A stretch of DNA of 64,000 bases from Lichenicola sp. (GTDB lineage: Bacteria > Pseudomonadota > Alphaproteobacteria > Acetobacterales > Acetobacteraceae), in NCBI GenBank assembly GCA_965198655.1, contig OZ240668.1, positions 3,196,767 to 3,260,766 of the forward strand. Reading direction: 5' to 3'. The translations under genes and the position numbers were made by a program. The notes under the pieces were generated by a model. The model was not told the origin of the DNA and did no database searches. It saw only the letters and a list, made by a program, of their open reading frames with translations. This document shows positions 1-64,000 of this stretch, one piece after another (within the stretch, counting starts at the first letter, position 1; every line of letters starts with the position of its first letter).

Positions 1-294
1 CATCGGTGCGGATCGAACCGACCCCGCGATCATGATCGCTCCGGTGATCATCCGGACAGTCTCAGCACCTGCTTCCGGACCGGCCGGGATCTGCACGCAC
101 CTGGGCACCGTGCCGGCTCTCGTCAGCCGTAGCATCCGCTTGACCATGGTTGCCGGAGCAACTAGGTGTGACCACCCATCGCATCGACCGAGACGACCGG
201 CTCCTCGAAGCCGGTCGATCTGTGAAACGACCCGGTCACTCGTTTCTTGCTGGCATTCGTATCGAAGCCTGTCATCCAGCCGAAGGAAGACACA

Positions 295-1149
295 ATGAAG
301 CTCCTACGCTATCGACATAAGGATGGTGTCCACTTGGGAGCGCTTCTGGACGGCGGGATCGTACGGCTGGACGGTCTCGGGTTCGGGAGCATGTTGGGCA
401 TCATCGAAGGCGGCAAGGCGGCACTGGACCGCATTGCTGCCCATCTTGCCTCCGCGGAGGCCGAAATTGCCCTGACGGATGCCGAGTTGCTGGTTCCCCT
501 GGAACGGCCGAGCAAGTATCTGGCAATCGGCATGAACTACGCGAAGCACCTCGATGAGGCGGATAAGCTCGGCATCGCACGTTCGAAGCACCAGGTCTGG
601 TTCAACAAGCAGACGAGCTGCATCGCGGGTCCCTACGACGAGATCGATCCCGGCGTGACCGAGAAGCTCGACTACGAGGTCGAACTCGGAGTCGTCATCG
701 GCAGGCAGGCCAAGCACGTCAGCGAAGCCGAGGCGTCCGACTACGTGTTCGGCTACCTCGTTGCCAACGACGTGTCGGCCCGGGACTGGCAGTTCCATTC
801 CCCCACGCACACGATGGGAAAGTCTTTCGACACCCATGGCCCGATCGGCCCCTGGATCGTCACGGCCGACGAGATCCATGACCCGCATGGCTTGGCTCTG
901 CGGTGCTACGTCAACGGAGAGCTGCGTCAGGACAACGTAACCGGTGGCATGATTGCCAACGTGTGGCAGCAGATCGCTTATCTCTCGACAGCCTTCACGT
1001 TGTATCCGGGCGACCTGATCGCCACCGGCACGCCGGAAGGCGTCGGCGTCGGCATGGACCCGCAGGTCTTCCTGCAGCCAGGCGACGTCGTACGCTGCGA
1101 GATCGACCAGATCGGCGCCATCGAGAACGTCGTCGGACGGCCTGCCTAG
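295..1149 (+). CDS. fumarylacetoacetate hydrolase (FAH) family protein
   Basis: ATG at 295 preceded by a GAAGGAAGA Shine-Dalgarno. Translation MKLLRYRHKDG...YEVELGVVIG...VANDVSARDWQ...GDLIATGTPEGVG matches the FAH-family C-terminal domain pattern. Confidence 0.8.
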   Translation: MKLLRYRHKDGVHLGALLDGGIVRLDGLGFGSMLGIIEGGKAALDRIAAHLASAEAEIALTDAELLVPLERPSKYLAIGMNYAKHLDEADKLGIARSKHQVWFNKQTSCIAGPYDEIDPGVTEKLDYEVELGVVIGRQAKHVSEAEASDYVFGYLVANDVSARDWQFHSPTHTMGKSFDTHGPIGPWIVTADEIHDPHGLALRCYVNGELRQDNVTGGMIANVWQQIAYLSTAFTLYPGDLIATGTPEGVGVGMDPQVFLQPGDVVRCEIDQIGAIENVVGRPA

Positions 1150-1679
1150 AGCATCATCGGATCAGGTGCAGTCACCTGACCGGTAAAGATGCTCGTCAAG
1201 ACAATCCGATAGACCATGGCCGGTGAACGAACGTGAACCTGTGATAGTCTAGCGGCGGAGGGAGCACCGTCGACCGCAGGTCATGACCTGTGGCGTTGCC
1301 ATCACGTAGACGCGGTGAACGCCTGACCGGACTGGATTGTCCAGCGAAAGAAGCCGCCGGGTGGGCCTACTTTGCACTACGAGCTTCGCCAAGCCGCTCT
1401 GGCGCAGATCACGTCGCCAAACGCCGGTGCCACGCCCAACTCGCCGACCGGCGTCTCGCCGCTCCCGAACCATAACACGCCCGGCGAGAACTTGCGGTCC
1501 ACCAGCATCAAGCCGGCGCGGCAGGTCGTCAGCATGGGGCTGTCCCCGGCCTGGTCCGATCGGTCTGCCTCGATCCGGATCTGCGTGCTGTGCTGCCTGT
1601 TGTGCGGGCGCAGGCCGATGGCCGGCGCGTCGGGTGAGCCGGTGGCGCGGGACACCGGCTCACCCGACAGAATCTGCAC

Positions 1680-2714
1680 TCAGTGCCGGCGGAACAGCGC
1701 CTCCGCATTGCCATGGGCGATCATGTCGCGCTCGTGCTGATCGATCGGCAGGTTCTCCAGAAAGCTGCGGGCCCCGGTCTGGGTCAGGAACGGGTAGTCG
1801 ACCGAGTAGAGGATCCGGTCGGACCCGAGCACCTTCCGGATGAAGTCGAAGTGCGGCTGGTTCAGCATGCCGCTCGGCGTGACCGACACGTGCGTCCGGT
1901 AGGTCTCCGAGACCGTGCGCGATAGGAGGCTGGCGCCGGGCGGGATCATGTCGTCGAGGCGGTTGAGGTAGAACGGCACCATCTCGCCCCAGTGGCCGCT
2001 GATGACTTGCAGGGTCGGAACCTTCTCGAACAGCCCCGCCAGCATCATCCGGACCACGTGGACGCCGGCCTCGTGATGCCAGCCCCAGCCGAACATTGAC
2101 AGCCGGACGGTGATCTCGGGCTCCAGCCCGCCGTAATAGGGCGCCTGCACCTGCGGCAACGGCAAACCGGGATGCAGGTAGAGCGGCATGCCCAGCTCGC
2201 CCAGCTTGGCCAGCACCGGCAGGTAGCGCGGGTCGTCCAGGAAGGTGTCGCCCGGCCGGCCGTGCAGCAGCGCCCCGACATGGCCGAGCTCGCCGGCGGC
2301 GCGAGCCAGCTCGTCCACCGCCGCCTGCGGGTCTTGCCATGGCAGGGCCGCAAAGGCGTCGAACCGGGTCGGGTGGGCCCGGACCGTGCGGGCCATCCGG
2401 TCGTTGACCGCACGCGCCAGGCCTGGAGCGTCGGCGATGGGGGCGAGCTGCACCGGGTTGCTGCAGGACAGCACCTGCATGTCGATGCCGTGGCGATCCA
2501 TGTCGGCCAGGCGGCCATCGCCATCGTCGCGCGCCAGCTCGTGGGCACGCGCGACCGGGTTCAGGTGTGGCAGGCCGTCCCCGAATGAGTCCGGCTGATC
2601 CTCGAACCGCGTGCACAGGTCCGCGACGTAGCTCCCGAGCTTGGCCGCCGCCGGCTGCACGGCCCGGATGATGTCCGGGTCGATGACGTGTTCCTCGACG
2701 CAGATGATCTTCAT
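1680..2714 (-). CDS. amidohydrolase-2 family protein (ACMSD / aromatic-acid decarboxylase-like)
   Basis: MKIICVEEHVIDPD N-terminus (metal-binding EEH), ...ISGHWGEMVPFYL...DYPF: typical amidohydrolase_2 layout. ATG confirmed at 2714. Confidence 0.7.
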   Translation of the reverse strand: MKIICVEEHVIDPDIIRAVQPAAAKLGSYVADLCTRFEDQPDSFGDGLPHLNPVARAHELARDDGDGRLADMDRHGIDMQVLSCSNPVQLAPIADAPGLARAVNDRMARTVRAHPTRFDAFAALPWQDPQAAVDELARAAGELGHVGALLHGRPGDTFLDDPRYLPVLAKLGELGMPLYLHPGLPLPQVQAPYYGGLEPEITVRLSMFGWGWHHEAGVHVVRMMLAGLFEKVPTLQVISGHWGEMVPFYLNRLDDMIPPGASLLSRTVSETYRTHVSVTPSGMLNQPHFDFIRKVLGSDRILYSVDYPFLTQTGARSFLENLPIDQHERDMIAHGNAEALFRRH

Positions 2715-3174
2715 CGTGTCCTCGCTGGTCCTGGCCTGCATGTTCCCTGGCCTACGTGTTCCTGGACGGCAAGCTACTCGTCGGAACCGTTCACCCCCAG
2801 GAGCGGCATCGGGTCAGGTTGAGGCACTCCGCAGCTCCACCTGCGTGATAGGGCTGCTCTTCCAGACCGGAGTGGGACCGTGATCGGACGGCGGTCCATC
2901 AGACTCGATCGATACGATCCGACCCGGCCCATGACGGCCGAGGCGAAGGGAAGATGACCGCGTCGATCGACGCCAACCGCCCTGCCGAAACGTCCGAGTT
3001 CCGCTACAAGGGCGTGCCGCAAAGGGTCATGACCTCGGCCTGGAAGGTGTGGTAGCGGCTGTGGCAACGTCGGCGGGCGCTGTTGCGGGAACCGTCATGT
3101 GGCGAAGGTCGTCGACACGCGAGGTGCCCGCACCGGCGTCGGATCCCATGCCTTGGAACCGGAGCGTGCGGCTA

Positions 3175-4707
3175 CTAGGCGGGCTGTGCGTGCAGCGCCT
3201 GGTCGACACGGTCGAGCAGCGCCGCCAGCTCGTGAGAGTCGCGAGCCATGCCGTAGCTGTACCAGTCCGGCCGAACCACCGCCGCCGAGCACGAGTGCGT
3301 CGCGAACCAGGCAGCGTAGACGCCGTCGAGGTCCTCCAGCGCGCTGTCGGACGACGTGGACGCGACCACCGCGATCCGGCCGCCGATATGGAGCCAGGCT
3401 CGGCGCTGATCGTCGGTCAGGTCGCGGAGCAGTACCGGATCGGACGTCACGATGCACCAGCCGGAGCCGACTATGTCGTCGAAGCGACCCTCGATGCCGT
3501 GCGAACGCACCCGGCCTTGCGGGAAGTAGGCCCCGCCGCCGGCGATGAGGCCGGCGGTCAACCCGGGCAGGCTGACCTTCTCCGGCGCCTGCTGCGCGCG
3601 GCGCTGGGCGAGCATGCGCTCGTCGCGCATGGCCGCCTGGGCCGGATCCCGCAGCGTCTGCACCCGACCGAGCTCGATCGCCTTCTCGGTGATGAAGCGG
3701 ACATGCGGCTCCCGCTCGGCCTGGTAGGTATCGAGCAGCGAATCGTCGGCGCGGCCGCGCAGCACCAGGTCGAGCTTCCAAGCCAGGTTGTGGCTGTCGC
3801 GTATGCCGGAGCACATGCCCTGGCCGAGGAAGGGCGGCATCTCGTGTGCGGCGTCGCCGGCCAGGAACACGCGGCCGTGCCGCCAGGTGCGGGCGATCCG
3901 GGAGCGGAACACGTACTTGACCGCCCGGATCAGCTCGGCGTCGTCGTGACCTAGGAACCGTTCCACCCGGGCCCAGACCGCGTCCGAAGCGGTCACCGCC
4001 TCGGTGGAGTCCGTCGGCTCCAGCATGAAGGAGAAGCGGTGATGGTGCGGCCCGATCCGCACGATGGAGATCGGCTGCGCCGGATCACAGATCTGCCGGA
4101 ACATCGGCAGGTCCGGCATGGTCCGGAGCATGTGGAAGTCGCAGACCAGCCAGTTCTCCTGGAACCCGTAATCGTCCACGTCCGGCGCCAGGGCGCGTCG
4201 GAGGAAGCTGCCTCCGCCGTCGGAGCCGACCACGTAGCGAGCGCGAACCTCGACCTTCTGGCCGTCCGGCCCGTCACCGCGCAGCGTGACGGTCTCCTCG
4301 TTCTGCTCGATCTCGGCCACCGTCACGCCCTGGTGGATGTCGACGCCGGGCAGGGCCTTGTCGTGTCGATCGAGCACCGTCTCGATCTGAGGCTGGAACA
4401 TCATGTACATCGCAGCCCAGCCGGCCGGAGCGCGATCGGCGTAGCGAAGGTCGACCAGGGTCTCGCCGGCCGCGTTGACCCACTGGTAGTCGCCCTGAGG
4501 CACGACGCCGTCGCTGATCTCGTTTACGACGCCGATCCGTTGGAACAGCCGCATGGTCTGGTCGTCGAAGCAGGCGGCGCGAGGCAGGTTGTAGAGGCCG
4601 GCGTAGCGTTCCAGCACGACGACGCGATGACCGAATTGGCCAAGAAGAGCCGCCAGGGTCATCCCGGTCGGACCGTATCCAACCAGGGCGATGTCGTAGT
4701 CCTTCAT
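3175..4707 (-). CDS. FAD-dependent aromatic-ring monooxygenase (MhpA-like hydroxylase)
   Basis: N-terminal GxGxxG (VGYGPTGMTLAALL), DG motif region, GRVFLAGDAAHEMPPFLGQGMCSGIRDSHNLAWKL FAD-binding signature; 510 aa. Confidence 0.8.
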   Translation of the reverse strand: MKDYDIALVGYGPTGMTLAALLGQFGHRVVVLERYAGLYNLPRAACFDDQTMRLFQRIGVVNEISDGVVPQGDYQWVNAAGETLVDLRYADRAPAGWAAMYMMFQPQIETVLDRHDKALPGVDIHQGVTVAEIEQNEETVTLRGDGPDGQKVEVRARYVVGSDGGGSFLRRALAPDVDDYGFQENWLVCDFHMLRTMPDLPMFRQICDPAQPISIVRIGPHHHRFSFMLEPTDSTEAVTASDAVWARVERFLGHDDAELIRAVKYVFRSRIARTWRHGRVFLAGDAAHEMPPFLGQGMCSGIRDSHNLAWKLDLVLRGRADDSLLDTYQAEREPHVRFITEKAIELGRVQTLRDPAQAAMRDERMLAQRRAQQAPEKVSLPGLTAGLIAGGGAYFPQGRVRSHGIEGRFDDIVGSGWCIVTSDPVLLRDLTDDQRRAWLHIGGRIAVVASTSSDSALEDLDGVYAAWFATHSCSAAVVRPDWYSYGMARDSHELAALLDRVDQALHAQPA

Positions 4708-5576
4708 GGTTGCCCTCTTTGCGGTGCGGCGTCGCGTTCAGGTTTCGGCAGGCGCATTGGCTTCGGCAGGCACGTCGGTATCCTGCGGGACCGGCGCTTC
4801 GGCTCCGGTCCGAAACGGGGACCCGTTGTGGTTCCGGCAGACCGACGGTCCGCGGCGATCCCCGCCATCGCGACCGCGTTCCCCGACCTCCCCTGTTTTC
4901 GACTCTCCAGTTCCTCGCTCAGGCAGGATGGCCAGAGGCAGTGTGTCGGACTGGTGGCTCCGGACGCGTTGATCGGTAGGCGCAGGAGCCGCCTGTACCG
5001 GCACGAGCATGATTCCGTGGACCAGCGACGGCATCCATCAGGCTGCAGGTCATCGACATCACCGGACGCCAGGATGCTCATACAACAAGGCTAAACAGCC
5101 ATGGTTGCAGATGCAATGCTTGCATGTGCAACGAACACGCCTGGCCGAGGCCTGCCGGGGCTAAAACATGGCAACCTGAAAACCTTGACACGTCCGCTGA
5201 TGGACCAGGACGGCCGCTGCCGGACGAGCCTCGTCCTCGCGCGGTCCTGGACCAGGACGGTCGCCCGAACCGGGTCAGGGCAGCCGGATCACGCCCATCT
5301 TGGCTGCCGCAGCCTGTCTGAGCCTCTGACCAAGTCCTCCTCTCGTCACGATCTGCCGCCTGCAGGCCAAGCCCCGCGGACGACAACGGAGCAGCGGATC
5401 CAGGATGGCAGCTCGCCCTGCACCATGCCGGACGACATGATCCAGTCGGCATGCGGCGCGCTGGAGTTCCGGACGCGATCCGGGACGTGCTGAAACGCCT
5501 GCTGGTGAACGATGCGGCTACTTGGACCAGCCCCGAGGCGTTCGATACGATCGGTCGAAGGCGATCCGGCACGCGA

Positions 5577-6683
5577 TCATCCGCCCATTACGAGCACCGG
5601 CTTGATGACGCTTCCGTCGAGGGAGGCCGCGGAGGCTTCGTTGATCGCGTCGAACGCGAAGGTCTGCACGATCCGCTCGATCGGCAGGCGGCCCAGACGA
5701 TACAACTCGATGAGCTGCGGTATCACGACGCGCGGGTTCGCATCCCCCTGGTTGGTGCCGACGATGCGCAGGCCGCGCGCGACCAGGTCGATCACGTCGA
5801 ACGATCCCGGCTCCCCTCGGGACGGGACGCCGACGACGACGCAGGTGCCTGCCGATGCCAGCACCTTGATCGCGGTCTCCAGCGCGCGCGGGTTGCCGCT
5901 GGTCTCGATCACGCCGTCGACGCCCACGCCGCCGGTGAGGGACAGGATCGCCTGGCGGCTGTCGTCCTTGGCCGCGTCCACCAGATGGGTCGCACCCAGC
6001 TCCCGGGCCAGCGCGAGACGACCCGGATGCACATCGATAGCGATCACCTGGGTGGCGCCGGTCAACCGCAACCCCATGATGGCGGACAGCCCGACCGCGC
6101 CGGCACCGAACACGGCGACGCGGTCGCCGGGCATCGGGCGCAGCACGCTGGTCGCGGCGCTGACGCCGGTCTGCACACCGCAGCCGAGCGGCGCCAGGAT
6201 GGAGGCCGGAAGGTCGTCCGGCACCGGAACCGCCGCACGGGCGGCAGTGGCCACGAAGCGGGAGAACGAGGACTGACCGAAGAAGTGGCTATGGATGGGA
6301 TGCGCGTCGCAGCGCAGGCTGCTGGACCCGTCGTCCCGCCCGCCGCCGACCAGGTTGAGCACCGGCCAAGTCCGGCAGTAGGCCGGCGCACCCCGCACGC
6401 AGGCGGGACAGCGCCCGCAGGAGGTGAACGAGATCACCACCCGGGTGCCGAGCGACAGGTCGGTGACCGCGGCCCCGAGCTCGACCACCCGGCCAACCCC
6501 TTCATGGCCGAGCACGCCAGGCAGCGGAAACGGGATGCTTCCCGCCTGCGCCGACAGATCGGCGTGGCACATCCCGCAGGCCTCGAGCTCGACTACCACC
6601 TCGCCCGGCTGCGGGGGAAGCAGCTCAAGCTCCATCAGGACGAACGGTTCACGCGGCGCGTCGACCACTGCCGCCATCGTCAT
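5577..6683 (-). CDS. zinc-dependent alcohol dehydrogenase family protein (aryl-alcohol dehydrogenase-like)
   Basis: GMCHADL catalytic-zinc motif, CGRCPACVRG structural-zinc cysteines, GAGAVGLSA Rossmann motif. Start placed at MTMAAVV (ATG 6683). The ORF-track start at 6749 is a GTG. Confidence 0.8.
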   Translation of the reverse strand: MTMAAVVDAPREPFVLMELELLPPQPGEVVVELEACGMCHADLSAQAGSIPFPLPGVLGHEGVGRVVELGAAVTDLSLGTRVVISFTSCGRCPACVRGAPAYCRTWPVLNLVGGGRDDGSSSLRCDAHPIHSHFFGQSSFSRFVATAARAAVPVPDDLPASILAPLGCGVQTGVSAATSVLRPMPGDRVAVFGAGAVGLSAIMGLRLTGATQVIAIDVHPGRLALARELGATHLVDAAKDDSRQAILSLTGGVGVDGVIETSGNPRALETAIKVLASAGTCVVVGVPSRGEPGSFDVIDLVARGLRIVGTNQGDANPRVVIPQLIELYRLGRLPIERIVQTFAFDAINEASAASLDGSVIKPVLVMGG

Positions 6684-6816
6684 GCGATGGGCGAACGATC
6701 CAGGTTCATCAGGCACGATCAGGGAAATCCTTGCTAATCGCTCGGCCACGGCGGTGGCCCCCGCTGGTCTGGATGCTACCTGTAGCCCTGCCGCACGAAC
6801 AGGCCGACCGGCGCCA

Positions 6817-7308
6817 TCAACGATGCGGCTCCATCCAGCTCAGGTAGGCCGCTACCGGGCTGGTCAACGCCAAGCCCTTCAAGTCCCCCAACGCCACCAT
6901 GCGTGCCCCTATGATCTCGCTGCCGTCCACCTTCAGCTCCGGCAGCCGGTCTAGACGCAGCTCGAACAGGTGGACCACGTCGTTCCGTCCGTCCGACAGG
7001 CCACGGAAGATCCCGGCGGGGGTCAGGGTCTTCGCGATCAGCCCGACCTCCTCCATCAGCTCCCGCTTCGCCGCTCCCTCCGGGGTCTCGCCAGCACTCA
7101 CCCCACCACCGGGAAAGTTCCACTGCGGCCGGTATGAGGAGCGCACCAGCAGCACGCTGTCGCCAACGTAGACGGCGACCAGTGCGCCGATATGAGGCGC
7201 GCGGCGGATGCGCCACCACAGGGTCGCCAACGGGAAGCCGATGCGGAACACGAGGCGCCGCGTGCGGTCCCGCAGCGTAGGGCGGGAGGTCCAGGTGGTC
7301 GGGTTCAA
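6817..7308 (-). CDS. NUDIX hydrolase
   Basis: Nudix box GGGVSAGETPEGAAKRELMEEVGL. The ORF-track start at 7308 is TTG, so the true start is uncertain. Confidence 0.7.
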   Translation of the reverse strand: MNPTTWTSRPTLRDRTRRLVFRIGFPLATLWWRIRRAPHIGALVAVYVGDSVLLVRSSYRPQWNFPGGGVSAGETPEGAAKRELMEEVGLIAKTLTPAGIFRGLSDGRNDVVHLFELRLDRLPELKVDGSEIIGARMVALGDLKGLALTSPVAAYLSWMEPHR

Positions 7309-7434
7309 GAGATCAACCGCGATGTACCACAGCCTGCTCGATGGCAGCCTTCACCTCGATCGGGGTTGTCCGGCCACACGCTGCGAGCGCGCGCCGATCA
7401 CCGCTGCCGGTTCGTAAGATCAAGCCATTCTCCG

Positions 7435-7650
7435 CTAGCACAGCCGCCAGAGCGGACACGACGGCAAGGATATCACGCCTCCCAACAGGACCATCATCGC
7501 CAGGAGTGCCGGGAGGGCCCTCTTAGCCGGCTTGATGAACGCAGTGCCGATGCCGTTGATCGGATAGCTGGCATCATCGATGCGGACGAGTGTCCGGGTT
7601 ACCTGAACATCATTTGCGAAGTAGAGCGTCTGCTCGCAAGCGGCTGGCAT
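7435..7650 (-). CDS. small membrane protein, DUF6232-like (tentative)
   Basis: QTLYFANDVQVTRTLVRIDDASYPINGIGTAF followed by a hydrophobic segment LPALLAMMVLLGGVISL. This resembles the short 'T-x-R-x-V-x-x-x-x-Y-P-I-x-x-I' PH-like membrane proteins. It lies in a lower-GC region. Confidence 0.3.
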   Translation of the reverse strand: MPAACEQTLYFANDVQVTRTLVRIDDASYPINGIGTAFIKPAKRALPALLAMMVLLGGVISLPSCPLWRLC

Positions 7651-8332
7651 GTCGTCACTCGTTCCAAAACCACGATTAGCTTAGGACGGTTTGACATGCT
7701 CGCGGGTACCTCGTCTGTCTCAGATTGGAGTGTCACCATGTTTCCGCGCGCAGGTCAGGCCGCAGTCTCGTCGCTACCGACCCGCCCAAGGACCCTCTTC
7801 ACGGCTGTTGCAATCCAGTCTGATCCGCCGCGCGTCGTCTTCACGTCCCTTGCCCTCAGTTCCCTGGCAACGGCTCCAGGACTTGCCCCCCCTGCCTGGC
7901 GTCGGCAGCAAGTTCGCTATGATGCGCTTCAGCATGTGCTCCGCATGGTCCGCCGCCAGCCGTTCCAGGGCATCTTCCGTTCACCTGGGTTCACTTCGAT
8001 GCTCTGGCCTGTTGCTTGAGCGAGCATCTTCGCCCGATCAGGTGATCTACCTGATCGGTATCGGCCTCGTCCGGCTGGGAACGTGCGAAGCCGTGGCGAG
8101 CTGAACCGTCACGGAGCCTGGCTGTGGCCCCGACGACGGATTCAAATCGAGGAACTGAGTACAGGTGTTCCGCCAACGGTTCAGCCGGTCTTGCGGAAGG
8201 ACCGGTCGCTGGAATCGACCAAGGCACCGACAGTCCTTTGACGGGAGCTTCGCAAGCCGAGGCGACATCGTTGGATAGGAGAACGGTCGTCGCCAACGAG
8301 ATGCGAAGCTTGAGCCGGTGCTAGGCTCCGGC

Positions 8333-8749
8333 TCAAGCGGCGCAGGGAACGGGCATGACACCCCAAGCTGCCAGTTGCAGCCCTATATCCGCCCGTATGG
8401 CCTCCACAGCCGCTTCAACGGTCCGATACGGTCCCGACTCGGCAACGTCGCCGACCTCGTCCAGCTCGTTCCTGTGAATGACACGGAACCGTCCCCGTGA
8501 TCCCCGCCAAATCTGGAAGCTGCCGACGGGTGGCCCGGCGACCCGCGTGATCATGACATGGTCGTGTCGCACCCCGGCATCCGCGTCCCGCATCAGGGCG
8601 ACGGTAAACCAGCCTGTCGGCAGCGATTGCGCTGCCTGCGTCGCTTGGTCGAACATGAACGCGGTCATGAACGTGTCCGCGGGAACCGCGAAGGTGACGA
8701 CGTTGCTTTGAGCGTAACCGGTCTTATCGGTGGAGGAAGCTTGGGGCAC
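8333..8749 (-). CDS. hypothetical protein
   Basis: 138-aa ORF in the lower-GC stretch with non-repetitive, globular-looking sequence. No family recognised. Confidence 0.35.
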   Translation of the reverse strand: MPQASSTDKTGYAQSNVVTFAVPADTFMTAFMFDQATQAAQSLPTGWFTVALMRDADAGVRHDHVMITRVAGPPVGSFQIWRGSRGRFRVIHRNELDEVGDVAESGPYRTVEAAVEAIRADIGLQLAAWGVMPVPCAA

Positions 8750-9586
8750 AGCACGCTTCTTTGCTCTGGGTCAGACAGGAGCGAGAGGGTTGGGTATCCC
8801 CGCGCCATGGCGTTCTATGCCAGGTTGTAAACCTTTTTGGAAGACAACCCTGAGGTTTATTAGTGAGACGAGTCACGCTCCCGTGAACCTGCTGCAGACT
8901 CTCCACCTGCAGTGGGACCTCGACCTGCACGTGAAGGCTCGCTCAAGCCTCCTCACCGGCCTTGTAGAGCGGCTTGCTGGGCCGTTGAACGTTTGACCGA
9001 ACGCGATAGTCCGCACTTGGATACGCGACGACAGGTGCAGGAGCGGGTTGTGCCGCTGCTGGTTGCTCAGGTTGTCCCGGCTGAACGCCTGCCGCCGAGC
9101 GAACGCTTTGCCTGTGCTTGGTGAGGGCGTCGCGTCTGGGTCCGGCCTTGTGAACATGACCTGCATCTCCTTGAGCTGCGGGATCGCAAGCTTAAGGAGC
9201 GGCTTTCGAACAGCAGGAAGCACGCTGGGGCGCACATGGGTTCTCGGCAACGAAGACGCCGGCCCCCGTAGCCCTGATGCCATACGCCAGCTTCCCAACC
9301 TCGATCAGGTTGCCGCCGGACTGTTCAGGCTGAGCGCCACGAACATTTCCGATGTCCGGTCATCATGAATGCCGCCGCAACCCGGTCGATGTCACTCCGG
9401 ACACCAAACAATTCCACGTCGTGATGGACCAGAAGAACTATCAGGAGAAAGTCCAAGCCATCCCGATGCTGTCAGCACCCGTCACACCTCGTTACAGCTC
9501 TCGCCCGAATCACGCCGCAGAGCTGGAGCTGACTGCGTTCAATCCAACGGTTTACCTAGACCACCGTTGGCATGAGGAGAACCACC

Positions 9587-9799
9587 ATGAACGTCCGTCA
9601 GGCCATCAAGCGGCCGCTTCTGGCCGTCGCCGCAGTCGCTGCAATCCTTGGCGCTGTTCCGATCGCGAACGCGCAGCCTTTCCCGCCTCTGCCGCCCGGC
9701 TGGGTCGGTCCCCACTACTACTACGGCGGTCATTACTGGCATCGTCGGGTCTGGGTATGGGATCGGTTCCATCACCATCGCTTCTATCGCTACTATTGA
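9587..9799 (+). CDS. small secreted His/Tyr/Trp/Arg-rich protein
   Basis: GAGGAGAA Shine-Dalgarno 5 nt before ATG 9587. Signal peptide MNVRQAIKRPLLAVAAVAAILGAVPIANA. Mature 41 aa: QPFPPLPPGWVGPHYYYGGHYWHRRVWVWDRFHHHRFYRYY. Confidence 0.55.
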   Translation: MNVRQAIKRPLLAVAAVAAILGAVPIANAQPFPPLPPGWVGPHYYYGGHYWHRRVWVWDRFHHHRFYRYY

Positions 9800-10443
9800 C
9801 CATCCGGGCGGGGGCGTCGCAGGGCATTGCGGAGCCCCCGTTTGCCGGACCGGCGTCAGCCGGGCCTAGGAGCCTGTCCAGCAGTCTCGGCAACGATCCA
9901 CGCCACATATCCCGAGCTGCCTGAAGAACGCCCTTCCGGTGCCCGCTCAGCCCGCTGCGCCGCCGACGCCGGCGCGTCCCGGCATCATGCGACAGCATCG
10001 TCGTGACGGCTCAAGCCGCCAGGTGATGCAGTGCAACCTTCGGCGCCACGCTCTCACGTCGGAACAGGATCGGCTCAACAATTCTGGGCCTGGTGGGCTA
10101 TAGGTCGGATCAAGCTCACCGCCGGGACGCGGGAACGCGTTTCCTTGGGAAGCGGCAGCATGGCCAGAACAGGAACCTGTCGGGGCCCGGTTGACCGTCC
10201 ACCGAAAGACCGACGATGAGACTGCACGTGGCGACGCTACCCGAATGTCCAAGGGCAGGAGCCAGCCCGACCTCGTGCCTGCGCCGTGCGACGCCGGATG
10301 AGCCGGGTGCTTACCCGCGCGCGGCTTCTTCCGACCGGGCCGCGCGATCGGGCCGGCGAGGCTCTGCCTTCCCTGGTCGCTCGGAAGATGCAAGGAAACG
10401 GCGACGTCGAGCCGCGGGGCGGCTCCAGGGAGCGTAACCGGTC

Positions 10444-11805
10444 ATGTCACTGACGATGTCTCAGCAGACGGCGATGAACGGCGCCGTACGCCACCTGGTC
10501 AGCCGCTACAACCCCAAGGGCCGCCGCATCGGCTGGCTGATGCTTGCCTCGATCCTGCTAGAGGCCTGGGACCTGTACTCCATTGCTTTCGTGCTGGTGT
10601 TCATCCGCCAGCAGTTCCATCCGAACCCGCTGCTGCTCGGCCTGGCCGCCGCCGGAACGCAAGGCGGCGCGCTGGTCGGCGCGCTGCTGGGCGGATGGCT
10701 GTGCGACCGGATCGGCCGCCGGGTGATGTTCCTGACGACCATGGTCCTGTTCATCGTGCTGGCCCTGGCCCAGGCCTTCGTGCCCACCGTCGGCTGGCTG
10801 GTGCTGGTGCGCCTGCTGCTCGGCATCCCGCTCGGCAGCGACATCTCCAACGGCTACGCCTACATCATGGAGTCGATGCCCAGGGGCGAGCGGGAGGTGA
10901 TGGGCAACCGCTGGCAGTTCATGTTCGCCCTGGGCGAGGTCCTGACGCTGGCGGTGGTCGCGGTGTTCCTGATCGCCCGGCTGCCGCCGCACCTGATCTG
11001 GCGGGTGACGCTGGGGCTGGGCGCGTTGCCGGCGGTGATCATCCTGTGGATGCGCCACGACCTGCCGGAAACGGCGGTCTGGCTGGTCCGGCGCGGCCGC
11101 TACCGCGAGGCCAAGCAGGTCAGCCAGGAGCTGTACGGCGATCCGCTCGACATGCTGCCGGACGAGGACGTGGTGGTGAGCCGGCCGGCGCCGACCGCGT
11201 TCCTGGCCGACCTCGCGCAGGACCGGACCCGCTGGCGCGCCACGCTGTACGGCTGGATCTCCTGCTTCTGCCAGGCGGCGGAGTTCTCCACCTTCGCCTT
11301 CTACATCCCGGTGCTGTTCCTGTCCCTGCACGTGTCCTCCGTGCTCGGCACCGACCTGGTGACGATGGGGCTGTACGTGATCGCCGCGATCTCCGGCTGG
11401 GTCGGCCCGCTGATCACGCCCCGGATCGGGCATCGCGGCATCGGCGCCGCCGGGTTCGGCATCGTGCTGGTCTCGCTGCTGGCGGCAGCCGCGGCGATCC
11501 ATACCCACCACCCGATGCTGCTGCCGTTCATCGCGGCCACCATGCTCTGGGGCCACTACTGGGACGCGTCCAACGGCATGACCATCCCCGCCCTGGTCGC
11601 GAAACCGGAATATCGCGGCACCGCCAGCGGCTTCGCCTACATGTTCGTCAAGCTGCCGTCGTTCCTGGCGATCTTCCTGTTCCCGTCCCTGTTCCAGGCG
11701 ATCGGCCAGGCGGACGCCACGCTGTTCGTCGCCATCTTCCCGCTGGTCGGGCTGCTGTCGGCCGTGTTCATCCTGCCCGAGGTCTACGGCTATGAGCACG
11801 ACTGA
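10444..11805 (+). CDS. MFS transporter (sugar-porter-like)
   Basis: 453 aa, about 12 hydrophobic helices, DRIGRR loop motif between TM2 and TM3. Overlaps the kdgK start. Confidence 0.8.
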   Translation: MSLTMSQQTAMNGAVRHLVSRYNPKGRRIGWLMLASILLEAWDLYSIAFVLVFIRQQFHPNPLLLGLAAAGTQGGALVGALLGGWLCDRIGRRVMFLTTMVLFIVLALAQAFVPTVGWLVLVRLLLGIPLGSDISNGYAYIMESMPRGEREVMGNRWQFMFALGEVLTLAVVAVFLIARLPPHLIWRVTLGLGALPAVIILWMRHDLPETAVWLVRRGRYREAKQVSQELYGDPLDMLPDEDVVVSRPAPTAFLADLAQDRTRWRATLYGWISCFCQAAEFSTFAFYIPVLFLSLHVSSVLGTDLVTMGLYVIAAISGWVGPLITPRIGHRGIGAAGFGIVLVSLLAAAAAIHTHHPMLLPFIAATMLWGHYWDASNGMTIPALVAKPEYRGTASGFAYMFVKLPSFLAIFLFPSLFQAIGQADATLFVAIFPLVGLLSAVFILPEVYGYEHD

Positions 11806-12721
11806 GCGGCGCATGCGGATCGCCTGCCTCGGCGAGTGCATGGTGGAGCTGCGCGAGCGTCCGGACGGGCTGCTGAGCCGAAGCCATGGCGGCGACACGC
11901 TCAACACGGCGGTCTATCTCGCCCGGCTCGGCGCGTCGGTCGACTACGTCACCGCCCTCGGCGACGACCCGATGAGCGACGAGATGCTGGACGCGTGGCG
12001 CGCCGAAGGGATCGGCACCGGCCTGGTGCAACGCGTGGCCGGACACCTGCCCGGCCTCTACATCATCCAGACCAGCCCGGCCGGCGAGCGTCGCTTCACG
12101 TACTGGCGCGACAGCGCAGCCGCACGGCAGCTGTTCGACCATCTCGACCTGCGGGCGCTCGAAGCGGTCGACATGCTCTATCTGTCCGGCATCAGCCTCT
12201 CGATCTATGCCGAGCCGGCCAGGACGATCCTGTTCCAGGCGCTGGCGGCGCTGCGCGCGCGCGGTGGCCGGGTGGTGTTCGACACCAACTTCCGGCCGCG
12301 CGGCTGGCCGGACCGGATGCTGGCCCGTGCCTGCTACGCCCGCATGTTCGACCTGGCCGACATCGTGCTCGCCTCGGTCGAGGACCTGCGCCTGCTCTAC
12401 GACACCGAGGATGGCGCGGCGCTGCTCCGTCATGCCGATGACACCGAGATCGTGCTGAAGCTGGACGATCAGGCGTCGCGCATCGTGCATGACGGCACCC
12501 GGCTGCTGGTCCGGGCGGCTCCGGTGGCACGGGTGGTCGACACCACCGCCGCCGGCGACAGCTTCGCCGCCGCCTACCTGGCCGCCCGGCTGGGCGGTGC
12601 GTCGCCGGACGTGGCCGCCCTGGCCGGCCATGATCTCGCCGGGCTGGTGGTGGGGCATCCGGGCGCGATCATCCCCCGGGCGGCGATGGCCGGCGCGATA
12701 CCACCGCAGGGCGGCGCTTGA
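11792..12721 (+). CDS. kdgK: 2-dehydro-3-deoxygluconokinase (PfkB family)
   Basis: IACLGECMVEL, GGDTLNTAVYLARLG, YVTALGDDPMSDEMLDAWRAEGI, LPGLYIIQT..GERRFTYWR, VVDTTAAGDSFAAAYLAARL: close to the KdgK pattern. Alternative ATG at 11813. Confidence 0.85.
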   Translation: MSTTERRMRIACLGECMVELRERPDGLLSRSHGGDTLNTAVYLARLGASVDYVTALGDDPMSDEMLDAWRAEGIGTGLVQRVAGHLPGLYIIQTSPAGERRFTYWRDSAAARQLFDHLDLRALEAVDMLYLSGISLSIYAEPARTILFQALAALRARGGRVVFDTNFRPRGWPDRMLARACYARMFDLADIVLASVEDLRLLYDTEDGAALLRHADDTEIVLKLDDQASRIVHDGTRLLVRAAPVARVVDTTAAGDSFAAAYLAARLGGASPDVAALAGHDLAGLVVGHPGAIIPRAAMAGAIPPQGGA

Positions 12722-12743
12722 GGTCGCTTTCCTAGAAGCTTCA

Positions 12744-12862
12744 AAGGCCAGGGCTCTGCCCTGGACCCGCTGGGGCCGGAGGCCCCAGACCCCTTTTACT
12801 TCAAGAATCGGGTTTGAAGGGCTCTGCCCTTCATGGGGTCCAGGGGCAAAGCCCCTGGCCTT
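12744..12862 (+). repeat. composite nested-hairpin intergenic repeat (REP/MITE-like), copy A, short form
   Basis: AAGGCCAGGGCtctgCCCTGGACCC / CTGGGGCCggaGGCCCCAG / TTGAAGGGCtctGCCCTTCA / GGGTCCAGGGGCaaaGCCCCTGGCCTT. The termini are inverted repeats of each other. Confidence 0.85.
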
Positions 12863-12960
12863 CGCCGCCAACGGAAGCTTCCAAACGGACGCGCGCGCAG
12901 CATCCCCGCCAAGGCTGGATTTCGTTTCGCAGGCGGTGTTTTCCGATTGGGACAAGTATC

Positions 12961-14604
12961 ATGCGGTCTCCCCTGCGTGGAGATGGCATGTCGGACCGAC
13001 CCGGGTTGTTCTTGCGCTTCGGCGACGTGCGCGTTCCGGCCACGTTCCACGGCACGGCTAGTCTGATGGACCCCGCCGAGCCGTTGCCGCCCGCGCCACC
13101 CTGCGGTTACGACGACCTGCCCGGCACGTTCCACGCCGAGCTCGACATCACCTTCGACCTGCTCGTGGGCCTGGGGTACAGGCCGGTCGATCCGTCGCAC
13201 CCGGCCTATCCGCTCTACCTCGCCGCCGCCAGCGCTTCCCGCGAGCCGGCAGCGGCCTCGCCCGAGCCGGTGGGCGGCATCGATCGGTACTCCCCCTACG
13301 CCATCGTCTTTCCGTTCCAGACCATGGTGCCGGTCACCGCGGCCATGGCGCTGCGATACGGTCTGGTGGCGCCTGGCCGGGCGACCTCGGGACACGGACG
13401 CGATGCCGCTCAGCCGCAGCCCGTCCGGCGCAAGCCGGCACCGCCGCTCCATCATGCCAAGGCCGGCTCGAGCGGAGCCCCGCCGCCGCCGATCGGCGAC
13501 TTCGAGGCGTTTCTCGACTTCATGGGCAATCCGGAGCGGCATGGGGCTGGCGGCGCTGCCGACGCGGACCATCCGTCCGGCACCGCGCTGGCGGAGAAGG
13601 TCCCCGACGCAGCGTCGCCAACGCCCGCGACCGGGACCGGGACCGGGACCGGGACGCCCGCGCTCATGCTGCCGTCCCTGGCAACCGCATCGCCATCAAC
13701 CGCCATGCCGCCGGCAGCCGGCACGGCGCCACCTGCCGTGGGTATTGTTCCGGCCATGGGGAGAGTTGCCACCGCCGGCGCGGAAGCCGTCGAGGCAGCG
13801 GCCCTGTCCACCGGCGCGTCCGTGCTGGCCGCGCCGGCGGCCGCGGCGGTGGTCTTGCTGGCGCCGACCTCGACCGCCGCCGACGACACGCTCCTCGCGA
13901 AGGGCATCCCGATCGGGCCGCCCCTGCGTAAGCCGAGGGTCGATGTCGGCGATCTCGGGGCCGACCTGAACCTGGGCGCCAACGCCTTTTCGCCGGCGCC
14001 GTCGCCCGCATCGGGCGCGCCGCCGCTGGTGCCGCCCGAGACCCGTCCGATGCGGGAAAGCCTGCCGATCGCGACCGCCGACGGCTGGCGGGAAAGCCTG
14101 ACGCCTCCCGCACCTCTGCCGCCGCTGCCCGGCTTCGCAACGCCGGACATGGGCGGGCCGACCGAAGCGGAGGGGTTCACGCCGTCAGGCGGCGACGTGC
14201 CGATCATCCTGGAGGCCCGAAAGCCTGTCGGTCCGGACGTGTCGCGGGTCAACGGCCGTTATCCGCGCAACGCGGACTACGCGGGTCAGAACTATCCCGC
14301 AAGCAAGTTGCCACCTGCTCTTCAGGCCTTGTATCCGAACGGCGTTGACTTCACGCCCCAAGGCTTCCCGGATCTCAGACCATATGCCAAATTCGAAACG
14401 AAAGTTCCGGATCTGACCGGAGATCACAAAAAGGACGCTAGAAAGGCCAACGAAAACGTTGGTCTAGCTAGAACCCCTGAAGGTTACACCTGGCACCATG
14501 TCGAGGATGGAGTCACCATGCAGCTTGTTCCGAGCGACCTTCATGAGAGCATAGCTCATACGGGAGGCGCTGCGGCCAAGAAAGGGGAAAGGAATGGCCC
14601 TTGA
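12961..14604 (+). CDS. polymorphic toxin with C-terminal WHH-type HNH/EndoVII nuclease domain; N-terminal domain unassigned
   Basis: C-terminus ...GYTWHHVEDGVTMQLVPSDLHESIAHTGG carries the four-His WHH-family signature. A long Ala/Pro-rich linker sits in the middle. Start set at the first ATG after repeat copy A (12961; alternative 12988). The stop overlaps the immunity gene start (ATGGCCCTTGA). Confidence 0.75.
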   Translation: MRSPLRGDGMSDRPGLFLRFGDVRVPATFHGTASLMDPAEPLPPAPPCGYDDLPGTFHAELDITFDLLVGLGYRPVDPSHPAYPLYLAAASASREPAAASPEPVGGIDRYSPYAIVFPFQTMVPVTAAMALRYGLVAPGRATSGHGRDAAQPQPVRRKPAPPLHHAKAGSSGAPPPPIGDFEAFLDFMGNPERHGAGGAADADHPSGTALAEKVPDAASPTPATGTGTGTGTPALMLPSLATASPSTAMPPAAGTAPPAVGIVPAMGRVATAGAEAVEAAALSTGASVLAAPAAAAVVLLAPTSTAADDTLLAKGIPIGPPLRKPRVDVGDLGADLNLGANAFSPAPSPASGAPPLVPPETRPMRESLPIATADGWRESLTPPAPLPPLPGFATPDMGGPTEAEGFTPSGGDVPIILEARKPVGPDVSRVNGRYPRNADYAGQNYPASKLPPALQALYPNGVDFTPQGFPDLRPYAKFETKVPDLTGDHKKDARKANENVGLARTPEGYTWHHVEDGVTMQLVPSDLHESIAHTGGAAAKKGERNGP

Positions 14605-15142
14605 TATCGATCCTCCCGACAGGGTGCCGTCCGAGGCGGAGATACAGGATCTCGAACGTCAACTCGGCTTCCGCCTCCCTGACCGCTTCAGGGCCCTGCT
14701 TCCGCAACTGAACGGCGCCGTAGCAGAACCGAACACGATCAAGGGACCTGGGGACGAGGATTACGAGATCAACGTGTTCGAAAAGATCGAGGAGATCGCC
14801 CAAAGCAAGAACGCGATCGACAGCGAGAGGCCTACCGACCTCCTGCTGGTGCCGTTCGCCATGGATGGATGCGGCAACCATTTCTGCGTCGTTGCGGCCG
14901 ATGGCCCCGAGACGGGAGCGGTCTACTTCGAGGACCACGAGATCGCGGGAGACGAAGCGTTCTTGAAGATCGCCGCCAGCCTGGACGAGTTGATCGAGAA
15001 CGCCGAACCCGATGTCGACACTGATGAAGGCGGCAGCACGGGGATCGTTACCTACGCCGAGCCAGGCTTCCTGGAGTTCTGCAAGGAGCAGGAAAGGGAA
15101 AGGCAGAAGAAGAGACAGGAAAGGAAGGAGGGGAAGAAATAG
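14594..15142 (+). CDS. SUKH-1 (SMI1/KNR4) family immunity protein, copy 1
   Basis: SEAEIQDLERQLGFRLPDRFRALLPQLNG ... LLLVPFAMDGCGNHFCVV...VYFEDHE matches the SMI1/KNR4 pattern. It lies immediately 3' of the toxin with an 11-nt overlap. Lys/Glu/Arg-rich tail. Confidence 0.8.
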   Translation: MALDIDPPDRVPSEAEIQDLERQLGFRLPDRFRALLPQLNGAVAEPNTIKGPGDEDYEINVFEKIEEIAQSKNAIDSERPTDLLLVPFAMDGCGNHFCVVAADGPETGAVYFEDHEIAGDEAFLKIAASLDELIENAEPDVDTDEGGSTGIVTYAEPGFLEFCKEQERERQKKRQERKEGKK

Positions 15143-15183
15143 CCAGACACCCGTGGTTTGCCAGGTGTAGCCATTTGACCACC

Positions 15184-15300
15184 ACCTGGCACCATGTCGA
15201 GGATGGGGTCACCATGCAGCTTGTTCCTACCGACCTTCACGACAGCGTAAAGCATATTGGCGGCGTCGCGGTCAGGAAAGGAGAAAGGAATGGCCCTTGA
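15184..15300 (+). pseudogene. orphan toxin C-terminal tip (WHH nuclease fragment, no start codon)
   Basis: In-frame TWHHVEDGVTMQLVPTDLHDSVKHIGGVAVRKGERNGP*, 30/38 identical to the end of the full toxin. In-frame stops lie upstream, and homology begins exactly at the TWHH codons. Confidence 0.8.
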
Positions 15301-15837
15301 TATCGATCCTCCCGACAGGGTGCCGTCGGAAGCGGAGATACAGGATCTCGAACGTCAACTCGGCTTCCGCCTTCCCGACCGCTTCCGGGCCCTGCTTCCG
15401 CAACTGAACGGCGCCGAAGCAGAGCCGAACGTAATCAAGGGTGTTGGGGACGGGGACTACGCCATCAACAGGTTCGAGAAGATCGAGCACATCGTCGACA
15501 GCAAGAACGCGATCGACAGCGTGAGGCCTTCCGATCTCTTGCTGGTGCCGTTCGCCATGGATGGACTCGGCAACTGGTTCTGCGTCGTTGCGGCCGATGG
15601 TCCCGATAAGGGGCGGTCTACTTCGTGGACCACGAAATCGAGGGTGACGAGGCCTTCTTGAAGATTGCCGCCAGCCTGGATGAGCTGCTCGAGAATGCCG
15701 AACCCTACGTCGACACCGACGAGGGCGACAGCACGGGGATCATTACCTACGCCGAGCCAGGCTTCCTGGAGTTCTTCAAGGAGCAGGAAAGGGAAAAGGA
15801 AAGGAAGAGGAAGGAAGCGAAGAAAGATGGCCCTTGA
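15290..15837 (+). pseudogene. SUKH-1 immunity paralog, copy 2, interrupted by a -1 frameshift near 15612
   Basis: Frame 1 (15290-15661) matches copy 1 up to ...FCVVAADGPDKG, then reads nonsense. The next frame (from about 15625) resumes DHEIEGDEAFLKIAASLDELLENAEP.... Alignment to copy 1 shows one base missing (GGGAGCGGTC versus GGGGCGGTC). Confidence 0.7.
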
Positions 15838-16339
15838 TGTCGATCCTCCCGACCGGGTGCCGTCCGAAGCGGAGATACAGGATCTCGAACGCCAGCTCGG
15901 CTTCCGTCTCCCCGACCGCTTCAGGGCCCTGCTTCCGCGACTGAACGGCGCCGTAGCAGAACCGAACGTGATCAAGGGATCTGGAGACGAGGACTACGGG
16001 ATCAGCAGGTTCGAAGAGATCGAGCAAATCGCCCAAAGCAGGGAGGCGATGGACAGCCAGAACCCGTCCGATCTCTTGTTGGTGCCCTTCGCTGACAATG
16101 GATGCGGTGACTGGTTCTGCGTCGTTGCGGCCGATTGTCCCGAGAAGGAGGCGGTCTACTTCGTAGACCACGAATTTGAGGGAAACCACGCCTTTTCGAG
16201 GATCGCTGCCAACCTGGACGAGTTGTTCGAGAACGCCGAACCCGACATCGACACGGATGATGACGACAACAAGGCAACCGTTGTCTGGATCGAGCCAGGA
16301 ATTCTTGATCCACTAAAGGAGAAAGAAAAGAAGAACTGA
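15827..16339 (+). CDS. SUKH-1 (SMI1/KNR4) family immunity protein, copy 3
   Basis: MALDVDPPDRVPSEAEIQDLERQLGFRLPDRFRALLPRLNG...LLLVPFADNGCGDWFCVV...VYFVDHE. The same ATGGCCCTTGA junction joins it to the preceding gene. Confidence 0.8.
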   Translation: MALDVDPPDRVPSEAEIQDLERQLGFRLPDRFRALLPRLNGAVAEPNVIKGSGDEDYGISRFEEIEQIAQSREAMDSQNPSDLLLVPFADNGCGDWFCVVAADCPEKEAVYFVDHEFEGNHAFSRIAANLDELFENAEPDIDTDDDDNKATVVWIEPGILDPLKEKEKKN

Positions 16340-16802
16340 TCAAGCATCCACTGGACTGCGAGATTGACGAACGCCGTAAGGGCGGAGGGCTCACACCCGC
16401 GAACGAAGCCGGTGACCCGGGCGGGACTGGCGCCGCTCGGACGTGCCTGGCCTGGTTCAGGCCTGGCTTGACAAGAGACCACGACGAACAACACACGGCT
16501 GGCGATCCGCGACACGATCCCTGCGATGAAATTGCGCAGACCTGGGCGTCAGAAAACCGATCAGGCGGCTGCGGCGCGCATGAGACGGCGCCCATGTCCG
16601 GCGCGTCCTGCGCCCCGTCACCGCCAGGAACGCCGCCAGCCACCGGTCCGGACCATCCGGGCAGGCAGCCCGCGTCGCCATCGCCGCTCCCGGCTTCCCA
16701 TCCGCACGCCTGCCTCGGCTCGCTTTGTGCGCGGCGCCGGTGCTGCCGCCTGTACGTCGCGCCGACGTCGGGATCGTGCCATCCCGGCTCGCCGTCGGTC
16801 AG

Positions 16803-16962
16803 AAGGCCAGGGCTCCGCCCATCGATCTGCTTCGCAACGCGGTCCGCTGGAACCGTCACGCGACGCGTGCCCACGCAGGACGGCCCCAGACTCCTTTCCT
16901 TCAAGAATCGGGTTTGAAGGGCTCCGCCCTTCATGGGGTCCAGGGGCAAGGCCCCTGGCCTT
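16803..16962 (+). repeat. composite nested-hairpin repeat, copy B, long form
   Basis: Same termini and core as copy A, plus the internal CCCATCGATCTGCTTCGCA...CCGCTGG module shared with copies C and F. Confidence 0.8.
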
Positions 16963-17010
16963 CCCGACCCAAGGCCACGAGCCGGATCAACGAGGGGCCG
17001 ACCGCCCGCC

Positions 17011-17646
17011 TCACGCCTCGTCCGTGTCCTTCGGCAGCAGCAGCACGAACGGCAGCATCGCGGCCGGGACGAGAAGCGGCAGGACCAGGCCGTGTTGGCA
17101 CAGGACGCCGAGGGCCGCCCCCGTCACGTACGCCGCCCACAGCGACGGCACGATGACGAGCACGGCCCGGTCGCCATCCTCCCCCTTCCGCCCTGCGATC
17201 CGCCTGGCGACCGCCTGGGCGAGCTTCTGCAGGTCGCCCGACACGAAGCTGGTGTTGATGCTTTGCCCGCCGAAGCGGGTGAAGGCGGCGTTCTGCCCGG
17301 CCAGGGCGGCGCCGAGAACGAGGACGTTGATCGGTTTCGGCAGGAACGCGGCCACGAGGATGACGAGGCTGGCGGCCAGGACGGCCAGCGCGCTGCCCCG
17401 CCTCGAACCCCGCTCCGGGCGAAGCAGCAGCCGTGCTGCCAGCGAGCCGATGAAGAAGCATAGGACCGCGGTCGCCTTCTGTTCGGCGCCGTGCCAGTGC
17501 CCCTCGGCCAGGGCCACGCCGAGCAGGGCGGTGTTCCCGGTCATCTGTGCGGCGAAGATGCCGGTCTGGAGCCAGCCGAGGCCATCGGACAGGCCGGCGA
17601 TCAGGGCGAGCCAGGAGGCACGAAGGGCAGGATGACGCAGCAGCAC
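17011..17646 (-). CDS. YoaK/DUF1275 family membrane protein
   Basis: GLSDGLGWLQTGIFAAQMTGNTALLG signature (MTGN) plus multiple TM helices; 211 aa. Confidence 0.7.
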   Translation of the reverse strand: MLLRHPALRASWLALIAGLSDGLGWLQTGIFAAQMTGNTALLGVALAEGHWHGAEQKATAVLCFFIGSLAARLLLRPERGSRRGSALAVLAASLVILVAAFLPKPINVLVLGAALAGQNAAFTRFGGQSINTSFVSGDLQKLAQAVARRIAGRKGEDGDRAVLVIVPSLWAAYVTGAALGVLCQHGLVLPLLVPAAMLPFVLLLPKDTDEA

Positions 17647-17748
17647 GACGCCAGAGCGTTTCCCGTCCCCCTCCGTTCACTTCGAATGCCCTGGCTTGTT
17701 GTTCGGCCAAGCGTCCTCACCCGATCGGGTGGTCCACCTGATGCGGCG

Positions 17749-19140
17749 TCAGGCTGACGCCGCCTTCAGCCGTCCGCTCCCGATCGCGCCCGTGAACAGG
17801 TGCCAATCCCGTTCCGTCTGGTCGGCATAAAGAACGGCGAAGTCTGCGACGGCGTGGGCAAAGCCGCGGCCGCTCCCGAGGTAGCCCGCCAGCCGGACCA
17901 GGTCGGCCGAGCGTCCATGCGCCCGACCCAGGGTGCGCCCGCAGAGCTCGGCATAGTCCTGCAGCCCGTGCTGCTCGATCTGCGTGCCCAGGGCCGCGAG
18001 GCGCGCGTCCTTGAGCCGCCGGACGTAGAACTGCCGGCCGGACGCGTCGGCGTCCTGCCCGTCCTGCGAGCCGCCGGTATGGGTCCAACCCAGAAACAGG
18101 TCCGACGCGGCCTGCATCACGCGCTGCCCCACCACGACCCGCTCCCCGGCCTCGGCATACGCCGACGCTCCGGCGAACGGCTCCAGCACCGAGGCCTGCG
18201 CCTCCTTGATCTGCAGCATCAGCGGCTCGCCGTCCGCGGTGGCGAACAGGCCGATGGCGCAGAACGTGCCGACGCTGCCTACGCCCACCACCTTGAACAT
18301 GACGTCCTCGAGCCGGTAGCGGTCCAGCAGCAGCCGCCGCTCCGGCGACAGGGTCCGGGCGTAGCGGGCGAAGGCCTGACGCGTCGCGTCCTCGCGCTCC
18401 GGCAGGCGCACCACGAGGGGTGGCTTCTCCCGCAGCCGCGGCGCCGGGCCGCCCGTGTCGAGCAGGCCGTAATGCGCCGACGCGCTGCGCAACTGTTCCT
18501 CGAGCCGGGAGCGCGTCCGCTGGCGGGCACGGAGGTCGTCCATCCGGTCGATCGCGTCCAGCAGGTCGATCCTGGCGCTCCACGCTTCCAGCGGGGCGAG
18601 CGCAGCCAGACGGCGGACCTCATGACCGTAAGCGAGCACCGCCTCCAGGGCGAGCCGCCGGCAGTCCCGCTCCCGGAAGCCGTTCTCGCGGCCGCTCAGG
18701 ACGAGGCTGGTGGCCAGGCGCTTGAGGTCCCATTCAAAGGGGGCTGGCAGCGTCTCGTCGAAATCGTTGATATCGAATACCGGCAGCCCTTCGGGCGTGG
18801 CGTAGCTGCCGAAATTGGCGAGATGGCAGTCCCCGCAGCTCTGCACCTTGAGGCCGGCGGCCGGGGTCGGAGCCAGGTCGGCCGCCATCACCGCGGCGGC
18901 GCCGCGCAGAAAGGCGAGCGGCGACGCACCCATCCGGCCATAGCGGATCGGCAGCAGCTCGGGGATGCGTCGTGCGCCTTGCGCTTCCAGGATGGCCACC
19001 GGATCGGCACGGTCAACAACGGGTTGCCAGTCGGCATGGCTCCGTCGCTTCGTTGTCCGGCGGAGCAGCCTGCCGGCGGCGTAGCGCTCTTCTCGCGGAA
19101 GCAGCGTCGCGTTCGCCACCGTGGGGGCCGCCCTCGTCAC
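17749..19140 (-). CDS. DUF2252 domain-containing protein
   Basis: ILEAQGARRIPELLPIRYGRMGASPLAFLRGAAAVMAADLA...SCGDCHLANFG...FDINDFDET is typical of DUF2252. GTG start at 19140 forms a GTGA overlap with the upstream DUF2721 stop. Confidence 0.7.
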   Translation of the reverse strand: MTRAAPTVANATLLPREERYAAGRLLRRTTKRRSHADWQPVVDRADPVAILEAQGARRIPELLPIRYGRMGASPLAFLRGAAAVMAADLAPTPAAGLKVQSCGDCHLANFGSYATPEGLPVFDINDFDETLPAPFEWDLKRLATSLVLSGRENGFRERDCRRLALEAVLAYGHEVRRLAALAPLEAWSARIDLLDAIDRMDDLRARQRTRSRLEEQLRSASAHYGLLDTGGPAPRLREKPPLVVRLPEREDATRQAFARYARTLSPERRLLLDRYRLEDVMFKVVGVGSVGTFCAIGLFATADGEPLMLQIKEAQASVLEPFAGASAYAEAGERVVVGQRVMQAASDLFLGWTHTGGSQDGQDADASGRQFYVRRLKDARLAALGTQIEQHGLQDYAELCGRTLGRAHGRSADLVRLAGYLGSGRGFAHAVADFAVLYADQTERDWHLFTGAIGSGRLKAASA

Positions 19141-19628
19141 TCGCCGCCGTTCCCTTTCGCCTTGGGCAACGGCCCTTCCATACGCAGCCCGTGCCAGGCC
19201 AGCACGCTGTCGGCGATGAAGCTGGCCAGTGCGCCCATGGTGCACAGGAGGGCGACGCCGAACAGCAGCACCAGCCAGGAGCCGGCGGCCGAGTTGCGCA
19301 GGCTGCCGAGGAACAGCACGAGGGCTGCGCCGCACGTCGCCGCACCGCCGACGGCGCCCAGGACGATCGACGCGTCGAGCATCACCGTGCGCCGGTGCAG
19401 GCGCAGCGAGTGCCGGCGCAGCATGGCGGCCTGTCCGCCGTCCGCCTCGTCGGGCAGGGCGCTGGCGATCGTTTCCAGATGGTCGGACACGCGGGCCAGG
19501 CGGGTGTTGAACAGGTTCAGCAGCGTGCCGATGCCGGACAGCATGAACACCGGGGTCAGGGCGATCTGGATGATGTGCGCGACGTCGTCGACCGACTGGT
19601 TCGACAGCGGCGTCGTGAAGGGAAACAC
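19137..19628 (-). CDS. DUF2721 domain-containing membrane protein
   Basis: IIQIALTPVFMLSGIGTLLNLFNTRLARVSDHL plus two C-terminal TM helices. GTG start at 19628 (inferred). The rest of the 544-aa track ORF is read-through in a non-coding frame of the PAP2 gene. Confidence 0.6.
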   Translation of the reverse strand: MFPFTTPLSNQSVDDVAHIIQIALTPVFMLSGIGTLLNLFNTRLARVSDHLETIASALPDEADGGQAAMLRRHSLRLHRRTVMLDASIVLGAVGGAATCGAALVLFLGSLRNSAAGSWLVLLFGVALLCTMGALASFIADSVLAWHGLRMEGPLPKAKGNGGE

Positions 19629-19678
19629 CTCAGACCCCCCGTCCGGCTTGAGCGGCCCGGGACCGGCCAGCCCCGGTC

Positions 19679-21052
19679 TCACTGCGTCGGGGCAAGTGTC
19701 GCCGCCCTCGTCGCCGCCGCCGCGAGGTTCAGCCGCGAGTAGATCCCGAAGCCGGAGCCGTCGTCGAGAAAGCCGCCACCCGGCCCCTCGGTGGCGGTGA
19801 GCAGCGCGTCCGCCTGGTCCAGGGTCAGGGTGGGAAACGCCGCGGTCAGCAGGTGCCCCGCTTCGGGCGCGACCTTGGACACGTCCTCCTGCCCGTCCGC
19901 GGTGCCGGCGTTGACCACCGGCAGGCCGTAGGTCAAGGTCGACTCGACGAACGCCTCGTTGGCCGCCACGTCCCTGAACCGGCTGTTGTCCTTCCTGGCG
20001 CAGGCACCGATGGTGTCCCCGCAGACCGCCTCGAGGACGGCCGTCATGGTCTTGCGGGCATAGGCGATCGCCTGGTCGTAGTCGGTGATGGTGGAGGCGT
20101 GACGCCTGGCTTGCCCGACATATAGCGGATCGTTGGCGAGCAGGTGAGCCAGGTCGTAGAGCGCCAGGGTTCGGCCGGCGATGACGTCCATGGCGTAGTG
20201 GGCGCCCAGGACGATGCGGTCGTTGCCGTACTCGGCCGCCCGCGTGATCTCCTGCTGGTAGCGCTCCGGAACCAGGATCGCCAGCAGCACGGCTTCGACA
20301 TAGCCATAGGCCGTGTGGCCGCTGGGATAGGCGGGACTCGCCGTCAGGTTCTGAGCCGGCCCCTTGAGATATTGCATGTTGTCGGCTGGCCTGCCGAAAT
20401 AGTCCGCGCCGCTGATCGGCGTGATGGTCGGCTCGGTCTGGAACGGCCTGGAGTTGCCGTAGGGATCGGCGCCGACGCTGCCTACCCTCAAGCGGTACGC
20501 CTTGCCGAACACGTCGCCGGTTCCATGGTCGGCCGACATGATTGCCATCGCTTCGGGCGACACGCGCATCTTCCCGTCGGTCGTCTTGTTGCCGAAGAAG
20601 TACTTCGCAGCCCTCGAGTCCGCCTCCGTGGTCTCGTTGGCATAGGCGATCACGTCCGCGACCGCGGTCGAAACGTTGGTGAAGTCCTTGGGCGCGCGGT
20701 AGCTGGCCCGCACCTGGTAGGCAGCACCCAGCGTGCTTCCCAGGCCGTCGGCAAGCTCGCTGGCGTTCCACTGGGTGATGAAGGCGTCCCGGAGCGCTTG
20801 TCGCTGCTGGTCGGGAAACGGCAGCAGGATCGGCTGCTTGAACGCGCCGCTCTGGATCGCGGCGGTGATGCGCAGGTTGGCCGCCAGGGCGGCTTTCCCC
20901 GCCTCGCTGTTCCGCAACGCGCTGATCGGCGCCAAGCCGCGAAGTGCTGGAAGGTTGGTTGCCGTCTGGGCGCCTGCGGAGCCCGGATCCCAGCCCATGG
21001 CGGCAATGATAGCCAACGCGAAAGAACTGCTTCTGGGACGCACGCTTGTCAC
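19679..21052 (-). CDS. PAP2-superfamily phosphatase (class A acid phosphatase / vanadium-haloperoxidase-like), secreted
   Basis: PAP2 motifs: K..(x)..GNSRPF, YPSGHTAYG, NDRIVLGAHYAMDVIAG. Signal-like N-terminus VTSVRPRSSSFALAIIAAMGW..AGA when started at GTG 21052. Confidence 0.7.
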   Translation of the reverse strand: MTSVRPRSSSFALAIIAAMGWDPGSAGAQTATNLPALRGLAPISALRNSEAGKAALAANLRITAAIQSGAFKQPILLPFPDQQRQALRDAFITQWNASELADGLGSTLGAAYQVRASYRAPKDFTNVSTAVADVIAYANETTEADSRAAKYFFGNKTTDGKMRVSPEAMAIMSADHGTGDVFGKAYRLRVGSVGADPYGNSRPFQTEPTITPISGADYFGRPADNMQYLKGPAQNLTASPAYPSGHTAYGYVEAVLLAILVPERYQQEITRAAEYGNDRIVLGAHYAMDVIAGRTLALYDLAHLLANDPLYVGQARRHASTITDYDQAIAYARKTMTAVLEAVCGDTIGACARKDNSRFRDVAANEAFVESTLTYGLPVVNAGTADGQEDVSKVAPEAGHLLTAAFPTLTLDQADALLTATEGPGGGFLDDGSGFGIYSRLNLAAAATRAATLAPTQ

Positions 21053-21225
21053 TCGTTCAGCCGGACGTTCAGGAACCGGAGGGCCGGATGTCCTGCAATA
21101 GCGCGCGTTGATCCCGTCAGCCAGTCGCTGCGTGCTCCGGGGTCGCGTCGGGCATCGCGGCCGGAGCGGGCGTTCAACCCCAAGCCGCACGCCGTCCCGC
21201 GACGGAAGGAATCGGGAAGACAGAA

Positions 21226-22077
21226 ATGAATCGGCCGCCAACGCACCTGCCGCGGTTGCTGGCAGCTTGCATCCTTCTTGCCCCCGCCGCCCGGACGGGT
21301 GCTGCGGAAACCTGCACGTTCAGCGGCAGGACCGACTACGGAGGCCGCCTGCAGGTCGTTGCCGACTCCAGCACCGCCGGGGGACGAACCGAGATCGACG
21401 TGCGGCTGGAACTGAACGCAACGCCCCTGCCACTGATCCACACCCGCTATCTCATGCAGGAGATCAGCTCCTGGCGCCCGAACGGCATCGAGCAGGTTGC
21501 GGTGAACGACCGTTACAGCATCGACGGGCACATCGTCCGGCAACAATGGGACGTGTACGATCGCGCCGCGGACGGCCTGCACGCCTTTCGGGTACAGGGA
21601 AAGAGGTCGGGCGAGTTCCAGCGCCAGCATCCCGAGTTCATGCAATTCTGGAACCCCGACCGGTTCGGCCAGCCCTGGCTCGGCGATTATCCCTACTCGA
21701 TCAGCGCGCGACGACCGGATCTGGATCTGCACCAGGATCCATCCCTCGTTCAAACCCCCCTGGCCCTCGCGTTCTACTGGCTGCGCCGGCTACCCCCGCA
21801 GGGCAGCGTCGTGCCCTTGTTCCTGCCCGGCTTCAAGGAGCAGAAGCTCGTGAGACTGGCGATCGGCCCCATGCCGGGCCAGCAGCCCGGAGGCGTGTCG
21901 GGTTGGAAGGCGCCGATTGAGTACCCCTACCTCAGCCCTACCCAACCCTCGGCAGCGTTCGCCTGGACGTCGAGCGACCGGCACGTCCGGCAACTGTCCT
22001 TCGACCTCCATGGCGTGGAGCACAGCGCGCGCGGCGTCATCCAGGGGGATGGATGCAGGAGCGTGCCGCCGAGCTGA
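21226..22077 (+). CDS. secreted hypothetical protein
   Basis: Signal peptide MNRPPTHLPRLLAACILLAPAARTGAA. 283 aa, non-repetitive. No family recognised with confidence. Confidence 0.55.
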   Translation: MNRPPTHLPRLLAACILLAPAARTGAAETCTFSGRTDYGGRLQVVADSSTAGGRTEIDVRLELNATPLPLIHTRYLMQEISSWRPNGIEQVAVNDRYSIDGHIVRQQWDVYDRAADGLHAFRVQGKRSGEFQRQHPEFMQFWNPDRFGQPWLGDYPYSISARRPDLDLHQDPSLVQTPLALAFYWLRRLPPQGSVVPLFLPGFKEQKLVRLAIGPMPGQQPGGVSGWKAPIEYPYLSPTQPSAAFAWTSSDRHVRQLSFDLHGVEHSARGVIQGDGCRSVPPS

Positions 22078-22207
22078 ACCAGCGGCGCACCATGCCGTTG
22101 GCAGAAACGCACGTCGGATCGCCACGCCGCCTGGCTCAAGCTGAACCAGGCGACTTGACGGCCTTCATGCGCGACGTCAAAGGAAGCGCCCCGCTCCGGA
22201 GAACTCG

Positions 22208-24388
22208 ATGCGCCCGAGATCGCGGTCCAGCCTTGCCATCCCGTTCCTTGTCGCAGGCCTCCTCGCCAACGCGTCGGTGCTGGCCGGCGACCGGGGTGCG
22301 CCGGCAACAACCGTGGCGCCGGTGACCGACACCTACCACGGCGTCACGGTCACCGATCCCTATCGTTGGCTGGAGAACGGCGCCGACCCCAAGGTCGAGG
22401 CCTGGTCCGCGTCGCAGAACGCCCGGACCCGGACCTATCTGGACCGCCTTCCCGAGCGTCGCGCCCTGTTCGACCGCATCCTGTCCCTGACCGACGCGGC
22501 GTCGCCGGCCTACCACGACCTGCACGAAGCGGGCGGCCGCCTGTTCGCGCTCGCGGTCCAGCCGCCGAAGCAGCAGCCGCTGGTGGTCGACATGGACCCG
22601 TCCGGCAACCCCGCGACGGCGCGCGCCGTGGTCGACCCGAACGCGATCGATCCCGGCGGCCAGACGGAAATCGACTGGTACGTGCCGTCGCCGGACGGCA
22701 AGCTCGTCGCCGCCTCGCTGTCGCGCAACGGCAGCGAGGACGGCACGGTGCACGTCTTCGACGTCGCGACCGGACGCGACCTCGGCGAGGCGGTTCCCCG
22801 CGCACAGTATCCGACCGCGGGCGGCAGCCTCGCCTGGAAGTCCGACTCCTCCGGATTCTGGTACACGCGCTATCCCGGCGTCGAGCGTCCGGAGGCGGAC
22901 CGGAACTTCTACCAGCAGGTCTACTTCCACGCGCTGCACGCCGATCCCGTCACCGACAGCTACGTCGCCGGGAAGGACTTCCCGCGGATCGCCGAGATCG
23001 TCCTGGACGGCAGCCAGAACCGGAACGGCGTGCTGATGTCGGTCGCCAACGGCGATGGCGGCGAGTTCGCGCAATACGTCATCGCCCAGGCGAGCGGGCG
23101 CGTCCGCAAGGTCAGCGACTTCGCCGACAAGGTCGTCGCCGCGTCGATCGGACCCGACGACGTGCTCTACCTCGTGTCCCGCAAGGACGCACCGCGCGGC
23201 CAGTTGCTCGGTCTTCCCCTGTCGGACCCCGTCCTGGCGCACGCCAAGGTCCTGGTGAAGCAGGGCGACGGCGTGATCGAGGGTGGCGGCGAGTTCGGCG
23301 GCGAGGCGGTGGCGGTGACGCCGGGCTCGCTCTACCTGCGCGAGCTGGTGGGCGGTCCGTCGCGTGTGTCGATCTATGGCCACGACGGCACGCCGCAGGG
23401 CGTGGTGCCGCTGCCGCCGGTGACCGCCGTCAGCGAGGTCGAGCCGGCGGGAGACGGACACGTCCTGGTCGCGTTCGACAGCTATCTCAAGCCGCACCAG
23501 GTGGTGCGCTACGACGAGACGGCGAAGCACGTCGAGAACACGACGCTCGCCTCCACCAGCCCCGTGGACTTCGGCGGCATCACGGTGGAGCGCGCGTTCA
23601 CGGTGTCCCGGGACGGCACCCGTGTCCCGTTCAACATCGTCATGAACAAGGAGACCAGGCTCGACGGCCGCAACCCGCTCCTGCTCTACGGCTACGGCGG
23701 CTACAACATCTCGGACGAGCCGAGATTTCTCGGCGCCGGCTTCCGCGCCTGGCTCGCCGCGGGCGGCATCTACGTGGACGCGAACCTGCGCGGCGGCGGC
23801 GAGTATGGCGAGACCTGGCACCAGCAGGGCGCGCTGCTGAACAAGCAGCACGTGTTCGACGACTTCATCGCGGTCGCGCGCCAGCTCGTGGCGCAGCGCT
23901 ACACGTCGCCGCAGCACCTGGCGATCCTGGGCGGCAGCAACGGCGGGCTGCTGATGGGGGCGGCCCTGACGCAGGCGCCGCAGATGTTCAAGGCGGTGGT
24001 GTCCCTGGTCGGCATCTACGACATGATGCGCATCGAGCTCGACGCGAACGGCGCCTTCAACACGACCGAGTTCGGCACGGTGAAGGACCCGGCGCAGTTC
24101 CACGCCATGCTGGCCTATTCCCCCTACCAGGCAGTGCGCGACGGGGTGAGATATCCGGCGGTGTTCATGGCCACCGGAACCCATGACGGACGGGTCAACC
24201 CGGCCCAGTCACGAAAGATGATTGCCCGGCTGCAAGCGGCCACCGCGTCGGACCAGTCGATCTACCTGTCGATCAGCGACAAGGCCGGACACGGCATCGG
24301 CAGCTCCGTGGCGGTCCGGGTGGGCCAGCAGGCGGACTACATGGCCTTCCTGTTCGACCAGCTTGGCATGAGCCTGCCGAAGTCCTGA
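22208..24388 (+). CDS. prolyl oligopeptidase family (S9A) serine peptidase, secreted
   Basis: Signal peptide, DPYRWLE N-terminal motif, beta-propeller region, GGSNGGLLMG nucleophile elbow, C-terminal D...GHG catalytic residues. Confidence 0.85.
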   Translation: MRPRSRSSLAIPFLVAGLLANASVLAGDRGAPATTVAPVTDTYHGVTVTDPYRWLENGADPKVEAWSASQNARTRTYLDRLPERRALFDRILSLTDAASPAYHDLHEAGGRLFALAVQPPKQQPLVVDMDPSGNPATARAVVDPNAIDPGGQTEIDWYVPSPDGKLVAASLSRNGSEDGTVHVFDVATGRDLGEAVPRAQYPTAGGSLAWKSDSSGFWYTRYPGVERPEADRNFYQQVYFHALHADPVTDSYVAGKDFPRIAEIVLDGSQNRNGVLMSVANGDGGEFAQYVIAQASGRVRKVSDFADKVVAASIGPDDVLYLVSRKDAPRGQLLGLPLSDPVLAHAKVLVKQGDGVIEGGGEFGGEAVAVTPGSLYLRELVGGPSRVSIYGHDGTPQGVVPLPPVTAVSEVEPAGDGHVLVAFDSYLKPHQVVRYDETAKHVENTTLASTSPVDFGGITVERAFTVSRDGTRVPFNIVMNKETRLDGRNPLLLYGYGGYNISDEPRFLGAGFRAWLAAGGIYVDANLRGGGEYGETWHQQGALLNKQHVFDDFIAVARQLVAQRYTSPQHLAILGGSNGGLLMGAALTQAPQMFKAVVSLVGIYDMMRIELDANGAFNTTEFGTVKDPAQFHAMLAYSPYQAVRDGVRYPAVFMATGTHDGRVNPAQSRKMIARLQAATASDQSIYLSISDKAGHGIGSSVAVRVGQQADYMAFLFDQLGMSLPKS

Positions 24389-24464
24389 CAGCCAGTCGTG
24401 CCACCGATCCCGGTCGCCGCCTCAGAGTTGGCGACGATCCGGGCTCGAAACGACGGAATGCCGA

Positions 24465-24800
24465 TCAAGGAAAAACGTAGCCGAAGCGGACATATCCAGG
24501 GAACACCGGATATGGATAGTATCCCGCGTAATACGGATAGGATCCATAGAACGGGTAGGCCGCGTAATAGGGATAGGCCGCATAGTACGGGTAGCCGGAA
24601 TAGACGACGGTGGGATGGGCTGTCGCGACAAGCTGATTGCTGGGCGTGCGTGTCTGGGTCGTCGCCAACTGCTGCGTGCGGGGAGTGGATGCAGGTGCGG
24701 ATGCCACCGGCAATGCCACCAGTGGCGGCGGCGGTGGCTCGACGACGCATCCGGTCAGCATGGCCAACAGGACTGAACTTCCGATTCGATGTGCGCGCAT
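24465..24800 (-). CDS. lipoprotein with Tyr/Pro-rich repeat C-terminus
   Basis: Lipobox LLAMLTGC after MRAHRIGSSV, a proline tract, then YSGYPYYAAYPYYAAYPFYGSYPYYAGYYPYPVFPGY. Confidence 0.55.
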   Translation of the reverse strand: MRAHRIGSSVLLAMLTGCVVEPPPPPLVALPVASAPASTPRTQQLATTQTRTPSNQLVATAHPTVVYSGYPYYAAYPYYAAYPFYGSYPYYAGYYPYPVFPGYVRFGYVFP

Positions 24801-24970
24801 GTCATCCACCCCGACGATCCGCAGAAGAATTGGAAGCCGCTCGGCGTCCTGCAATCGGCGTCGTCGGACGGAGGATTACCTTTGCGTGAGCCGACGCGGC
24901 ACGAAGATCCTTCGATACAAGACGAGACGATTTGAGTACATCGACGGCCATGACGTTGGAGGAAGCAAGC

Positions 24971-25672
24971 ATGTCCGGCCTTGGCCCGTTGACCGTCGCC
25001 GCGGCGCTGTGGGTCGGCGTGCATGTCGGCATCGCCGGCACCTCCGTGCGTCGGGCGGTGGCCGGGCAGATCGGCGAGGCCGGGTTCCGCGGCGTGTTCT
25101 CGCTGCTTTCCGTCGCCGCGATCACCGCCCTGGTGGTGACCTACAAGCGCGCCCGCCTGGCCGGCAGCGAACAGCTCTGGACAGCGCCGTACTGGCTGGG
25201 CTGGATCCTCGTCCTGCTGATGGCGCCGGCCTTCGTGCTGTTGGCAGGCTCGGTCGTGCGGCCGAACCCGACCGAGGTCGGCGGCGAGCGGGCGCTCGGG
25301 CAGGAGCCGCGCGGGCTCGCGCGCGTCACCCGCCACCCGATGCTCTGGTCGTTCGCGACCTGGTCGGCGGTCCACGTGGTCGGCAACGGCGACCTGGTGT
25401 CGCTGCTGTTCTTCGGCGCCTTCGGGGTCACCGCCCTAGCCGGCATGCCCTCGATCGACGCCAAGCTGGCGAAGCGCGATCCGCAGAACTGGGCGCGGCT
25501 GCGCGACGCGACCTCGATCCTGCCGTTCGGCGCCATCATGGCCGGGCGCAACCGGCTGGCGCTGCGGGAGATCGGCTGGATCGCGCCGGCGGCCGGACTG
25601 GCGCTCTGGGCGCTGCTGCTGGTGATCCACCCCCGGCTGTTCGGGGTGTCGCCGCTGCCAGGGCAAGGCTGA
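24971..25672 (+). CDS. NnrU family membrane protein
   Basis: GGAGGAAGC Shine-Dalgarno before ATG 24971. LWVGVHVGIAGTSVR...TRHPMLWSFATWSAVH pattern of NnrU. Confidence 0.7.
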   Translation: MSGLGPLTVAAALWVGVHVGIAGTSVRRAVAGQIGEAGFRGVFSLLSVAAITALVVTYKRARLAGSEQLWTAPYWLGWILVLLMAPAFVLLAGSVVRPNPTEVGGERALGQEPRGLARVTRHPMLWSFATWSAVHVVGNGDLVSLLFFGAFGVTALAGMPSIDAKLAKRDPQNWARLRDATSILPFGAIMAGRNRLALREIGWIAPAAGLALWALLLVIHPRLFGVSPLPGQG

Positions 25673-25906
25673 GCGCGCCGGCTCCCGTTCGAACGGCGAC
25701 GTGCGAGCGGGACGCTGATGGCAAGGACGCCGCACCGGCGCGAGGTCGAGGTGCGGCTCCACCAGGGCGCCTTGGGCACGCGGAGCGCGGCGCGGAAGGG
25801 CAACGCTCGCCTGACGTGTCGCGACCAACGCTGACGCCGGATCGGTTTCCTTCTATGCCGGACGCCGCCGGAGCGCCCGGTCGCGGCGCAGCAGGAGAGC
25901 GAACCG

Positions 25907-27673
25907 TTGGCCGATCGTTGGAACAGCCTGCCCGCGATGCTGCTGGGCCTCGCCGCCCGACACGGCGACCGGCCGATGCTGCGGCACTGGGGCGCAGGCG
26001 GCTGGCAGCGGACCAGCTGGCGCGACTTCGCCACCGCGGTCGCCGCGGCGGCGTCCGGCCTGCGGGCGCATGGCATCGGTGCCGGCGACCGGGTGCTGCT
26101 GGTCAGCGAGAACCGTCCGGAGCTCCCGATCGCGGAAACGGCGCTGCTGTCGCTCGGTGCTGTCGTGGTGCCGACCTACGTCACCAACACCGTGCGGGAC
26201 GACGCCCACATCCTGCGCGATAGCGGGGCCACGGCTGCGATCGTGTCCAGCGCCGCCCTGGCGACGCGGGTGGGCGAGGCGGCGGGTCCGGGCGCCTTGG
26301 ACCTGCTGGTGTCGATGGAGCCGGCCGACGGGGCGCTGCCGTGGCAGGGGCTGCTCGGGGGTCCCGACGATCCGGCCCGGCTCGCGGCCGACGTCGCGGG
26401 GCTCCGGCCGGGCGACCTCGCCTGCCTGATCTACACCTCCGGCACCGGCGGTGCGCCCAGGGGGGTGATGCTGCCGCATCGCTCCATGCTGGCCAACCAG
26501 CGGGCCATCGCCGAGGTGTTGACGCCGATGCGCCTCGACGGCGAGCGCTACCTGTCGTTCCTGCCGTTGTCGCATTCCTACGAGCACACGGTCGGCAACT
26601 ACATCCTGCCCTCGCTCGGGATGGAGGTGGTGTACAGCCGCGGCGCCGACCGGCTGGCCGCCGAGTTCCGGGAGATCGAGCCGGCCCTGGTCACCGCCGT
26701 GCCGCGCCTGTTCGAGGTGCTGCGCGGCCGCATCACCGCCGAGGTGGCGCGCCAGCCGCAGTGGAAGCGGGCCCTGTTCGCCCGCACGCTCCGGCTCGGC
26801 CTGCAACGGCTCGACGGGCCGCCGCTCACGTTGGCGCAGCGCATCGAGGACCTGGCCCTGGACCGGCTGGTGCGTCAAACGGTGCGTCAGCGCTTCGGCA
26901 GCCGGCTGCAGGCGATCGTGTCCGGCGGCGCGCGGCTCGACCCGGAGCTGTCCGGCTTCTTCCTGGCCCTCGGCGTGCCGCTGCTGCAGGGCTACGGCCA
27001 GACCGAGGCGGGGCCGGTGGTCAGCGTGAACCTGCCCTGGGACAACGACCGCCGCAGCGTCGGCCGGCCGCTGCCGGGGGTGGAGGCGCGCATCGCCGGC
27101 ACTGGCGAGCTGCTGCTGCGCGGCGAGCTGGTGATGGACGGCTACTGGAACGACGCGGCCGGGACGGCGATCCGGCACGATCCCGATACCGACCCGCAAG
27201 GCGAACCTTGGCTGCACACCGGCGACGTGGCGCGGATCGAGCACGGACGGATCGTGATCGAGGACCGGCTGCGCGACGTCATCAAGCTGCTGAACGGCGA
27301 GATGGTCAGCCCGGCCAAGCTGGAAACCCTGCTGATGGGCGAGGATGACATCGTCCAGGCCGTGGTCGCGGGCGAAGGCCGGCACCACGTGGTGGCCCTG
27401 CTGGTGCCGGCCGAGGACGCCGATCCGGCGGCGGCGGTCCGGCGGGTGAACGCGAAGCTGGCCCGGCCGGAGCAGATCCGGCGCTGGGGCGTCATGCCCG
27501 CCGCCACGATCGAGAACGGGCTGCTGACGGCGTCCATGAAGCTCCGCCGCCGCCTGGTGCTGCAGCGACATGCCGCCGAGGTCGACGCGTTGTACGGGTC
27601 GGCGGCTAAGGCCAGGGGCCTTGCCCCTGGACCCCATGAAGGGCGAAGCCCTTCAAACCCGATTCTTAAGTAA
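25907..27673 (+). CDS. AMP-dependent acyl-CoA synthetase/ligase (long-chain-fatty-acid--CoA ligase-like)
   Basis: LIYTSGTGGAPRGVMLPH AMP-binding motif, GYGQTEAGP, TGDVARIE. TTG start at 25907. The last 22 codons lie inside repeat copy C. Confidence 0.8.
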   Translation: MADRWNSLPAMLLGLAARHGDRPMLRHWGAGGWQRTSWRDFATAVAAAASGLRAHGIGAGDRVLLVSENRPELPIAETALLSLGAVVVPTYVTNTVRDDAHILRDSGATAAIVSSAALATRVGEAAGPGALDLLVSMEPADGALPWQGLLGGPDDPARLAADVAGLRPGDLACLIYTSGTGGAPRGVMLPHRSMLANQRAIAEVLTPMRLDGERYLSFLPLSHSYEHTVGNYILPSLGMEVVYSRGADRLAAEFREIEPALVTAVPRLFEVLRGRITAEVARQPQWKRALFARTLRLGLQRLDGPPLTLAQRIEDLALDRLVRQTVRQRFGSRLQAIVSGGARLDPELSGFFLALGVPLLQGYGQTEAGPVVSVNLPWDNDRRSVGRPLPGVEARIAGTGELLLRGELVMDGYWNDAAGTAIRHDPDTDPQGEPWLHTGDVARIEHGRIVIEDRLRDVIKLLNGEMVSPAKLETLLMGEDDIVQAVVAGEGRHHVVALLVPAEDADPAAAVRRVNAKLARPEQIRRWGVMPAATIENGLLTASMKLRRRLVLQRHAAEVDALYGSAAKARGLAPGPHEGRSPSNPILK

Positions 27674-27743
27674 AAGGGGTCTGGGGCCTCCGGCCCCAGC
27701 GGACCGAGCTGCGAAGCAGATCGGTGGGCAGCGCCCTGGACTT
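27608..27743 (-). repeat. composite nested-hairpin repeat, copy C, long form, inverted orientation
   Basis: Reverse complement of the copy F architecture, including the GAGCTGCGAAGCAGATCGGTGGG module. Confidence 0.8.
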
Positions 27744-27831
27744 GCTTCCTGGCCAGGCTGTCAAGACCCCGCCATGCAGCGACTCCGGCAACGATCTGGC
27801 GTCCGACGCCACCGGAACCTATAGTGAACGG

Positions 27832-29973
27832 ATGACGCAGCAGATCGTCATCACCGAGAAGACCAGCCAGGCGAAGGACGTCCGCGCCGCGGTCGGCAAC
27901 CGCTACGGCCCGATCCTGCCGGCGGAGGGTCACCTGTTCGACCTGCTGGAGCCGGAGCAGGTGGAACCGTCCTGGTCGCGCTGGCGCCCGGTGCTGCTTC
28001 GACCGGATGGGCTATACGGCACCAGGCCGGCCGCCGGCGGCAACAAGGCGGCCAAGCTCAAGGCGATCCGCGAGGCGCTGCGCGGCGCGCGCTGCGTCTG
28101 GCTCGCCACCGATTGCGACCGCGAAGGACAACTGATCGGCCAGGAGATCCTGGAGCACTACTGCTACGGCGGCGAGGTGCGCCGGGTGATGTTCACCGCC
28201 CAGGACCCGCAGACGATCCGCGACGCGTTCTCCGCGGCAAAGCCGAACCGGGACTACCTGCCGCTCTACCAGGCGGCGGTCGCGCGGCGGCAGGCGGACC
28301 AGATCTATAACCTGTCGCTGACCCGCACCGCCACCGTGACCCTGTCGCGCGGCGGCCGTGGCGTGATCGGGGTCGGCCGGGTGAAGACGCCGACGCTGGC
28401 GATCGTCTGCCGGCGCGAGGAGGAGATACGCAGCTTCGTGCCGCAGCGCTATCTCGAGGTGGTGGCGACAGCGACCGCGGAAGGCGGACGGTTCCGGATG
28501 CGGCACGCGCCGAAGGATCGCATTGTCGACCGGCGCGTCGCCGAGGCGATCGCCGCTTTGGCGGACGGCGATCGCGGGCCGCTCGCGGTCCGGGTGGAGG
28601 AGAAGCGGCAGGCCCCGCCCCGTCTGCACGACCTGCCGTCGTTGCAGAAGCTGTGTGCCTCACGCTTCGGCTGGACCGCCGCCCACACGCTGGAGGTGGC
28701 GCAGGAGCTGTACGACGGGCAGGGCAAGAAGGTCATCACCTACCCGCGCGCGGAAACCCGCTGCCTGCCGGAAGCCCTGATCGGCGACGTGCCGCACGTC
28801 ATCGCCGGGCTGCGAGCCGGGCAGAGCTTCGCCGCGATCCCGGTGCCCGACCCGCCGGTGATCCGACGCGGCGCTGGCGGCTGCTTCAACGACAAGGGCC
28901 TTGCGGGCGCCAGCCACCACGCGGTGATCCCGAACCGCAACACCATCGACACCCTGCGCGCGGTGTGGCCGCGGCTCGGCGCGGACGAGCGACGCCTGTT
29001 CGACGTGATCGCCCGCTCCTACCTGGCGGCGATGATGCCGGACTTCCGCTACCGCCAGACCACGGCGACGCGGGACGTGGCCGGCCACGCCTTCCGCGCC
29101 GTCGGCCGTCAGCCGATCGCGCTCGGCTGGCGCGCCGCCTATCCCGACTGGCAGCCGGCGGAGGAGACCGGCGAGGACGCGCAGCTGCTGCCCGCCTTGC
29201 GCGACGGCGCGGTCGCGGTCCTGTCCGAGCCTGCGGTCGAGGACAAGGAAACCCGCCCGCCGCCGCGCTACAACGAGGGCACGCTGATCGACGCGATGCA
29301 GAACGCCTGGCGCTTCGTCGCCGACGAGGCGCTGCAGGTCCGGCTGAAGCAGGCCAAGGGCATCGGCACCCCGGCGACGCGTGCCGAGATCCTGCGCGGG
29401 CTCAAGGCGCAGGACCTGCTGGTGGTGGAGAACAAGGCGATCGTGCCGACCGAGCGGGGGCTGGCGCTGCATGCCGTGCTGCGCGAGGCCGACCCGGCTT
29501 TGGTCGATCCGGGCGTCACCGCGCAGCTGGAACGGCTGCTGGACGGAGTACTGGTCGGCGAGACCGCGATGATGGGTGCGATCGACGCGGTCTGCGCGGA
29601 GGCGGAGCGGATCATCGGCCGGCTCACCGCGCACGGCACCGCCGGTCCGGTCGCTCCCCTGCCCGCTGCACGCGCGGCAACCGGCGCCTCGTCGAAGCCG
29701 GGCAAGGCACCCGGGCGGAGCCGGACGTCGCGCAGCGCGACGCCGTCCAAGCGGGTTGAGAAGCCCGGTGCGAAACCCGTTAGACGGACCAGAGCGGCGA
29801 AGGCCGATCCGGCGCGTCGCCAGCCGGACGCGGCATCCGGCGACACTCCCCTGCGCATCCCCTACGGCAACAAGGAGACGGCGCAGAAGCTCGGCGCGCG
29901 CTACCGCGACGGCGGCTGGTACGCGCCACCCGGCATCGACCTGCAGCGGTTCCGCGCGCATGGCTGGCTCTAG
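27832..29973 (+). CDS. topB: DNA topoisomerase III
   Basis: MTQQIVITEKTSQAKD Toprim N-terminus, DCDREGQLIG, YPRAETRCLP active-site Tyr region. Basic C-terminal tail ending in an LRIPYGNKETAQKLGARY..GWY domain. Confidence 0.85.
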   Translation: MTQQIVITEKTSQAKDVRAAVGNRYGPILPAEGHLFDLLEPEQVEPSWSRWRPVLLRPDGLYGTRPAAGGNKAAKLKAIREALRGARCVWLATDCDREGQLIGQEILEHYCYGGEVRRVMFTAQDPQTIRDAFSAAKPNRDYLPLYQAAVARRQADQIYNLSLTRTATVTLSRGGRGVIGVGRVKTPTLAIVCRREEEIRSFVPQRYLEVVATATAEGGRFRMRHAPKDRIVDRRVAEAIAALADGDRGPLAVRVEEKRQAPPRLHDLPSLQKLCASRFGWTAAHTLEVAQELYDGQGKKVITYPRAETRCLPEALIGDVPHVIAGLRAGQSFAAIPVPDPPVIRRGAGGCFNDKGLAGASHHAVIPNRNTIDTLRAVWPRLGADERRLFDVIARSYLAAMMPDFRYRQTTATRDVAGHAFRAVGRQPIALGWRAAYPDWQPAEETGEDAQLLPALRDGAVAVLSEPAVEDKETRPPPRYNEGTLIDAMQNAWRFVADEALQVRLKQAKGIGTPATRAEILRGLKAQDLLVVENKAIVPTERGLALHAVLREADPALVDPGVTAQLERLLDGVLVGETAMMGAIDAVCAEAERIIGRLTAHGTAGPVAPLPAARAATGASSKPGKAPGRSRTSRSATPSKRVEKPGAKPVRRTRAAKADPARRQPDAASGDTPLRIPYGNKETAQKLGARYRDGGWYAPPGIDLQRFRAHGWL

Positions 29974-31084
29974 CGTCGCCGCCGCCGGGACCGGGGGCGA
30001 CACGATCGCGTCGGCTGTGAGCCACGCGCACCGGCGCATCATCCACGTGGACATGGATGCGTTCTACGCCTCGGTCGAGCAGCGCGACGACCCGGCGCTG
30101 CGCGGGCGTCCGGTGGCGGTAGGCGGCGCGCGCGCCCGCGGCGTGGTGGCGGCGGCGAGCTACGAGGCCAGGCGCTACGGCGTGCGCTCGGCGATGCCCT
30201 CGGTCACCGCGCGCCGGCTGTGCCCGGAGCTGGTGTTCGTGCCGCCCCGCTTCGACACCTACAAGGCGGTGTCGCAGCAGGTCCGGGGCATCTTCGAGGC
30301 CTACACCGAGCTGATCCAGCCGCTGTCGCTGGACGAGGCCTATCTCGACGTGACCCGGCCGCTGCGCGACCTGGGCTCCGCCACCGCGATCGCCGCCGAG
30401 ATCCGCGCCCGGATCCGCGCGGAGACCGGACTGACTGCCTCGGCCGGCGTGTCCTACAACAAGTTCCTGGCCAAGCTCGCCTCCGACCAGCGCAAGCCGG
30501 ATGGGCTGTTCGTCATCACCCCGGCGCGGGGCCCGGGCTTCGTGGAGGCGCTGGCGGTGGACCGGTTCCATGGCGTGGGCCCGGTGACGGCGGCGAAGAT
30601 GCGCGGGCTCGGCATCCAGACCGGGCTCGACCTGCGCGGCTGGACGCTGGAGCGCCTGGTGCGGCATTTCGGCAAGGCCGGACCGCACTACCACGCCATC
30701 GCCCGCGGCGAGGACGACCGTCCGGTGGTGACGGACCGGCCGCGCAAGTCGCTGGGCTCCGAGCACACCTTTGCCGCCGACGTGTCGGACTGGGACGGCG
30801 CCCGCGCCGCACTGGAACCCGCGATCGACAAGGTCTGGGCCGGCTACCAGAAGGCCGGGCGGCCGGCGCGCACGGTGACGCTGAAGGTGAAGTTCTCCGA
30901 CTTCCGCATCGTCACCCGGGCGGCCTCGAGCGTGCAGCCCTTCGCCACCCGGACCGCGCTGGCGGAAGCAGCGATCCTGCTGCTGCGCGGGCTGTTCCCG
31001 TTTGAGCGCAGCATCCGGCTGCTGGGGGTCAGCGTCTCGCGCTTCGAGGCGGCGCCCGCCGCGACGCCCGACCTGTTCGGGTGA
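29960..31084 (+). CDS. dinB: DNA polymerase IV
   Basis: RRIIHVDMDAFYASVEQRDDPALRGRPVAVGG, SLDEAYLDV, HGVGPVTAAKM. ATG at 29960 overlaps the topB stop by 14 nt. A later GTG start is possible. Confidence 0.85.
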   Translation: MAGSSVAAAGTGGDTIASAVSHAHRRIIHVDMDAFYASVEQRDDPALRGRPVAVGGARARGVVAAASYEARRYGVRSAMPSVTARRLCPELVFVPPRFDTYKAVSQQVRGIFEAYTELIQPLSLDEAYLDVTRPLRDLGSATAIAAEIRARIRAETGLTASAGVSYNKFLAKLASDQRKPDGLFVITPARGPGFVEALAVDRFHGVGPVTAAKMRGLGIQTGLDLRGWTLERLVRHFGKAGPHYHAIARGEDDRPVVTDRPRKSLGSEHTFAADVSDWDGARAALEPAIDKVWAGYQKAGRPARTVTLKVKFSDFRIVTRAASSVQPFATRTALAEAAILLLRGLFPFERSIRLLGVSVSRFEAAPAATPDLFG

Positions 31085-31252
31085 TCCCCTCACGGGTTCC
31101 GTGAGAAGCCCGGACGTGATATGGACGATGATCACCATAGCGCCGTGGCACCTGGTCCCTTGTCGTCACGTTCCTCGCGTGACGATGGGGAATTCGGTCG
31201 AGCGCACGGTGCCGCGCCCCGGATGCCGGGCGGAGCAGGAGATGGCAGGCCC

Positions 31253-31909
31253 ATGCTGACCAAGACGGCGACAGAGATCCAGGATGACGACCAAGTGGAC
31301 GCCCACCCGATAGCCGTCGACGCGTCGGTCGACGAGGCGGTGTCCACGGAAGCCGAGGACGAGGACGCGTCGGCCGACAGCAGACCGCGTCCCAACCCCG
31401 CACGCAAGCCCCGCGACGACGAGCCGTTCGCGGAAGGCGACCACGTCGTCTACCCGACGCACGGGGTCGGCAAGGTCGAGCGCATCGCCACCGAGGAGAT
31501 CGCCGGCCACAAGCTGGAGCTGATCCACATCACCTTCGAGGAGAACCGGATGACGCTGCGCGTCCCGGTGGCGAAGGCAAAGAGTGCCGGCCTGCGCAAG
31601 CTGGCGACGCGCAAGCTGTTCGACGAGGCGCTGGCGATCCTGAAGGGACGGGCGCGGATCAAGCGCACCATGTGGTCCAGGCGGGCACAGGAATACGAGG
31701 CCAAGATCAACTCGGGCGACCCGCTGGCGATCGCCGAGGTGGTGCGCGATCTGCACCGCAACGCCGGCCAGCCGGACCAGAGCTTCTCCGAGCGGCAGAT
31801 CTACGAGGCGGCGATGGACCGCCTCGCCGCCGAGCTCGGCGCGCTGGAGCGGATCGACAAGAACGCGGCGGCAGTGAAGCTCGCGGAGTATCTTAAGACC
31901 ATCGCCTAG
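31253..31909 (+). CDS. carD: CarD/CdnL family transcriptional regulator with acidic N-terminal extension
   Basis: FAEGDHVVYPTHGVGKVERI...RMTLRVPV...MWSRRAQEYEAKINSGDP...VVRDLHR matches CarD_CdnL. Confidence 0.85.
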   Translation: MLTKTATEIQDDDQVDAHPIAVDASVDEAVSTEAEDEDASADSRPRPNPARKPRDDEPFAEGDHVVYPTHGVGKVERIATEEIAGHKLELIHITFEENRMTLRVPVAKAKSAGLRKLATRKLFDEALAILKGRARIKRTMWSRRAQEYEAKINSGDPLAIAEVVRDLHRNAGQPDQSFSERQIYEAAMDRLAAELGALERIDKNAAAVKLAEYLKTIA

Positions 31910-31917
31910 ACGCGGCG

Positions 31918-32034
31918 AAGGCCAGGGGCTTTGCCCCTGGACCCCATGAAGGGCGGAGCCCTTCAACCCCAATTTCTTAAGTAATGGGGTCTGGGGCCGA
32001 GGCCCCAGCGGGTCCAGGGCAGAGCCCTGGCCTT
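31918..32034 (-). repeat. composite nested-hairpin repeat, copy D, short form, inverted orientation
   Basis: AAGGCCAGGGGCtttGCCCCTGGACCCCATGAAGGGCggaGCCCTTCAA...CTGGGGCCgaGGCCCCAG..GGGTCCAGGGCagaGCCCTGGCCTT, between convergent carD and the PNGase-like gene. Confidence 0.85.
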
Positions 32035-32041
32035 CAGCCTA

Positions 32042-33751
32042 CTAAGGAAGCAGGCCGCCGAGGTCGCACGCGGCGCTGCTGCTCATCGTCGACAGCACGC
32101 TGTTGGTGGACGTCTCATGCCGGGTGACGCAGCCGGTCAGGGTGCTGGCGGACAGGTAGTCCGCGGTGCTGCTGCCGACATGCGACGACACCGATCCGTC
32201 CGCCGCCAGGTCCAGCACGTCGGCCGGCGCCACGGTCTCGCTGATTAGCGAGGCTTCCGCCGGCACTCCGTCCACAAGGCGCGCGGTGCCGTGTTGCAGC
32301 GACTGCCGAACCTGCGTGGTCTGCACGGCGCTGCCGTCGGCGTTGACGATGTAGGCGTAGTGCAGGTCGAGCGGGTAGGAGAAGCTCCGCACCGCGACGG
32401 TCTGCTTGCCGGCGGCGGCGGTGGTCACGGTGCTGATGGTGTCGGTGCGCTGGGTGACGTCCTGGTCGTCCACGCTGGCCGACACGTCGAAGCTCTGGCT
32501 GTTGGAGAACCGTCCGGCCTGCGCCACCGTGGTGGTGACCAGCCCGTGCGAGGTCATCGCGGTGCCGGTGATGGTGTAGTCGTGCTGCGAGGTGGTCAGC
32601 ACGGTGCCGGTGGCGACGCCGTTGTTCTGCGTGATGGTGTTGGTCACCACCGGGGCGGGTGCGGCCAGGGTGTCGCGGGTGACGGCGCCGGACACCCTGC
32701 TGCCGCCGTGGTCGAGGAACAGGTAGAGCGTGCCGGTGACCGAGAAGTACTGGTTCGCACCGGCGACGGACAAGGAGATGGTGTGCGGCCGGCCATCGTC
32801 GATGGCGCCGACGAACGGGGTCAGCTCCACCGAGTAAGGCTTGAACGCCAGGGTCTGCACGCCCGGGATCGGCTCCCAGAGATAGGGGTCGATGCCGCCG
32901 GTGAAGATGAACGGGTAGACCGGCGCCACGCCGGCGGGCATGCCGTCGATCGCCACCTGCCCCTCGCGGAACGCGCCGCCGCCGCAGGTGTCCAGGGTGG
33001 TCGCCAGGGCGTTCGGGACGCAGGTGTACCAGAACTCGTCGCCCTGCTGGCTCTGCAGCAGCACGTCGAGTCGCGCCCGCTCCACGTTGGTCGGCAGCAC
33101 GCCGGTGCGGCTCAGCGACTGCGTGCCGTCGTTCAAGGACACCGTGTCCGCGGTGGGGTCGCTGTTGAGCGGGATCACCAGGTCGGGGGTGGCGGGCGCC
33201 GGGTCGCGGGCGGTGGTGGGATAGAACAGCAGGCTCGATCTGGCGGTGATGGTGCTGGTGTCGGTGCTGTTCTGGTAGTTGGCGATCAGCACGTGGCCGA
33301 CCTGGCTGGACTCCAGCAGGGCGGTGTCGTCGGTGACGTCGCGCTCCACATGCCACGACGGCGCCAGGGCGGCGCGGGGCTCGGCGGTGGTGCCGAACAG
33401 CAGGTTGACCCCGCCCAGGAAGATGGTGGCGGTGCGGTCGTACTGTCGCCCGGCGTCGAGCGAGATGTCGGTGCTCAGCACCACCTTGGCCCAGGGGCCG
33501 GGACAGGCGGCCGGCGGCGTGAAGGTGAACGGCACCGCGCTGGCGCCGAAGCGGGCGTTGCCGAACAGCGTCACCCGGCAGGGCGTCTCGTCCGGATGCG
33601 GCACGCCCGGCTCGATCGGCGCCACGTTGCTGCTGCCGACCGCCGGCTGCGCCAGGGCCGGTCGTGGCAGGGCAGACAGCGGCAGCGCCGACAGCGCGAC
33701 GGCGGACAGCAACAGGATCCGGGTTGGCACGGTCGGGACGCGGTGTCGCAT
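32042..33751 (-). CDS. peptide-N4-(N-acetyl-beta-glucosaminyl)asparagine amidase A (PNGase A)-like secreted protein
   Basis: Signal peptide MRHRVPTVPTRILLLSAVALSALPLSALPRPALA. PWAKVVLS...GRQYDRTATIFLGGVNLLFGTTAEP...SWHVERDVTDDTALL...LFYP follows the PNGase A family pattern. Confidence 0.6.
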   Translation of the reverse strand: MRHRVPTVPTRILLLSAVALSALPLSALPRPALAQPAVGSSNVAPIEPGVPHPDETPCRVTLFGNARFGASAVPFTFTPPAACPGPWAKVVLSTDISLDAGRQYDRTATIFLGGVNLLFGTTAEPRAALAPSWHVERDVTDDTALLESSQVGHVLIANYQNSTDTSTITARSSLLFYPTTARDPAPATPDLVIPLNSDPTADTVSLNDGTQSLSRTGVLPTNVERARLDVLLQSQQGDEFWYTCVPNALATTLDTCGGGAFREGQVAIDGMPAGVAPVYPFIFTGGIDPYLWEPIPGVQTLAFKPYSVELTPFVGAIDDGRPHTISLSVAGANQYFSVTGTLYLFLDHGGSRVSGAVTRDTLAAPAPVVTNTITQNNGVATGTVLTTSQHDYTITGTAMTSHGLVTTTVAQAGRFSNSQSFDVSASVDDQDVTQRTDTISTVTTAAAGKQTVAVRSFSYPLDLHYAYIVNADGSAVQTTQVRQSLQHGTARLVDGVPAEASLISETVAPADVLDLAADGSVSSHVGSSTADYLSASTLTGCVTRHETSTNSVLSTMSSSAACDLGGLLP

Positions 33752-33802
33752 GAGCTGGATCCACATGTTGCAACACGCATCCAAGCACGATCGCCGGCCA
33801 TG

Positions 33803-33836
33803 AAAAAAGCCCCCGATCTCGCGATCGGAGGCTTTT
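33803..33836 (-). terminator. rho-independent terminator (hairpin with flanking A and T runs)
   Basis: AAAAAAGCCCCCGATCtcgcGATCGGAGGCTTTT. On the minus strand this is a GC hairpin followed by a T6 run, directly after the BI-1 stop. Confidence 0.7.
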
Positions 33837-33854
33837 CCGGACCGGATGGGCCGC

Positions 33855-34634
33855 TCAGTTGTTGCTGCTGCGCGTCCCGGTGAGCTGGAGCAGGAAGGTG
33901 AACAGGTTGATGAAGGTCAGGTAGAGGGTCAGCGCGTCGGTGACGCTCTGCTTCGCGGCCCCGTCCACGCCCTGGTAGTAGGCCAGCTGGCCGTAGTTCC
34001 ACTTGATCCGCTGGGTGTCGTAGGCGGTCAGCCCGGTGAAGATCAGCACGCCGAGCACGCTCACCATCAGGTAGAGCCCGGGGCTGTGGGTGAAGATGTT
34101 GACGAAGCTGGCGATGATGATGCCGAACAGGCCCATGAGGAGGAACGAGCCGAACCGGGTCAGGTCGGTCTTGGTGGTGTAGCCCCAGAGGCTCATGGCC
34201 GCGAAGGTGCCAGCGGTGATGAAGAACACCCGGACGATCGACAGGTCGGCGTACACGAAGAACAGGTTGGTCATGCTCAGGCCCATCGCGGCCGAGAACG
34301 CCCAGAACAAGCCCTGCGCCGCCTGCCGCGACAGCCGGTTGATGCCGAAGCTCAGCACCATCACGAAGCCGAGCGGCGCGATCATGGAGACGAAGCCGAG
34401 CATGGTCGGCCGGATCGCCTCCATGCCGTTGGGCAGCGTCACCGTCTGGTGGAATAAGGCGGAGAGCTGGCTGTGGGCGACGCCGTAGGCGATCAGCCCG
34501 GTCAGCACCAGGCCCGACGCCATCCAGTTGTAGACCCGCAGCATGTAGGCACGCAGCCCGAGATCCACGGCGCCGGCCTGGACGCCGATTCCGGTCCTGC
34601 TGGGGGTGGTCCGATAGTCGGGAACGAACGCCAT
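33855..34634 (-). CDS. Bax inhibitor-1/YccA family membrane protein
   Basis: MAFVPDYRTT..., LRAYMLRVYNWMASGL, seven hydrophobic helices, C-terminal LTLYLTFINLFTFLLQL. Only the 3' 260 codons of the 769-aa track ORF are used. Confidence 0.85.
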   Translation of the reverse strand: MAFVPDYRTTPSRTGIGVQAGAVDLGLRAYMLRVYNWMASGLVLTGLIAYGVAHSQLSALFHQTVTLPNGMEAIRPTMLGFVSMIAPLGFVMVLSFGINRLSRQAAQGLFWAFSAAMGLSMTNLFFVYADLSIVRVFFITAGTFAAMSLWGYTTKTDLTRFGSFLLMGLFGIIIASFVNIFTHSPGLYLMVSVLGVLIFTGLTAYDTQRIKWNYGQLAYYQGVDGAAKQSVTDALTLYLTFINLFTFLLQLTGTRSSNN

Positions 34635-34952
34635 GGTCTTCGATTCCTGTGGGACCGGGTGATCCCGGCCGTCCTCAGCTATGTTGGAGGTTCCGCCTGC
34701 CAGGTCAAGGATGACGCCACCGGTCCGGCCCGCGATGGGCGGCCGGCGGCGGCGATTGACCGGCGAAATCGTCGCGGGCACCGTTGCCGGCCGCCGGCGC
34801 CGGTTCCGGCGGGTTTCATCCGGAAGGCAGGTGTCGCTGTTCATGACCAGCGTGCAACACGAGGCCGGGCCGCCGGCGCCGCGGGTCGCGATCATGCTCG
34901 CCGTGCTCGCGGCGGTGATGCTCCTGTTTCCGCGTCGGCCGCCCGCGCGCTG

Positions 34953-35486
34953 ATGCGCCTGTTCGTGGCACTCGACCTGCCCTGGACCCTGCGCGAAACC
35001 CTGTCCGGCCTGTGCGGCGGCCTGTCCGGAGCGCGCTGGACGGCGCCGGAAAACCTGCACCTGACGCTCCGCTTCATCGGCGAGGTCCGTCGCGACCGCG
35101 CCGAGGAGGTGGACCTCGCCCTTCATGCGCTGCGCGGCCGGCGCTTCGAGCTGTCGGTGTCGGGCACCGGCGTGTTCGAGCGCAGCGGCCGGCCCAGCGT
35201 GCTGTGGGCCGGGATCGTCCGGTGCGAGCGCCTCGACCACCTGCAGAACAAGATCGAGACCGCCCTGCAGCGCGCCGGGGTGCCGCCGGAGCGGCGCCGG
35301 TTCCAGCCGCACATCTCGCTGGCCCGGGTGGACGCGGTGGCAGAGCCGTCGCTTGCCGGCTGGGTGCAGAGCCACAACCTGCTTCGCACCAGACCGGTGT
35401 TGATCGACAGCTTCACGCTGTTCAGCTCGCAGCCCGGTCCCGATCAGCCGGTCTACACCGCGGAGGTCGACTATGAACTGGAATGA
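34953..35486 (+). CDS. thpR: RNA 2',3'-cyclic phosphodiesterase (2H / LigT family)
   Basis: MRLFVALDLP, two HxT/S motifs (HLTLRF and HISLAR), 177 aa. Confidence 0.8.
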   Translation: MRLFVALDLPWTLRETLSGLCGGLSGARWTAPENLHLTLRFIGEVRRDRAEEVDLALHALRGRRFELSVSGTGVFERSGRPSVLWAGIVRCERLDHLQNKIETALQRAGVPPERRRFQPHISLARVDAVAEPSLAGWVQSHNLLRTRPVLIDSFTLFSSQPGPDQPVYTAEVDYELE

Positions 35487-36009
35487 ACACGGATCCGCGA
35501 CCGCAACGGCACGCGGCCGGGCCGGCCTCGGGTTCTTGCTGTGCGGGCTGTGCTGCGTCGGCGTGCCGGCGTGGGCGGCGGTGCAGGTGCCGGGGCCGAT
35601 GCAGGTGGGACCGTCCTGGGCGCAGGCCGACGCCGCGCACGCGACGGCGCTGCTCAGCACGGTCATCGTCAACCACGGCGCCCTGGCCGACCGCCTGATC
35701 CGGGTCGAGTGTCCCGGGTCCGGGCACGTGGCGCTGCGCAACGGTACGCTGCACGACGACATCGTCACGCCCACCCCGTCGCAGCAGCGCGAGGCGGAGG
35801 CCACTACCCGCACCCAGAACGGGCTCGACACGCCACCCGCCCTGCACGGGCAGCTCCATCCGGTGACCGCGCTGATCGACCTGACGCAGGCGACGCAGCC
35901 GCTGACCGACGGCGCGCTGCTGCCGTGCACGGTCACCTTCGCCCATAGCGGCGAGCAGATGGTGATCTTCACCGTGGGCGAGCAGCCGACCCCGACCGAC
36001 GAGCCTTGA
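35473..36009 (+). CDS. secreted protein, PCu(A)C/DUF461-like architecture (tentative)
   Basis: Signal-like N-terminus. The layout ...IVNHGALADRLIRVECP...HVALRN...ALIDLTQATQPLTDGALLPCTVTFAHSGEQMVIFTV resembles PCuAC, but the usual His/Met copper ligands are not evident. Confidence 0.35.
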   Translation: MNWNEHGSATATARGRAGLGFLLCGLCCVGVPAWAAVQVPGPMQVGPSWAQADAAHATALLSTVIVNHGALADRLIRVECPGSGHVALRNGTLHDDIVTPTPSQQREAEATTRTQNGLDTPPALHGQLHPVTALIDLTQATQPLTDGALLPCTVTFAHSGEQMVIFTVGEQPTPTDEP

Positions 36010-36030
36010 GGCGCGGCGCCCTTTCCCGCC

Positions 36031-36660
36031 ATGGCTGACGGCACGACGACGAGCGATACGCCGGACGCGGCGCTGGCCAGGCTGGTGGCCGAGGTGCGGG
36101 CCTGCCGGGTCTGCGCGCCGGTGCTGCCGCTGGGGCCGAGGCCGATCCTGCACGTGTCCACCACCGCCCGGCTGCTGATCGCCAGTCAGGCGCCCGGGAC
36201 GAAGGTGCACGAGAAGGGGATCTCGTTCTGGGACGCCTCCGGCGACCGGCTGCGCAACTGGCTCGGGCTGGACAAGGCGGTGTTCTACGACACCAGCCGG
36301 GTGGCGATCCTGCCGATGGGGCTGTGCTATCCTGGCCGGCTGCCACAGGGCGGCGACTGTCCGCCGCGGCCGGAATGCGCGGCGATCTGGCGCGACCGCG
36401 TGCTGTCGCACATGCGCGGGCTCCGGCTGACGCTGCTGATCGGCACCTACGCGCAGAACCACGTGCTCGGCCCCGGGCTGATGACCGAACGGGTGCGCGC
36501 CTTCCGCGAGCACGTGCCGCGCGGACTGTTCCCGTTGCCGCACCCGTCCTGGCGCACGGGAGTGTGGGAAGCGCGCAACCCGTGGTTCCAGGAGATCGTG
36601 CTGCCTGCGCTGAAGGCAGAGGTGGCATGCGCCCTCGACATGAAGGAGTGTGGAAGTTAG
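36031..36660 (+). CDS. uracil-DNA glycosylase superfamily protein
   Basis: CRVCAPVLPLGPRPIL...LLIASQAPGTKVHEKGISFWDASGDRLRNWLG...HPSWR pattern of UDG-like proteins. Confidence 0.65.
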   Translation: MADGTTTSDTPDAALARLVAEVRACRVCAPVLPLGPRPILHVSTTARLLIASQAPGTKVHEKGISFWDASGDRLRNWLGLDKAVFYDTSRVAILPMGLCYPGRLPQGGDCPPRPECAAIWRDRVLSHMRGLRLTLLIGTYAQNHVLGPGLMTERVRAFREHVPRGLFPLPHPSWRTGVWEARNPWFQEIVLPALKAEVACALDMKECGS

Positions 36661-36669
36661 GACGGACCA

Positions 36670-38340
36670 GTGTCCATTTCCTGGTTCCACGTCTCCGTTT
36701 TGGCGTTCTGCCTGCTCGCGGTCCCGCACGCGCGGGCGGACCAGGCGGGCTGCGGCAGCGTGATCGTGCCGACCGGCGTCGGACAGGGGCCGCCGGCCGG
36801 GGTCAACTCGCTCAACCCGCTGCTGACCAGCTCGGTCTACGCCCACGAAGTGATCGACCAGTTCCTGCGTCCGCTGGTCTGGATCGACCGGCACGGCCAG
36901 CCCGACTACGAACGCAGCGTCGCTGCTTCGGTCGACACGCCGGACGACGGCGCCACCTTCCTGGTCACCCTGCACGACTGGCGCTGGTCGGACGGGGTGC
37001 CGGTGACGGCGTCCGACCTCGCCTTCACCCTCGGCCTGATCCGGACCATGGGGCCGAGCTACGTGTGGCAGGGCCTGGGCGGCGTGCCGACGCTGATCGC
37101 GTCGAGCCGGATCGTCTCGCCGCACCAGCTCGAGCTGCGCATGGTGCGCAAGGTGAACCCGCGCTGGTTCGTCTCGCTCGGCCTCGGCAACCTGCTGTTC
37201 CCGCTGCCGGAGCACGTGTTCAAGGGCATGAGCCCGGTGGAGCTGCGCCGGCGTCAGAACGACGCCTCCTTGTTCGCGGTCGGCGACGGCCCGTTCCTGC
37301 TCAAGGAGTATGCGGTCGGGCGGCACGTGGTGCTGGTGCCGAACCCGTCCTATGGCGGCCACCACCCGCAGCTCCGTCGCCTGGTGATCGCGTTTCCCAC
37401 CGGCAACACCGCCCTGGAGCAGATGCGGGCCGGTGCGCTCGACATGGCGAGCATCCCCTACCTGCTGTCGCGGTTCGCTACCCGCCTGCCCGGCTTCGGC
37501 GTGGTGAAGCTTACCCCGGTCTTCTCCTACGGCGACGGCTACATCAACTTCCGCTCCAGGACGGCGCCGTTCCTGGCCGACGCGGCGGTGCGTCGGGCGA
37601 TGACCCGCGGCATCGACCAGAAGGAGATCGTGGACCTGATCTATCGCGGCCGGGCCAGCGTCGAGCACGGTCCGGTGCCGCCGTCCATGGCCGACCTTCA
37701 ATCCGATGCCGCCCGCGCCGGCTATCCGGACCTGTCGTTCGATCCCGCCGCCGCGAGCGCGCTGCTCGCCAAGGATGGCTGGACCGCCGGCCCCGACGGG
37801 ATCCTGGTGCGGGACGGGCGGCGGCTCGCCTTTTCGATCCTGACCTCGTCGGAGAACACTGACCGGATCATCCAAGCACAGCTGATCCAGCGCAACCTGC
37901 GCCGCATCGGCATGGACGTCTCGATCCGCACGGTCGGCTTCAACCAGCTTCTGGCGACGCTGGCCGGCAACGGCCACGACTGGGACGTGGTCACCCTGAA
38001 CTGGTCGATCACGACCTATCCCAACGTGCACGACTTCTTCTCCTCTGACGGCAGCCAGAACTACGGCCACTACCTTGATCCGCGCATGGACGCGCTGAAC
38101 CGGGACGTGATGTTCGGCTCCGGCGACGGCCCGCTGCACGCGGTGCAGGACTTCACCGCCGAGCAGGCGCCGCACCTCTACCTCCCGGCCGGCACGCCGG
38201 AGGTGCTGGTGCGGCCGGGGATCGGCCACGTGTCCGACTTCCTCAGCCCGAACGGGATGTGGTCGGGCGAGCTGCTGACGCTGTCCGGCCCGCTCGCCTG
38301 CGGCGGGCAAGCGGGGAACGACTATGTTGCGCGTCGTTAG
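36670..38340 (+). CDS. ABC transporter substrate-binding protein, family 5 (peptide/nickel type)
   Basis: GTG start, signal peptide ...LLAVPHARA, 556 aa with an SBP_bac_5-like sequence (WSDGVPVTASDLAFTL...). Confidence 0.8.
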   Translation: MSISWFHVSVLAFCLLAVPHARADQAGCGSVIVPTGVGQGPPAGVNSLNPLLTSSVYAHEVIDQFLRPLVWIDRHGQPDYERSVAASVDTPDDGATFLVTLHDWRWSDGVPVTASDLAFTLGLIRTMGPSYVWQGLGGVPTLIASSRIVSPHQLELRMVRKVNPRWFVSLGLGNLLFPLPEHVFKGMSPVELRRRQNDASLFAVGDGPFLLKEYAVGRHVVLVPNPSYGGHHPQLRRLVIAFPTGNTALEQMRAGALDMASIPYLLSRFATRLPGFGVVKLTPVFSYGDGYINFRSRTAPFLADAAVRRAMTRGIDQKEIVDLIYRGRASVEHGPVPPSMADLQSDAARAGYPDLSFDPAAASALLAKDGWTAGPDGILVRDGRRLAFSILTSSENTDRIIQAQLIQRNLRRIGMDVSIRTVGFNQLLATLAGNGHDWDVVTLNWSITTYPNVHDFFSSDGSQNYGHYLDPRMDALNRDVMFGSGDGPLHAVQDFTAEQAPHLYLPAGTPEVLVRPGIGHVSDFLSPNGMWSGELLTLSGPLACGGQAGNDYVARR

Positions 38341-39277
38341 GGCCAGGCTCGGCAGCGCCGCGCTGTCGCTGCTGATCCTGACGATGCTGGCCTTCGTGAT
38401 GAGCCACCTGACCCCGGGCGGCCCGGCCTACTCGATCCTGGGCCCGGCGGCGAAGCCGGACACGGTGGCGGCGATCAACCACGAGTTCGGCCTCGACCTG
38501 CCGATCTGGCGGCAATACCTGCGCTGGCTGTGGCAGCTCGGGCACGGGCGGCTGGGCAGCTCCTACCTGTCGAACCAGCCGGTCGGCGCCATGCTGCTGG
38601 CCTACGAGGCCAACACGATCCTGCTGCAGGTGGTGGCCTTCGCCGCCAGCCTGTCCATCGCGTTCGGGCTCGGGCTGCTGCACGGGGTGTTCCACGCGCG
38701 CGCCCTCGGCCGCCTGATCGGCACGGTGGAGCTGGCACTGTTCTCCCTGCCCTCGTTCTTCGTCGGCACCCTGCTGATCCTGTGGGTGTCGATGGGGCTG
38801 GGCTGGCTGCCGGCGGGCGGGCTGGAGGATCTGCGCCTCCCCCACCAGACGCCCGGCTCGATCCTGTCGCACCTGGCGTTGCCGGCGGCCACCATCACCC
38901 TGTTCACGGTGCCGACGCTGTCGCGCTACCTGGCGCAGGGCGTGCACGAGGAGCTCGGCCGCGACTACGTGCGCTCGGCCGCCGCCCGCGGCGCCTCGCC
39001 GTTGCGCATCCTGTTCCGCCACGTGCTGCGCAACGCGCTGCGCCCGGTGGTCACCCTGCTCGGCCTGTCGCTGCCGACCATCTTCGCCGGCGGCATCGTC
39101 ACCGAAACGGTGTTCTCCTATCCAGGCCTCGGCTGGCTGCTGTGGCAGTCGGCGATCGGCCAGGACTATCCCGTCCTGGTCGGCATCGTGCTGGTGATCG
39201 GCGTGCTGACCGTGCTGGGCAACCTGCTGGCCGACCTGGTCAACGGCCTGCTGGACCCTCGGACCCGCTATGTCTAA
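38324..39277 (+). CDS. ABC transporter permease (DppB/OppB-like)
   Basis: MLRVVRARLGSAALSLLILTMLAFVMSHLTPGGPA N-terminus and EELGRDYVRSAAARG EAA-loop. Confidence 0.85.
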   Translation: MLRVVRARLGSAALSLLILTMLAFVMSHLTPGGPAYSILGPAAKPDTVAAINHEFGLDLPIWRQYLRWLWQLGHGRLGSSYLSNQPVGAMLLAYEANTILLQVVAFAASLSIAFGLGLLHGVFHARALGRLIGTVELALFSLPSFFVGTLLILWVSMGLGWLPAGGLEDLRLPHQTPGSILSHLALPAATITLFTVPTLSRYLAQGVHEELGRDYVRSAAARGASPLRILFRHVLRNALRPVVTLLGLSLPTIFAGGIVTETVFSYPGLGWLLWQSAIGQDYPVLVGIVLVIGVLTVLGNLLADLVNGLLDPRTRYV

Positions 39278-40205
39278 GGCCTTTGAACGTGAAGACCCAG
39301 GGGCTTTGCCCCTGGACCCCATGAAGGGCAGAGCCCTTCAAACCCGATTCTTAAAGTTAAGGGGTCTGGGGCCTGCGGCCCCAGCGGGTCCAGGGCAGAG
39401 CCCTGGCCTTGGCGGCAGCCTGCGCGCCGGGACCGTGCTCGCGCTGCTGATCCTGTCGCTGTGCTTCCTGCTGCCGCTGGCCTGGCGCGCCGACCCGTAC
39501 GCGCTCAACCCGTCCTCGCCGCTGTCGCACCCCTGTGCCGCCTACCCGCTCGGCACCGACGAGCTCGGCCGCGACGCCCTGGCGCGGGTGATGGATGCCG
39601 GCCAGGCGACCCTGCTGGTGGCGCTGCCGGCCGCGGTGGTGACCTTTCTCGCCGGACTGCTGTACGGCCTCGCCTCCGGCCTGGGTCCGCGGCTGCTCGA
39701 CGCGGTGATGATGCGCCTGCTCGACGCGGTGCTGGCGCTGCCGGGGCTGGTGGTGCTGATCTTCTTCGCCGCCATCCTGCGGCTGTCGACCGCCTCGCTG
39801 ATCCTGCTGCTCGGGCTGATCTCCTGGCCGCCGCTGGCCCGGCTGGTGCGCAACGAGACGCGGGCGCAGCGCGACCGCGAGTTCGTCCAGGCGGCGATCC
39901 AGATGGGCGGCGGCTTCTTCCACGTCGCCACCACCCACCTGCTGCGGGTGATGGCGCCGGTGCTGGCGGTGAACTTCACCTTCCTGGTCGGCGAGATGAT
40001 CCTGCTGCTGTCCGCGCTGTCGTTCCTGGGCCTGGGCGTGCAGCCGCCGCAGACCAGCTGGGGCGGGCTGCTGGAGAGCGCGCTGCAACTGGTGGCGCTC
40101 GATCCGTGGTGGCTGGTGCTGCCGCCCGGGCTGCTGATCTTCGCCTCCCTGCTCTCGGCCTCGCTGATCGGCCAGGGGCTGCTGGCGCGTCAGGGACGCC
40201 CGTGA
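39270..40205 (+). CDS. ABC transporter permease (DppC/OppC-like); start ambiguous because of the repeat insertion
   Basis: The core from ...VLALLILSLCFLLPLAWRADPY onward is DppC-like, with EAA loop ETRAQRDREFVQAAIQMG. ATG 39270 is coupled to the upstream stop, but codons 3-47 are the repeat. Alternative GTG at 39435. Confidence 0.75.
   Translation: MSKAFEREDPGALPLDPMKGRALQTRFLKLRGLGPAAPAGPGQSPGLGGSLRAGTVLALLILSLCFLLPLAWRADPYALNPSSPLSHPCAAYPLGTDELGRDALARVMDAGQATLLVALPAAVVTFLAGLLYGLASGLGPRLLDAVMMRLLDAVLALPGLVVLIFFAAILRLSTASLILLLGLISWPPLARLVRNETRAQRDREFVQAAIQMGGGFFHVATTHLLRVMAPVLAVNFTFLVGEMILLLSALSFLGLGVQPPQTSWGGLLESALQLVALDPWWLVLPPGLLIFASLLSASLIGQGLLARQGRP
39276..39410 (-). repeat. composite nested-hairpin repeat, copy E, inverted orientation, at the dppB/dppC-like junction
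   Basis: Same core as copy D. It starts within the stop codon of the first permease. 135 nt, stop-free in the downstream permease frame. Confidence 0.8.
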
Positions 40206-42055
40206 CGGACACGGTACTGGCGCTGGACACGCTGTCGGTGCTCCTGCCGACGCAAGGCGGCGGCGGGATGGTGTCCGTGCTGGACCGGCTGGACCTGCAG
40301 GTGCGGGCCGGCGAGATGACCGCGCTGGTGGGGGAAAGCGGCTCGGGCAAGACGATCGCGGCGCTGGCGGCGATGCGCCTGCTGCCGCGCGGCGCCCGCA
40401 CCTCCGGCCAGGTGCGGTTCGAGGGGATCGACCTGCTGGCGCAGGACGAGCCGCGCATGCGTCGCCTGCGCGGCCGCATCGGCATGGTGTTCCAGAACCC
40501 GCTCTCGGCGCTGAACCCGGTCGCCACGGTGGGCGCGCAGGTGGCGGAGGGAGTCCTGCTGCACGGGCACGGCACCCGGGCGCAGGCGCGGCGGCGGGCA
40601 GTCGAGCTGCTGGGCGAGGTCGGAATCCCCGAGCCGGCGCGACGGCTGGGCGACTACCCGCACCAGTTCTCCGGCGGACAGCGGCAGCGGGTGATGATCG
40701 CGGCGGCACTCGCCTGCGACCCACGCGTGCTGATCGCCGACGAGCCCACCACCGGGCTCGACCCGCTGGTGGCGCGGCAGATCCTGGCGCTGCTGGCCCG
40801 GCTGCAGCGCAGCCACCGGCTCGGCGTGCTGTTCATCACCCACGACCTGTCGATCGTGGAAGCGCATGCCGACCGGCTGACGGTGCTGTACGCCGGCCGG
40901 GCGGTGGAATGGGGCGGGGCGTCGCGGTTCTTCTCCCGGCCCCGCCACCCGTACAGCCAGGCGCTGCTCGCCGCGGTGCCCCGGCTCGGCCAGGCGGCGC
41001 TGCGTGGGATCCCGGGCCGGCTGCCGGACCCGTCGGCCCGTCCGCCCGGCTGCCTGTTCGCGCCGCGCTGCCCGCACCGCCGGCCGCCCTGCGACGACGG
41101 CGACCCGCCGGCGGTGGGCGATGCCGAGGACGCGGCGCGCTGCCTTTATCCTCCGCCGCCGCCGCGTCTGGATGCGGACCCGGCACCGCCGGCCCCGGCC
41201 GCCACCGGCGCCGCAGCACCCCTGTTGGTGCTGGAACAGGTGTCGGTGCGCTACCCCGCCGGCTCCGGCCGGCGGATGGCGGCGCCGTCGCTGCAGGACG
41301 TCTCGCTTACCCTGCGCCGTGGCGAATGCCTCGGCGTGGTCGGCGAAAGCGGCTCGGGCAAGTCGACGCTGGGGCGGGCGATCCTGCACATGCTGCGTCA
41401 CGACGGCCGCATCCTGCTCGACGGCCAGCCGGTCGCCGACCTGCCCGGCCCGGAGCGGCGGCGGGCGCGCCGGCGGATCCAACCGGTGTTCCAGGACCCG
41501 CGCGAGTCGCTCAACCCGCGGCTGCGCATCCGCGACGTGCTGGCCGAGCCGCTCCGGCTCGGCGGGGTGTTCGACCGGGTGCGGCTCGACCGCGAGGTGG
41601 CGGCGCTGCTGGCCAAGGTCGGGCTCGACCCGTCTCTGGCCGGGCGCTGGCCCGGGCAGATCTCCGGCGGCCAGGCGCAGCGCGTGGCGGTGGCCCGCGC
41701 GCTGGCGGCGCGTCCGGAGATCATCGTGCTGGACGAGCCCACCTCGGCGCTCGACGTGTCGACCCAGGCGACGGTGCTGACCCTGCTGCGCGACCTGGCC
41801 CGCAGCGAGCACGTCGCCTATGTCGTCATCAGCCACGACCTGGCCGCGGTGAGCTGGCTCGCCGACCGGATCGCGGTGCTCAAGGACGGCCGCATCGTCG
41901 AGATGGCGGACACCGCAACCCTGCTGGCGCGCCCGGTGCACGCCTACAGCGCCGCCCTGATCGCGACCGCCCCCCGCTTGCCTGGCCTGGGCGCACCAAG
42001 CCTGGGCGTGCCGGGTACCGCCGGGCCCGCTACGACGCCGTCACCACCTCCTTGA
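40202..42055 (+). CDS. ABC transporter ATP-binding protein, fused double ATPase (DppD-DppF-like)
   Basis: Two Walker A sites (GESGSGKT, GESGSGKS), two LSGGQ-type signatures (FSGGQRQR, ISGGQAQR), Cys-rich oligopeptide C-terminal motif. GTG 40202 overlaps the permease stop. Confidence 0.85.
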   Translation: MTDTVLALDTLSVLLPTQGGGGMVSVLDRLDLQVRAGEMTALVGESGSGKTIAALAAMRLLPRGARTSGQVRFEGIDLLAQDEPRMRRLRGRIGMVFQNPLSALNPVATVGAQVAEGVLLHGHGTRAQARRRAVELLGEVGIPEPARRLGDYPHQFSGGQRQRVMIAAALACDPRVLIADEPTTGLDPLVARQILALLARLQRSHRLGVLFITHDLSIVEAHADRLTVLYAGRAVEWGGASRFFSRPRHPYSQALLAAVPRLGQAALRGIPGRLPDPSARPPGCLFAPRCPHRRPPCDDGDPPAVGDAEDAARCLYPPPPPRLDADPAPPAPAATGAAAPLLVLEQVSVRYPAGSGRRMAAPSLQDVSLTLRRGECLGVVGESGSGKSTLGRAILHMLRHDGRILLDGQPVADLPGPERRRARRRIQPVFQDPRESLNPRLRIRDVLAEPLRLGGVFDRVRLDREVAALLAKVGLDPSLAGRWPGQISGGQAQRVAVARALAARPEIIVLDEPTSALDVSTQATVLTLLRDLARSEHVAYVVISHDLAAVSWLADRIAVLKDGRIVEMADTATLLARPVHAYSAALIATAPRLPGLGAPSLGVPGTAGPATTPSPPP

Positions 42056-44690
42056 TCCGGCGCGCCAGCAGCTCCATCGGGAACGGCTTGACCAGCACGT
42101 GCATGCCGGGCTCCAGGTGGCCGTGGCTCAGCACCGCGTTCTCGGCGTAGCCGGTGATGAACAGCACCTTCAGCCCCGGACGCAGCGCCCGCGCCGCGTC
42201 CGCCACCTGCCGTCCGTTCATGCCGCCCGGCAAACCCACATCGGTCACCAGCAGGTCGATGTGCCGCTCCGAGCGCAGCACCGCGAGGCCGGCGGCCCCG
42301 TCCTCCGCCTCGATCGCCGTGTAGCCCAGCTCCTCCAGCACGTCGGTCACCAGCATGCGCACGGTGGGCTCGTCGTCGACCACCAGCACGGTCTCGCCCG
42401 GACGTGCCCGCGGCGCCTCCGTCAGCGCGGCCGACACCGCACCCGCCTCGGCTCTGCCCTCGTGCCGCGGCAGGTAGAGACAAACGGTGGTGCCGATCCC
42501 CGGCCTGGAATGGATGCGCGCCTGGCCGCCGGATTGCCGGGTGAAGCCGTAGATCATGGACAAGCCCAGCCCGGTGCCCTGCCCGATCGGCTTGGTGGTG
42601 AAGAACGGGTCGAACGCCTTGGCGATGATGTCGGGGGTCATGCCGACGCCGGTGTCGCTGACGCACAACGAGACGTAGGGCCCGGCGGGCAGCTCGCGTT
42701 CCTGCGCGGCATATCCGTCCAGCTCCACCTGCGCGGTCTCGACCGTCAGCCGTCCGCCGTCCGGCATGGCATCGCGCGCGTTGATGCACAGGTTGAGCAG
42801 CGCGTTCTCGAGCTGGTTGGAATCGACCAGGATGGCGCCGAGGCCTGGCCGGCCTGCCACCGACACGTCGATCGCCGGTCCCACCGTGCGCCGGATCAGC
42901 TCCTCCATGCCGGCGATCAGCCGGTTCACGTCGGTCGCCTTGGGCTCCAGCGTCTGCCGGCGCGAGAACGCCAGCAGCCGGTGCGTCAGCGCTGCCGCCC
43001 GGCCGGCGGCACCCTGGGCCGCGTCGACGTAGCGCGGCGCCTCGTTGAACCGGCCCTGCGCCAGGCGCGTCTTCAGCAGCTCCAGGCTGCCGGCGATGCC
43101 GGTCAGCAGGTTGTTGAAGTCGTGCGCCAGTCCCCCGGTGAGCTGGCCCACCGCTTCCATCTTCTGGCTTTGCCGCAGCGCCGCCTCCGCCTTCATCAGC
43201 GCCTCGGTGCGCACGCTCACCTGACGTTCCAGGTCCGCCGCCAGCAGGCCGAGCGCGTGTTCCGCCCGCCTGCGCTGCACCGCCATGCGGGTGCGGTGCG
43301 CGACCTCGCGGATGAAGGCGACCTCCTCGGGCGGCCAGTCGCGGGCGGTCGCGTGGTTGAGGTAGAACAGCGCGACCAGCCCGTTCTCCTCGGTCAGCGG
43401 CATGTTGACCGCCGCCTGGGCGCTGATCGCCTTGAGCGCGTCCGCATGGCCCGCGGTGCGCGGGTCCGCGTCCGCGTCGGCGAACACCACGGTCTCGCCG
43501 CGCTTCAGGTCCTCGATGTAGGAGCCGAAGTCGCGGAACCGCAGCACCCCGACCAGGCTGCGTATGCCGGGCGCGTTCCAGTCGCGCTCGATGGCGATGG
43601 TTTCCGCCCGCAGGTCGATGGTGCCGTAGCCGGCCCGGCTGACCCCCAGCGCCTGTCCCAGGATCTCGGCCGCCGCGAAGGCCAGCTCGTCCGGGTCGTC
43701 CAGGCTGCGGAAGCGGTCGTCCAGGGCGAGCAGGATCTGGTTGCGCAGCTCCGACCGGCGCCGATCGGTGACGTCGACCGAGGTGCCGGCCAGGCGGATC
43801 GGGGTGCCGTCGGCCGCGAGCAGCACCTGGGCGCGGACCTGCAGCCAGGCCACCCCGCCATCCGCGCGGATAACGCGATGGGTGATGTCGTAGTCGCTGC
43901 CGGTCTCGATGCTGTGCCGCATGGCGGCCTGCATCCCGGGCCAATCCTCGGGATGCGCGGCGGCCCGCAGGTCGTCGTAGGTGAAGTCCAGGGCGGGGTC
44001 GCGGCCAAAGTTCTCGCGCCAGATGCGCGACGTGGTCAGCGTCCGCGTTTGCAGGTCGAGCTCCCAGATGCCGAGCCGGCCGGCCTCGGTGGCGAAGCGG
44101 AGCCGGGCCTCGCCGTTGGCCTGGGCGCGCAGCCGGTCGCTGAGCTCGGCCATCAGCGCGGAGTTGCGGCTTTCCAGCCCGGCCAGGCGCTCGCGCTCGA
44201 GCGTCACGTCCACCTGGCTGGCGAAGAAGTAGGCCAGGGCGCCCGCGACATCGCGCACCGGCGCCAGCAGCAGCCGGTTCCAGAACGGCGTGCCGTCCTT
44301 GCGATGGTTGCGCAGGTCGATCTCGATCGAGGTCGCCGCCCGCACCGCCGCGCGCACGCGCGCCACCGCCTCCCGGTCTGTTTCCGGCCCCTGCAGGAAG
44401 CGGCAGTTGCGGCCCAGGATCTCCTGGCGCTCGTAGCCGGTGAGGCGGCAGAACGCGTCGTTGGCGAACACCATCGGGTTGTCGGGCTGGCGCGGGTCGG
44501 TGATGATCATCGGCATGCGCGTCGCGCGCACCGCCGCCACGAACGGATCCGTGCCGCCGTCGCGCCCGGTCAGCTCGGCGCCGATGCGGGCCAGGTCGGC
44601 GTCGAGCCGGGATTTCTGCCCGTCCCGGTCCGGCACTTCGGGGCCCTGCGCGTCGAGGTTCGGCGCCTCGATGTCGTGGTGGTCGTTCAT
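42030..44690 (-). CDS. LOV-domain hybrid sensor histidine kinase/response regulator (LOV-PAS-GAF-HisKA-HATPase-REC)
   Basis: Canonical LOV flavin-adduct motif GRNCRFLQGPETD. H-box LTGGLAHDFNNLL. N/G boxes NARDAMPDGG, DTGVGM, GTGLGLS. Receiver VLVVDDEP...LLVTDVGLPGGMNG...K. ATG at 44690 (MNDHH). Confidence 0.85.
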   Translation of the reverse strand: MNDHHDIEAPNLDAQGPEVPDRDGQKSRLDADLARIGAELTGRDGGTDPFVAAVRATRMPMIITDPRQPDNPMVFANDAFCRLTGYERQEILGRNCRFLQGPETDREAVARVRAAVRAATSIEIDLRNHRKDGTPFWNRLLLAPVRDVAGALAYFFASQVDVTLERERLAGLESRNSALMAELSDRLRAQANGEARLRFATEAGRLGIWELDLQTRTLTTSRIWRENFGRDPALDFTYDDLRAAAHPEDWPGMQAAMRHSIETGSDYDITHRVIRADGGVAWLQVRAQVLLAADGTPIRLAGTSVDVTDRRRSELRNQILLALDDRFRSLDDPDELAFAAAEILGQALGVSRAGYGTIDLRAETIAIERDWNAPGIRSLVGVLRFRDFGSYIEDLKRGETVVFADADADPRTAGHADALKAISAQAAVNMPLTEENGLVALFYLNHATARDWPPEEVAFIREVAHRTRMAVQRRRAEHALGLLAADLERQVSVRTEALMKAEAALRQSQKMEAVGQLTGGLAHDFNNLLTGIAGSLELLKTRLAQGRFNEAPRYVDAAQGAAGRAAALTHRLLAFSRRQTLEPKATDVNRLIAGMEELIRRTVGPAIDVSVAGRPGLGAILVDSNQLENALLNLCINARDAMPDGGRLTVETAQVELDGYAAQERELPAGPYVSLCVSDTGVGMTPDIIAKAFDPFFTTKPIGQGTGLGLSMIYGFTRQSGGQARIHSRPGIGTTVCLYLPRHEGRAEAGAVSAALTEAPRARPGETVLVVDDEPTVRMLVTDVLEELGYTAIEAEDGAAGLAVLRSERHIDLLVTDVGLPGGMNGRQVADAARALRPGLKVLFITGYAENAVLSHGHLEPGMHVLVKPFPMELLARRIKEVVTAS

Positions 44691-45129
44691 GGGGACGGTT
44701 GGCCAGAACAGCCCGAGCCGCGACCGCGGCATCCGGTTCCGCAGGCCTCAACCTTGAACATCGCGATGGCGCTCGGCACGGCGTTGACGATCATCGCCGG
44801 CAGGATAGCCGGTCCAACCCGTCGTGCAACCGGCCGATGCGTCACCTGCCGGACAGCAGGCCGATCGTCGCGGCGGGCCGGCCGCACGTTGTCGGCCGCA
44901 TCATTGATGGGACGCCAAAACCGGACGCCGACCCGCGAAAAGGCGCGAACCGATACGGTTGCGAACGAATCCGCGTTCCCGTACGACAGCGTGCCTGCCG
45001 CTGCGGCACCGGCACCCCGGCGTGTTGCGGCGGTGCTGGCGGGATGCCAAGCAGGCACCGGCACGGCGGGGATGATCGCGTCCGCATCGCTTCCCCGCAC
45101 CCGCCCGTCCCACCCGAAGGAACCGCGTC

Positions 45130-47076
45130 ATGACCCAGGCCGGCGACGACACCAGCCCTAGCGCTTCCGCGCGCGGCCTGGCCAGGGACGCGGCCGCACG
45201 CGGAGCCGGCGGCACCTACAGGCTCGCCGAGCACGGCGCCGACGGCAGCGTGGAGAACGACAACGCGGCGATGAAGCGGGCACTCGCCTACGCCAAGGAC
45301 AACCCCGGCACGCGCATCGTGCTGCCGAGCGGCACGACGCGGCTGGACAGCACCGCCAACGACGCGTTCTGCATCCCGTCGCGCACCACCATCGAGGGCG
45401 AGGACGCGATCGCCAGCGTGGTCAGTTGGAACGAGGCGACCGGCTGCCACCTGTTCACCACCGAGCAGGGCACGCAGTCGGCGGACATCCGGATCCAGAA
45501 CTTCACCCTCCGCGGGTCCTGGGACCCGGCGACGGGCATGCTGGGGGTCGCCAGCGGGTCGCCGGTGTTCCTGGTGGCGGTGGACGGGGTGACGCTGAGC
45601 AACCTCACCTCCGAGCGCACCCGCGGCTTCGGGCTGTGCGTGCGCGCCAGCACCGAGGTCGCGGTTACCGGCTGCGTGGTCCGGCACACCGCGACCGACG
45701 GGATCAACCTGTCGGAATGTTCCAACGTGTCCGTCACCGGATGCCGGATCTCGCATATCGGCGATGACGCGATCTCGGTGCATTCCGACGTGTTCGACAC
45801 CTTCGGCGTGCGTCGCAACCTGCTCATCAGCGGCAACCACATCTTCGACGCGCAAGGCATCCGGGTGCTGGCGGCGCGCCAAACCGTGATCTCGGGCAAC
45901 ATGCTCGACACCGTGCTGCAGCTCGGCATCAACGTGCAGACGGTGGCGCCGGACGGGAGCCAGGTGCAGGAAGGCGTGTCGGCGACGCACTCGGTCACCA
46001 TCTGCGGCAACACCATCACCAACCTGATCCGGCGCGACAACGTGGACGGGCTGAACAACGGCGCCGACGGCATCCTGATCGACGGCTTCTCCGGCCGGGC
46101 CGGCAACGCCGGGGCCGCGCCGGGCGAGACCGGCCCGGACGCCGGTGCGGTGCGCGATCCATACGGCGACTTCCTCGCCAACAGCACCTCGCCCGCTGTG
46201 CCGACCGCGGGAGCCTACGCCATCGTCGTCAGCGGCAACCGCATCGACCGCACGCTGCCCGCCTGCGATGGCACCGACCCCCGGTTCAAAACCTTCTCCG
46301 ACTACCGGCAGGGCACGCTCGCCTCGAAGAAGGGCACGCAGGACCCGTCCCTGTCCGAGAACGACCTGCGCAACAACGGGGTCAGGATCGAAGGCGGGTT
46401 CGTGCGCGACGTGCTGATCGTTGGCAACGGGTTCAGCGGCCTCTACGCGGCGCTGGTGCTGAGCGGGTCCGGCCATTTTGGCGACATCGGCTTCCGCGCC
46501 AACCACGTGACCGACATGTCGGGCTTCGGCGTGCTGGTGAACGGCGACATGACGATGAACGCCTATGTCGAGCACAACCTGTTCGACCTCGACCCGTTCT
46601 TCGTCTCCGCCTCGCGCGGGAGCAACGGCACCTGGTCGAACAACGCCGGCCCGATGGCGCTCTACGTCAACCAGGGACGCGGCCTGGTGTTCCGCGGCAA
46701 CACGGTGCGCAACTGCTGCTTTGGCACCAACATCGACCCATCCGATCCGGGCAGCGGCTTCCTGATCGAGAACAACGCCGTGGAGGCCGATCCGGTCGAG
46801 GTGAACGCGTTCTCGACCGCGAACAAGGGCGTGGGGCTGGTGCACAGCGCAGGCTTCAGGCTGGCGCACGTGGACAGCGACCCGGCCAGCCCGAGCTACG
46901 ACACCATTCTGACGGTGCCGGTCGAGGCGGCGCCGGCGATGCCGCAGGTCGGCACATGGATGCAGGGCGCCTTCGTGCGGAACTCGGCGCCGAGCCTGGA
47001 GAACCCGGCGCTGGGCTGGCTCCGGCTGACCACCGGCACCGGCCACGTTCCCGGCACGGACTGGCTGGCGAAGTAG
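45130..47076 (+). CDS. right-handed parallel beta-helix repeat protein (pectate-lyase-superfamily / tailspike-like polysaccharide depolymerase)
   Basis: N-terminal DNAAMKRALAYAKDNPGTRIVLPSG (pectate_lyase_3-like). Repeated xVTGCxIxH / ISGNxI coils. C-terminal GTWMQGAFVRN...GWLRLTTGTGHVPGTDW motif. No signal peptide seen. Confidence 0.7.
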   Translation: MTQAGDDTSPSASARGLARDAAARGAGGTYRLAEHGADGSVENDNAAMKRALAYAKDNPGTRIVLPSGTTRLDSTANDAFCIPSRTTIEGEDAIASVVSWNEATGCHLFTTEQGTQSADIRIQNFTLRGSWDPATGMLGVASGSPVFLVAVDGVTLSNLTSERTRGFGLCVRASTEVAVTGCVVRHTATDGINLSECSNVSVTGCRISHIGDDAISVHSDVFDTFGVRRNLLISGNHIFDAQGIRVLAARQTVISGNMLDTVLQLGINVQTVAPDGSQVQEGVSATHSVTICGNTITNLIRRDNVDGLNNGADGILIDGFSGRAGNAGAAPGETGPDAGAVRDPYGDFLANSTSPAVPTAGAYAIVVSGNRIDRTLPACDGTDPRFKTFSDYRQGTLASKKGTQDPSLSENDLRNNGVRIEGGFVRDVLIVGNGFSGLYAALVLSGSGHFGDIGFRANHVTDMSGFGVLVNGDMTMNAYVEHNLFDLDPFFVSASRGSNGTWSNNAGPMALYVNQGRGLVFRGNTVRNCCFGTNIDPSDPGSGFLIENNAVEADPVEVNAFSTANKGVGLVHSAGFRLAHVDSDPASPSYDTILTVPVEAAPAMPQVGTWMQGAFVRNSAPSLENPALGWLRLTTGTGHVPGTDWLAK

Positions 47077-47077
47077 G

Positions 47078-49234
47078 TCAGGCCGGGCGCCGCACCAGGG
47101 CCTGCGACCGGTTGCCGGTGAGAAGCGCCAGCACCGCCTCGACGCGGGGGGCGGGGCAACACAGGAACACCGCGCCCGGCTCGTCCAGCGGCCAGGCTTC
47201 CAGGCCGAGATCGGCGTATACGTCGAGCAGGGCGTCGCCGACGCGCCAGAACACCGGCTCCCGCCCTTCCTGCACCGCCAGGTCGCGCAGCCGCCAGATC
47301 GCCGACACCTGGTCGGACGCGGCCCCAGCCGGATCGCCGAGGCCGACGATCAGTCGGCCCAGGCGGCGGAACGGCAGCATCGCCCGACCGTTTTCCCCCG
47401 TCATCAACCCGTCCGGTCGGCCGGGCGGAAGCTCGGCGCCGGAGCAGGTGGTGGCGAGGTAGAGGTCCTCGGTCTCCGCGGTCCAGGGCAGCGGCGCCAC
47501 ACGGCCGGGCAGGATCAGCCGCGCGATCGCCAGCAGCCCGACCAGCACCGACAGGCCGACCGACAACCGGGTGCGGGCATCCATGCCGCGGCCCAGCACC
47601 AGCTCCAGCCAGCCGCTGTTGTCCACCGACCGGATATCGGGCTCGGTCTGCCCCAGGGTGACGAGGCAGGCCAGCAGCAGCAGCAGCGGCACCACCGTCG
47701 CTGGCGAAAGCGGCTCGCTCAGCAGCCGGGCGTGGCGGTAGTAGGACGAGCGGAACGGGGCCACCACCAGGGCCGCCAGGATCAGCACGCCCGGCACCGC
47801 CAGCGGCAGCCCGCGCAGCGCGGTCAGCGCGGCGGCGGCGCAGAGCAGCACCAGGGTCGCGCCCCAGGCCAGGGTGACGCGTTGCGACAGGCCGATCGCG
47901 AGCCCGATCAGCGCGGCGCCGATCAGGGAAGGAACGTAGTCGCCGGCGGCGGCGAGGATCGCGGCAACCCCGCTGTCGACGTCAAACAGCATGCGCGGCG
48001 GCGGCAGCGCGAAGGCGAGGTCGGAGGCGGGCTCGACCAGCCCGAGTGCGAGCAGCATCGCCCCGCACAGCATGACGGCGCCGACCGCGACGGTGACGGC
48101 GAAATCGGCCTCGCTGTCGCGGATCACCCCGGACGGCGACAAGCGCGCGCTCCGCGGCCGCCCCTGCCGATGCGCCAGCAGGGTGTCGCCGCGCAGCAGC
48201 AGTTCGTGGCCGGCGAACAGCAGGCCGGCCAGAAACAGCGGCACGATGTAGTAGAACAGGCGGAACACCAGGATCACCGTGATCGCGGCGGCGGAGGGCA
48301 GGAACGGCGACAGGCCCAGGATCATCGCCGCGTCGAACACGCCAAGCCCGCCCGGAACGCTGGAAAGCAGGCCGGCGCTGTAGGAGGCGATGTAGATGGC
48401 GAGGAAGGCGGGATAGCCGAGGCTGATTCCGGGCGGCAGGAGCGCATACGCGATCGCCGCGGTGGCGGACACGTCGAGCGCCGCCACCGCCACCTGCCCG
48501 ACCGCCATGCGCAGACCGGGAAGCGGGACCACCACCTGCCAGGCACCGAGCCGGACCCGGAACGCGGGCAACCGCGCGGACAGGGCCAGGTAGAAAGCGA
48601 CCAGGCTCCAGCCGGCGAGGCCGACCGCCGTCAGCGCCCAATGCGGCACGCGCGCGGACAACATCGACAGCGCGTGCGGCTCCAGCAGCAGCACGCCGCC
48701 GGTCAGAGCACAGGCACCCAGCACGTAGGTGATGGAGCAGAACGCGATGATGCCGGTGATCTCGAGCGGCTTGAGCCCCCAGTTGCCGTAGAGGCGGAAG
48801 CGGACCGCGGCGCCGGAGATGGTGGCGAAGCCCAGATTGTGGGACAGCACGTAGGAGCAGAAGGCGGCAAATGCGGTGCGGCCGAAGCTCATCCGCCGCC
48901 CGACATGGATCGTGGCCAAGCGGTCGTAAAACGATACCACGGTGTAGGACAGCAGGGTGAAGCCGGCGGCAGCACCCAGGCTGCGGCCGGGGATGCGCAG
49001 CATGCTGTCGCGGATCGAGGACAAGCTGAGGTGACGGAACTCCTTCTGCACCGCGTAGAGGGCGGCGGCGAGCAGGAGAAGGCCGAGCAGCGGCGGCAGG
49101 CGGAGCAGCAGGCGCTGCCAGCCGGGCCGGCAGCCCGGCTCGGACCCGTTGGAAGGCGGTTGCACCAGCACGCGTCGGCTCCGTGGCGGCGCTAGAACGG
49201 CATCAGGGGAAGTTGAACCAGCCTGCGGTTCCAC
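47078..49234 (-). CDS. MprF-like membrane protein (lysylphosphatidylglycerol flippase/synthase family), apparently short C-terminal domain
   Basis: LLLAAALYAVQKEFRHLSL..., FCSYVLSHNLGFATISGAAVRFRLY flippase-domain signature, about 14 TM helices. C-terminal soluble part is only about 135 aa (GDPAGA...PVFWRVG...YADLGL). GTG start. Confidence 0.7.
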   Translation of the reverse strand: MEPQAGSTSPDAVLAPPRSRRVLVQPPSNGSEPGCRPGWQRLLLRLPPLLGLLLLAAALYAVQKEFRHLSLSSIRDSMLRIPGRSLGAAAGFTLLSYTVVSFYDRLATIHVGRRMSFGRTAFAAFCSYVLSHNLGFATISGAAVRFRLYGNWGLKPLEITGIIAFCSITYVLGACALTGGVLLLEPHALSMLSARVPHWALTAVGLAGWSLVAFYLALSARLPAFRVRLGAWQVVVPLPGLRMAVGQVAVAALDVSATAAIAYALLPPGISLGYPAFLAIYIASYSAGLLSSVPGGLGVFDAAMILGLSPFLPSAAAITVILVFRLFYYIVPLFLAGLLFAGHELLLRGDTLLAHRQGRPRSARLSPSGVIRDSEADFAVTVAVGAVMLCGAMLLALGLVEPASDLAFALPPPRMLFDVDSGVAAILAAAGDYVPSLIGAALIGLAIGLSQRVTLAWGATLVLLCAAAALTALRGLPLAVPGVLILAALVVAPFRSSYYRHARLLSEPLSPATVVPLLLLLACLVTLGQTEPDIRSVDNSGWLELVLGRGMDARTRLSVGLSVLVGLLAIARLILPGRVAPLPWTAETEDLYLATTCSGAELPPGRPDGLMTGENGRAMLPFRRLGRLIVGLGDPAGAASDQVSAIWRLRDLAVQEGREPVFWRVGDALLDVYADLGLEAWPLDEPGAVFLCCPAPRVEAVLALLTGNRSQALVRRPA

Positions 49235-49383
49235 CTGCCCGATGAAGCTGCTCTCAGGTGAAAGCAGAGCATGATCAAGCGATCATGTCCCAGGACGGCA
49301 TAGGGTCGCGCGGGACCGCGTCGCGGTTCCACTTGGCCGACACGGCTGCGCGTCCCGGGCGGAGGCGAGGCACGATCAACCGA

Positions 49384-51018
49384 TCATGCTCCCGGCTCGG
49401 GGCGGATCAGCGCGGTCTCGATCAGCGCGACCGTTTCCTGCACTCCGTACAGGGCGATGAAGATGCCGAAGCGCGGGCCCTCGGTCTGGCCCAGCAGCAC
49501 CTCGTAGAGGCAGCCGAACCAGGCGCGCAGCTCCGGGAAGTGGTGCCGGTGGCCGACCGCGAACACCAGGTCCTGCAGCGACTCCGGGTCCGCCGCGTCC
49601 GGGCCTACCCCCTTCAGCGTTTCGGCCAGGTCGACCAGGGCCGCGCGCTCGCGCGCATCGGGCGCGCGGAAGGTCTTCGCCGGGCGGACGAAGTCGCGGT
49701 AGTAGGCGACCGCGTGCTCGACCAGGCGGCCCAGCATCGGATCGGCGTCCGTCGAGGCGCCCGGCCGGTAGCGGTCGAGGAAGCCCCACAGCACGTCCGG
49801 GGTGTCGGCGTTGGCGACCGAGGCCAGGTTGAGCAGCATGCCGAACGGGACCGGGCTGACCGCTCCGGGGGTCGCGCCGCGGTCGATGAACCAGGCCGGG
49901 TTGGCCTTCAGGGCGAGATCCTGCCCCGGGTCGGCGGCCTGCTGGGCGGCTTGCTGAGCGGCCTTGGCGCGGTTGGCGAGGTACTCGTCGGCGGCGCGCG
50001 GGATGACGTCGAAGAACAGCCGCTTGGCCCGGGTCGGCTGGTTGAACATGTACTGGGCCAGGGATTCGGCCGGGGCGTAGCGCAGCCATTCCTCGACCGA
50101 CAGGCCGTTGCCCTTGGACTTGCTGATCTTCTGCGCGTGCTCGTCCAGGAACAGCTCGTAGGTCAGGGTCACCGGCGGCTCGGCGCCCAGCACCCGGCAG
50201 ATGCGCGACGACAGGCGCACGCTGTCAATCAGGTCCTTGCCGGACATCTCGTAGTCCACGCCGAGGGCCACCCAGCGCATCGCCCAGTCGGCCTTCCATT
50301 GCAGCTTGGCGGCACCCCCGGTGACGGGGGTCTCGAAGGTGCGGCCGCCCTCGTCGCGCCAGCGCACCGTGCCGGCATCGGCGTCGACCGCGTCGATGCG
50401 GACCTGCATCACCACGCCGGTTTCGGGATGCAGCGGCAGGATCGGGGAGTAGGTGGCGCGTCGGTCCGGGCCGAGCGTGGGCGCGATCACCGCGACGATC
50501 TCGTCGTGCACGGCGAGCACGCGGCGCAGGGTCTGGTCGAAGCGGCCGGCGCGGTAGTACTCGGTGGCGGAGGCGAACTCGCAGGCAAAGCCGAAGCGGT
50601 CGAGGAAGGCGCGCAGGCGGGCGTTGTTGTGCGCGCCGAAGCTGTCATGGGTGCCGAACGGGTCGGGCACCGCGGTCAGCGGGCGGCCGAGGAAGCCGGC
50701 CAGCATGTCCCGGTTGGGCACGTTGTCGGGGACCTTGCGCAGGCCGTCCATGTCATCGCTAAAGGCGAGGATGCGGGTGGGGCGGCCGGTGAGCGCGGTA
50801 AAGGCCTGGGCGACCCAGCCGGTGCGGGCGACCTCGCCGAAGGTGCCGATATGCGGCAGGCCGGAGGGGCCGTAGCCGGTCTCGAGCAGGGGGACGGCGT
50901 CGGGGCCCTTGGCCTGCATGCGGGCGGCGAGCTTCGCGGCCTCCTCGAACGGCCAGGCTTTCGGCAGCGGCGTCTGGGTGTTGGGCGAGCGGGTCGGTGT
51001 CTGGACGGCGGAGGACAT
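49384..51018 (-). CDS. lysK: lysine--tRNA ligase, class I
   Basis: GYGPSGLPHIGTFGEVAR (HIGH region), KISKSKGNG (KMSKS), 544 aa: the class I LysRS layout. Confidence 0.9.
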   Translation of the reverse strand: MSSAVQTPTRSPNTQTPLPKAWPFEEAAKLAARMQAKGPDAVPLLETGYGPSGLPHIGTFGEVARTGWVAQAFTALTGRPTRILAFSDDMDGLRKVPDNVPNRDMLAGFLGRPLTAVPDPFGTHDSFGAHNNARLRAFLDRFGFACEFASATEYYRAGRFDQTLRRVLAVHDEIVAVIAPTLGPDRRATYSPILPLHPETGVVMQVRIDAVDADAGTVRWRDEGGRTFETPVTGGAAKLQWKADWAMRWVALGVDYEMSGKDLIDSVRLSSRICRVLGAEPPVTLTYELFLDEHAQKISKSKGNGLSVEEWLRYAPAESLAQYMFNQPTRAKRLFFDVIPRAADEYLANRAKAAQQAAQQAADPGQDLALKANPAWFIDRGATPGAVSPVPFGMLLNLASVANADTPDVLWGFLDRYRPGASTDADPMLGRLVEHAVAYYRDFVRPAKTFRAPDARERAALVDLAETLKGVGPDAADPESLQDLVFAVGHRHHFPELRAWFGCLYEVLLGQTEGPRFGIFIALYGVQETVALIETALIRPEPGA

Positions 51019-51508
51019 GGATGGAGGTTAGCCCAGATGGGCGCGAGCGGGAACGGTGGCGGGTGTGGCGGGGCTCGAAGCGGGTGAGGGGACGGGCAGT
51101 GGTCGTTCGGGAGGGTGGTGGGCGCCGGACCGTGGGGTGATGCCGGCAGTTCTCGTTGAAGAACGACAACCGTGCCGCCGCACGCGTTGGCGTCCTGATC
51201 GAGCGGCAGTTCCTGCCTCTGGGGCGCAGGCCGAGATGGATCGGCCAGTCGAGGAGCAGCCGGAGCTGCGCGAGTTTGGTGATCAGGCTCAATGAGGTTG
51301 GCTAGCGATGTCAGCCGGCAGGATTTCTTGTCTCAGTGCCATCTTTGGCTTTGCGCTCAAGGTGGACAAGCCGCGGCGATCAAAGGTTGTCATAGAGTAG
51401 ACATCGCACTGGATGCTTTCTCAGGTTGTAGGCGATCAAAGCCGTTGATGTCGGTCGGCTCAGACCGCAAGGTACATGGCAGCCCGCGTTCATGCGCCAG
51501 GAGTCGAT

Positions 51509-51930
51509 ATGCCAAGCAGTCCGAAGATCGATTGCGAGACACTGATGAGTGCGGTTCTTCCCTTCGCTGAACAAATGCTTCAGCGCTATGGTGAGTTCTT
51601 CCCGTTCGGCGGAGCGATGCAGCCTGATGGAGAACTGGTCCACGTCGCAGGCTACGACGGCACAGAACGTCCCTCGTCAGTCGAAGTCATTCAACTCATC
51701 AAAGAGAGTTTTATTCACGCCGCACGCAGGGACGAGTATAAGGCGACGGCACTTGTCTACGATGCAAAGGTCATGCTGCCAACATCGACTAGACAGGCGA
51801 TGCCATCGCTATCGGATTGAACCATCTCGAAAGCTATTCTGTCTTAGTCTTCTTTCCATACATCACCGATAAGGGTGACCTGACAATCGGGGTCGCTTTC
51901 GCTCAGCAGGGTGAAGCGGACGTCTTCGCA
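51509..51930 (+). pseudogene. hypothetical gene interrupted by a frameshift (lower-GC islet)
   Basis: MPSSPKIDCETLMSAVLPFAEQMLQRYGEFFPFGGAM...ALVYDAKVMLPTSTRQ stops at 51820. A plausible continuation GDAIAIGLNHLESYSVLVFFPYITDKGDLTIGVAFAQQGEADVF lies in another frame. Confidence 0.4.
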
Positions 51931-52014
51931 AGCAATGACAAGGATCGCCACGACCCATCTTCGGCATGGTCATTAGTTCCTTGGGCGAGAAAGCGACGCG
52001 GCCACTCGTCTGCT

Positions 52015-52365
52015 TCACGAGTTCATGTGATCCAGAAGCGAACCAGTCACTCCCGGCTCGTCCCAGAAGCCGACCAGCAGCAGATCGAGTGCTTTGGTGA
52101 CAAGGTCCTGCTGCGCACCGACAGAGGTGACAGCTCGCTTCAGGTCCCGGCCTGACACGGCGCTGAGGGCCTGGGTAACCATCACGTATCGTCTTCCCTT
52201 GATCTCGAAGACCGGGTTCAGCTCGCTAATCGGCGGCGGCGCGGTCTCTTCAGGCAGCAGAGGAATGACGACGCGGGTGCCGAGATGCGACAAAAGCTCG
52301 GCCTGGACGTCGAGCACGTAGCCATCGCCCTTCCCCGGCATGGGGTGCACGTCGTGACGGGCCAT
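52015..52365 (-). CDS. ccdB: type II toxin CcdB family (gyrase poison)
   Basis: MARHDVHPMPGKGDGYVLDVQAELLSHLGTRVVIPLLP...NPVFEIKGRRYVMVTQALSAV follows the CcdB pattern. Confidence 0.75.
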   Translation of the reverse strand: MARHDVHPMPGKGDGYVLDVQAELLSHLGTRVVIPLLPEETAPPPISELNPVFEIKGRRYVMVTQALSAVSGRDLKRAVTSVGAQQDLVTKALDLLLVGFWDEPGVTGSLLDHMNS

Positions 52366-52619
52366 CAGAACTGCCGGAACGCCCCGAGCGGCAGGCCGTG
52401 TCTGGCGACGTGCTCGTTGTAGCTGTTTATGGCCTCGTGGTTCTGTTCCAGCCAGCGCTGCCGGCGACGGGAAGCGACCTCAGCGGCCACTCCACGCTCA
52501 CAGGCCTGGGACAGGTTGATGCCCAGGTCACGCGCGTCGCGAAGCAGAGCTTCGGGCAGGGTGACGTTCGTCGGCCGCCGGCCGCCGGCGACCAACGCAG
52601 CAGATCCTGATCGTGGCAT
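52365..52619 (-). CDS. ccdA: type II antitoxin CcdA family
   Basis: PTNVTLPEALLRDARDLGINLSQACERGVAAEV...RWLEQNHEAINSYNEHVARHGLPLGAFRQF. The stop overlaps the ccdB ATG (TGATG). Confidence 0.75.
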   Translation of the reverse strand: MPRSGSAALVAGGRRPTNVTLPEALLRDARDLGINLSQACERGVAAEVASRRRQRWLEQNHEAINSYNEHVARHGLPLGAFRQF

Positions 52620-52821
52620 CGGCAGCTCCGTCGGTTCCTGGTCACCATATGCGCATACGTGATGCGCGCACAACATGCCGTTGCTCCCACGTTTCCGCCG
52701 CTGGTTCGGATTCTCCGGATCGTTCTTCATCAGGGTGATCGCCGCTGCACGGGTTGCGGGCCTTGAAGGGAGTTCGAGGAAACGGTTCTCCCCGGCCGGA
52801 TGCCGCACTAGATGTGGACGG

Positions 52822-55752
52822 ATGTCCGACACCCCCCCGCCCGCCGCCGTTCCGGCGCTGATCGCCGGCCATGGAAGGGTGTCGCTGCTGACGCCGGACG
52901 GGGAGCTGCTCGTGCTGGAGCAGGCGGAGGCGGTGGGATTGCTGCGGGAGATGCCGCCGCCGCTGGTGGTGCACGCGCCATCCAGTGCGCGTCGGCTCGG
53001 GTTGAAGCACGTGCAGGCCTATGACCTGCTGGAGCTGTTCGCCTTCGTGCTGCCGGCGCGGGCGGCGGCACCCACGCCGCGCGGGCTGGCGCTGGCGCTG
53101 GGGATCGAGGCCGACGCGCTCGGCAGCGTGGATGCCAGCCTACTGCCGGAGCTGGCGGCGATGCTGCTGGAGCGGGCGGCACAGCTCGCGCACACGCCGT
53201 CGGGTGCCGAGATGGCGGCGCTGGCGGTCGGGATGCGGCGGGCGGGGTGGAGCTGGGGGGCGACGCTGTGTGACCGGCTGGGCATCGGCACCATGCTGCC
53301 GCCGGAGGCGATGCAGCCGGCAGACGCCCTGCGTGTGTGGCGTCGCCTGCCGAAATGGGAGGAAACGGCGCCGCGTCCGGCACCCGCGCAGCACGCGGTG
53401 GCGCCGGCCGAGGCGCGGGCGCGGCTGACGGCGCTGCTCGGCGAGGCGTCGGAGCAGCGGGTCGGCCAGGCGGACTATGCCGACGCGGCGGCGGCGGCGT
53501 TCGCGCCGCGGCTGCAGCGCGGCGATCCGCTGCTGGTGCTGGCGGAGGCCGGCACCGGCACCGGCAAGACGCTGGGCTACGTGGCGCCGGCCAGCCTGTG
53601 GGCGGAGCGCAACGGCGGCACGGTGTGGATCAGCACCTATACCCGACACCTGCAGCGGCAGATCGAGACCGAGCTCGTGCGGCTGCATCCCGATCCCGTC
53701 CTGCGTCGACGGCACGTGGTGCTGCGCAAGGGACGGGAGAACTACCTGTGCCTGCTGAACCTGGAGGAGGCGGTGTCGGCCGCCGCGTCGCGCGTCGGGG
53801 AGGCGGGCGGAAGCGTCGTGTCGCTGTCGCTGCTGGTGCGCTGGGCGTCGGCGACGGCGGATGGCGACGTGCTGGGCGGCGACCTGCCGGGCTGGTTCGG
53901 CGAGCTGTTCGGGGCGGGCAGCGCGTCGGGGCTGGCGGACCGGCGTGGCGAGTGCATCCACGGCGCCTGCCCGCACTACACGCGCTGCTACATCGAGCAC
54001 GGCATCCGCCGGGCGCGGGAGGCCGACCTGGTGGTGGCGAACCACGCGCTGGTGATGGCGCAGGCGGCCTGGCACGGGCAGTTCGGCGCGGCGGCGGACG
54101 AGGACGCGGTGCCGACCCGCTACGTGTTCGACGAAGGGCACCACCTGATGGAAGCGGCGGACGGGGCGTTCTCGACCGAGCTGTCGGGACTGGAAGCGGC
54201 CGAACTGCGTCGCTGGCTGCTGGGGGCGGAGGGCAGCCGGTCCCGCGCGCGCGGCCTGCGTCGGCGGCTCGACGAACTGGTGGCGGGGCAGGCGACGCTG
54301 GAAGCGCCGCTGGACGCGGCACTGACCGCGGCGCGCGCGCTGCCGGCGCCGGGCTGGGCGCAGCGGCTGGTGGAGGAGGCACCGCTGCCGTTGGCGGTGG
54401 CGGGCGGGCCCGAGGCGGCGCCTGCCAACCCGACCGAGGCATTGCTACGGCTGCTGCGCCACCAGGTGATGGCACGCAGCACCGGGCGACAGGGGGCGGG
54501 ATCGTCGCAGGAGTGCGACCTGCAGCCGGTGGAGGCGGAGCTCGCCGAGGCGGCGGTGCGGCTGGAGCGGGCGCTGGTGCGTGTGGCCGAGCCGCTCCGA
54601 ACGCTGGTGGAGCGGCTGTCGGCGCGGCTGGAGGAGGACGCCGACACGCTGGACAGCGCCATGCGTGGGCGGATCGAGGCGATGTGCCGCACGATGCGGC
54701 GGCGGGCGCTGTCCCGGCTGGACGGCTGGATCGCCATGCTGCGCGCGGTGCCGGATCCGGTGGTGCCGGGCGAGCGGCCGAGCCACGTGATGTTCCTGCG
54801 GCTGCACCGGCGCCCCGGGCCGCCGGGGACGTCCTGGCCTGGCGATGTCGGGCTGCACCGGCACTGGCTGGACCCGACGCTGCCGTTCGCGGCCGCGGTG
54901 GCGGCCCCGGCGCACGGGCTGCTGATCACCTCGGCGACGCTGCGGGACCAGCCGGAGGACGCCGCGACGGCTGGCGCCGCCGAGCCGGACGCGGAGGCGA
55001 GCTGGCTCAGCGCGGAGGCGCGGGTGGGGGCCACACACCTGCCCTCGGCCCCGCTGCGCGCGTCGCTGGCGAGCCCGTTCGACTACCCCCGGCAGGCGCG
55101 CGCCTTCGTGGTCACCGACGTGGCGCATGACGACCCGGCGGCGCTGGCGGGCGCATACCGGGCGCTGTTCATGGCGGCGGGCGGCGGCGGGCTCGGGCTG
55201 TTCACCGCCATCTCGCGGCTGCGGGCGGTGCACGAGCGGATCGCGCTGCCGCTGGAGCAGGCGGGGATCCCGCTGTTCGCGCAGCACATGGACGCGATGG
55301 ACAATGCCACCCTGGTCGACGTGTTCCGCACCGAGGCAGAGAGCTGCCTGCTCGGCACCGACGCGATGCGCGACGGGGTCGACGTGCCGGGGCGGGCGCT
55401 CAGGCTGGTGGTGTTCGAGCGGGTGCCGTGGCCGCGGCCGGACATCCTGCACCGCGAGCGGCGCATCCACCTGTCGGGCGGGCAGCCGGGGGCCTACGAC
55501 GACCGGATCGCGCGCCTCAGGCTGAGGCAGGCGTTCGGCCGGCTGATACGCAGCGGGACCGACCAGGGCGTGTTCGTGCTGCTCGACCGCCGGATGCCGA
55601 CGCGGCTGGTCTCGGCGTTCCCCCCCGGGGTGCCGGTGCGGCGGGTGGGCCTGGCCGACGCCGTGGCCGAGACCGAACGCTTCCTTGCGGCACCGGACGG
55701 GGCCGCGCCCGACGGACGAGTGCTGAAGCGTCCGGCCGTCAGATCGGCTTGA
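52822..55752 (+). CDS. ATP-dependent DNA helicase, DinG/Rad3-like (superfamily 2)
   Basis: Walker [18 protein letters not shown] (DEAH-type box), Cys cluster [12 protein letters not shown] (possible Fe-S), C-terminal helicase motifs (FGRLIRS). 976 aa from ATG 52822. Confidence 0.8.
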
Positions 55753-55942
55753 GGTTGGTCGCCGCCGCCTTGCCGCGCTCCATGGCGATCTCGTAGCTGA
55801 CCTTCTGGCCCTCGTTCAGGCCGCGAAGGCCGGCCGCCTGCACCGCCGTGATGTGGACGAACACGTCCTTGCCGCCGTCATCGGGCATGATGAAGCCAAA
55901 ACCCTTGGTGGTGTTGAACCACTTCACCGAACCGATCGCCAT
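55739..55942 (-). CDS. cspA: cold-shock protein (CspA family)
   Basis: [30 protein letters not shown]1/RNP2 motifs. 67 aa. Confidence 0.95.
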
Positions 55943-56102
55943 CGCCGGTCACACTCCCCGTCAGCCAGTCCCTCGAACGCGCCGGCATTCCCGCCACGCC
56001 TGACCAGGGCGCGGTCGCCGACCGGTCGTTATGGGGGCAGAAAGACATGGTCCTGTCAATCACGGAGAGATGATCATCCAGGCCGAGTGCTGGACGAATG
56101 CG

Positions 56103-56132
56103 AAAAGGGCGGCCCCCTGCGGGACCGCCTTT
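56103..56132 (-). terminator. rho-independent terminator after groEL
   Basis: AAAAGGGCGGCCCCctgcGGGACCGCCTTT: a 9-bp GC stem (one mismatch) and a 4-nt loop. A T-run follows on the minus strand. Confidence 0.65.
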
Positions 56133-56166
56133 CCGTTTGGACGACGAAGACGCCCAAAGGAGGGTC

Positions 56167-57834
<1,668 letters not shown>

Positions 57835-57858
57835 TCAGAAGCGGTTCGGGAGGAGGCC

Positions 57859-58158
57859 TCAGGCCGCCTTCTCGATCACGCCCATGATGTCGCTCTCCTT
57901 CATGATCAGCAGCTCCTCGCCGTCGATCTTCACCTCGGTGCCGGACCACTTGCCGAACAGCACCCGGTCGCCCGCCTTCACGTCGAGAGCGACGATCGCG
58001 CCGGTCTCGTTGCGGGCGCCCGCGCCGACGGCGATGATCTCGCCCTCCATCGGCTTCTCCTTGGCGGTATCGGGGATGATGATGCCGCCCGCGGTCTTCT
58101 CTTCGCCCGTCAGGCGCTTGACGACGACACGGTCATGCAGGGGACGGAACTTCGCCAT
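57859..58158 (-). CDS. groS: co-chaperonin GroES
   Basis: [15 protein letters not shown]...[13 protein letters not shown]...GEIIAVG. Confidence 0.97.
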
Positions 58159-58248
58159 GCGGTGCGCTCCTCATAGTTGGGGCGACGCCCTGCGTGGCAG
58201 CGACGTCGCCGGTTGGGCGTCCGGGTTTCAACACCACCCGCGACGCGG

Positions 58249-58275
58249 TTGGCACTCGAAGCCTCGGAGTGCTAG
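58249..58275 (-). promoter_or_regulatory. CIRCE operator (HrcA-binding inverted repeat), proximal
   Basis: TTGGCACTC-N9-GAGTGCTAG, 16/18 to the TTAGCACTC-N9-GAGTGCTAA consensus, about 90 nt upstream of groES. Confidence 0.8.
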
Positions 58276-58279
58276 CGGC

Positions 58280-58308
58280 GATCTAGGCGTTCGCGCGGCA
58301 ACTGTCAA
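58280..58308 (-). promoter_or_regulatory. putative sigma-70-type groESL promoter
   Basis: Minus strand reads TTGACA - 17 nt - TAGATC, located between the two CIRCE-like repeats. Confidence 0.45.
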
Positions 58309-58313
58309 GAATG

Positions 58314-58340
58314 GCAGCACTCGCGGCGTTTGAGTGCCAG
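58314..58340 (-). promoter_or_regulatory. second, weaker CIRCE-like inverted repeat, distal
   Basis: GCAGCACTC-N9-GAGTGCCAG, 14/18 to consensus, with a perfect GCACTC/GAGTGC core and 9-nt spacer. Confidence 0.5.
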
Positions 58341-58432
58341 AGCATTGATGTTGTTTGGATTTCTGTTGCCTGGCCGGGTGCGGGTCGATCAGGATCGGCG
58401 GCGTCGCAATCCTGTCATGTCCGGAACCATCG

Positions 58433-58693
58433 ATGTCCCTGTCGCAGCAGCTCAAGGAGTACCGCCTGACCACCGCCGAGATCCTGTATCGGCTGCCCGA
58501 CCACCCGGCGGTGCTACAGAGCTACATCTGGCAGGAGCTCGACATCGCCCCCGCCTACCCGGTGCTGCGGCGGTTCCTCGCCTTCTGGGAGCGCGAGATC
58601 GAGGGGCGGCTGCACTCGGTGCGGGTGGGATCGCTCGACCTGATCGGCGCTAACCGGGTGCGCATGCCGGGCGCGGTGCTCAGCCTTCAGTAG
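58433..58693 (+). CDS. usg: Usg family protein
   Basis: LKEYRLTTAEILYRLPDHPAVLQSYIWQELDIAPAYPVLRRFLAFWEREIEGRLHSVRV matches the Usg-like family. Confidence 0.8.
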   Translation: MSLSQQLKEYRLTTAEILYRLPDHPAVLQSYIWQELDIAPAYPVLRRFLAFWEREIEGRLHSVRVGSLDLIGANRVRMPGAVLSLQ

Positions 58694-58892
58694 CGGGTTC
58701 TTCAGGGGCGGCAGGAACGGGCTCCAGGCGGGCGCCGTCCAGCACCGCCTGCTGCCGCGCCTGGTCCTGCCGGTCGCGCTCGACTTCCGCCCGGGTGCGG
58801 CCGAACCGGGCGCGATTGTCGGCCGCCTCCTGCGCCGCGTCCGCGCGGTCGCGCTGCCGGCGCCGAATCCTGAGGTTGACGATCTCGCCCAT
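58680..58892 (-). CDS. DUF4169 family protein
   Basis: MGEIVNLRIRRRQRDRADAAQEAADNRARFGRTRAEVERDR: the characteristic DUF4169 sequence. Confidence 0.7.
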   Translation of the reverse strand: MGEIVNLRIRRRQRDRADAAQEAADNRARFGRTRAEVERDRQDQARQQAVLDGARLEPVPAAPEEPATEG

Positions 58893-58959
58893 TGCCGCAA
58901 CCTGCCACAGGTGCCGCCGTCCGATCCAGGCCGGCCGCCGTACGCCAGGGAACCGCGCC

Positions 58960-59622
58960 ATGGGCCACACGATCACGCTGGACGCCGCCGATGGGCACCG
59001 GTGCTCCGCCTACCAGGCCGGCTTCGCCGACGCGTCGCGCGCCCTGGTGGTGGTGCAGGAGATCTTCGGGGTGAACCACCACATCCGGGCGGTGGCGGAC
59101 GGCTTCGCCGAGGCGGGGTTCCTGGTGATCGCGCCGGCGCTGTTCGACCGCACCGAACGCGGCGTCGAGCTGGGCTACACGCCGCAGGACGCGCAGCGTG
59201 GTGCTGCGCTGCGCGCGGCGATCCGGCCGGAGGACACGCTGGCCGACCTGCTCGCCAGCGCCGAAGCGCTCGGCCGGCCGACGGTCGGCATCATCGGCTA
59301 TTGCTGGGGCGGCGCCCTGGCCTGGGCCGGGGCTACCCGCTCCGACCGGTTCTCGGCCGCGGTCGGCTGGTACGGCGGCGGCATCGCCGCGACCAGGGAC
59401 CTGCCTCCGCATTGTCCGGTGCAACTGCATTTCGGCGCCGAGGACGACCACATCCCGCTCGCCGATGTGGAGGCGATCCGCGCGGCGCAGCCGGGCGTCG
59501 AGGTGTTCGTCTACGAGGGTGCCGGGCACGGCTTCGGCTGCCCGGAGCGGCCGAGCCACGTCGCGAGCGCGACCGCCCTGGCCCAGGAGCGCAGCCTCGC
59601 CTTCCTGCAACGCCATCTTTGA
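58960..59622 (+). CDS. dienelactone hydrolase family protein
   Basis: ALVVVQEIFGVNHHIRAVADGFAEAGFLVIAPALFDR, nucleophile region GIIGYCWGG, C-terminal YEGAGHGF. Confidence 0.8.
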   Translation: MGHTITLDAADGHRCSAYQAGFADASRALVVVQEIFGVNHHIRAVADGFAEAGFLVIAPALFDRTERGVELGYTPQDAQRGAALRAAIRPEDTLADLLASAEALGRPTVGIIGYCWGGALAWAGATRSDRFSAAVGWYGGGIAATRDLPPHCPVQLHFGAEDDHIPLADVEAIRAAQPGVEVFVYEGAGHGFGCPERPSHVASATALAQERSLAFLQRHL

Positions 59623-59638
59623 TCACTTAGAAGCAAGC

Positions 59639-59775
59639 AAGGCCAGGGCTCTGCCCATCGATCTGCTTCGCAGCTCGATCCGCTGGGACCAGAGGCCCCA
59701 GACCCCTTTTACTTTAAGAATCGGGTTTGAAGGGCTTTGCCCTTCATGGGGTCCAGGGGCAACGCCCCTGGCCTT
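59639..59775 (+). repeat. composite nested-hairpin repeat, copy F, long form
   Basis: AAGGCCAGGGCTCTGCCCATCGATCTGCTTCGCAGCTCGATCCGCTGGGACCAGAGGCCCCAG...TTGAAGGGCtttGCCCTTCATGGGGTCCAGGGGCaacGCCCCTGGCCTT. Confidence 0.85.
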
Positions 59776-59903
59776 GGGCCGTCCAATCCGGCGCGAGTGT
59801 CGCCTTCCTGCCACAATGCCGGCCGAATTGCGTTTCGGTTTCGAACCAAGTCCGGCGGTTGCCGTTGTGCCAGGCTGAACGCCGCAGACGGGAGACGCGT
59901 CAC

Positions 59904-60059
59904 ATGCTTGGTACCATCCTGCTGATCATTCTTATTCTTCTGGTGATCGGCGCACTGCCGACCTGGGGCTACAGCGGTGGCTGGGGCTACTTTCCGTCCG
60001 GCGGCCTCGGACTGGTCCTGCTGGTCGTGATCATCCTGCTGGTGCTCGGCCGCATCTGA
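59904..60059 (+). CDS. DUF3309 family small membrane protein
   Basis: MLGTILLIILILLVIGALPTWGYSGGWGYFPSGGLGLVLLVVIILLVLGRI. 51 aa; ATG confirmed at 59904. Confidence 0.75.
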   Translation: MLGTILLIILILLVIGALPTWGYSGGWGYFPSGGLGLVLLVVIILLVLGRI

Positions 60060-60094
60060 GCGGAACCGGACCGGCGCGTCCGGCCGACTCAAGG

Positions 60095-60544
60095 ATGGGT
60101 GGGAAGCGGAACACCATGGCAGACCGGGTGCCGCGGCTCAGCCACCTGCTGGAAACCTCGATCTACGTGGCGAATCTCGACCGCGCGCAGGACTTCTACC
60201 AGCGCGTGCTCGGGCTGGAGCTGTTCCTGCGCGACGACCGCATGAGCGCGCTCGGTCTGCCCGGCAACGCCGTGCTGCTGTTGTTCCGCGCCGGCGGCTC
60301 CACGGAGCCCACGCCGACCGACGGCGGCGGCGACATCCCGCCGCATGACGGCGGCGGGCGGGTGCACCTGTGCCTGGGGGTTCCGCGCAACGAGCTCGAC
60401 GCGTGGGAGGGCCACCTTGCCGCGCAGGGCGTGCCGCTCGAAAGCCGGATCACCTGGCCGGCCGGCGGCACCAGCCTTTACATACGCGATCCGGACGGCA
60501 GCCTGCTGGAGCTGGCGACGCCGGGACTGTGGCCGAGCTGGTAG
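60095..60544 (+). CDS. VOC (glyoxalase/bleomycin-resistance/dioxygenase) family protein
   Basis: LSHLLETSIYVANLDRAQDFYQRVLGLEL...HLCLGV...GTSLYIRDPDGSLLELATP. Alternative ATG at 60116. Confidence 0.7.
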   Translation: MGGKRNTMADRVPRLSHLLETSIYVANLDRAQDFYQRVLGLELFLRDDRMSALGLPGNAVLLLFRAGGSTEPTPTDGGGDIPPHDGGGRVHLCLGVPRNELDAWEGHLAAQGVPLESRITWPAGGTSLYIRDPDGSLLELATPGLWPSW

Positions 60545-60634
60545 CGCCGGTCATCCGCATCGACCGGACGGCAACGGCGCTGCCGCAAGTTCCCGACCGC
60601 TTCCGCAGATCGCCCCTTGAGCTCCTTTGGCCGG

Positions 60635-61531
60635 CTACGCCCGGTCGAGCACGCGCCCGGCGACGCTGCGCAGCCGGCTCAGCAGCTCCGGGTCGCGCGC
60701 CGATGGCGCCGTGATCAGGGCGTGGTCCAGCGCGCGGTCGCAGCCGGCGGGGCACGGGCCGCGCGGCTGGCCGAGCCGGGGGATCACCGCGCGGATCAGG
60801 TCGCGCGCCTTCTGCGCGTTGGAGTTCATCACCGCCACCACCGCGTCCACGGTGACGTGCGCGTGGTCCTCGCGCCAGCAATCGTAGTCGGTGACCATCG
60901 CCACGGTCGCGTAGCAAAGCTCGGCCTCGCGAGCGAGCTTGGCTTCGGGCATGTTGGTCATGCCGATCACGTCGCAGCCCCATGAGCGATACAGCTCGCT
61001 TTCGGCGCGGGTCGAGAACTGCGGCCCCTCCATCACCAGGTAGGTGCCGCCGCGGCTGATCGGCAGGCCGAGCGCCTGCCCCGACTCGTGCAGCACCGCA
61101 CCGATGCGCGGGCAGAGCGGGTCGGCCATCGACACGTGGGCGACGCAGCCGGTGTCGAAGAAGCTTTTCTCCCGCGCGAAGGAGCGGTCGATGAACTGGT
61201 CGATCACCACGAACTGGCCGGGCGGCAGCTCCTCCTTCAGGCTGCCCACGGCCGACAGCGACACCACGTCGGTGACGCCCGACTGCTTCAGCGCGGCGAC
61301 GTTGGCGCGGTAGTTGAGCCGCGACGGCGGGATCCGGTGGCCGCGGCCGTGACGGGGCAGGAACACGCAACGCACCTCACCGAGGCGGCCGAACAGCAGC
61401 GCGTCGGACGGCGAGCCCCACGGGGTCTCGACGGTGCGCCATTCCTTGTCTTCCAGCGCCTCGATCTCGTACAGGCCGGAGCCGCCGATCAGGCCGATCA
61501 CCGGCTGCACCGAATCACTCACGCCCGACAT
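60635..61531 (-). CDS. mtnP: S-methyl-5'-thioadenosine phosphorylase
   Basis: IGLIGGSGLY, FLPRHGRGHRIPPSRLNYRANV, VMEGPQFSTRAES, GMTNMPEAKLAREAELCYATVAMVTDYDCW. Confidence 0.9.
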   Translation of the reverse strand: MSGVSDSVQPVIGLIGGSGLYEIEALEDKEWRTVETPWGSPSDALLFGRLGEVRCVFLPRHGRGHRIPPSRLNYRANVAALKQSGVTDVVSLSAVGSLKEELPPGQFVVIDQFIDRSFAREKSFFDTGCVAHVSMADPLCPRIGAVLHESGQALGLPISRGGTYLVMEGPQFSTRAESELYRSWGCDVIGMTNMPEAKLAREAELCYATVAMVTDYDCWREDHAHVTVDAVVAVMNSNAQKARDLIRAVIPRLGQPRGPCPAGCDRALDHALITAPSARDPELLSRLRSVAGRVLDRA

Positions 61532-62237
61532 TCGACCACACCCTACGCTTGAGGAGAAAGGCCAGCCCCGCCAGCAGGACCAGGTAGCCCACCACGCCGA
61601 TGCCGACCCGCCTGCGCTCGTTCTCGTGCGGATGCGCCGCCCAGTCCAGGAAGCTGGACACGTCGCGCGCCATCTGCGGCACCGTCGCCGGCGTGCCGTC
61701 GGCATAGCGGACGGCGCCGTCGACCAGGGGCGGCGGCATAGCGATCAGGGCGCCCGCCACGGCGGGATCGTAGTAGCTGCCGGACGGAACGACGGTACCG
61801 GGCGGCGGGTCGCGGTAGGAGGTGAGGATCCGCGCGATCGCGCGGGTGCCGCCCGGCAGGGTCAGCGCCAGCCGGGACATGTCCGGCGGCACCGCGCCGT
61901 TGTTGGCCGCGGCGGCCGCCTGCACGGACGGGAACGGCGACGGCAGGTGATCGTCCGGCCGGCCGGGCCGGCGCAGCGGGTGACCGGCCGCGTCGACGCC
62001 GTCGGACACCTTGATGCCCGACGCCAGCGCGTGCACCTGCGCCGCGTCCAGCCCGAGCCCGCGCAGGTCCCCGTAGGTCAACTGCTTCAAGGAATGGCAG
62101 GCGCTGCACACCTGCGAATACACCGCGTAGCCGCGTTGGGCGCTGCCGAGGTCGATGGTCGGGACCGGGCCGGACGCGGCCTGGGCGGGGATGGCGATCA
62201 GGGACAGCAACCCGAGCGACCTGGGCAGGACCCGCAT
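61515..62237 (-). CDS. petC: cytochrome c1
   Basis: Signal peptide, CSACHSL heme-binding site, PPDMSRL, IAMPPPL (Met ligand region), C-terminal TM anchor. The ATG overlaps the petB stop. Only the 3' 241 codons of the 700-aa track ORF are used. Confidence 0.85.
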   Translation of the reverse strand: MRVLPRSLGLLSLIAIPAQAASGPVPTIDLGSAQRGYAVYSQVCSACHSLKQLTYGDLRGLGLDAAQVHALASGIKVSDGVDAAGHPLRRPGRPDDHLPSPFPSVQAAAAANNGAVPPDMSRLALTLPGGTRAIARILTSYRDPPPGTVVPSGSYYDPAVAGALIAMPPPLVDGAVRYADGTPATVPQMARDVSSFLDWAAHPHENERRRVGIGVVGYLVLLAGLAFLLKRRVWSNVGRE

Positions 62238-63553
62238 CAGGCGGCGCCGGCGACGCTGCCGGCGATGCTGCGGGGAAGTGCCGGCCGACGCTCCAGTCGG
62301 GCCAGCAGCGGCAGCAGCACCAGGAAATGGGTCAGCCAATAGGCGGTGGCGATCCGGCTGAGCACCAGCCAGGCGCCGGAGGGCGGACGGAACCCGGCGA
62401 TTCCCAGCAGCACGAACGAGGCTAGCAGCACCAGCAGCAGCCAGCGATACACCGGACGGAACCGGGCGCTGCGGATCGGCGAGCGGTCGAGCCAGGGCAG
62501 CACGAACAACACCGCCAGGCTGGCCGAGGCCAGCAGCACGCCGAGGCCGCCGCCTGCGCGCAGGATGGCGTAGAACGGCGCGAAGTACCATTCGGGGGTG
62601 ATGTCGGCCGGGGTCGAGAGCGGGTCCGCTTCCAGGTAGTTGTCCGGCAGGGTCAGCCAGCCCGGCAGGAAGAACACCAGCACCGCGAAGGCGATCGCGA
62701 ACAGCGCCATGCCGACGCCGTCCTTGGCGGTGTAGTACGGATGGAACGGCACCGTGTCGCGCGGGCCCTTCACCTCGATGCCGAGCGGGTTGTTCGAGCC
62801 GGTGACGTGCAGCGCCAGCACGTGCAGCACCACGATGCCGATCACCGCGAAGGCGGTGACGAAGTGCAGCACGTAGATCCGGTGCAGGGCGACGTCGCCC
62901 AGCACGTCGCCACCGAGCAACCAGGAGGCCAAGCCAGGGCCGACCAGCGGCACCGAGCCCACGGCGTGCGCCGCCACGGTGAGCCCCCAATACGACATCT
63001 GGCCCCAGGGCAGCACGTAGCCGGCAAAGGCGGCGACCATGGTCATCGCCATCAGCAGCATGCCGGTCAGCCACAGCACCTCGCGCGGCGCCTTGTACGA
63101 GCCGTAGTACAGGCTGCGCCAGATGTGGACGTAGAGGGTGGCGAAGTACATCCACACCCCGCCCTGGTGGATCGACCGCACCAGCCAGCCGCTCGGCACC
63201 TGCCGGTCGATCGCCTCGACGCTGTTGAACGCCTGCGCCACGGTGGCGGTATAGTTCACCGCCAGGAAGATGCCGCTCAGCAGCAGCACCACCAGCGCCA
63301 CCGTCACGAAGGCGCCGAAGTTCCACAACCCGTTGAGGTTGCGCGGCATCGGGTAGGACACGTACTCGCGTCGGAACGCGGACACCACCGGCAGCCTGGC
63401 GTCGAGCCAGCGCAGGCCGGGATGAGTGGATCCCGGCAAGGTGGAGGTCGGCGGGCGGCCGAACCGGTGCTCCGCCTGCTGGTCGTCCGGCGCCAGCGGG
63501 AAGGTGTCGGCGGCGGCGGCGCCAGGGCCAAGGTCTTCCGGCCGATCGGCCAT
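62237..63553 (-). CDS. petB: cytochrome b
   Basis: [79 protein letters not shown]. About 45-aa N-terminal extension. Confidence 0.9.
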
Positions 63554-63660
63554 GGGTACACACCTTCCAGCCGTTCACACGGATGAGAAAAGTAGGGTCG
63601 GCCCCGCCGGCCCGCAACCGGGCGGTCGGAGTGCCGCCGGCGTTCGGCTATGCTGGGGCG

Positions 63661-64000
63661 ATGAACGACCCGTCCGCGCCGCTCCCCCACGACGACGTCC
63701 GGCCGCCGCACGACGCGCTCAAGCCCTGCGCGCGGTCCTGGTTCGAGCACCTGCGCGACCGGCTCTGCGACGCCTTCGAGGCGATCGAGGACGAACAAGA
63801 TGGGCCGCTCGGGGACCGGCCGCCCGGCCGGTTCGAGCGCAGGCCCTGGTCGCGGCTGCCGGACGAGAGCGGCGGCGGCGGCGTGATCGGGCTGATGCGC
63901 GGCCGCGTGTTCGAGAAGGTGGGAGTCAACGTGTCCACCGTGCAGGGCGAGTTCAGCCCGGAGTTCCGCGGCCAGATCCCCGGTGCCGAACAGGACCCGC
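63661..64000 (+). CDS. hemF: oxygen-dependent coproporphyrinogen III oxidase (5' partial, runs off the window)
   Basis: ATG at 63661. [18 protein letters not shown]...RRPWSR...[40 protein letters not shown] matches the HemF N-terminal half. Confidence 0.8.

Follow-up and report, generated by a model that had tools for sequence, protein, structure and literature searches.

The window, a 64-kb stretch of Lichenicola sp. DNA, carries on its forward strand (as do all features given below) a toxin gene at 12988..14604 followed by an array of SUKH-1 genes. The longest mechanical reading frame of the toxin gene opens at TTG 12814, and an earlier sequence-only reading had described an ORF of 547 aa. 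Such a frame is indeed present, running from ATG 12961 to the TGA that ends at 14604, with a product ending in GYTWHHVEDGVTMQLVPSDLHESIAHTGGAAAKKGERNGP, but ATG 12961 is missing or out of frame in relatives and the toxin is therefore taken to be a protein of 538 aa that starts at the conserved ATG 12988, a better start codon that was absent from that reading. The frame is intact and collinear with that of the 544-aa relative P0001 (75% identity, 98% coverage). Ahead of it lies a conserved cassette leader (12918..12987), with GGGAC-N3-TAT at 12949-12959 and GGAG at 12979-12982, six bases 5' of the ATG. Similarity to loci L001, L002, L004 and L015 begins at 12918-12922, and the elements GGGAC..TA and GGCATG are unchanged across 8 loci; the leader would presumably work as a promoter or ribosome-binding site.

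The toxin C-terminus and the layout of the protein

The C-terminal toxin module (14200..14604) can be aligned with solved structures from 14341 onward; its Pfam WHH match covers 14470-14583 and the TWHH motif lies at 14488-14499. Profile searches gave 60.4 bits (E=1.4e-16) on Pfam WHH (PF14414) and 49.8 bits (E=6e-13) on Colicin-DNase (PF12639), and the RhsP-WHH toxin matches the same region at E=1.3e-12 (PDB 8bd1) and E=1e-12 to 1e-10 (8h8a/b). The tryptophan and all four histidines of the domain align with 8bd1 and 8h8a, as expected from the four-histidine signature claimed earlier, and 8bd1 was again the best match when a weak model of the C-terminus was searched with Foldseek. These results uphold the earlier assignment, under which the C-terminus is a WHH-clade HNH/EndoVII (beta-beta-alpha-metal) toxin domain. 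The composition of the module looks foreign: GC content drops at about 14200 from about 0.74 to 0.52-0.60, and GC3 is 0.59 within the module, versus 0.85 in the 5' part of the gene (range of the comparison, 0.85-0.89).

The unusual part of the toxin, absent from the sequence-only reading, is not its C-terminus but its N-terminal 400 aa. The layout begins with a family-specific module of about 135 aa (12988..13392, delimited from family alignments), continues through a DFxAFLDFxG motif and a Pro/Ala/Gly-rich linker of about 230 aa with a hydrophobic, helix-like segment, and ends in the WHH nuclease domain. The motif (GDFEAFLDFMGNP, residues 170-182, 13495..13533) lies inside the Pro-rich region and recurs as (D/G)DFxAFLDFLGDP in P0001, P0002, P0005, P0009, P0013, P0016, P0017, P0019 and the L006 ORF. 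The low-complexity linker is placed at 13393..14187; from residue 140 up to the final 110 residues, the composition of the toxin is 17% P, 19% A and 11% G. Within the linker, the hydrophobic 19-mer LSTGASVLAAPAAAAVVLL (13804-13860; Kyte-Doolittle 1.90) is seen in the WHH-type proteins P0001 and P0002 and is missing from the lysozyme-type P0004. Perhaps this segment, confined to nuclease-carrying members, aids crossing of the inner membrane of the target cell.

The immunity array and the probable swapping of toxin tips

Three SUKH genes lie downstream of the toxin gene, as originally proposed, and all match Pfam SMI1_KNR4, the first and the last of them well above the cut-off of 25.4 bits. The predicted cognate immunity gene, imm1 (14594..15142, 182 aa; 69.7 bits, E=4.7e-19), begins within the end of the toxin gene, the anticipated overlap of toxin stop and imm1 start being ATGGCCCTTGA at 14594-14604. 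The two further paralogs, described as following head to tail, are both present, but imm2 is frameshifted and a toxin remnant separates it from imm1; neither of these features figured in the sequence-only reading. The imm2 gene (15290..15837; 55.2 bits for its N-terminal fragment) falls into two ORF and tblastn pieces, and its alignment with imm1 has a single gap. The break is placed as a 1-nt deletion near 15612, consistent with a repeat spacing of 696 versus 695 nt. When repaired, imm2 is 95% identical to its intact ortholog L014_B in the sister strain L014, and the frameshift may be either a pseudogene mutation or a sequencing error. The third gene, imm3 (15827..16339, 170 aa; 69.3 bits, E=6.2e-19), is an intact orphan immunity gene whose start overlaps the imm2 stop and whose product is 71% identical to that of imm1. 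With domain E-values of 1e-16 to 1e-19 for the toxin and SUKH matches on Pfam, chance similarity is not a concern.

The 147-nt spacer between imm1 and imm2 carries the remnant of a second WHH toxin (15184..15300), consisting of the last 38 codons plus the stop codon (TWHHVEDGVTMQLVPTDLHDSVKHIGGVAVRKGERNGP) and representing a different tail variant. It is 79% identical to residues 501-538 of the main toxin (tblastn E=2e-16), and equivalent remnants occur in L001 (2912-3022) and in L014. Since a toxin tip stands ahead of imm2, the array is made of displaced toxin-tip/immunity cassettes. The cassette ends in a conserved 3' tail (16340..16403), in which similarity to L001 stops at about 16364 and similarity to L014 at about 16403; in L014 this tail comes directly after the imm3-type gene as well.

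The sister strain L014 holds its cassette at the same chromosomal site (KdgK/DUF1275), with a toxin tip that is just 70% identical to that of the window. The immunity protein beside this variant tip, L014_A, is 88% identical to imm3 and 69% identical to imm1, while the window's own tip and imm1 resemble the P0001/L001_i1 pair at 84% (tip) and 86% (immunity). By these identities imm3 is the ortholog of an immunity gene that adjoins a different toxin-tip variant, and the earlier suggestion that the extra copies are spare immunities gains comparative support. The array beyond imm1 can then be read as a record of earlier toxin swaps, and imm3 should protect against the variant that sister strains hold at the same site.

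REP-like multi-hairpin elements flank the toxin system proper. Copies lie upstream (12775..12874) and, in direct orientation, downstream (16882..16963), and this interspersed repeat occurs six times within the window; it has a folding z-score of -4.5 and no Rfam match. L014 has no copy at the position matching 16882..16963.

An effector family and its probable route of delivery

The N-terminal module of about 135 aa has no match in Pfam, NCBIfam or the PDB, including any known T6SS marker. An AF2 model of moderate confidence (pLDDT 66) is mostly coil and found no Foldseek match in the PDB. Among 1.84 billion protein representatives, 14 clusters/proteins match the module at E<1e-10, with all named sources belonging to the Acetobacteraceae; the module is an undescribed domain. 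The N-terminus of the toxin is 64% identical to that of P0004, which ends in Phage_lysozyme, and the C-termini of other relatives are either lysozyme (L003, L004; with a weak Pesticin match, E=0.026, among the lysozyme-type relatives) or unassigned domains (L006, P0025/L010). The downstream ORFs differ with the fusion, encoding signal-peptide proteins (in tandem in L004), a multi-TM protein (L006) or a soluble 135-aa protein. A shared N-terminal module joined to differing C-termini and downstream ORFs makes this a true polymorphic effector family, in line with the class of locus first suggested.

How would such a toxin reach its target? The effectors themselves have no signal peptide, while the ORFs 3' of the lysozyme versions do, which implies delivery into the periplasm of a neighbor rather than self-secretion. 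In addition, at L001 a distance of 218 nt separates the end of the 75%-identical ortholog and its two SUKH genes from a PP2C-TssM-TssL-TssK-Fha cluster, and the DNA common to L001 and the window is confined to the cassette (12918-16364). This T6SS adjacency is seen at one locus alone. The window itself holds no secretion or delivery genes, as had been stated: Pfam on its 20 largest credible ORFs returned housekeeping families only, and a tblastn search of the 64 kb, for which 14 T6SS proteins from a related cluster served as queries, found nothing. Housekeeping surroundings, with no nearby VgrG, PAAR, Hcp or adaptor gene, also characterize seven other distinct loci that carry the N-terminal module, L002, L003, L004/L015, L006, L008, L009 and L010; a related T6SS cluster of Acidisoma sp. 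C75 has no such effector gene beside it, and the species paper makes no mention of T6SS. T6SS cargo effectors are often encoded far from their T6SS.

The locus is best described as an interbacterial polymorphic toxin-immunity locus, predicted to encode a DNA-cutting toxin, its antidote and two spare antidotes, one of them broken; about this identification, taken alone, we have very little doubt. In the producing cell, cytoplasmic imm1 protein would bind and block the nuclease, the overlap of the two genes probably providing translational coupling. The N-terminal module probably loads the toxin onto a secretion machine, most likely a T6SS encoded elsewhere in the genome, and the toxin would be fired into neighboring bacteria, where the nuclease would degrade DNA. 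We consider this full account, T6SS delivery included, to be reasonably probable, and the locus to be one of an already known kind, whose toxin is probably a T6SS cargo effector.

Perhaps the toxin is instead a soluble, colicin- or pyocin-like bacteriocin, released with no injection machine. Its N-terminal module would bind a receptor in the outer membrane, the long disordered region would be threaded across the envelope by Ton- or Tol-dependent import, the HNH domain would kill, and SUKH would serve as the immunity protein. The order of parts fits well (N-terminal module, long Gly/Pro/Ala low-complexity region, C-terminal killing domain, immunity gene immediately 3'), as does the 49.8-bit Colicin-DNase match. 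Some warheads of the family are also bacteriocin-like, for example the pesticin-like lysozyme with periplasmic immunity (weak Pesticin match, E=0.026) and the L006 version with its multi-TM protein, and most family loci are scattered away from secretion genes. A conserved PFETT(V/I)T(V/I)T segment in the alignment resembles a TonB box, but this putative box is internal (residue ~110), whereas colicin boxes lie near the N-terminus. Considering further that no known colicin or pyocin receptor-binding or translocation domain was detected with Pfam or NCBIfam, that the cassette has no apparent lysis gene, and that a T6SS cluster directly adjoins the closest ortholog (with a chance of <1% by a rough estimate assuming eight distinct loci and random placement within 1 kb of the cluster edge in a genome of ~4 Mb), we regard release as a bacteriocin as unlikely.

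Another view holds that a former T6SS (or other) effector locus is now a relic, undelivered, in which selection acts mostly to retain immunity genes that protect against neighbors. Numerous members of the toxin family are split by frameshifts and imm2 is broken as well, which suggests possible decay in parts of the system; the effector gene has suffered start-codon loss and frameshifts in L004, L015/P0007 and P0008, the 64 kb hold no secretion genes, and orphan immunity arrays with no active toxin are already known (PMC3113570). It is difficult, however, to reconcile a relic with a 538-aa toxin ORF that is intact, collinear with P0001 and in possession of all catalytic residues, with a conserved ribosome-binding site, start codon and leader, or with intact imm1 and imm3 genes. 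T6SS-distant cargo effectors are, moreover, common, and a relic seems distinctly improbable. Least plausible of all would be a toxin-antitoxin or anti-phage abortive-infection module confined to the cell, in which a SUKH-restrained nuclease is never exported. HNH nucleases with adjacent inhibitors are known in defense systems, and the SUKH genes give a weak and partial match (24 bits) to the candidate PADLOC family PDC-M40A, but the toxin itself has no PADLOC or PHROG match. A non-catalytic N-terminal extension of 400 aa, common to lysozyme paralogs with signal-peptide downstream ORFs, would make no sense inside the cell, and orphan toxin tips with immunity arrays are the mark of exported polymorphic toxins.

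Relation to known toxin-immunity systems

The interbacterial effector proposed here resembles several known systems in part. The MIX, FIX, RIX and similar families of T6SS cargo share an N-terminal marker joined to variable C-terminal toxins, each accompanied by a dedicated immunity gene, and their genes are mostly scattered, with some beside T6SS clusters. The window family follows a similar logic, with a lineage-restricted N-terminal module on varied toxins, but this module has no Pfam or NCBIfam link to those markers and its family, at 14 clusters, is much smaller. Nor were Pfam models for the trafficking domains of polymorphic toxin systems (framework in PMC3482391) detected in the N-terminal part of the toxin. 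With nuclease colicins and S-type pyocins the toxin shares a C-terminal HNH-type DNase domain, an immunity gene directly downstream and long disordered segments, and pesticin, with its periplasmic immunity, is the analogue of the lysozyme-type members; the immunity protein here, however, is SUKH rather than colicin Im-type, and the receptor-binding and translocation domains and lysis gene of those systems are missing. The orphan toxin-tip/immunity modules 3' of cdiA and rhs likewise consist of a truncated toxin 3' end and a matching immunity gene, set downstream of an active pair, and there, as here, the active position holds different variants in different strains. The window remnant begins inside the catalytic TWHH motif, keeps only 38 codons and lacks any conserved pre-toxin junction of the VENN or PxxxxDPxGL kind.

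[quoted passage not shown] The best solved-structure match, 8bd1, extends over ~80 residues (E=1.3e-12), with W-H-H and the histidines of LH/VH and AHTGG all aligned. In both proteins the toxin lies at the extreme C-terminus, beside an immunity gene and in a T6SS-associated context. RhsP, however, encloses its toxin in an Rhs/YD-repeat shell of ~1400 aa, while the window protein has neither Rhs repeats nor PAAR and carries instead the unassigned 135-aa module and low-complexity linker; sequence comparison did not show RhsPI to be related to the window SUKH genes. In YPO3609-YPO3610 of Yersinia pestis, too, a WHH nuclease at the C-terminus is followed by a SUKH-1 immunity gene. Experiments on that pair demonstrated that the toxin degrades DNA and induces the SOS response, that mutation of the fourth histidine abolishes toxicity, and that the SUKH protein neutralizes the toxin (PMC13515810). 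That system has an Rhs carrier and a single immunity gene, in contrast to the non-Rhs carrier and the array with an orphan toxin tip found here. WHH and SUKH-1 pairs had been predicted earlier to be DNases with their immunity proteins by Zhang, Iyer and Aravind, who defined the WHH/LHH/AHH toxins and whose arrays place tandem diverged SUKH paralogs beside an HNH-fold toxin just as in the window; they read extra SUKH copies as immunity to non-self toxins and described recombination of C-terminal toxin/immunity cassettes (PMC3113570). The WHH/SUKH pairing is thus a familiar one, with equivalents characterized experimentally (PMC13515810) and the structure of the RhsP-WHH toxin-immunity pair solved (PDB 8bd1). 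The novelty of the present locus lies in the front end of its toxin, which comes from a tiny, undescribed protein family; in other respects the locus is an ordinary example of the WHH/SUKH type.

The WHH toxin gene and its SUKH-1 array

By the criteria tested, the sequence identifies this region as a polymorphic toxin-immunity locus, in which a WHH-type nuclease is followed by SUKH-1 immunities. The sequence-only reading had reached the same identification, which is correct, and the type of system is already well known. The toxin ORF lies on the + strand and its TGA ends at 14604. Assignment of its C-terminus to the WHH clade of HNH/EndoVII toxin domains, made in that reading, is borne out: Pfam WHH (PF14414) matches residues 504-541 of the 547-aa ORF, within the last ~40 residues, at 60.4 bits (cut-off 25.1; E=1.4e-16), and about 80 toxin residues align to PDB 8bd1 (E=1.3e-12), titled 'RhsPWHH-RhsPI toxin-immunity pair', and to 8h8a/8h8b (E=1e-11 to 1e-10). 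The segment YTWHH...DLHESIAHTGG of the toxin aligns with YVWHH...SVH...VAHTGG of 8bd1, such that the W, the HH dyad and both later histidines are conserved; this histidine feature defines the clade (PMC3113570, PMC13515810). For the C-terminal 138 residues, AF2 on a shallow alignment gives a weak model (pLDDT 54) in which a strand-strand-helix core is visible and whose top Foldseek match is again 8bd1. On these alignments, the toxin is a member of the WHH clade and a predicted metal-dependent nuclease that would be toxic to cells.

The ORF and its C-terminal residues are as first read, but the start placed at ATG 12961, giving 547 aa, is not; the conserved ATG is at 12988. Eight related loci keep an invariant order of GGGAC-N3-TA, GGAG, six bases and ATG-TCG-GA, while the ATG at 12961 is absent or out of frame in relatives. 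Because the leader and start features are kept in all eight loci and the upstream ATG is not, the toxin most likely starts at ATG 12988, for a predicted length of 538 aa. The 5' leader (12918-12987) is conserved in front of different warheads (C-terminal toxin domains), with equivalents in seven related loci (L001, L002, L003, L006, L009, L014 and L015). Its GGGAC-N3-TA(T/G) element precedes the ATG by ~35 nt, in many cases with TTTCGTTTCG upstream of it, and may be a putative shared promoter or regulatory site. A consensus promoter scan that included the leader found no sigma-70-like site at the locus, a terminator scan found terminator-like sites there at no more than chance level, and no tRNA or Rfam feature lies near the locus.

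The toxin stop had also been read as overlapping the start of a SUKH-1 gene, and it does. The 11-nt ATGGCCCTTGA at 14594-14604 holds both the toxin stop and the start of imm1 (14594-15142, + strand), which is co-directional with the toxin and scores 69.7 bits on SMI1_KNR4/SUKH-1 (Pfam PF09346, curated cut-off 25.4 bits). A SUKH gene likewise lies directly downstream of the toxin, in the same direction, in L001 and in L014, the sister strain that carries the cassette at the same chromosomal site. Two more genes follow on the + strand, imm2 (15290-15837) and imm3 (15827-16339, 69.3 bits), and the three are paralogous, corresponding to repeat families D1 and D2.

The description of a head-to-tail array of three copies holds for the three paralogs but has to be amended for imm2, which is frameshifted and preceded by a remnant of a toxin tip (the C-terminal end of such a protein). 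Relative to imm1, imm2 has a 1-nt deletion near 15612 (GGGAGCGG vs GGG-GCGG) that breaks the frame after codon 108; these first 108 codons score 55.2 bits on SMI1_KNR4. The sister strain has an intact ortholog, to which the repaired imm2 is 95% identical; imm2 is either a recent pseudogene or the product of a sequencing error. A spacer of 147 nt separates imm1 from imm2, and the remnant in it (15184-15300) preserves the 3'-terminal 38 codons plus stop of a second WHH toxin. Its identity to the main toxin tip is 79%, with the differences mainly in the tail past the last catalytic His. At the other end of imm2, the imm3 start sits on the imm2 stop via the same ATGGCCCTTGA junction. Given the tip remnant before imm2 and the shared junction at imm3, we read the array as a series of units, each a toxin tip plus an immunity, that were trimmed after duplication or displacement. 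The locus therefore contains both a displaced cassette, as the remnant upstream of imm2, and an orphan, imm3.

Nei-Gojobori dN/dS among the SUKH paralogs is 0.05-0.18 for codons 1-44 and 0.2-0.63 for codons 45-140, the value for one pair that contains an indel being meaningless. Positive selection on the paralogs was rejected, there being no region-wide excess of dN by this method. Searches of solved structures, with a single sequence and with a profile, found none with sequence similarity to the SUKH genes.

Exchange of toxin tips and possible gain or loss of cassettes

The composition of the locus changes abruptly within the toxin gene. GC content is 0.70-0.78 along its first 1.2 kb and only 0.52-0.62 from ~14200 to 16450; GC3 is 0.85 in the 5' part of the gene, 0.59 in the toxin module and 0.89 in the neighbouring kdgK-like gene. 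The break falls inside the ORF, at the start of the C-terminal module, as would be expected if the warhead and immunities had been acquired by recombination.

Toxin-tip swapping is seen in a clean natural example when the window is compared with the sister strain L014, which shares its source metagenome with two other related loci, L004 and L015. The flanks of L014 are 90% identical to the window, and its cassette sits between the MFS/PfkB genes and DUF1275, as it does in the window. Its coverage is only 1x, so that its frameshifts are unreliable. The active toxin tip of L014 is another variant (...HTGGFAVDKGGKNGS), 70% identical over the last 87 residues, and the adjacent immunity is 88% identical to imm3 of the window and only 69% to imm1. 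The window tip, in turn, is 84% identical to that of the related protein P0001, and imm1 is 86% identical to the immunity next to P0001. These identities indicate that toxin tip and neighbouring immunity co-vary between strains, and imm1 is the predicted cognate immunity of the window toxin. On the same comparison, imm3 is the ortholog of the sister strain's active immunity, the signature that would be expected of an orphan immunity kept for protection. This match of the orphan to the other strain's active pair makes specific cross-protection experiments possible.

Unit order differs between the window and L014, and one L014 copy is mosaic, which argues that recombination among units is frequent. 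The 5' end of the remnant falls exactly at a near-invariant TWHHVEDGVTMQLVP coding stretch, and we infer that this stretch could be the crossover point for swapping the variable tail with its immunity gene. On a larger scale, DNA similarity between the window and L001, which holds the closest ortholog, is limited to 12918-16364, and the cassette is thus a unit set in different contexts.

The cassette is flanked by two direct copies of a REP-like element, at 12775-12874 (+) on the left and 16882-16963 (+) on the right. The element spans ~85-125 nt with several GC-rich hairpins (folding z-score -4.5) and has no Rfam family. Six copies occur in the 64 kb, all intergenic, the others being at 27601-27702 (-), 31912-32036 (-), 39297-39410 (-) and 59636-59784 (+), and the element is also present in the related loci L002, L004, L014 and L015. 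The two flanking repeats were considered as island boundaries or att sites, an interpretation we rejected as a specific signal given the six copies in the window and the L014 cassette that has no right-hand copy.

Several observations concern neighbouring DNA. L004 and L015 are 92-95% identical to the window at the nucleotide level over ~17 kb of synteny, and each carries a 3.9-4.4 kb cassette (L004 9433-13293, L015 9456-13881) between topoisomerase and AMP-binding genes, made up of a lysozyme version of the effector and, behind it, one or two ORFs with signal peptides; at that exact place the window contains a single REP-like copy (27623-27708). Interrupted REP-like pieces in the same orientation flank the L004 cassette. 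These observations suggest that effector cassettes may be gained or lost by recombination at the REP-like repeats. An IS110-type transposase remnant beside the L004 cassette was dropped as a guess with no Pfam match. The ~0.5 kb from the cassette end to the downstream REP-like copy (16364-16880) has a higher GC of 0.66-0.77, is absent from the syntenic L014 and yielded no credible ORF or Pfam match. A 3-kb stretch at 7300-10400 has lower GC (0.62-0.64) and no confident gene; within it, a 75-aa ORF (9572-9799, +) starts with a signal-peptide-like segment and ends in a tail rich in His, Tyr, Trp and Arg (PHYYYGGHYWHRRVWVWDRFHHHRFYRYY). Further GC dips, from ~0.70, occur at 51001-52000 (0.58) and 24001-25000 (0.62).

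An N-terminal module common to different warheads

The unusual part of the toxin is its N-terminal part, and the module formed by the first ~135 aa is a new element. Residues 1-500 have no Pfam or NCBIfam match at E<=0.1, the toxin has no PADLOC or PHROG match, and Pfam and NCBIfam recognize no trafficking domain at its N-terminus (PAAR, Rhs, TPS/FHA, LXG, MafB-N and similar). Full-length relatives are rare, P0001 (75% identity) and P0002 (68%), both with a WHH end. Another protein, P0004, matches the toxin only in the first ~135 residues (64% identical in alignment A1) and ends in Phage_lysozyme. A profile of twelve N-terminal modules (alignment A2), used in an exhaustive search of 1.84 billion representative proteins, retrieved only 14 at E<1e-10. 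All named sources are Acetobacteraceae, the carriers including Endosaccharibacter trunci KSS8 and Rhizosaccharibacter radicis as well as the MAGs from which L001, L004, L006 and L015 derive, and just three GTDB species representatives carry the module; it was absent from the plasmids, phages, IMG/VR and JGI metagenome contigs searched. Its AF2 model is of moderate quality (pLDDT 66), with three short helices, and Foldseek found no PDB fold match for it.

On this one module stand WHH ends (the window toxin, P0001 and P0002), Phage_lysozyme (P0004, L003 and L004), and the C-termini of L006 and of P0025/L010, for which there is no Pfam or NCBIfam match. Which ORF comes next depends on the warhead. 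WHH ends are followed by SUKH genes, lysozyme ends by proteins of ~130 aa that carry signal peptides (a tandem pair in L004), the L006 domain by a multi-TM ORF, and the P0025 domain by a soluble ORF of 135 aa. Polymorphic toxins are recognized by unrelated alternative C-termini on a conserved N-terminal part, with immunity changing along with the toxin (PMC3482391), and this is the arrangement found here. The C-terminal domains of L006 and L010 and their downstream ORFs are candidate new toxin and immunity families; the regions concerned are 9980-11764 and 11771-12232 in L006, and 10001-11137 and 11310-11717 in L010, and Pfam and NCBIfam do not match the downstream ORFs either. The guess that P0025 ends in a restriction-endonuclease-like domain was dropped for want of a Pfam match.

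A motif, (D/G)DFxAFLDFLGDP, recurs 30-100 residues past the module, and the WHH versions contain a hydrophobic 19-mer (13804-13860, Kyte-Doolittle 1.9) that the lysozyme version lacks. In this effector family the gene is frequently split just past the module (L015 10001-11880, L003 10001-11913, L004 9776-11877) by a frameshift, after which the GC-rich, Pro-rich linker is read in an alternative, Arg-rich frame. The split genes include one on a contig of 125x coverage and one in an isolate genome, and the L004 gene has lost its start codon as well.

Perhaps the module and the DFxAFLDFLG motif together constitute an undescribed delivery marker, restricted to Acetobacteraceae, that directs different warheads (WHH, lysozyme and at least two unassigned) to one export route; we give this reading about even odds. 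A bolder version is that the route may be a bacteriocin-like import path in Alphaproteobacteria and not a T6SS. If the delivery-marker reading is true, the module could guide searches for new toxin and immunity families. New N-terminal markers have repeatedly opened effector discovery in other lineages.

Delivery route and relation to known systems

The window contains no secretion genes, just as the sequence-only reading had stated: its twenty large ORFs are housekeeping, and neither TssK/L/M of L001 nor fourteen T6SS proteins of Acidisoma sp. C75 find a match in it. In L001, the closest ortholog with its two SUKH genes ends 218 nt from a PP2C-TssM-TssL(OmpA)-TssK-Fha cluster. Signal peptides are missing from the effectors but present on the ORFs that follow the lysozyme versions, which argues that the toxins reach the periplasm or cytoplasm of a neighbour from outside; a one-step injection system would best fit effectors of this kind. 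Delivery by a T6SS is the reading we lean towards, and the toxin is a plausible but unproven T6SS cargo effector. No T6SS gene is linked to the module at the seven other loci that have it (L002, L003, L004/L015, L006, L008, L009 and L010), and no such effector adjoins the Acidisoma T6SS cluster. A search with L001 TssK gave at least 120 matches; those listed are all at least 70% identical, and the isolate genomes KSS8 and KSS12, which carry the module, are not among them, a result that speaks neither for nor against a T6SS in these genomes. The species description paper makes no mention of secretion systems.

The main rival is import by a colicin- or pyocin-like route, which we consider unlikely. 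A Colicin-DNase Pfam match (49.8 bits, profile positions 63-96) links the toxin to such proteins, but it concerns the killing domain only, and Pfam found no colicin or pyocin receptor-binding and translocation domains upstream of it. A CDI (CdiA) or Rhs toxin was rejected, since Pfam finds no TPS/FHA or Rhs/YD repeats and the protein has only 538 aa; more generally, Pfam ruled out a carrier of the Rhs, CDI, PAAR or colicin type.

The locus also draws attention to antagonism between bacteria in a group of Acetobacteraceae that has been little studied. The pairing of WHH with SUKH-1 was defined in PMC3113570, and one such pair has been validated as a DNase and its immunity (PMC13515810). The toxin-immunity pair described here adds little to these systems; nucleases of the WHH type with SUKH-1 immunity have already been predicted, solved and experimentally validated elsewhere. 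What is new is a compact, undescribed N-terminal module common to effectors with several unrelated warheads.

Follow-up and report, generated by a model that had tools for sequence, protein, structure and literature searches.

A conserved N-terminal module of Acetobacteraceae carrying exchangeable toxin and immunity cassettes in Lichenicola sp.

Overview

The locus described here encodes a polymorphic toxin in four layers: a module restricted to Acetobacteraceae, a variable Ala/Pro linker, a WHH nuclease, and then three tandem SUKH-1 genes. It lies in a 64-kb stretch of Lichenicola sp. DNA (64,000 nt), which we call the window, and the region 12961–14280 is the front, non-toxic part of the toxin encoded by 12988–14604. 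It is a polymorphic toxin system in the sense of Zhang et al. 2012, with alternative C-termini, downstream immunity genes that change along with them, and recombination of cassettes. On sequence grounds, the N-terminal module is conserved and previously undescribed. By analogy to known systems, we infer that it is a delivery or adaptor domain. That the architecture and the cassette swapping both hold, taken as one claim, we regard as very probable. The fullest explanation we can offer adds delivery by a type VI secretion system (T6SS), and we assign this whole reading a probability of about 0.55. The T6SS route on its own, with the protein as an orphan polymorphic T6SS cargo effector bearing a lineage-specific loading domain, is evenly balanced in our judgment.

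Layout of the toxin gene

The features of the locus are as follows.

12744–12874 (+): REP-like dispersed palindromic repeat, upstream copy; matched to 16803–16974 through direct repeat families D3 and D6
12912–12987 (+): conserved 5' leader with a TATCAT/TATGAT -10-like hexamer and a GGAGA Shine-Dalgarno; kept in nine loci in differing genomic contexts
12988–13392 (+): domain A (residues 1–135), the conserved N-terminal domain of the family, from alignments of homologues
13480–13536 (+): motif B (residues 165–183, PPPPIGDFEAFLDFMGNPE), following a basic, Pro-rich spacer, VRRKPAPP
13537–14238 (+): variable Ala/Pro/Gly/Thr-rich low-complexity linker of "type 1" (residues 184–417), from composition and hydropathy
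14239–14604 (+): WHH / HNH-EndoVII nuclease toxin domain (residues 418–538) plus stop; Pfam WHH 1.4e-16, Colicin-DNase 6e-13
14594–15142 (+): immunity gene 1, SUKH-1 (SMI1/KNR4); Pfam SMI1_KNR4 4.7e-19; 11-nt overlap with the toxin 3' end
15290–15837 (+): immunity gene 2, SUKH-1 paralogue with a frameshift; ORFs 15257–15661 and 15625–15837; 5' part Pfam 1.4e-14
15827–16339 (+): immunity gene 3, SUKH-1 paralogue; Pfam SMI1_KNR4 6.5e-19; tandem copy, 84% identical to copy 1
16803–16974 (+): REP-like dispersed repeat, downstream copy; direct repeat pairing with 12744–12874

The toxin gene, 12988–14604 (+), is intact and encodes a 538-aa protein; in the ORF listing it is an uninterrupted frame on the forward strand with its stop codon at 14602–14604. 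The first-pass annotation of this DNA had placed the start at ATG 12961. That codon is in frame in the window only, and in eight of the eight aligned homologous loci a 1-nt gap puts it out of frame. The called homologues start MSD... at the site matching ATG 12988, and GGAGA lies 5 nt ahead of this codon. The start is thus ATG 12988, so the protein has 538 aa and its non-toxin part comes to ~417–431 aa in place of the earlier ~440 aa. DNA similarity of the window to the homologous loci L001, L003, L006 and L007 starts at 12901–12920. Rfam gave no match in 12500–17200.

The N-terminal module and the linker

The conserved module is only ~190 aa long and consists of domain A and motif B. Domain A, which matches the ~130-aa globular-looking start noticed at first pass, contains the signature blocks GxVRIPATFxGT, LDIxFxLLxGLGFxPVDPSHPAYPLYL, PFETT and LRxGLVAPG. 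Motif B has the consensus PPxxDFxAFLDFLGDPE and is kept in the distant members P0012, P0014, P0009 and P0019; the L011 version is ITDFASFMHVLGEPDE. The DNA similarity between the window and L001 stops at 13566, just past motif B. The family has 14 representatives among 1.84 billion (1.84e9) proteins, all at E<=1e-10, and 14 clusters among 5.8e9 proteins, and every named source is a member of the Acetobacteraceae. This very narrow distribution limits how far the module can be generalized. A metagenome match, L008 (32% identity), was discarded as spurious; it sits in a 2500-aa NRPS.

Invariant residues in the domain A family are retained down to 37% identity. Between the orthologous loci L002 and L004, domain A has a Ka/Ks of 0.27 at a Ks equal to that of the adjacent nusG, which indicates that it is under purifying selection. 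The window and L003 give a Ka/Ks of ~1.1, a noisy value affected by GC bias. Values for the L002/L004 linker and for domain A in L001/L015 were left out, their coordinates having been mis-framed. An AF2 model of the module from a 7-sequence alignment was unusable (pLDDT 41), and a second one, from 11 more diverse sequences, was moderate (pLDDT 68, pTM 0.51).

Two short elements in domain A were considered and set aside. GDVRVPATF resembles a TonB box by eye, but the AF2 model places it in a core beta-strand (residues 18–27) and not in a free peptide. An exact GTTC-N7-GTTC at 13033–13047 was rejected as a sign of SOS regulation: it lies inside the coding sequence, where it encodes VPATF. Its first half-site is lost, by eye, in homologues encoding RIPATF, and the pattern is not enriched in the window (41 matches versus 35.6 expected).

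The part of the protein that follows had been described as an Ala/Pro-rich low-complexity linker with one hydrophobic stretch, and composition and Kyte-Doolittle hydropathy agree. Residues 191–425 are 20% Ala, 17% Pro and 11% Gly, and the hydrophobic stretch is at residues 272–294 (13801–13869), with a 19-residue mean of 1.9. The linker, ~230 aa long and rich in Ala and Pro, is probably disordered and is itself variable, with at least two types. Type 1 is common to the window, L003 and L016; type 2 occurs in L001, L002, L004 and L015 and keeps a DLNxLGLGxxF/L motif. Motif C in the linker of the window protein is DLGADLNLGANAF (13951–13989), and this linker has a short DLNxLGxxAF motif.

Search for known trafficking domains

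At first pass no trafficking domain had been recognised in the N-terminal part, and library searches came to the same result. Pfam on the whole protein gave WHH (PF14414, 1.4e-16) and Colicin-DNase (PF12639), both confined to the extreme C-terminus; residues 1–431, and each half of that part alone, gave zero families even at E<=10. The N-terminal part had zero matches in NCBIfam at E<=10 and in PHROGs at E<=1, and a profile search against PDB sequences returned a single match at E=0.068. Foldseek with the AF2 model of pLDDT 68 found nothing in PDB or BFVD. Simple pattern checks found no MIX central motif, prePAAR, lipobox, Tat motif, VENN, DPxGL or YD repeats. Across these searches (Pfam, NCBIfam, PHROGs, PDB sequences, Foldseek and motifs), residues 1–417 matched no known trafficking domain, and the N-terminal domain specifying a known export route that is looked for in polymorphic toxins was not found.

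For individual systems, PAAR, DUF4150 and other T6SS markers gave no Pfam match at E<=10, with MIX and prePAAR checked by pattern. The central motif of MIX is hRxGhhYhh, and the pattern check did not find it in the window protein. No homology to MIX, FIX, RIX, PIX or WHIX was detected in the Pfam and pattern searches. None of the adaptor families DUF4123, DUF1795 and DUF2169 appears in the called neighbours of any locus. As for the CdiA features of contact-dependent inhibition (CDI) systems, the Sec signal, TPS domain and FHA repeats had no Pfam match and VENN is absent, and there is no gene for the CdiB partner (ShlB/FhaC) in the 64-kb window.

The toxin domain, immunity genes and GC break

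Over residues 407–533, the window WHH domain shares 57% identity with a plasmid toxin of Paraburkholderia from a CDI-type locus, and a haemagglutinin-repeat protein of Burkholderia has a C-terminus 55% identical to it. The Paraburkholderia WHH toxin is also followed by a SUKH (SMI1/KNR4) immunity gene, which is 29% identical to immunity gene 1 of the window. The frameshift in immunity gene 2 comes from a 1-nt indel, as indicated by a repeat spacing of 696 versus 695 nt.

A drop in GC at ~14280, continuing through the toxin domain and all the immunity genes, had been judged by eye and is confirmed by calculation. In 300-nt windows, GC is 0.71–0.76 over 13050–14250, 0.55–0.61 over 14250–16500, and ~0.70 thereafter. 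In-frame GC3 is 0.85 up to codon 432 (0.87 in domain A, like host genes, and 0.82–0.87 in the linker) and 0.53 after it. The maximum-likelihood change point of GC3 is at nt 14284, ~45 nt inside the start of the WHH/HNH domain, and the discontinuity is sharp. As a reference, 1042 windows of 115 codons were taken from 27 confident genes of the 64-kb window (mean 0.925, minimum 0.635); the toxin segment, with a GC3 of 0.557, is below all of them. The module and linker are like the host lineage in codon GC and the nuclease and immunity genes are not. The low-GC signature is a property of some cassettes (WHH and an unrecognised toxin), not of all. The junction at ~nt 14240–14284 is very probably the point at which a WHH/SUKH cassette, of a kind that Burkholderiales CDI systems employ too, recombined onto the module.

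Exchange of C-terminal cassettes

Homologues of the N-terminal part do not always have the same C-terminus. The same module carries at least five, each with its own candidate immunity gene: WHH in the window, L003 and L016; Phage_lysozyme in L001 and L002; an AHH nuclease in L011, followed by a 246-aa protein; a weak Hydrolase_2-like (SleB-like) domain in L014; and a toxin type without a library match in L004 and L015. The candidate immunity proteins following the lysozyme C-terminus are small, with N-termini that look by eye like signal peptides. The one following the L004/L015 toxin is small, hydrophobic and, by eye, apparently membrane-spanning. Stand-alone module genes without a toxin also exist, L012 (144 aa) and L009 (394 aa). 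L012 appears to derive by deletion from L014, to which it is syntenic: the flanks are colinear and 1.4 kb is missing.

The exchange is precise. L002 and L004 are colinear up to the toxin start and diverge exactly there. L001 and L015 represent one locus as found in two strains, with a new toxin/immunity cassette of 1.17 kb inserted in L015; after the insert come a leftover 3' fragment of the lysozyme and its immunity gene, a case of C-terminal displacement. The first-pass annotation had proposed a foreign cassette grafted onto a resident module. Grafting can be seen directly in the L001/L015 pair, and the 57% match to Paraburkholderia is in line with a foreign source. The host-like GC3 of the N-terminal part agrees with the word "resident", but the whole toxin gene is a presence/absence island beside REP-like repeats, which qualifies it.

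The 45-nt core of these REP-like repeats has 6 copies in the window versus 0 expected by chance. The repeats flank the cassette and were considered as island ends, yet since the element is dispersed, flanking alone is weak evidence for that. Better evidence for an island is an empty site at 27610–27654, seen in comparison with L001/L015. The closely related strains provide an unusually clean natural series for C-terminal displacement and for whole-cassette gain and loss at REP-like repeats.

Intact and broken homologues

The gene is intact over 538–594 codons in the window, L003 and L004. There are frameshifts in L001, L002, L014 and L015 and a TGG to TAG nonsense change in L011; L012 retains the N-terminus alone and L009 is without a toxin. 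Given that many members are disrupted or truncated, some may be non-functional. Programmed frameshifting (recoding) was considered for the breaks and rejected since they vary in position and kind, being 1-nt indels outside homopolymers, one TGG to TAG change, and multiple breaks in a 2x-coverage assembly.

The broken copies raise the question of whether the long frame is a real gene and whether its front part still matters. If a small N-terminal protein and a toxin were separate genes, they could appear fused through the scarcity of stop codons at high GC or through a sequencing error; gene callers do give two products in L001, L002, L011, L014 and L015, and the protein databases are without any full-length family member. 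This is a very remote prospect, as a single uninterrupted frame is found at three independent loci (the window, L003 and L004), and the GC3>GC1>GC2 signature of coding sequence holds through the frame except at ~13660–13810 inside the Ala/Pro linker. The splits elsewhere differ in position and kind (1-nt indels and one nonsense codon replacing a conserved Trp), and the short gene calls end in out-of-frame tails in which motif B can be seen in shifted frame. A family largely in decay is a different matter. The N-terminal region would then be the leftover of an old gene, with only the toxin/immunity pair of any importance, for example as an addiction module. Most of the related loci are indeed interrupted or truncated (L001, L002, L014, L015, L011, L012 and L009), and immunity gene 2 of the window is frameshifted. 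However, the genes of the window, L003 and L004 are intact, invariant residues persist to 37% identity, the orthologue Ka/Ks is 0.27, the 5' leader is conserved, and the module still gains new, precisely grafted cassettes. A number of the frameshifts, found in long-read assemblies at 2x and 10x, may be errors of sequencing. Taken together, these points make decay quite improbable.

Delivery route

In the T6SS reading, domain A and motif B would be a loading or delivery domain attaching the toxin non-covalently to a component of the T6SS spike, as MIX, FIX, RIX, PIX and WHIX do for orphan cargo effectors. The nuclease would then be fired into neighbouring cells, with the producer and its kin shielded by the SUKH proteins. 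As a precedent, PIX and RIX effectors are encoded by orphan genes, are restricted to a family and end in HNH, colicin-like or glycosidase domains, with an immunity gene next in line (bioRxiv 10.1101/2023.07.16.549128; PMC10435454). In L003, 218 nt separate the orthologous WHH cassette from a PP2C phosphatase gene and tssM (IcmF Pfam domains, 1e-83), which are convergent with it. The module-family member P0008 and P0026, a TssM 87% identical to that of L003, are each on a 4,218,377-bp contig; this co-occurrence of module and TssM is from one genome. Endosaccharibacter trunci KSS8 is absent among the best 120 TssM matches listed, in which its Lichenicola relatives are present, and its two module genes are both disrupted, by a frameshift in one and a TGG to TAG change in the other.

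T6SS genes adjoin just one of the ~10 related loci; the remaining ones follow nusG, rho, topA, gyrB, lpxC or leuB. The 64-kb window has no T6SS, adaptor, VgrG, Hcp or PAAR genes, and the 29 other ORFs scanned in it are all housekeeping or metabolic, save a CcdAB pair. Some properties of the protein itself speak against the T6SS. In sequence and in fold, the searches showed no likeness between the module and known T6SS markers, and the long disordered linker with its short conserved motifs also resembles colicin-type bacteriocins. The Ka/Ks of ~1.1 between the window and L003 is faster than expected for a domain fitting a conserved spike partner.

The protein might instead be a released bacteriocin resembling colicins, pyocins or pesticin. 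Domain A would dock on a receptor of related cells. The linker, disordered and bearing motifs B and C, would pass across the envelope and enlist import machinery, and the nuclease or muramidase domain would enter with no contact-dependent apparatus. Pesticin has a phage-lysozyme-type muramidase as its C-terminus. The C-terminus of the window protein also matches Pfam Colicin-DNase, and the family includes a phage-lysozyme-type muramidase together with candidate immunity proteins whose N-termini look by eye like signal peptides. The linker is long and low in complexity and has short conserved linear motifs, about nine in ten loci are orphan with no secretion genes adjacent, and domain A changes fast between alleles (the same Ka/Ks of ~1.1), as receptor-binding domains often do. 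On the other hand, immunity is by tandem SUKH-1 arrays, typical of contact-dependent polymorphic toxin loci and not of colicin Im proteins. The ORF listing has no lysis gene, searches of 72,556 plasmids and 50,697 phages gave no match, neither a TonB nor a TolB box was recognised by eye, and one cassette adjoins tssM (L003). Of what marks a colicin or pyocin, Im-family immunity, a lysis gene, an SOS box and plasmid or phage linkage were looked for at the locus and not found, and we hold passive release to be rather unlikely. Just as doubtful is a reading in which the module directs export or targeting by a third route, possibly an undescribed one, besides the T6SS and passive release, or else is a secreted adaptor or tether, with L012 (144 aa) and L009 (394 aa) being adaptors and not remnants. 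Toxin-less stand-alone module genes do exist, the module resembles no known marker, and RIX domains are known from secreted tethers as well as from effectors (PMC10435454). Yet no candidate apparatus gene is conserved beside any locus, L012 looks like a deletion derivative of L014, and nothing positive was found for any alternative system. In a further, more novel reading, the module would be the front of a new alphaproteobacterial class of toxins, entering target cells by themselves or through an undescribed apparatus, and not a T6SS tag. The linker motifs DFxAFLDFLGDP and DLNxLGLGxAF would then engage target envelope proteins, and the stand-alone modules would be secreted adaptors. This reading is unlikely.

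Relation to other toxin systems

Finding interbacterial toxins, those of the T6SS included, relies on N-terminal marker domains, and each new one (MIX, FIX, RIX, PIX, WHIX) has exposed new toxins and loading mechanisms. The module would serve as a marker, absent from current annotation, for a small Acetobacteraceae clade associated with plants, lichens and soil, and it already points to the L004/L015 toxin domain, recognised by no library.

Among known markers, PIX of Enterobacterales (Carobbi et al., bioRxiv 10.1101/2023.07.16.549128) is similar in being a lineage-restricted N-terminal domain with diverse C-terminal toxins. Those of PIX include HNH and colicin-like nucleases and cell-wall glycosidases, and here likewise they include nucleases and cell-wall enzymes. 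The PIX genes are also orphan, away from T6SS genes, with an immunity gene directly downstream. PIX differs in that experiment has established it as necessary and sufficient for T6SS secretion and as binding VgrG, whereas the module here is known from its sequence. PIX is found in 1571 genomes, compared with ~14 clusters for the module; the two have no detectable sequence similarity, and the module family has a much longer Ala/Pro linker. RIX (PMC10435454) is also found in toxin-less proteins, which act as tethers, and L009 and L012 are toxin-less module genes; it differs in being a 55-residue arginine-rich motif of Vibrionaceae. RIX, MIX, FIX and WHIX (PMC10435454; PMC12135965) are N-terminal markers of T6SS cargo effectors with no detected homology to the module.

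The nuclease colicins, S-type pyocins and pesticin share with this locus a C-terminal HNH-family DNase and an immunity gene that overlaps the toxin 3' end. They also share disordered N-terminal stretches with short motifs, and a lysozyme-type variant is found within the module family. The colicins and pyocins differ in that SUKH-1 takes the place of the Im family here, where there is no lysis gene, plasmid copy or convincing SOS box.

Compared with CdiA-CT/CdiI and Rhs-CT systems (Zhang et al. 2012, PMC3482391), the protein here has no Sec signal, TPS, FHA repeats, VENN, Rhs/YD, PAAR or DPxGL. It also differs from CDI in having no CdiB/ShlB partner and in its length of just 538 aa. The likenesses are a swappable C-terminal toxin with a linked immunity gene, displaced orphan remnants of C-terminus and immunity gene downstream (L015), and tandem immunity arrays. 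Burkholderiales CDI-type loci have the very same WHH domain, at 55–57% identity.

The toxin gene and its surroundings

The window gene is an intact polymorphic toxin in which toxin cassettes are grafted onto an N-terminal module of about 190 residues. It is a single ORF, stop-free from 12814 to the stop at 14602–14604. The protein ends in a WHH nuclease, a member of the HNH/EndoVII superfamily (Pfam PF14414, 1.4e-16), and the same region also matches Colicin-DNase (PF12639). Three SUKH-1 (SMI1/KNR4) genes lie in tandem directly downstream. Upstream, the flanking genes encode an MFS transporter and a PfkB kinase; downstream, they encode DUF1275 and DUF2252 proteins.

12988–14604, toxin gene
14594–15142 (+), SUKH-1 gene 1, overlapping the toxin 3' end by 11 nt
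15290–15837 (+), SUKH-1 gene 2, frameshifted
15827–16339 (+), SUKH-1 gene 3

The middle SUKH-1 paralog has a 1-nt frameshift leaving ORFs 15257–15661 and 15625–15837; either this is a spare immunity copy in decay, or the shift is a sequencing error. The first-pass annotation started the toxin at ATG 12961, which is incorrect. Called homologs start MSD... at the place equivalent to ATG 12988, GGAGA lies 5 nt 5' of that codon, and in a nine-locus alignment ATG 12961 is in frame in the window only, with a 1-nt gap in the other loci. The protein is therefore 538 aa. The leader of about 75 nt before this start (12912–12987; TTTCGTTTCGCA...TTGGGACA.GTATGATGCGG...GGAGATGGC) is kept across paralogous loci in unrelated genomic contexts. 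It holds a TATGAT-like hexamer, has no Rfam match, and possibly serves these loci as a common promoter or operator.

GC is 0.71–0.76 at 13050–14250, 0.55–0.61 at 14250–16500, and about 0.70 beyond. GC3 in the toxin frame is 0.85 up to codon 432 and 0.53 past it, with a likelihood change point at nt 14284, so the drop near 14280 into the toxin and immunity genes, originally noticed by eye, is real. The toxin segment (GC3 0.557) falls below all 1042 equal-sized windows from the 27 confident window genes, whose minimum is 0.635. The coding signature GC3>GC1>GC2 is kept over residues 1–431, save at about 13660–13810 in the Ala/Pro linker, and therefore the N-terminal part is translated in the toxin frame. 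Among related loci, the low-GC signature is strong in WHH and unknown-toxin cassettes (GC3 0.56–0.63) and weak or absent in lysozyme, AHH and hydrolase cassettes (0.73–0.83). A second low-GC patch of the window, 51100–52850 (GC down to 0.52), contains a CcdA/CcdB toxin-antitoxin pair and two small ORFs without a family match.

52015–52365 (−), CcdB, 1.5e-25
52365–52832 (−), CcdA, 5e-23

The N-terminal module

Residues 1–431 and their halves had no match in Pfam at a cutoff as loose as E ≤ 10, and the N-terminal part matched nothing in NCBIfam at E ≤ 10 or in PHROGs at E ≤ 1. Pattern checks found no MIX central motif, prePAAR, lipobox, Tat, VENN, DPxGL or YD repeats. A family profile run against all PDB sequences gave a single match (E = 0.068). 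The AF2 model, built from an 11-sequence alignment (pLDDT 68, pTM 0.51), has two long strands (18–27 and 106–115) and three short helices, and Foldseek matched it to nothing in PDB or BFVD. The initial impression that this N-terminus carries no recognizable trafficking domain agrees with all of these searches.

The module defines a genuine family of very small size. When 1.84 billion representatives were searched exhaustively with an HMMER profile, 14 were recovered, every one at E ≤ 1e-10, and a broader profile again gave 14; a word-indexed search over 5.8 billion clusters gave 8 proteins. All named sources are Acetobacteraceae (Endosaccharibacter trunci KSS8 and uncultured MAGs), and neither 72,556 plasmids nor 50,697 phages contained a match. 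The first ~190 residues are an undescribed, Acetobacteraceae-restricted module, with two parts defined by family alignments.

Residues 1–135, domain A, with blocks GxVRIPATFxGT, LDIxFxLLxGLGFxPVDPSHPAYPLYL, PFETT and LRxGLVAPG
Residues 165–183, motif B, PPxxDFxAFLDFLGDPE, after a basic, proline-rich spacer

At DNA level the window resembles the paralogous locus L001, one of the loci (given L numbers) carrying module homologs in related genomes, from 12920, 68 nt before the ATG, to 13566, directly past motif B; thus, the shared unit is the leader plus about 190 codons. An Ala/Pro/Gly/Thr linker, of which two or more versions exist, makes up the other 230 residues. Type 1 (window, L003, L016) has a hydrophobic stretch at residues 272–294, type 2 (L001, L002, L004, L015) lacks it, and both share the short motif DLNxLG(L)GxxF/L.

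Domain A is under constraint between orthologous loci: L002 versus L004 gives Ka/Ks 0.27 at Ks 0.18, which equals the Ks of the adjoining nusG. Between the window (12988–13392) and L003 (698–1100), the domain A ratio is about 1.1, a noisy value inflated by GC-biased codon use, compared with 0.27 for the toxin domain; this may reflect fast allelic divergence of the module or be an artefact of extreme GC3.

Swapping of the C-terminal toxins

C-terminal toxins joined to the module, and candidate immunity downstream
WHH nuclease; window, L003, L016; SUKH-1
Phage_lysozyme (5e-16); L001, L002; small proteins, signal-peptide-like N-termini by eye
Toxin without library match; L004, L015; small hydrophobic protein, apparently membrane-spanning by eye
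AHH nuclease (24 bits, above cutoff); L011; 246-aa protein
Weak Hydrolase_2-like (below cutoff); L014; 202-aa protein

One module with differing C-termini shows modular shuffling directly. L002 aligns colinearly with L004, at 90% identity, as far as the first toxin codons, and the two diverge past them. L001 and L015, two strains from one sample at the same topA/AMP-ligase locus, are colinear across module and linker; beyond the linker, L015 has a cassette of 1.17 kb for the unknown toxin and its immunity protein, after which come the final ~50 nt of the lysozyme gene and the lysozyme's immunity gene. Such an arrangement is a textbook example of C-terminal displacement and, with the swapped C-termini, it supports the first-pass annotation in reading a toxin/immunity cassette grafted onto an N-terminal module. 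The WHH domain (residues 407–533) is 57% identical to a Paraburkholderia plasmid toxin that has an SMI1/KNR4 gene directly after it and filamentous-haemagglutinin and ShlB genes adjoining, and a Burkholderia haemagglutinin-repeat protein ends in a WHH copy at 55% identity. The cassette is therefore common to T5SS/CDI systems of another class.

The toxin domain of L004 (9291–9764) and L015 (11401–11880), about 155 aa (LLVDDHGNPV...NIAIGLY...) with a very low GC of 0.47–0.51, has no Pfam match and may be an uncharacterized toxin family. The ~155-aa hydrophobic protein after it (L004 9771–10232, L015 11884–12357), apparently multi-pass by eye, is presumably its immunity protein.

An accessory gene with many broken relatives

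The whole toxin gene is itself accessory. Flanks of the L001 cassette are 93–94% identical to window 22145–27623 and 27708–35141, and in place of its 3.9 kb the window holds just one copy of a REP-like palindromic repeat (27610–27654). The equivalent site is occupied in the related strains L001 and L015 and empty in the window. Repeat copies also flank the window's own cassette (12744–12874 and 16803–16974), which points to the repeats as sites where cassettes are gained or lost. The palindromic element, GAAGGGCTCYGCCCTTCATGGGGTCCAGGGGCAARGCCCCTGGCC, lies inside repeats of ~100–170 nt and has 6 copies in the window, where 0 were expected.

12816–12860, REP-like element
16916–16960, REP-like element
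27610–27654 (−), REP-like element
31920–31964 (−), REP-like element
39295–39339 (−), REP-like element
59729–59773, REP-like element

Related loci sit after nusG, rho, topA, gyrB, lpxC or leuB, and in one MAG two module copies break its contigs.

Most of the homologous toxin genes carry an interruption or a truncation between module and toxin (L001, L002, L009, L011, L012, L014, L015, L016) and, as a result, the protein databases contain no full-length family member. The lesions include frameshifts at differing sites, one TGG→TAG (E. trunci KSS8), a gene of 144 aa with the module alone and one of 394 aa lacking a toxin. Probably some are low-coverage long-read error and some real decay. So many disrupted loci could mean that the family is in general decay, but three loci (window, L003 and L004) have intact genes, conservation of the module is retained, and some split loci come from 2x–10x long-read assemblies. 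It is unlikely that the long window ORF is a fusion artefact because the breaks elsewhere differ in site and kind.

Delivery route

The toxin probably belongs to the N-terminal delivery-domain classes of polymorphic toxins and is conventional in architecture. The 64-kb window has no recognizable secretion-system genes; its 29 other scanned ORFs are metabolic or housekeeping, save the CcdAB pair. Circumstantial evidence from elsewhere points to type VI secretion (T6SS). The L003 WHH cassette, orthologous to that of the window (84% nt identity), faces a PP2C phosphatase gene and tssM (IcmF domains, 1e-83) in convergent orientation at a distance of 218 nt. P0008, a module-family protein, and P0026, a TssM 87% identical to that of L003, are both on a 4,218,377-bp contig, so one genome has module and TssM. 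E. trunci KSS8 is absent from the best 120 TssM relatives listed, where Lichenicola appears at 69–70% identity, and neither of its module genes is intact: the first has a frameshift, the other the TGG→TAG, at a conserved Trp. PIX effectors, a class of T6SS cargo effectors, are a precedent that fits well: they are orphans of one order only, never beside T6SS genes, with HNH, colicin-like or transglycosylase C-termini and an immunity gene within 25 bp (10.1101/2023.07.16.549128). From these links and published precedents, we therefore rate a T6SS loading domain for the toxin as the most likely function of the module, with a probability of about 0.5. Of the earlier proposal of a delivery or adaptor module, the undescribed module with grafted cassettes stands, and delivery would be by T6SS at those same odds.

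Several features favor a released bacteriocin resembling colicin or pesticin: the match to Colicin-DNase, the existence of a lysozyme variant, short motifs in a disordered linker, and loci that are orphans. However, immunity is by SUKH arrays, the L003 cassette adjoins tssM, and there is no lysis gene, SOS box, plasmid copy or recognizable Ton/Tol box. The toxin-less forms L009 and L012 would also allow the module to be an adaptor or a signal for some other, possibly undescribed, export route; L012, however, appears to have arisen from L014 by deletion. The case is clean in any event, with a new marker and at least one unrecognized toxin type as its yield, but the family is tiny and its architecture conventional.

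The hydrophobic segment (13801–13869, residues 272–294; Kyte-Doolittle mean 1.9 over 19 residues) is confined to the type 1 linker, that is, to WHH variants, and missing in the lysozyme and unknown-toxin variants. Speculatively, it may help nuclease toxins over the target's inner membrane. At a comparable position, the toxin-less protein P0012 has a segment resembling a glycine zipper.
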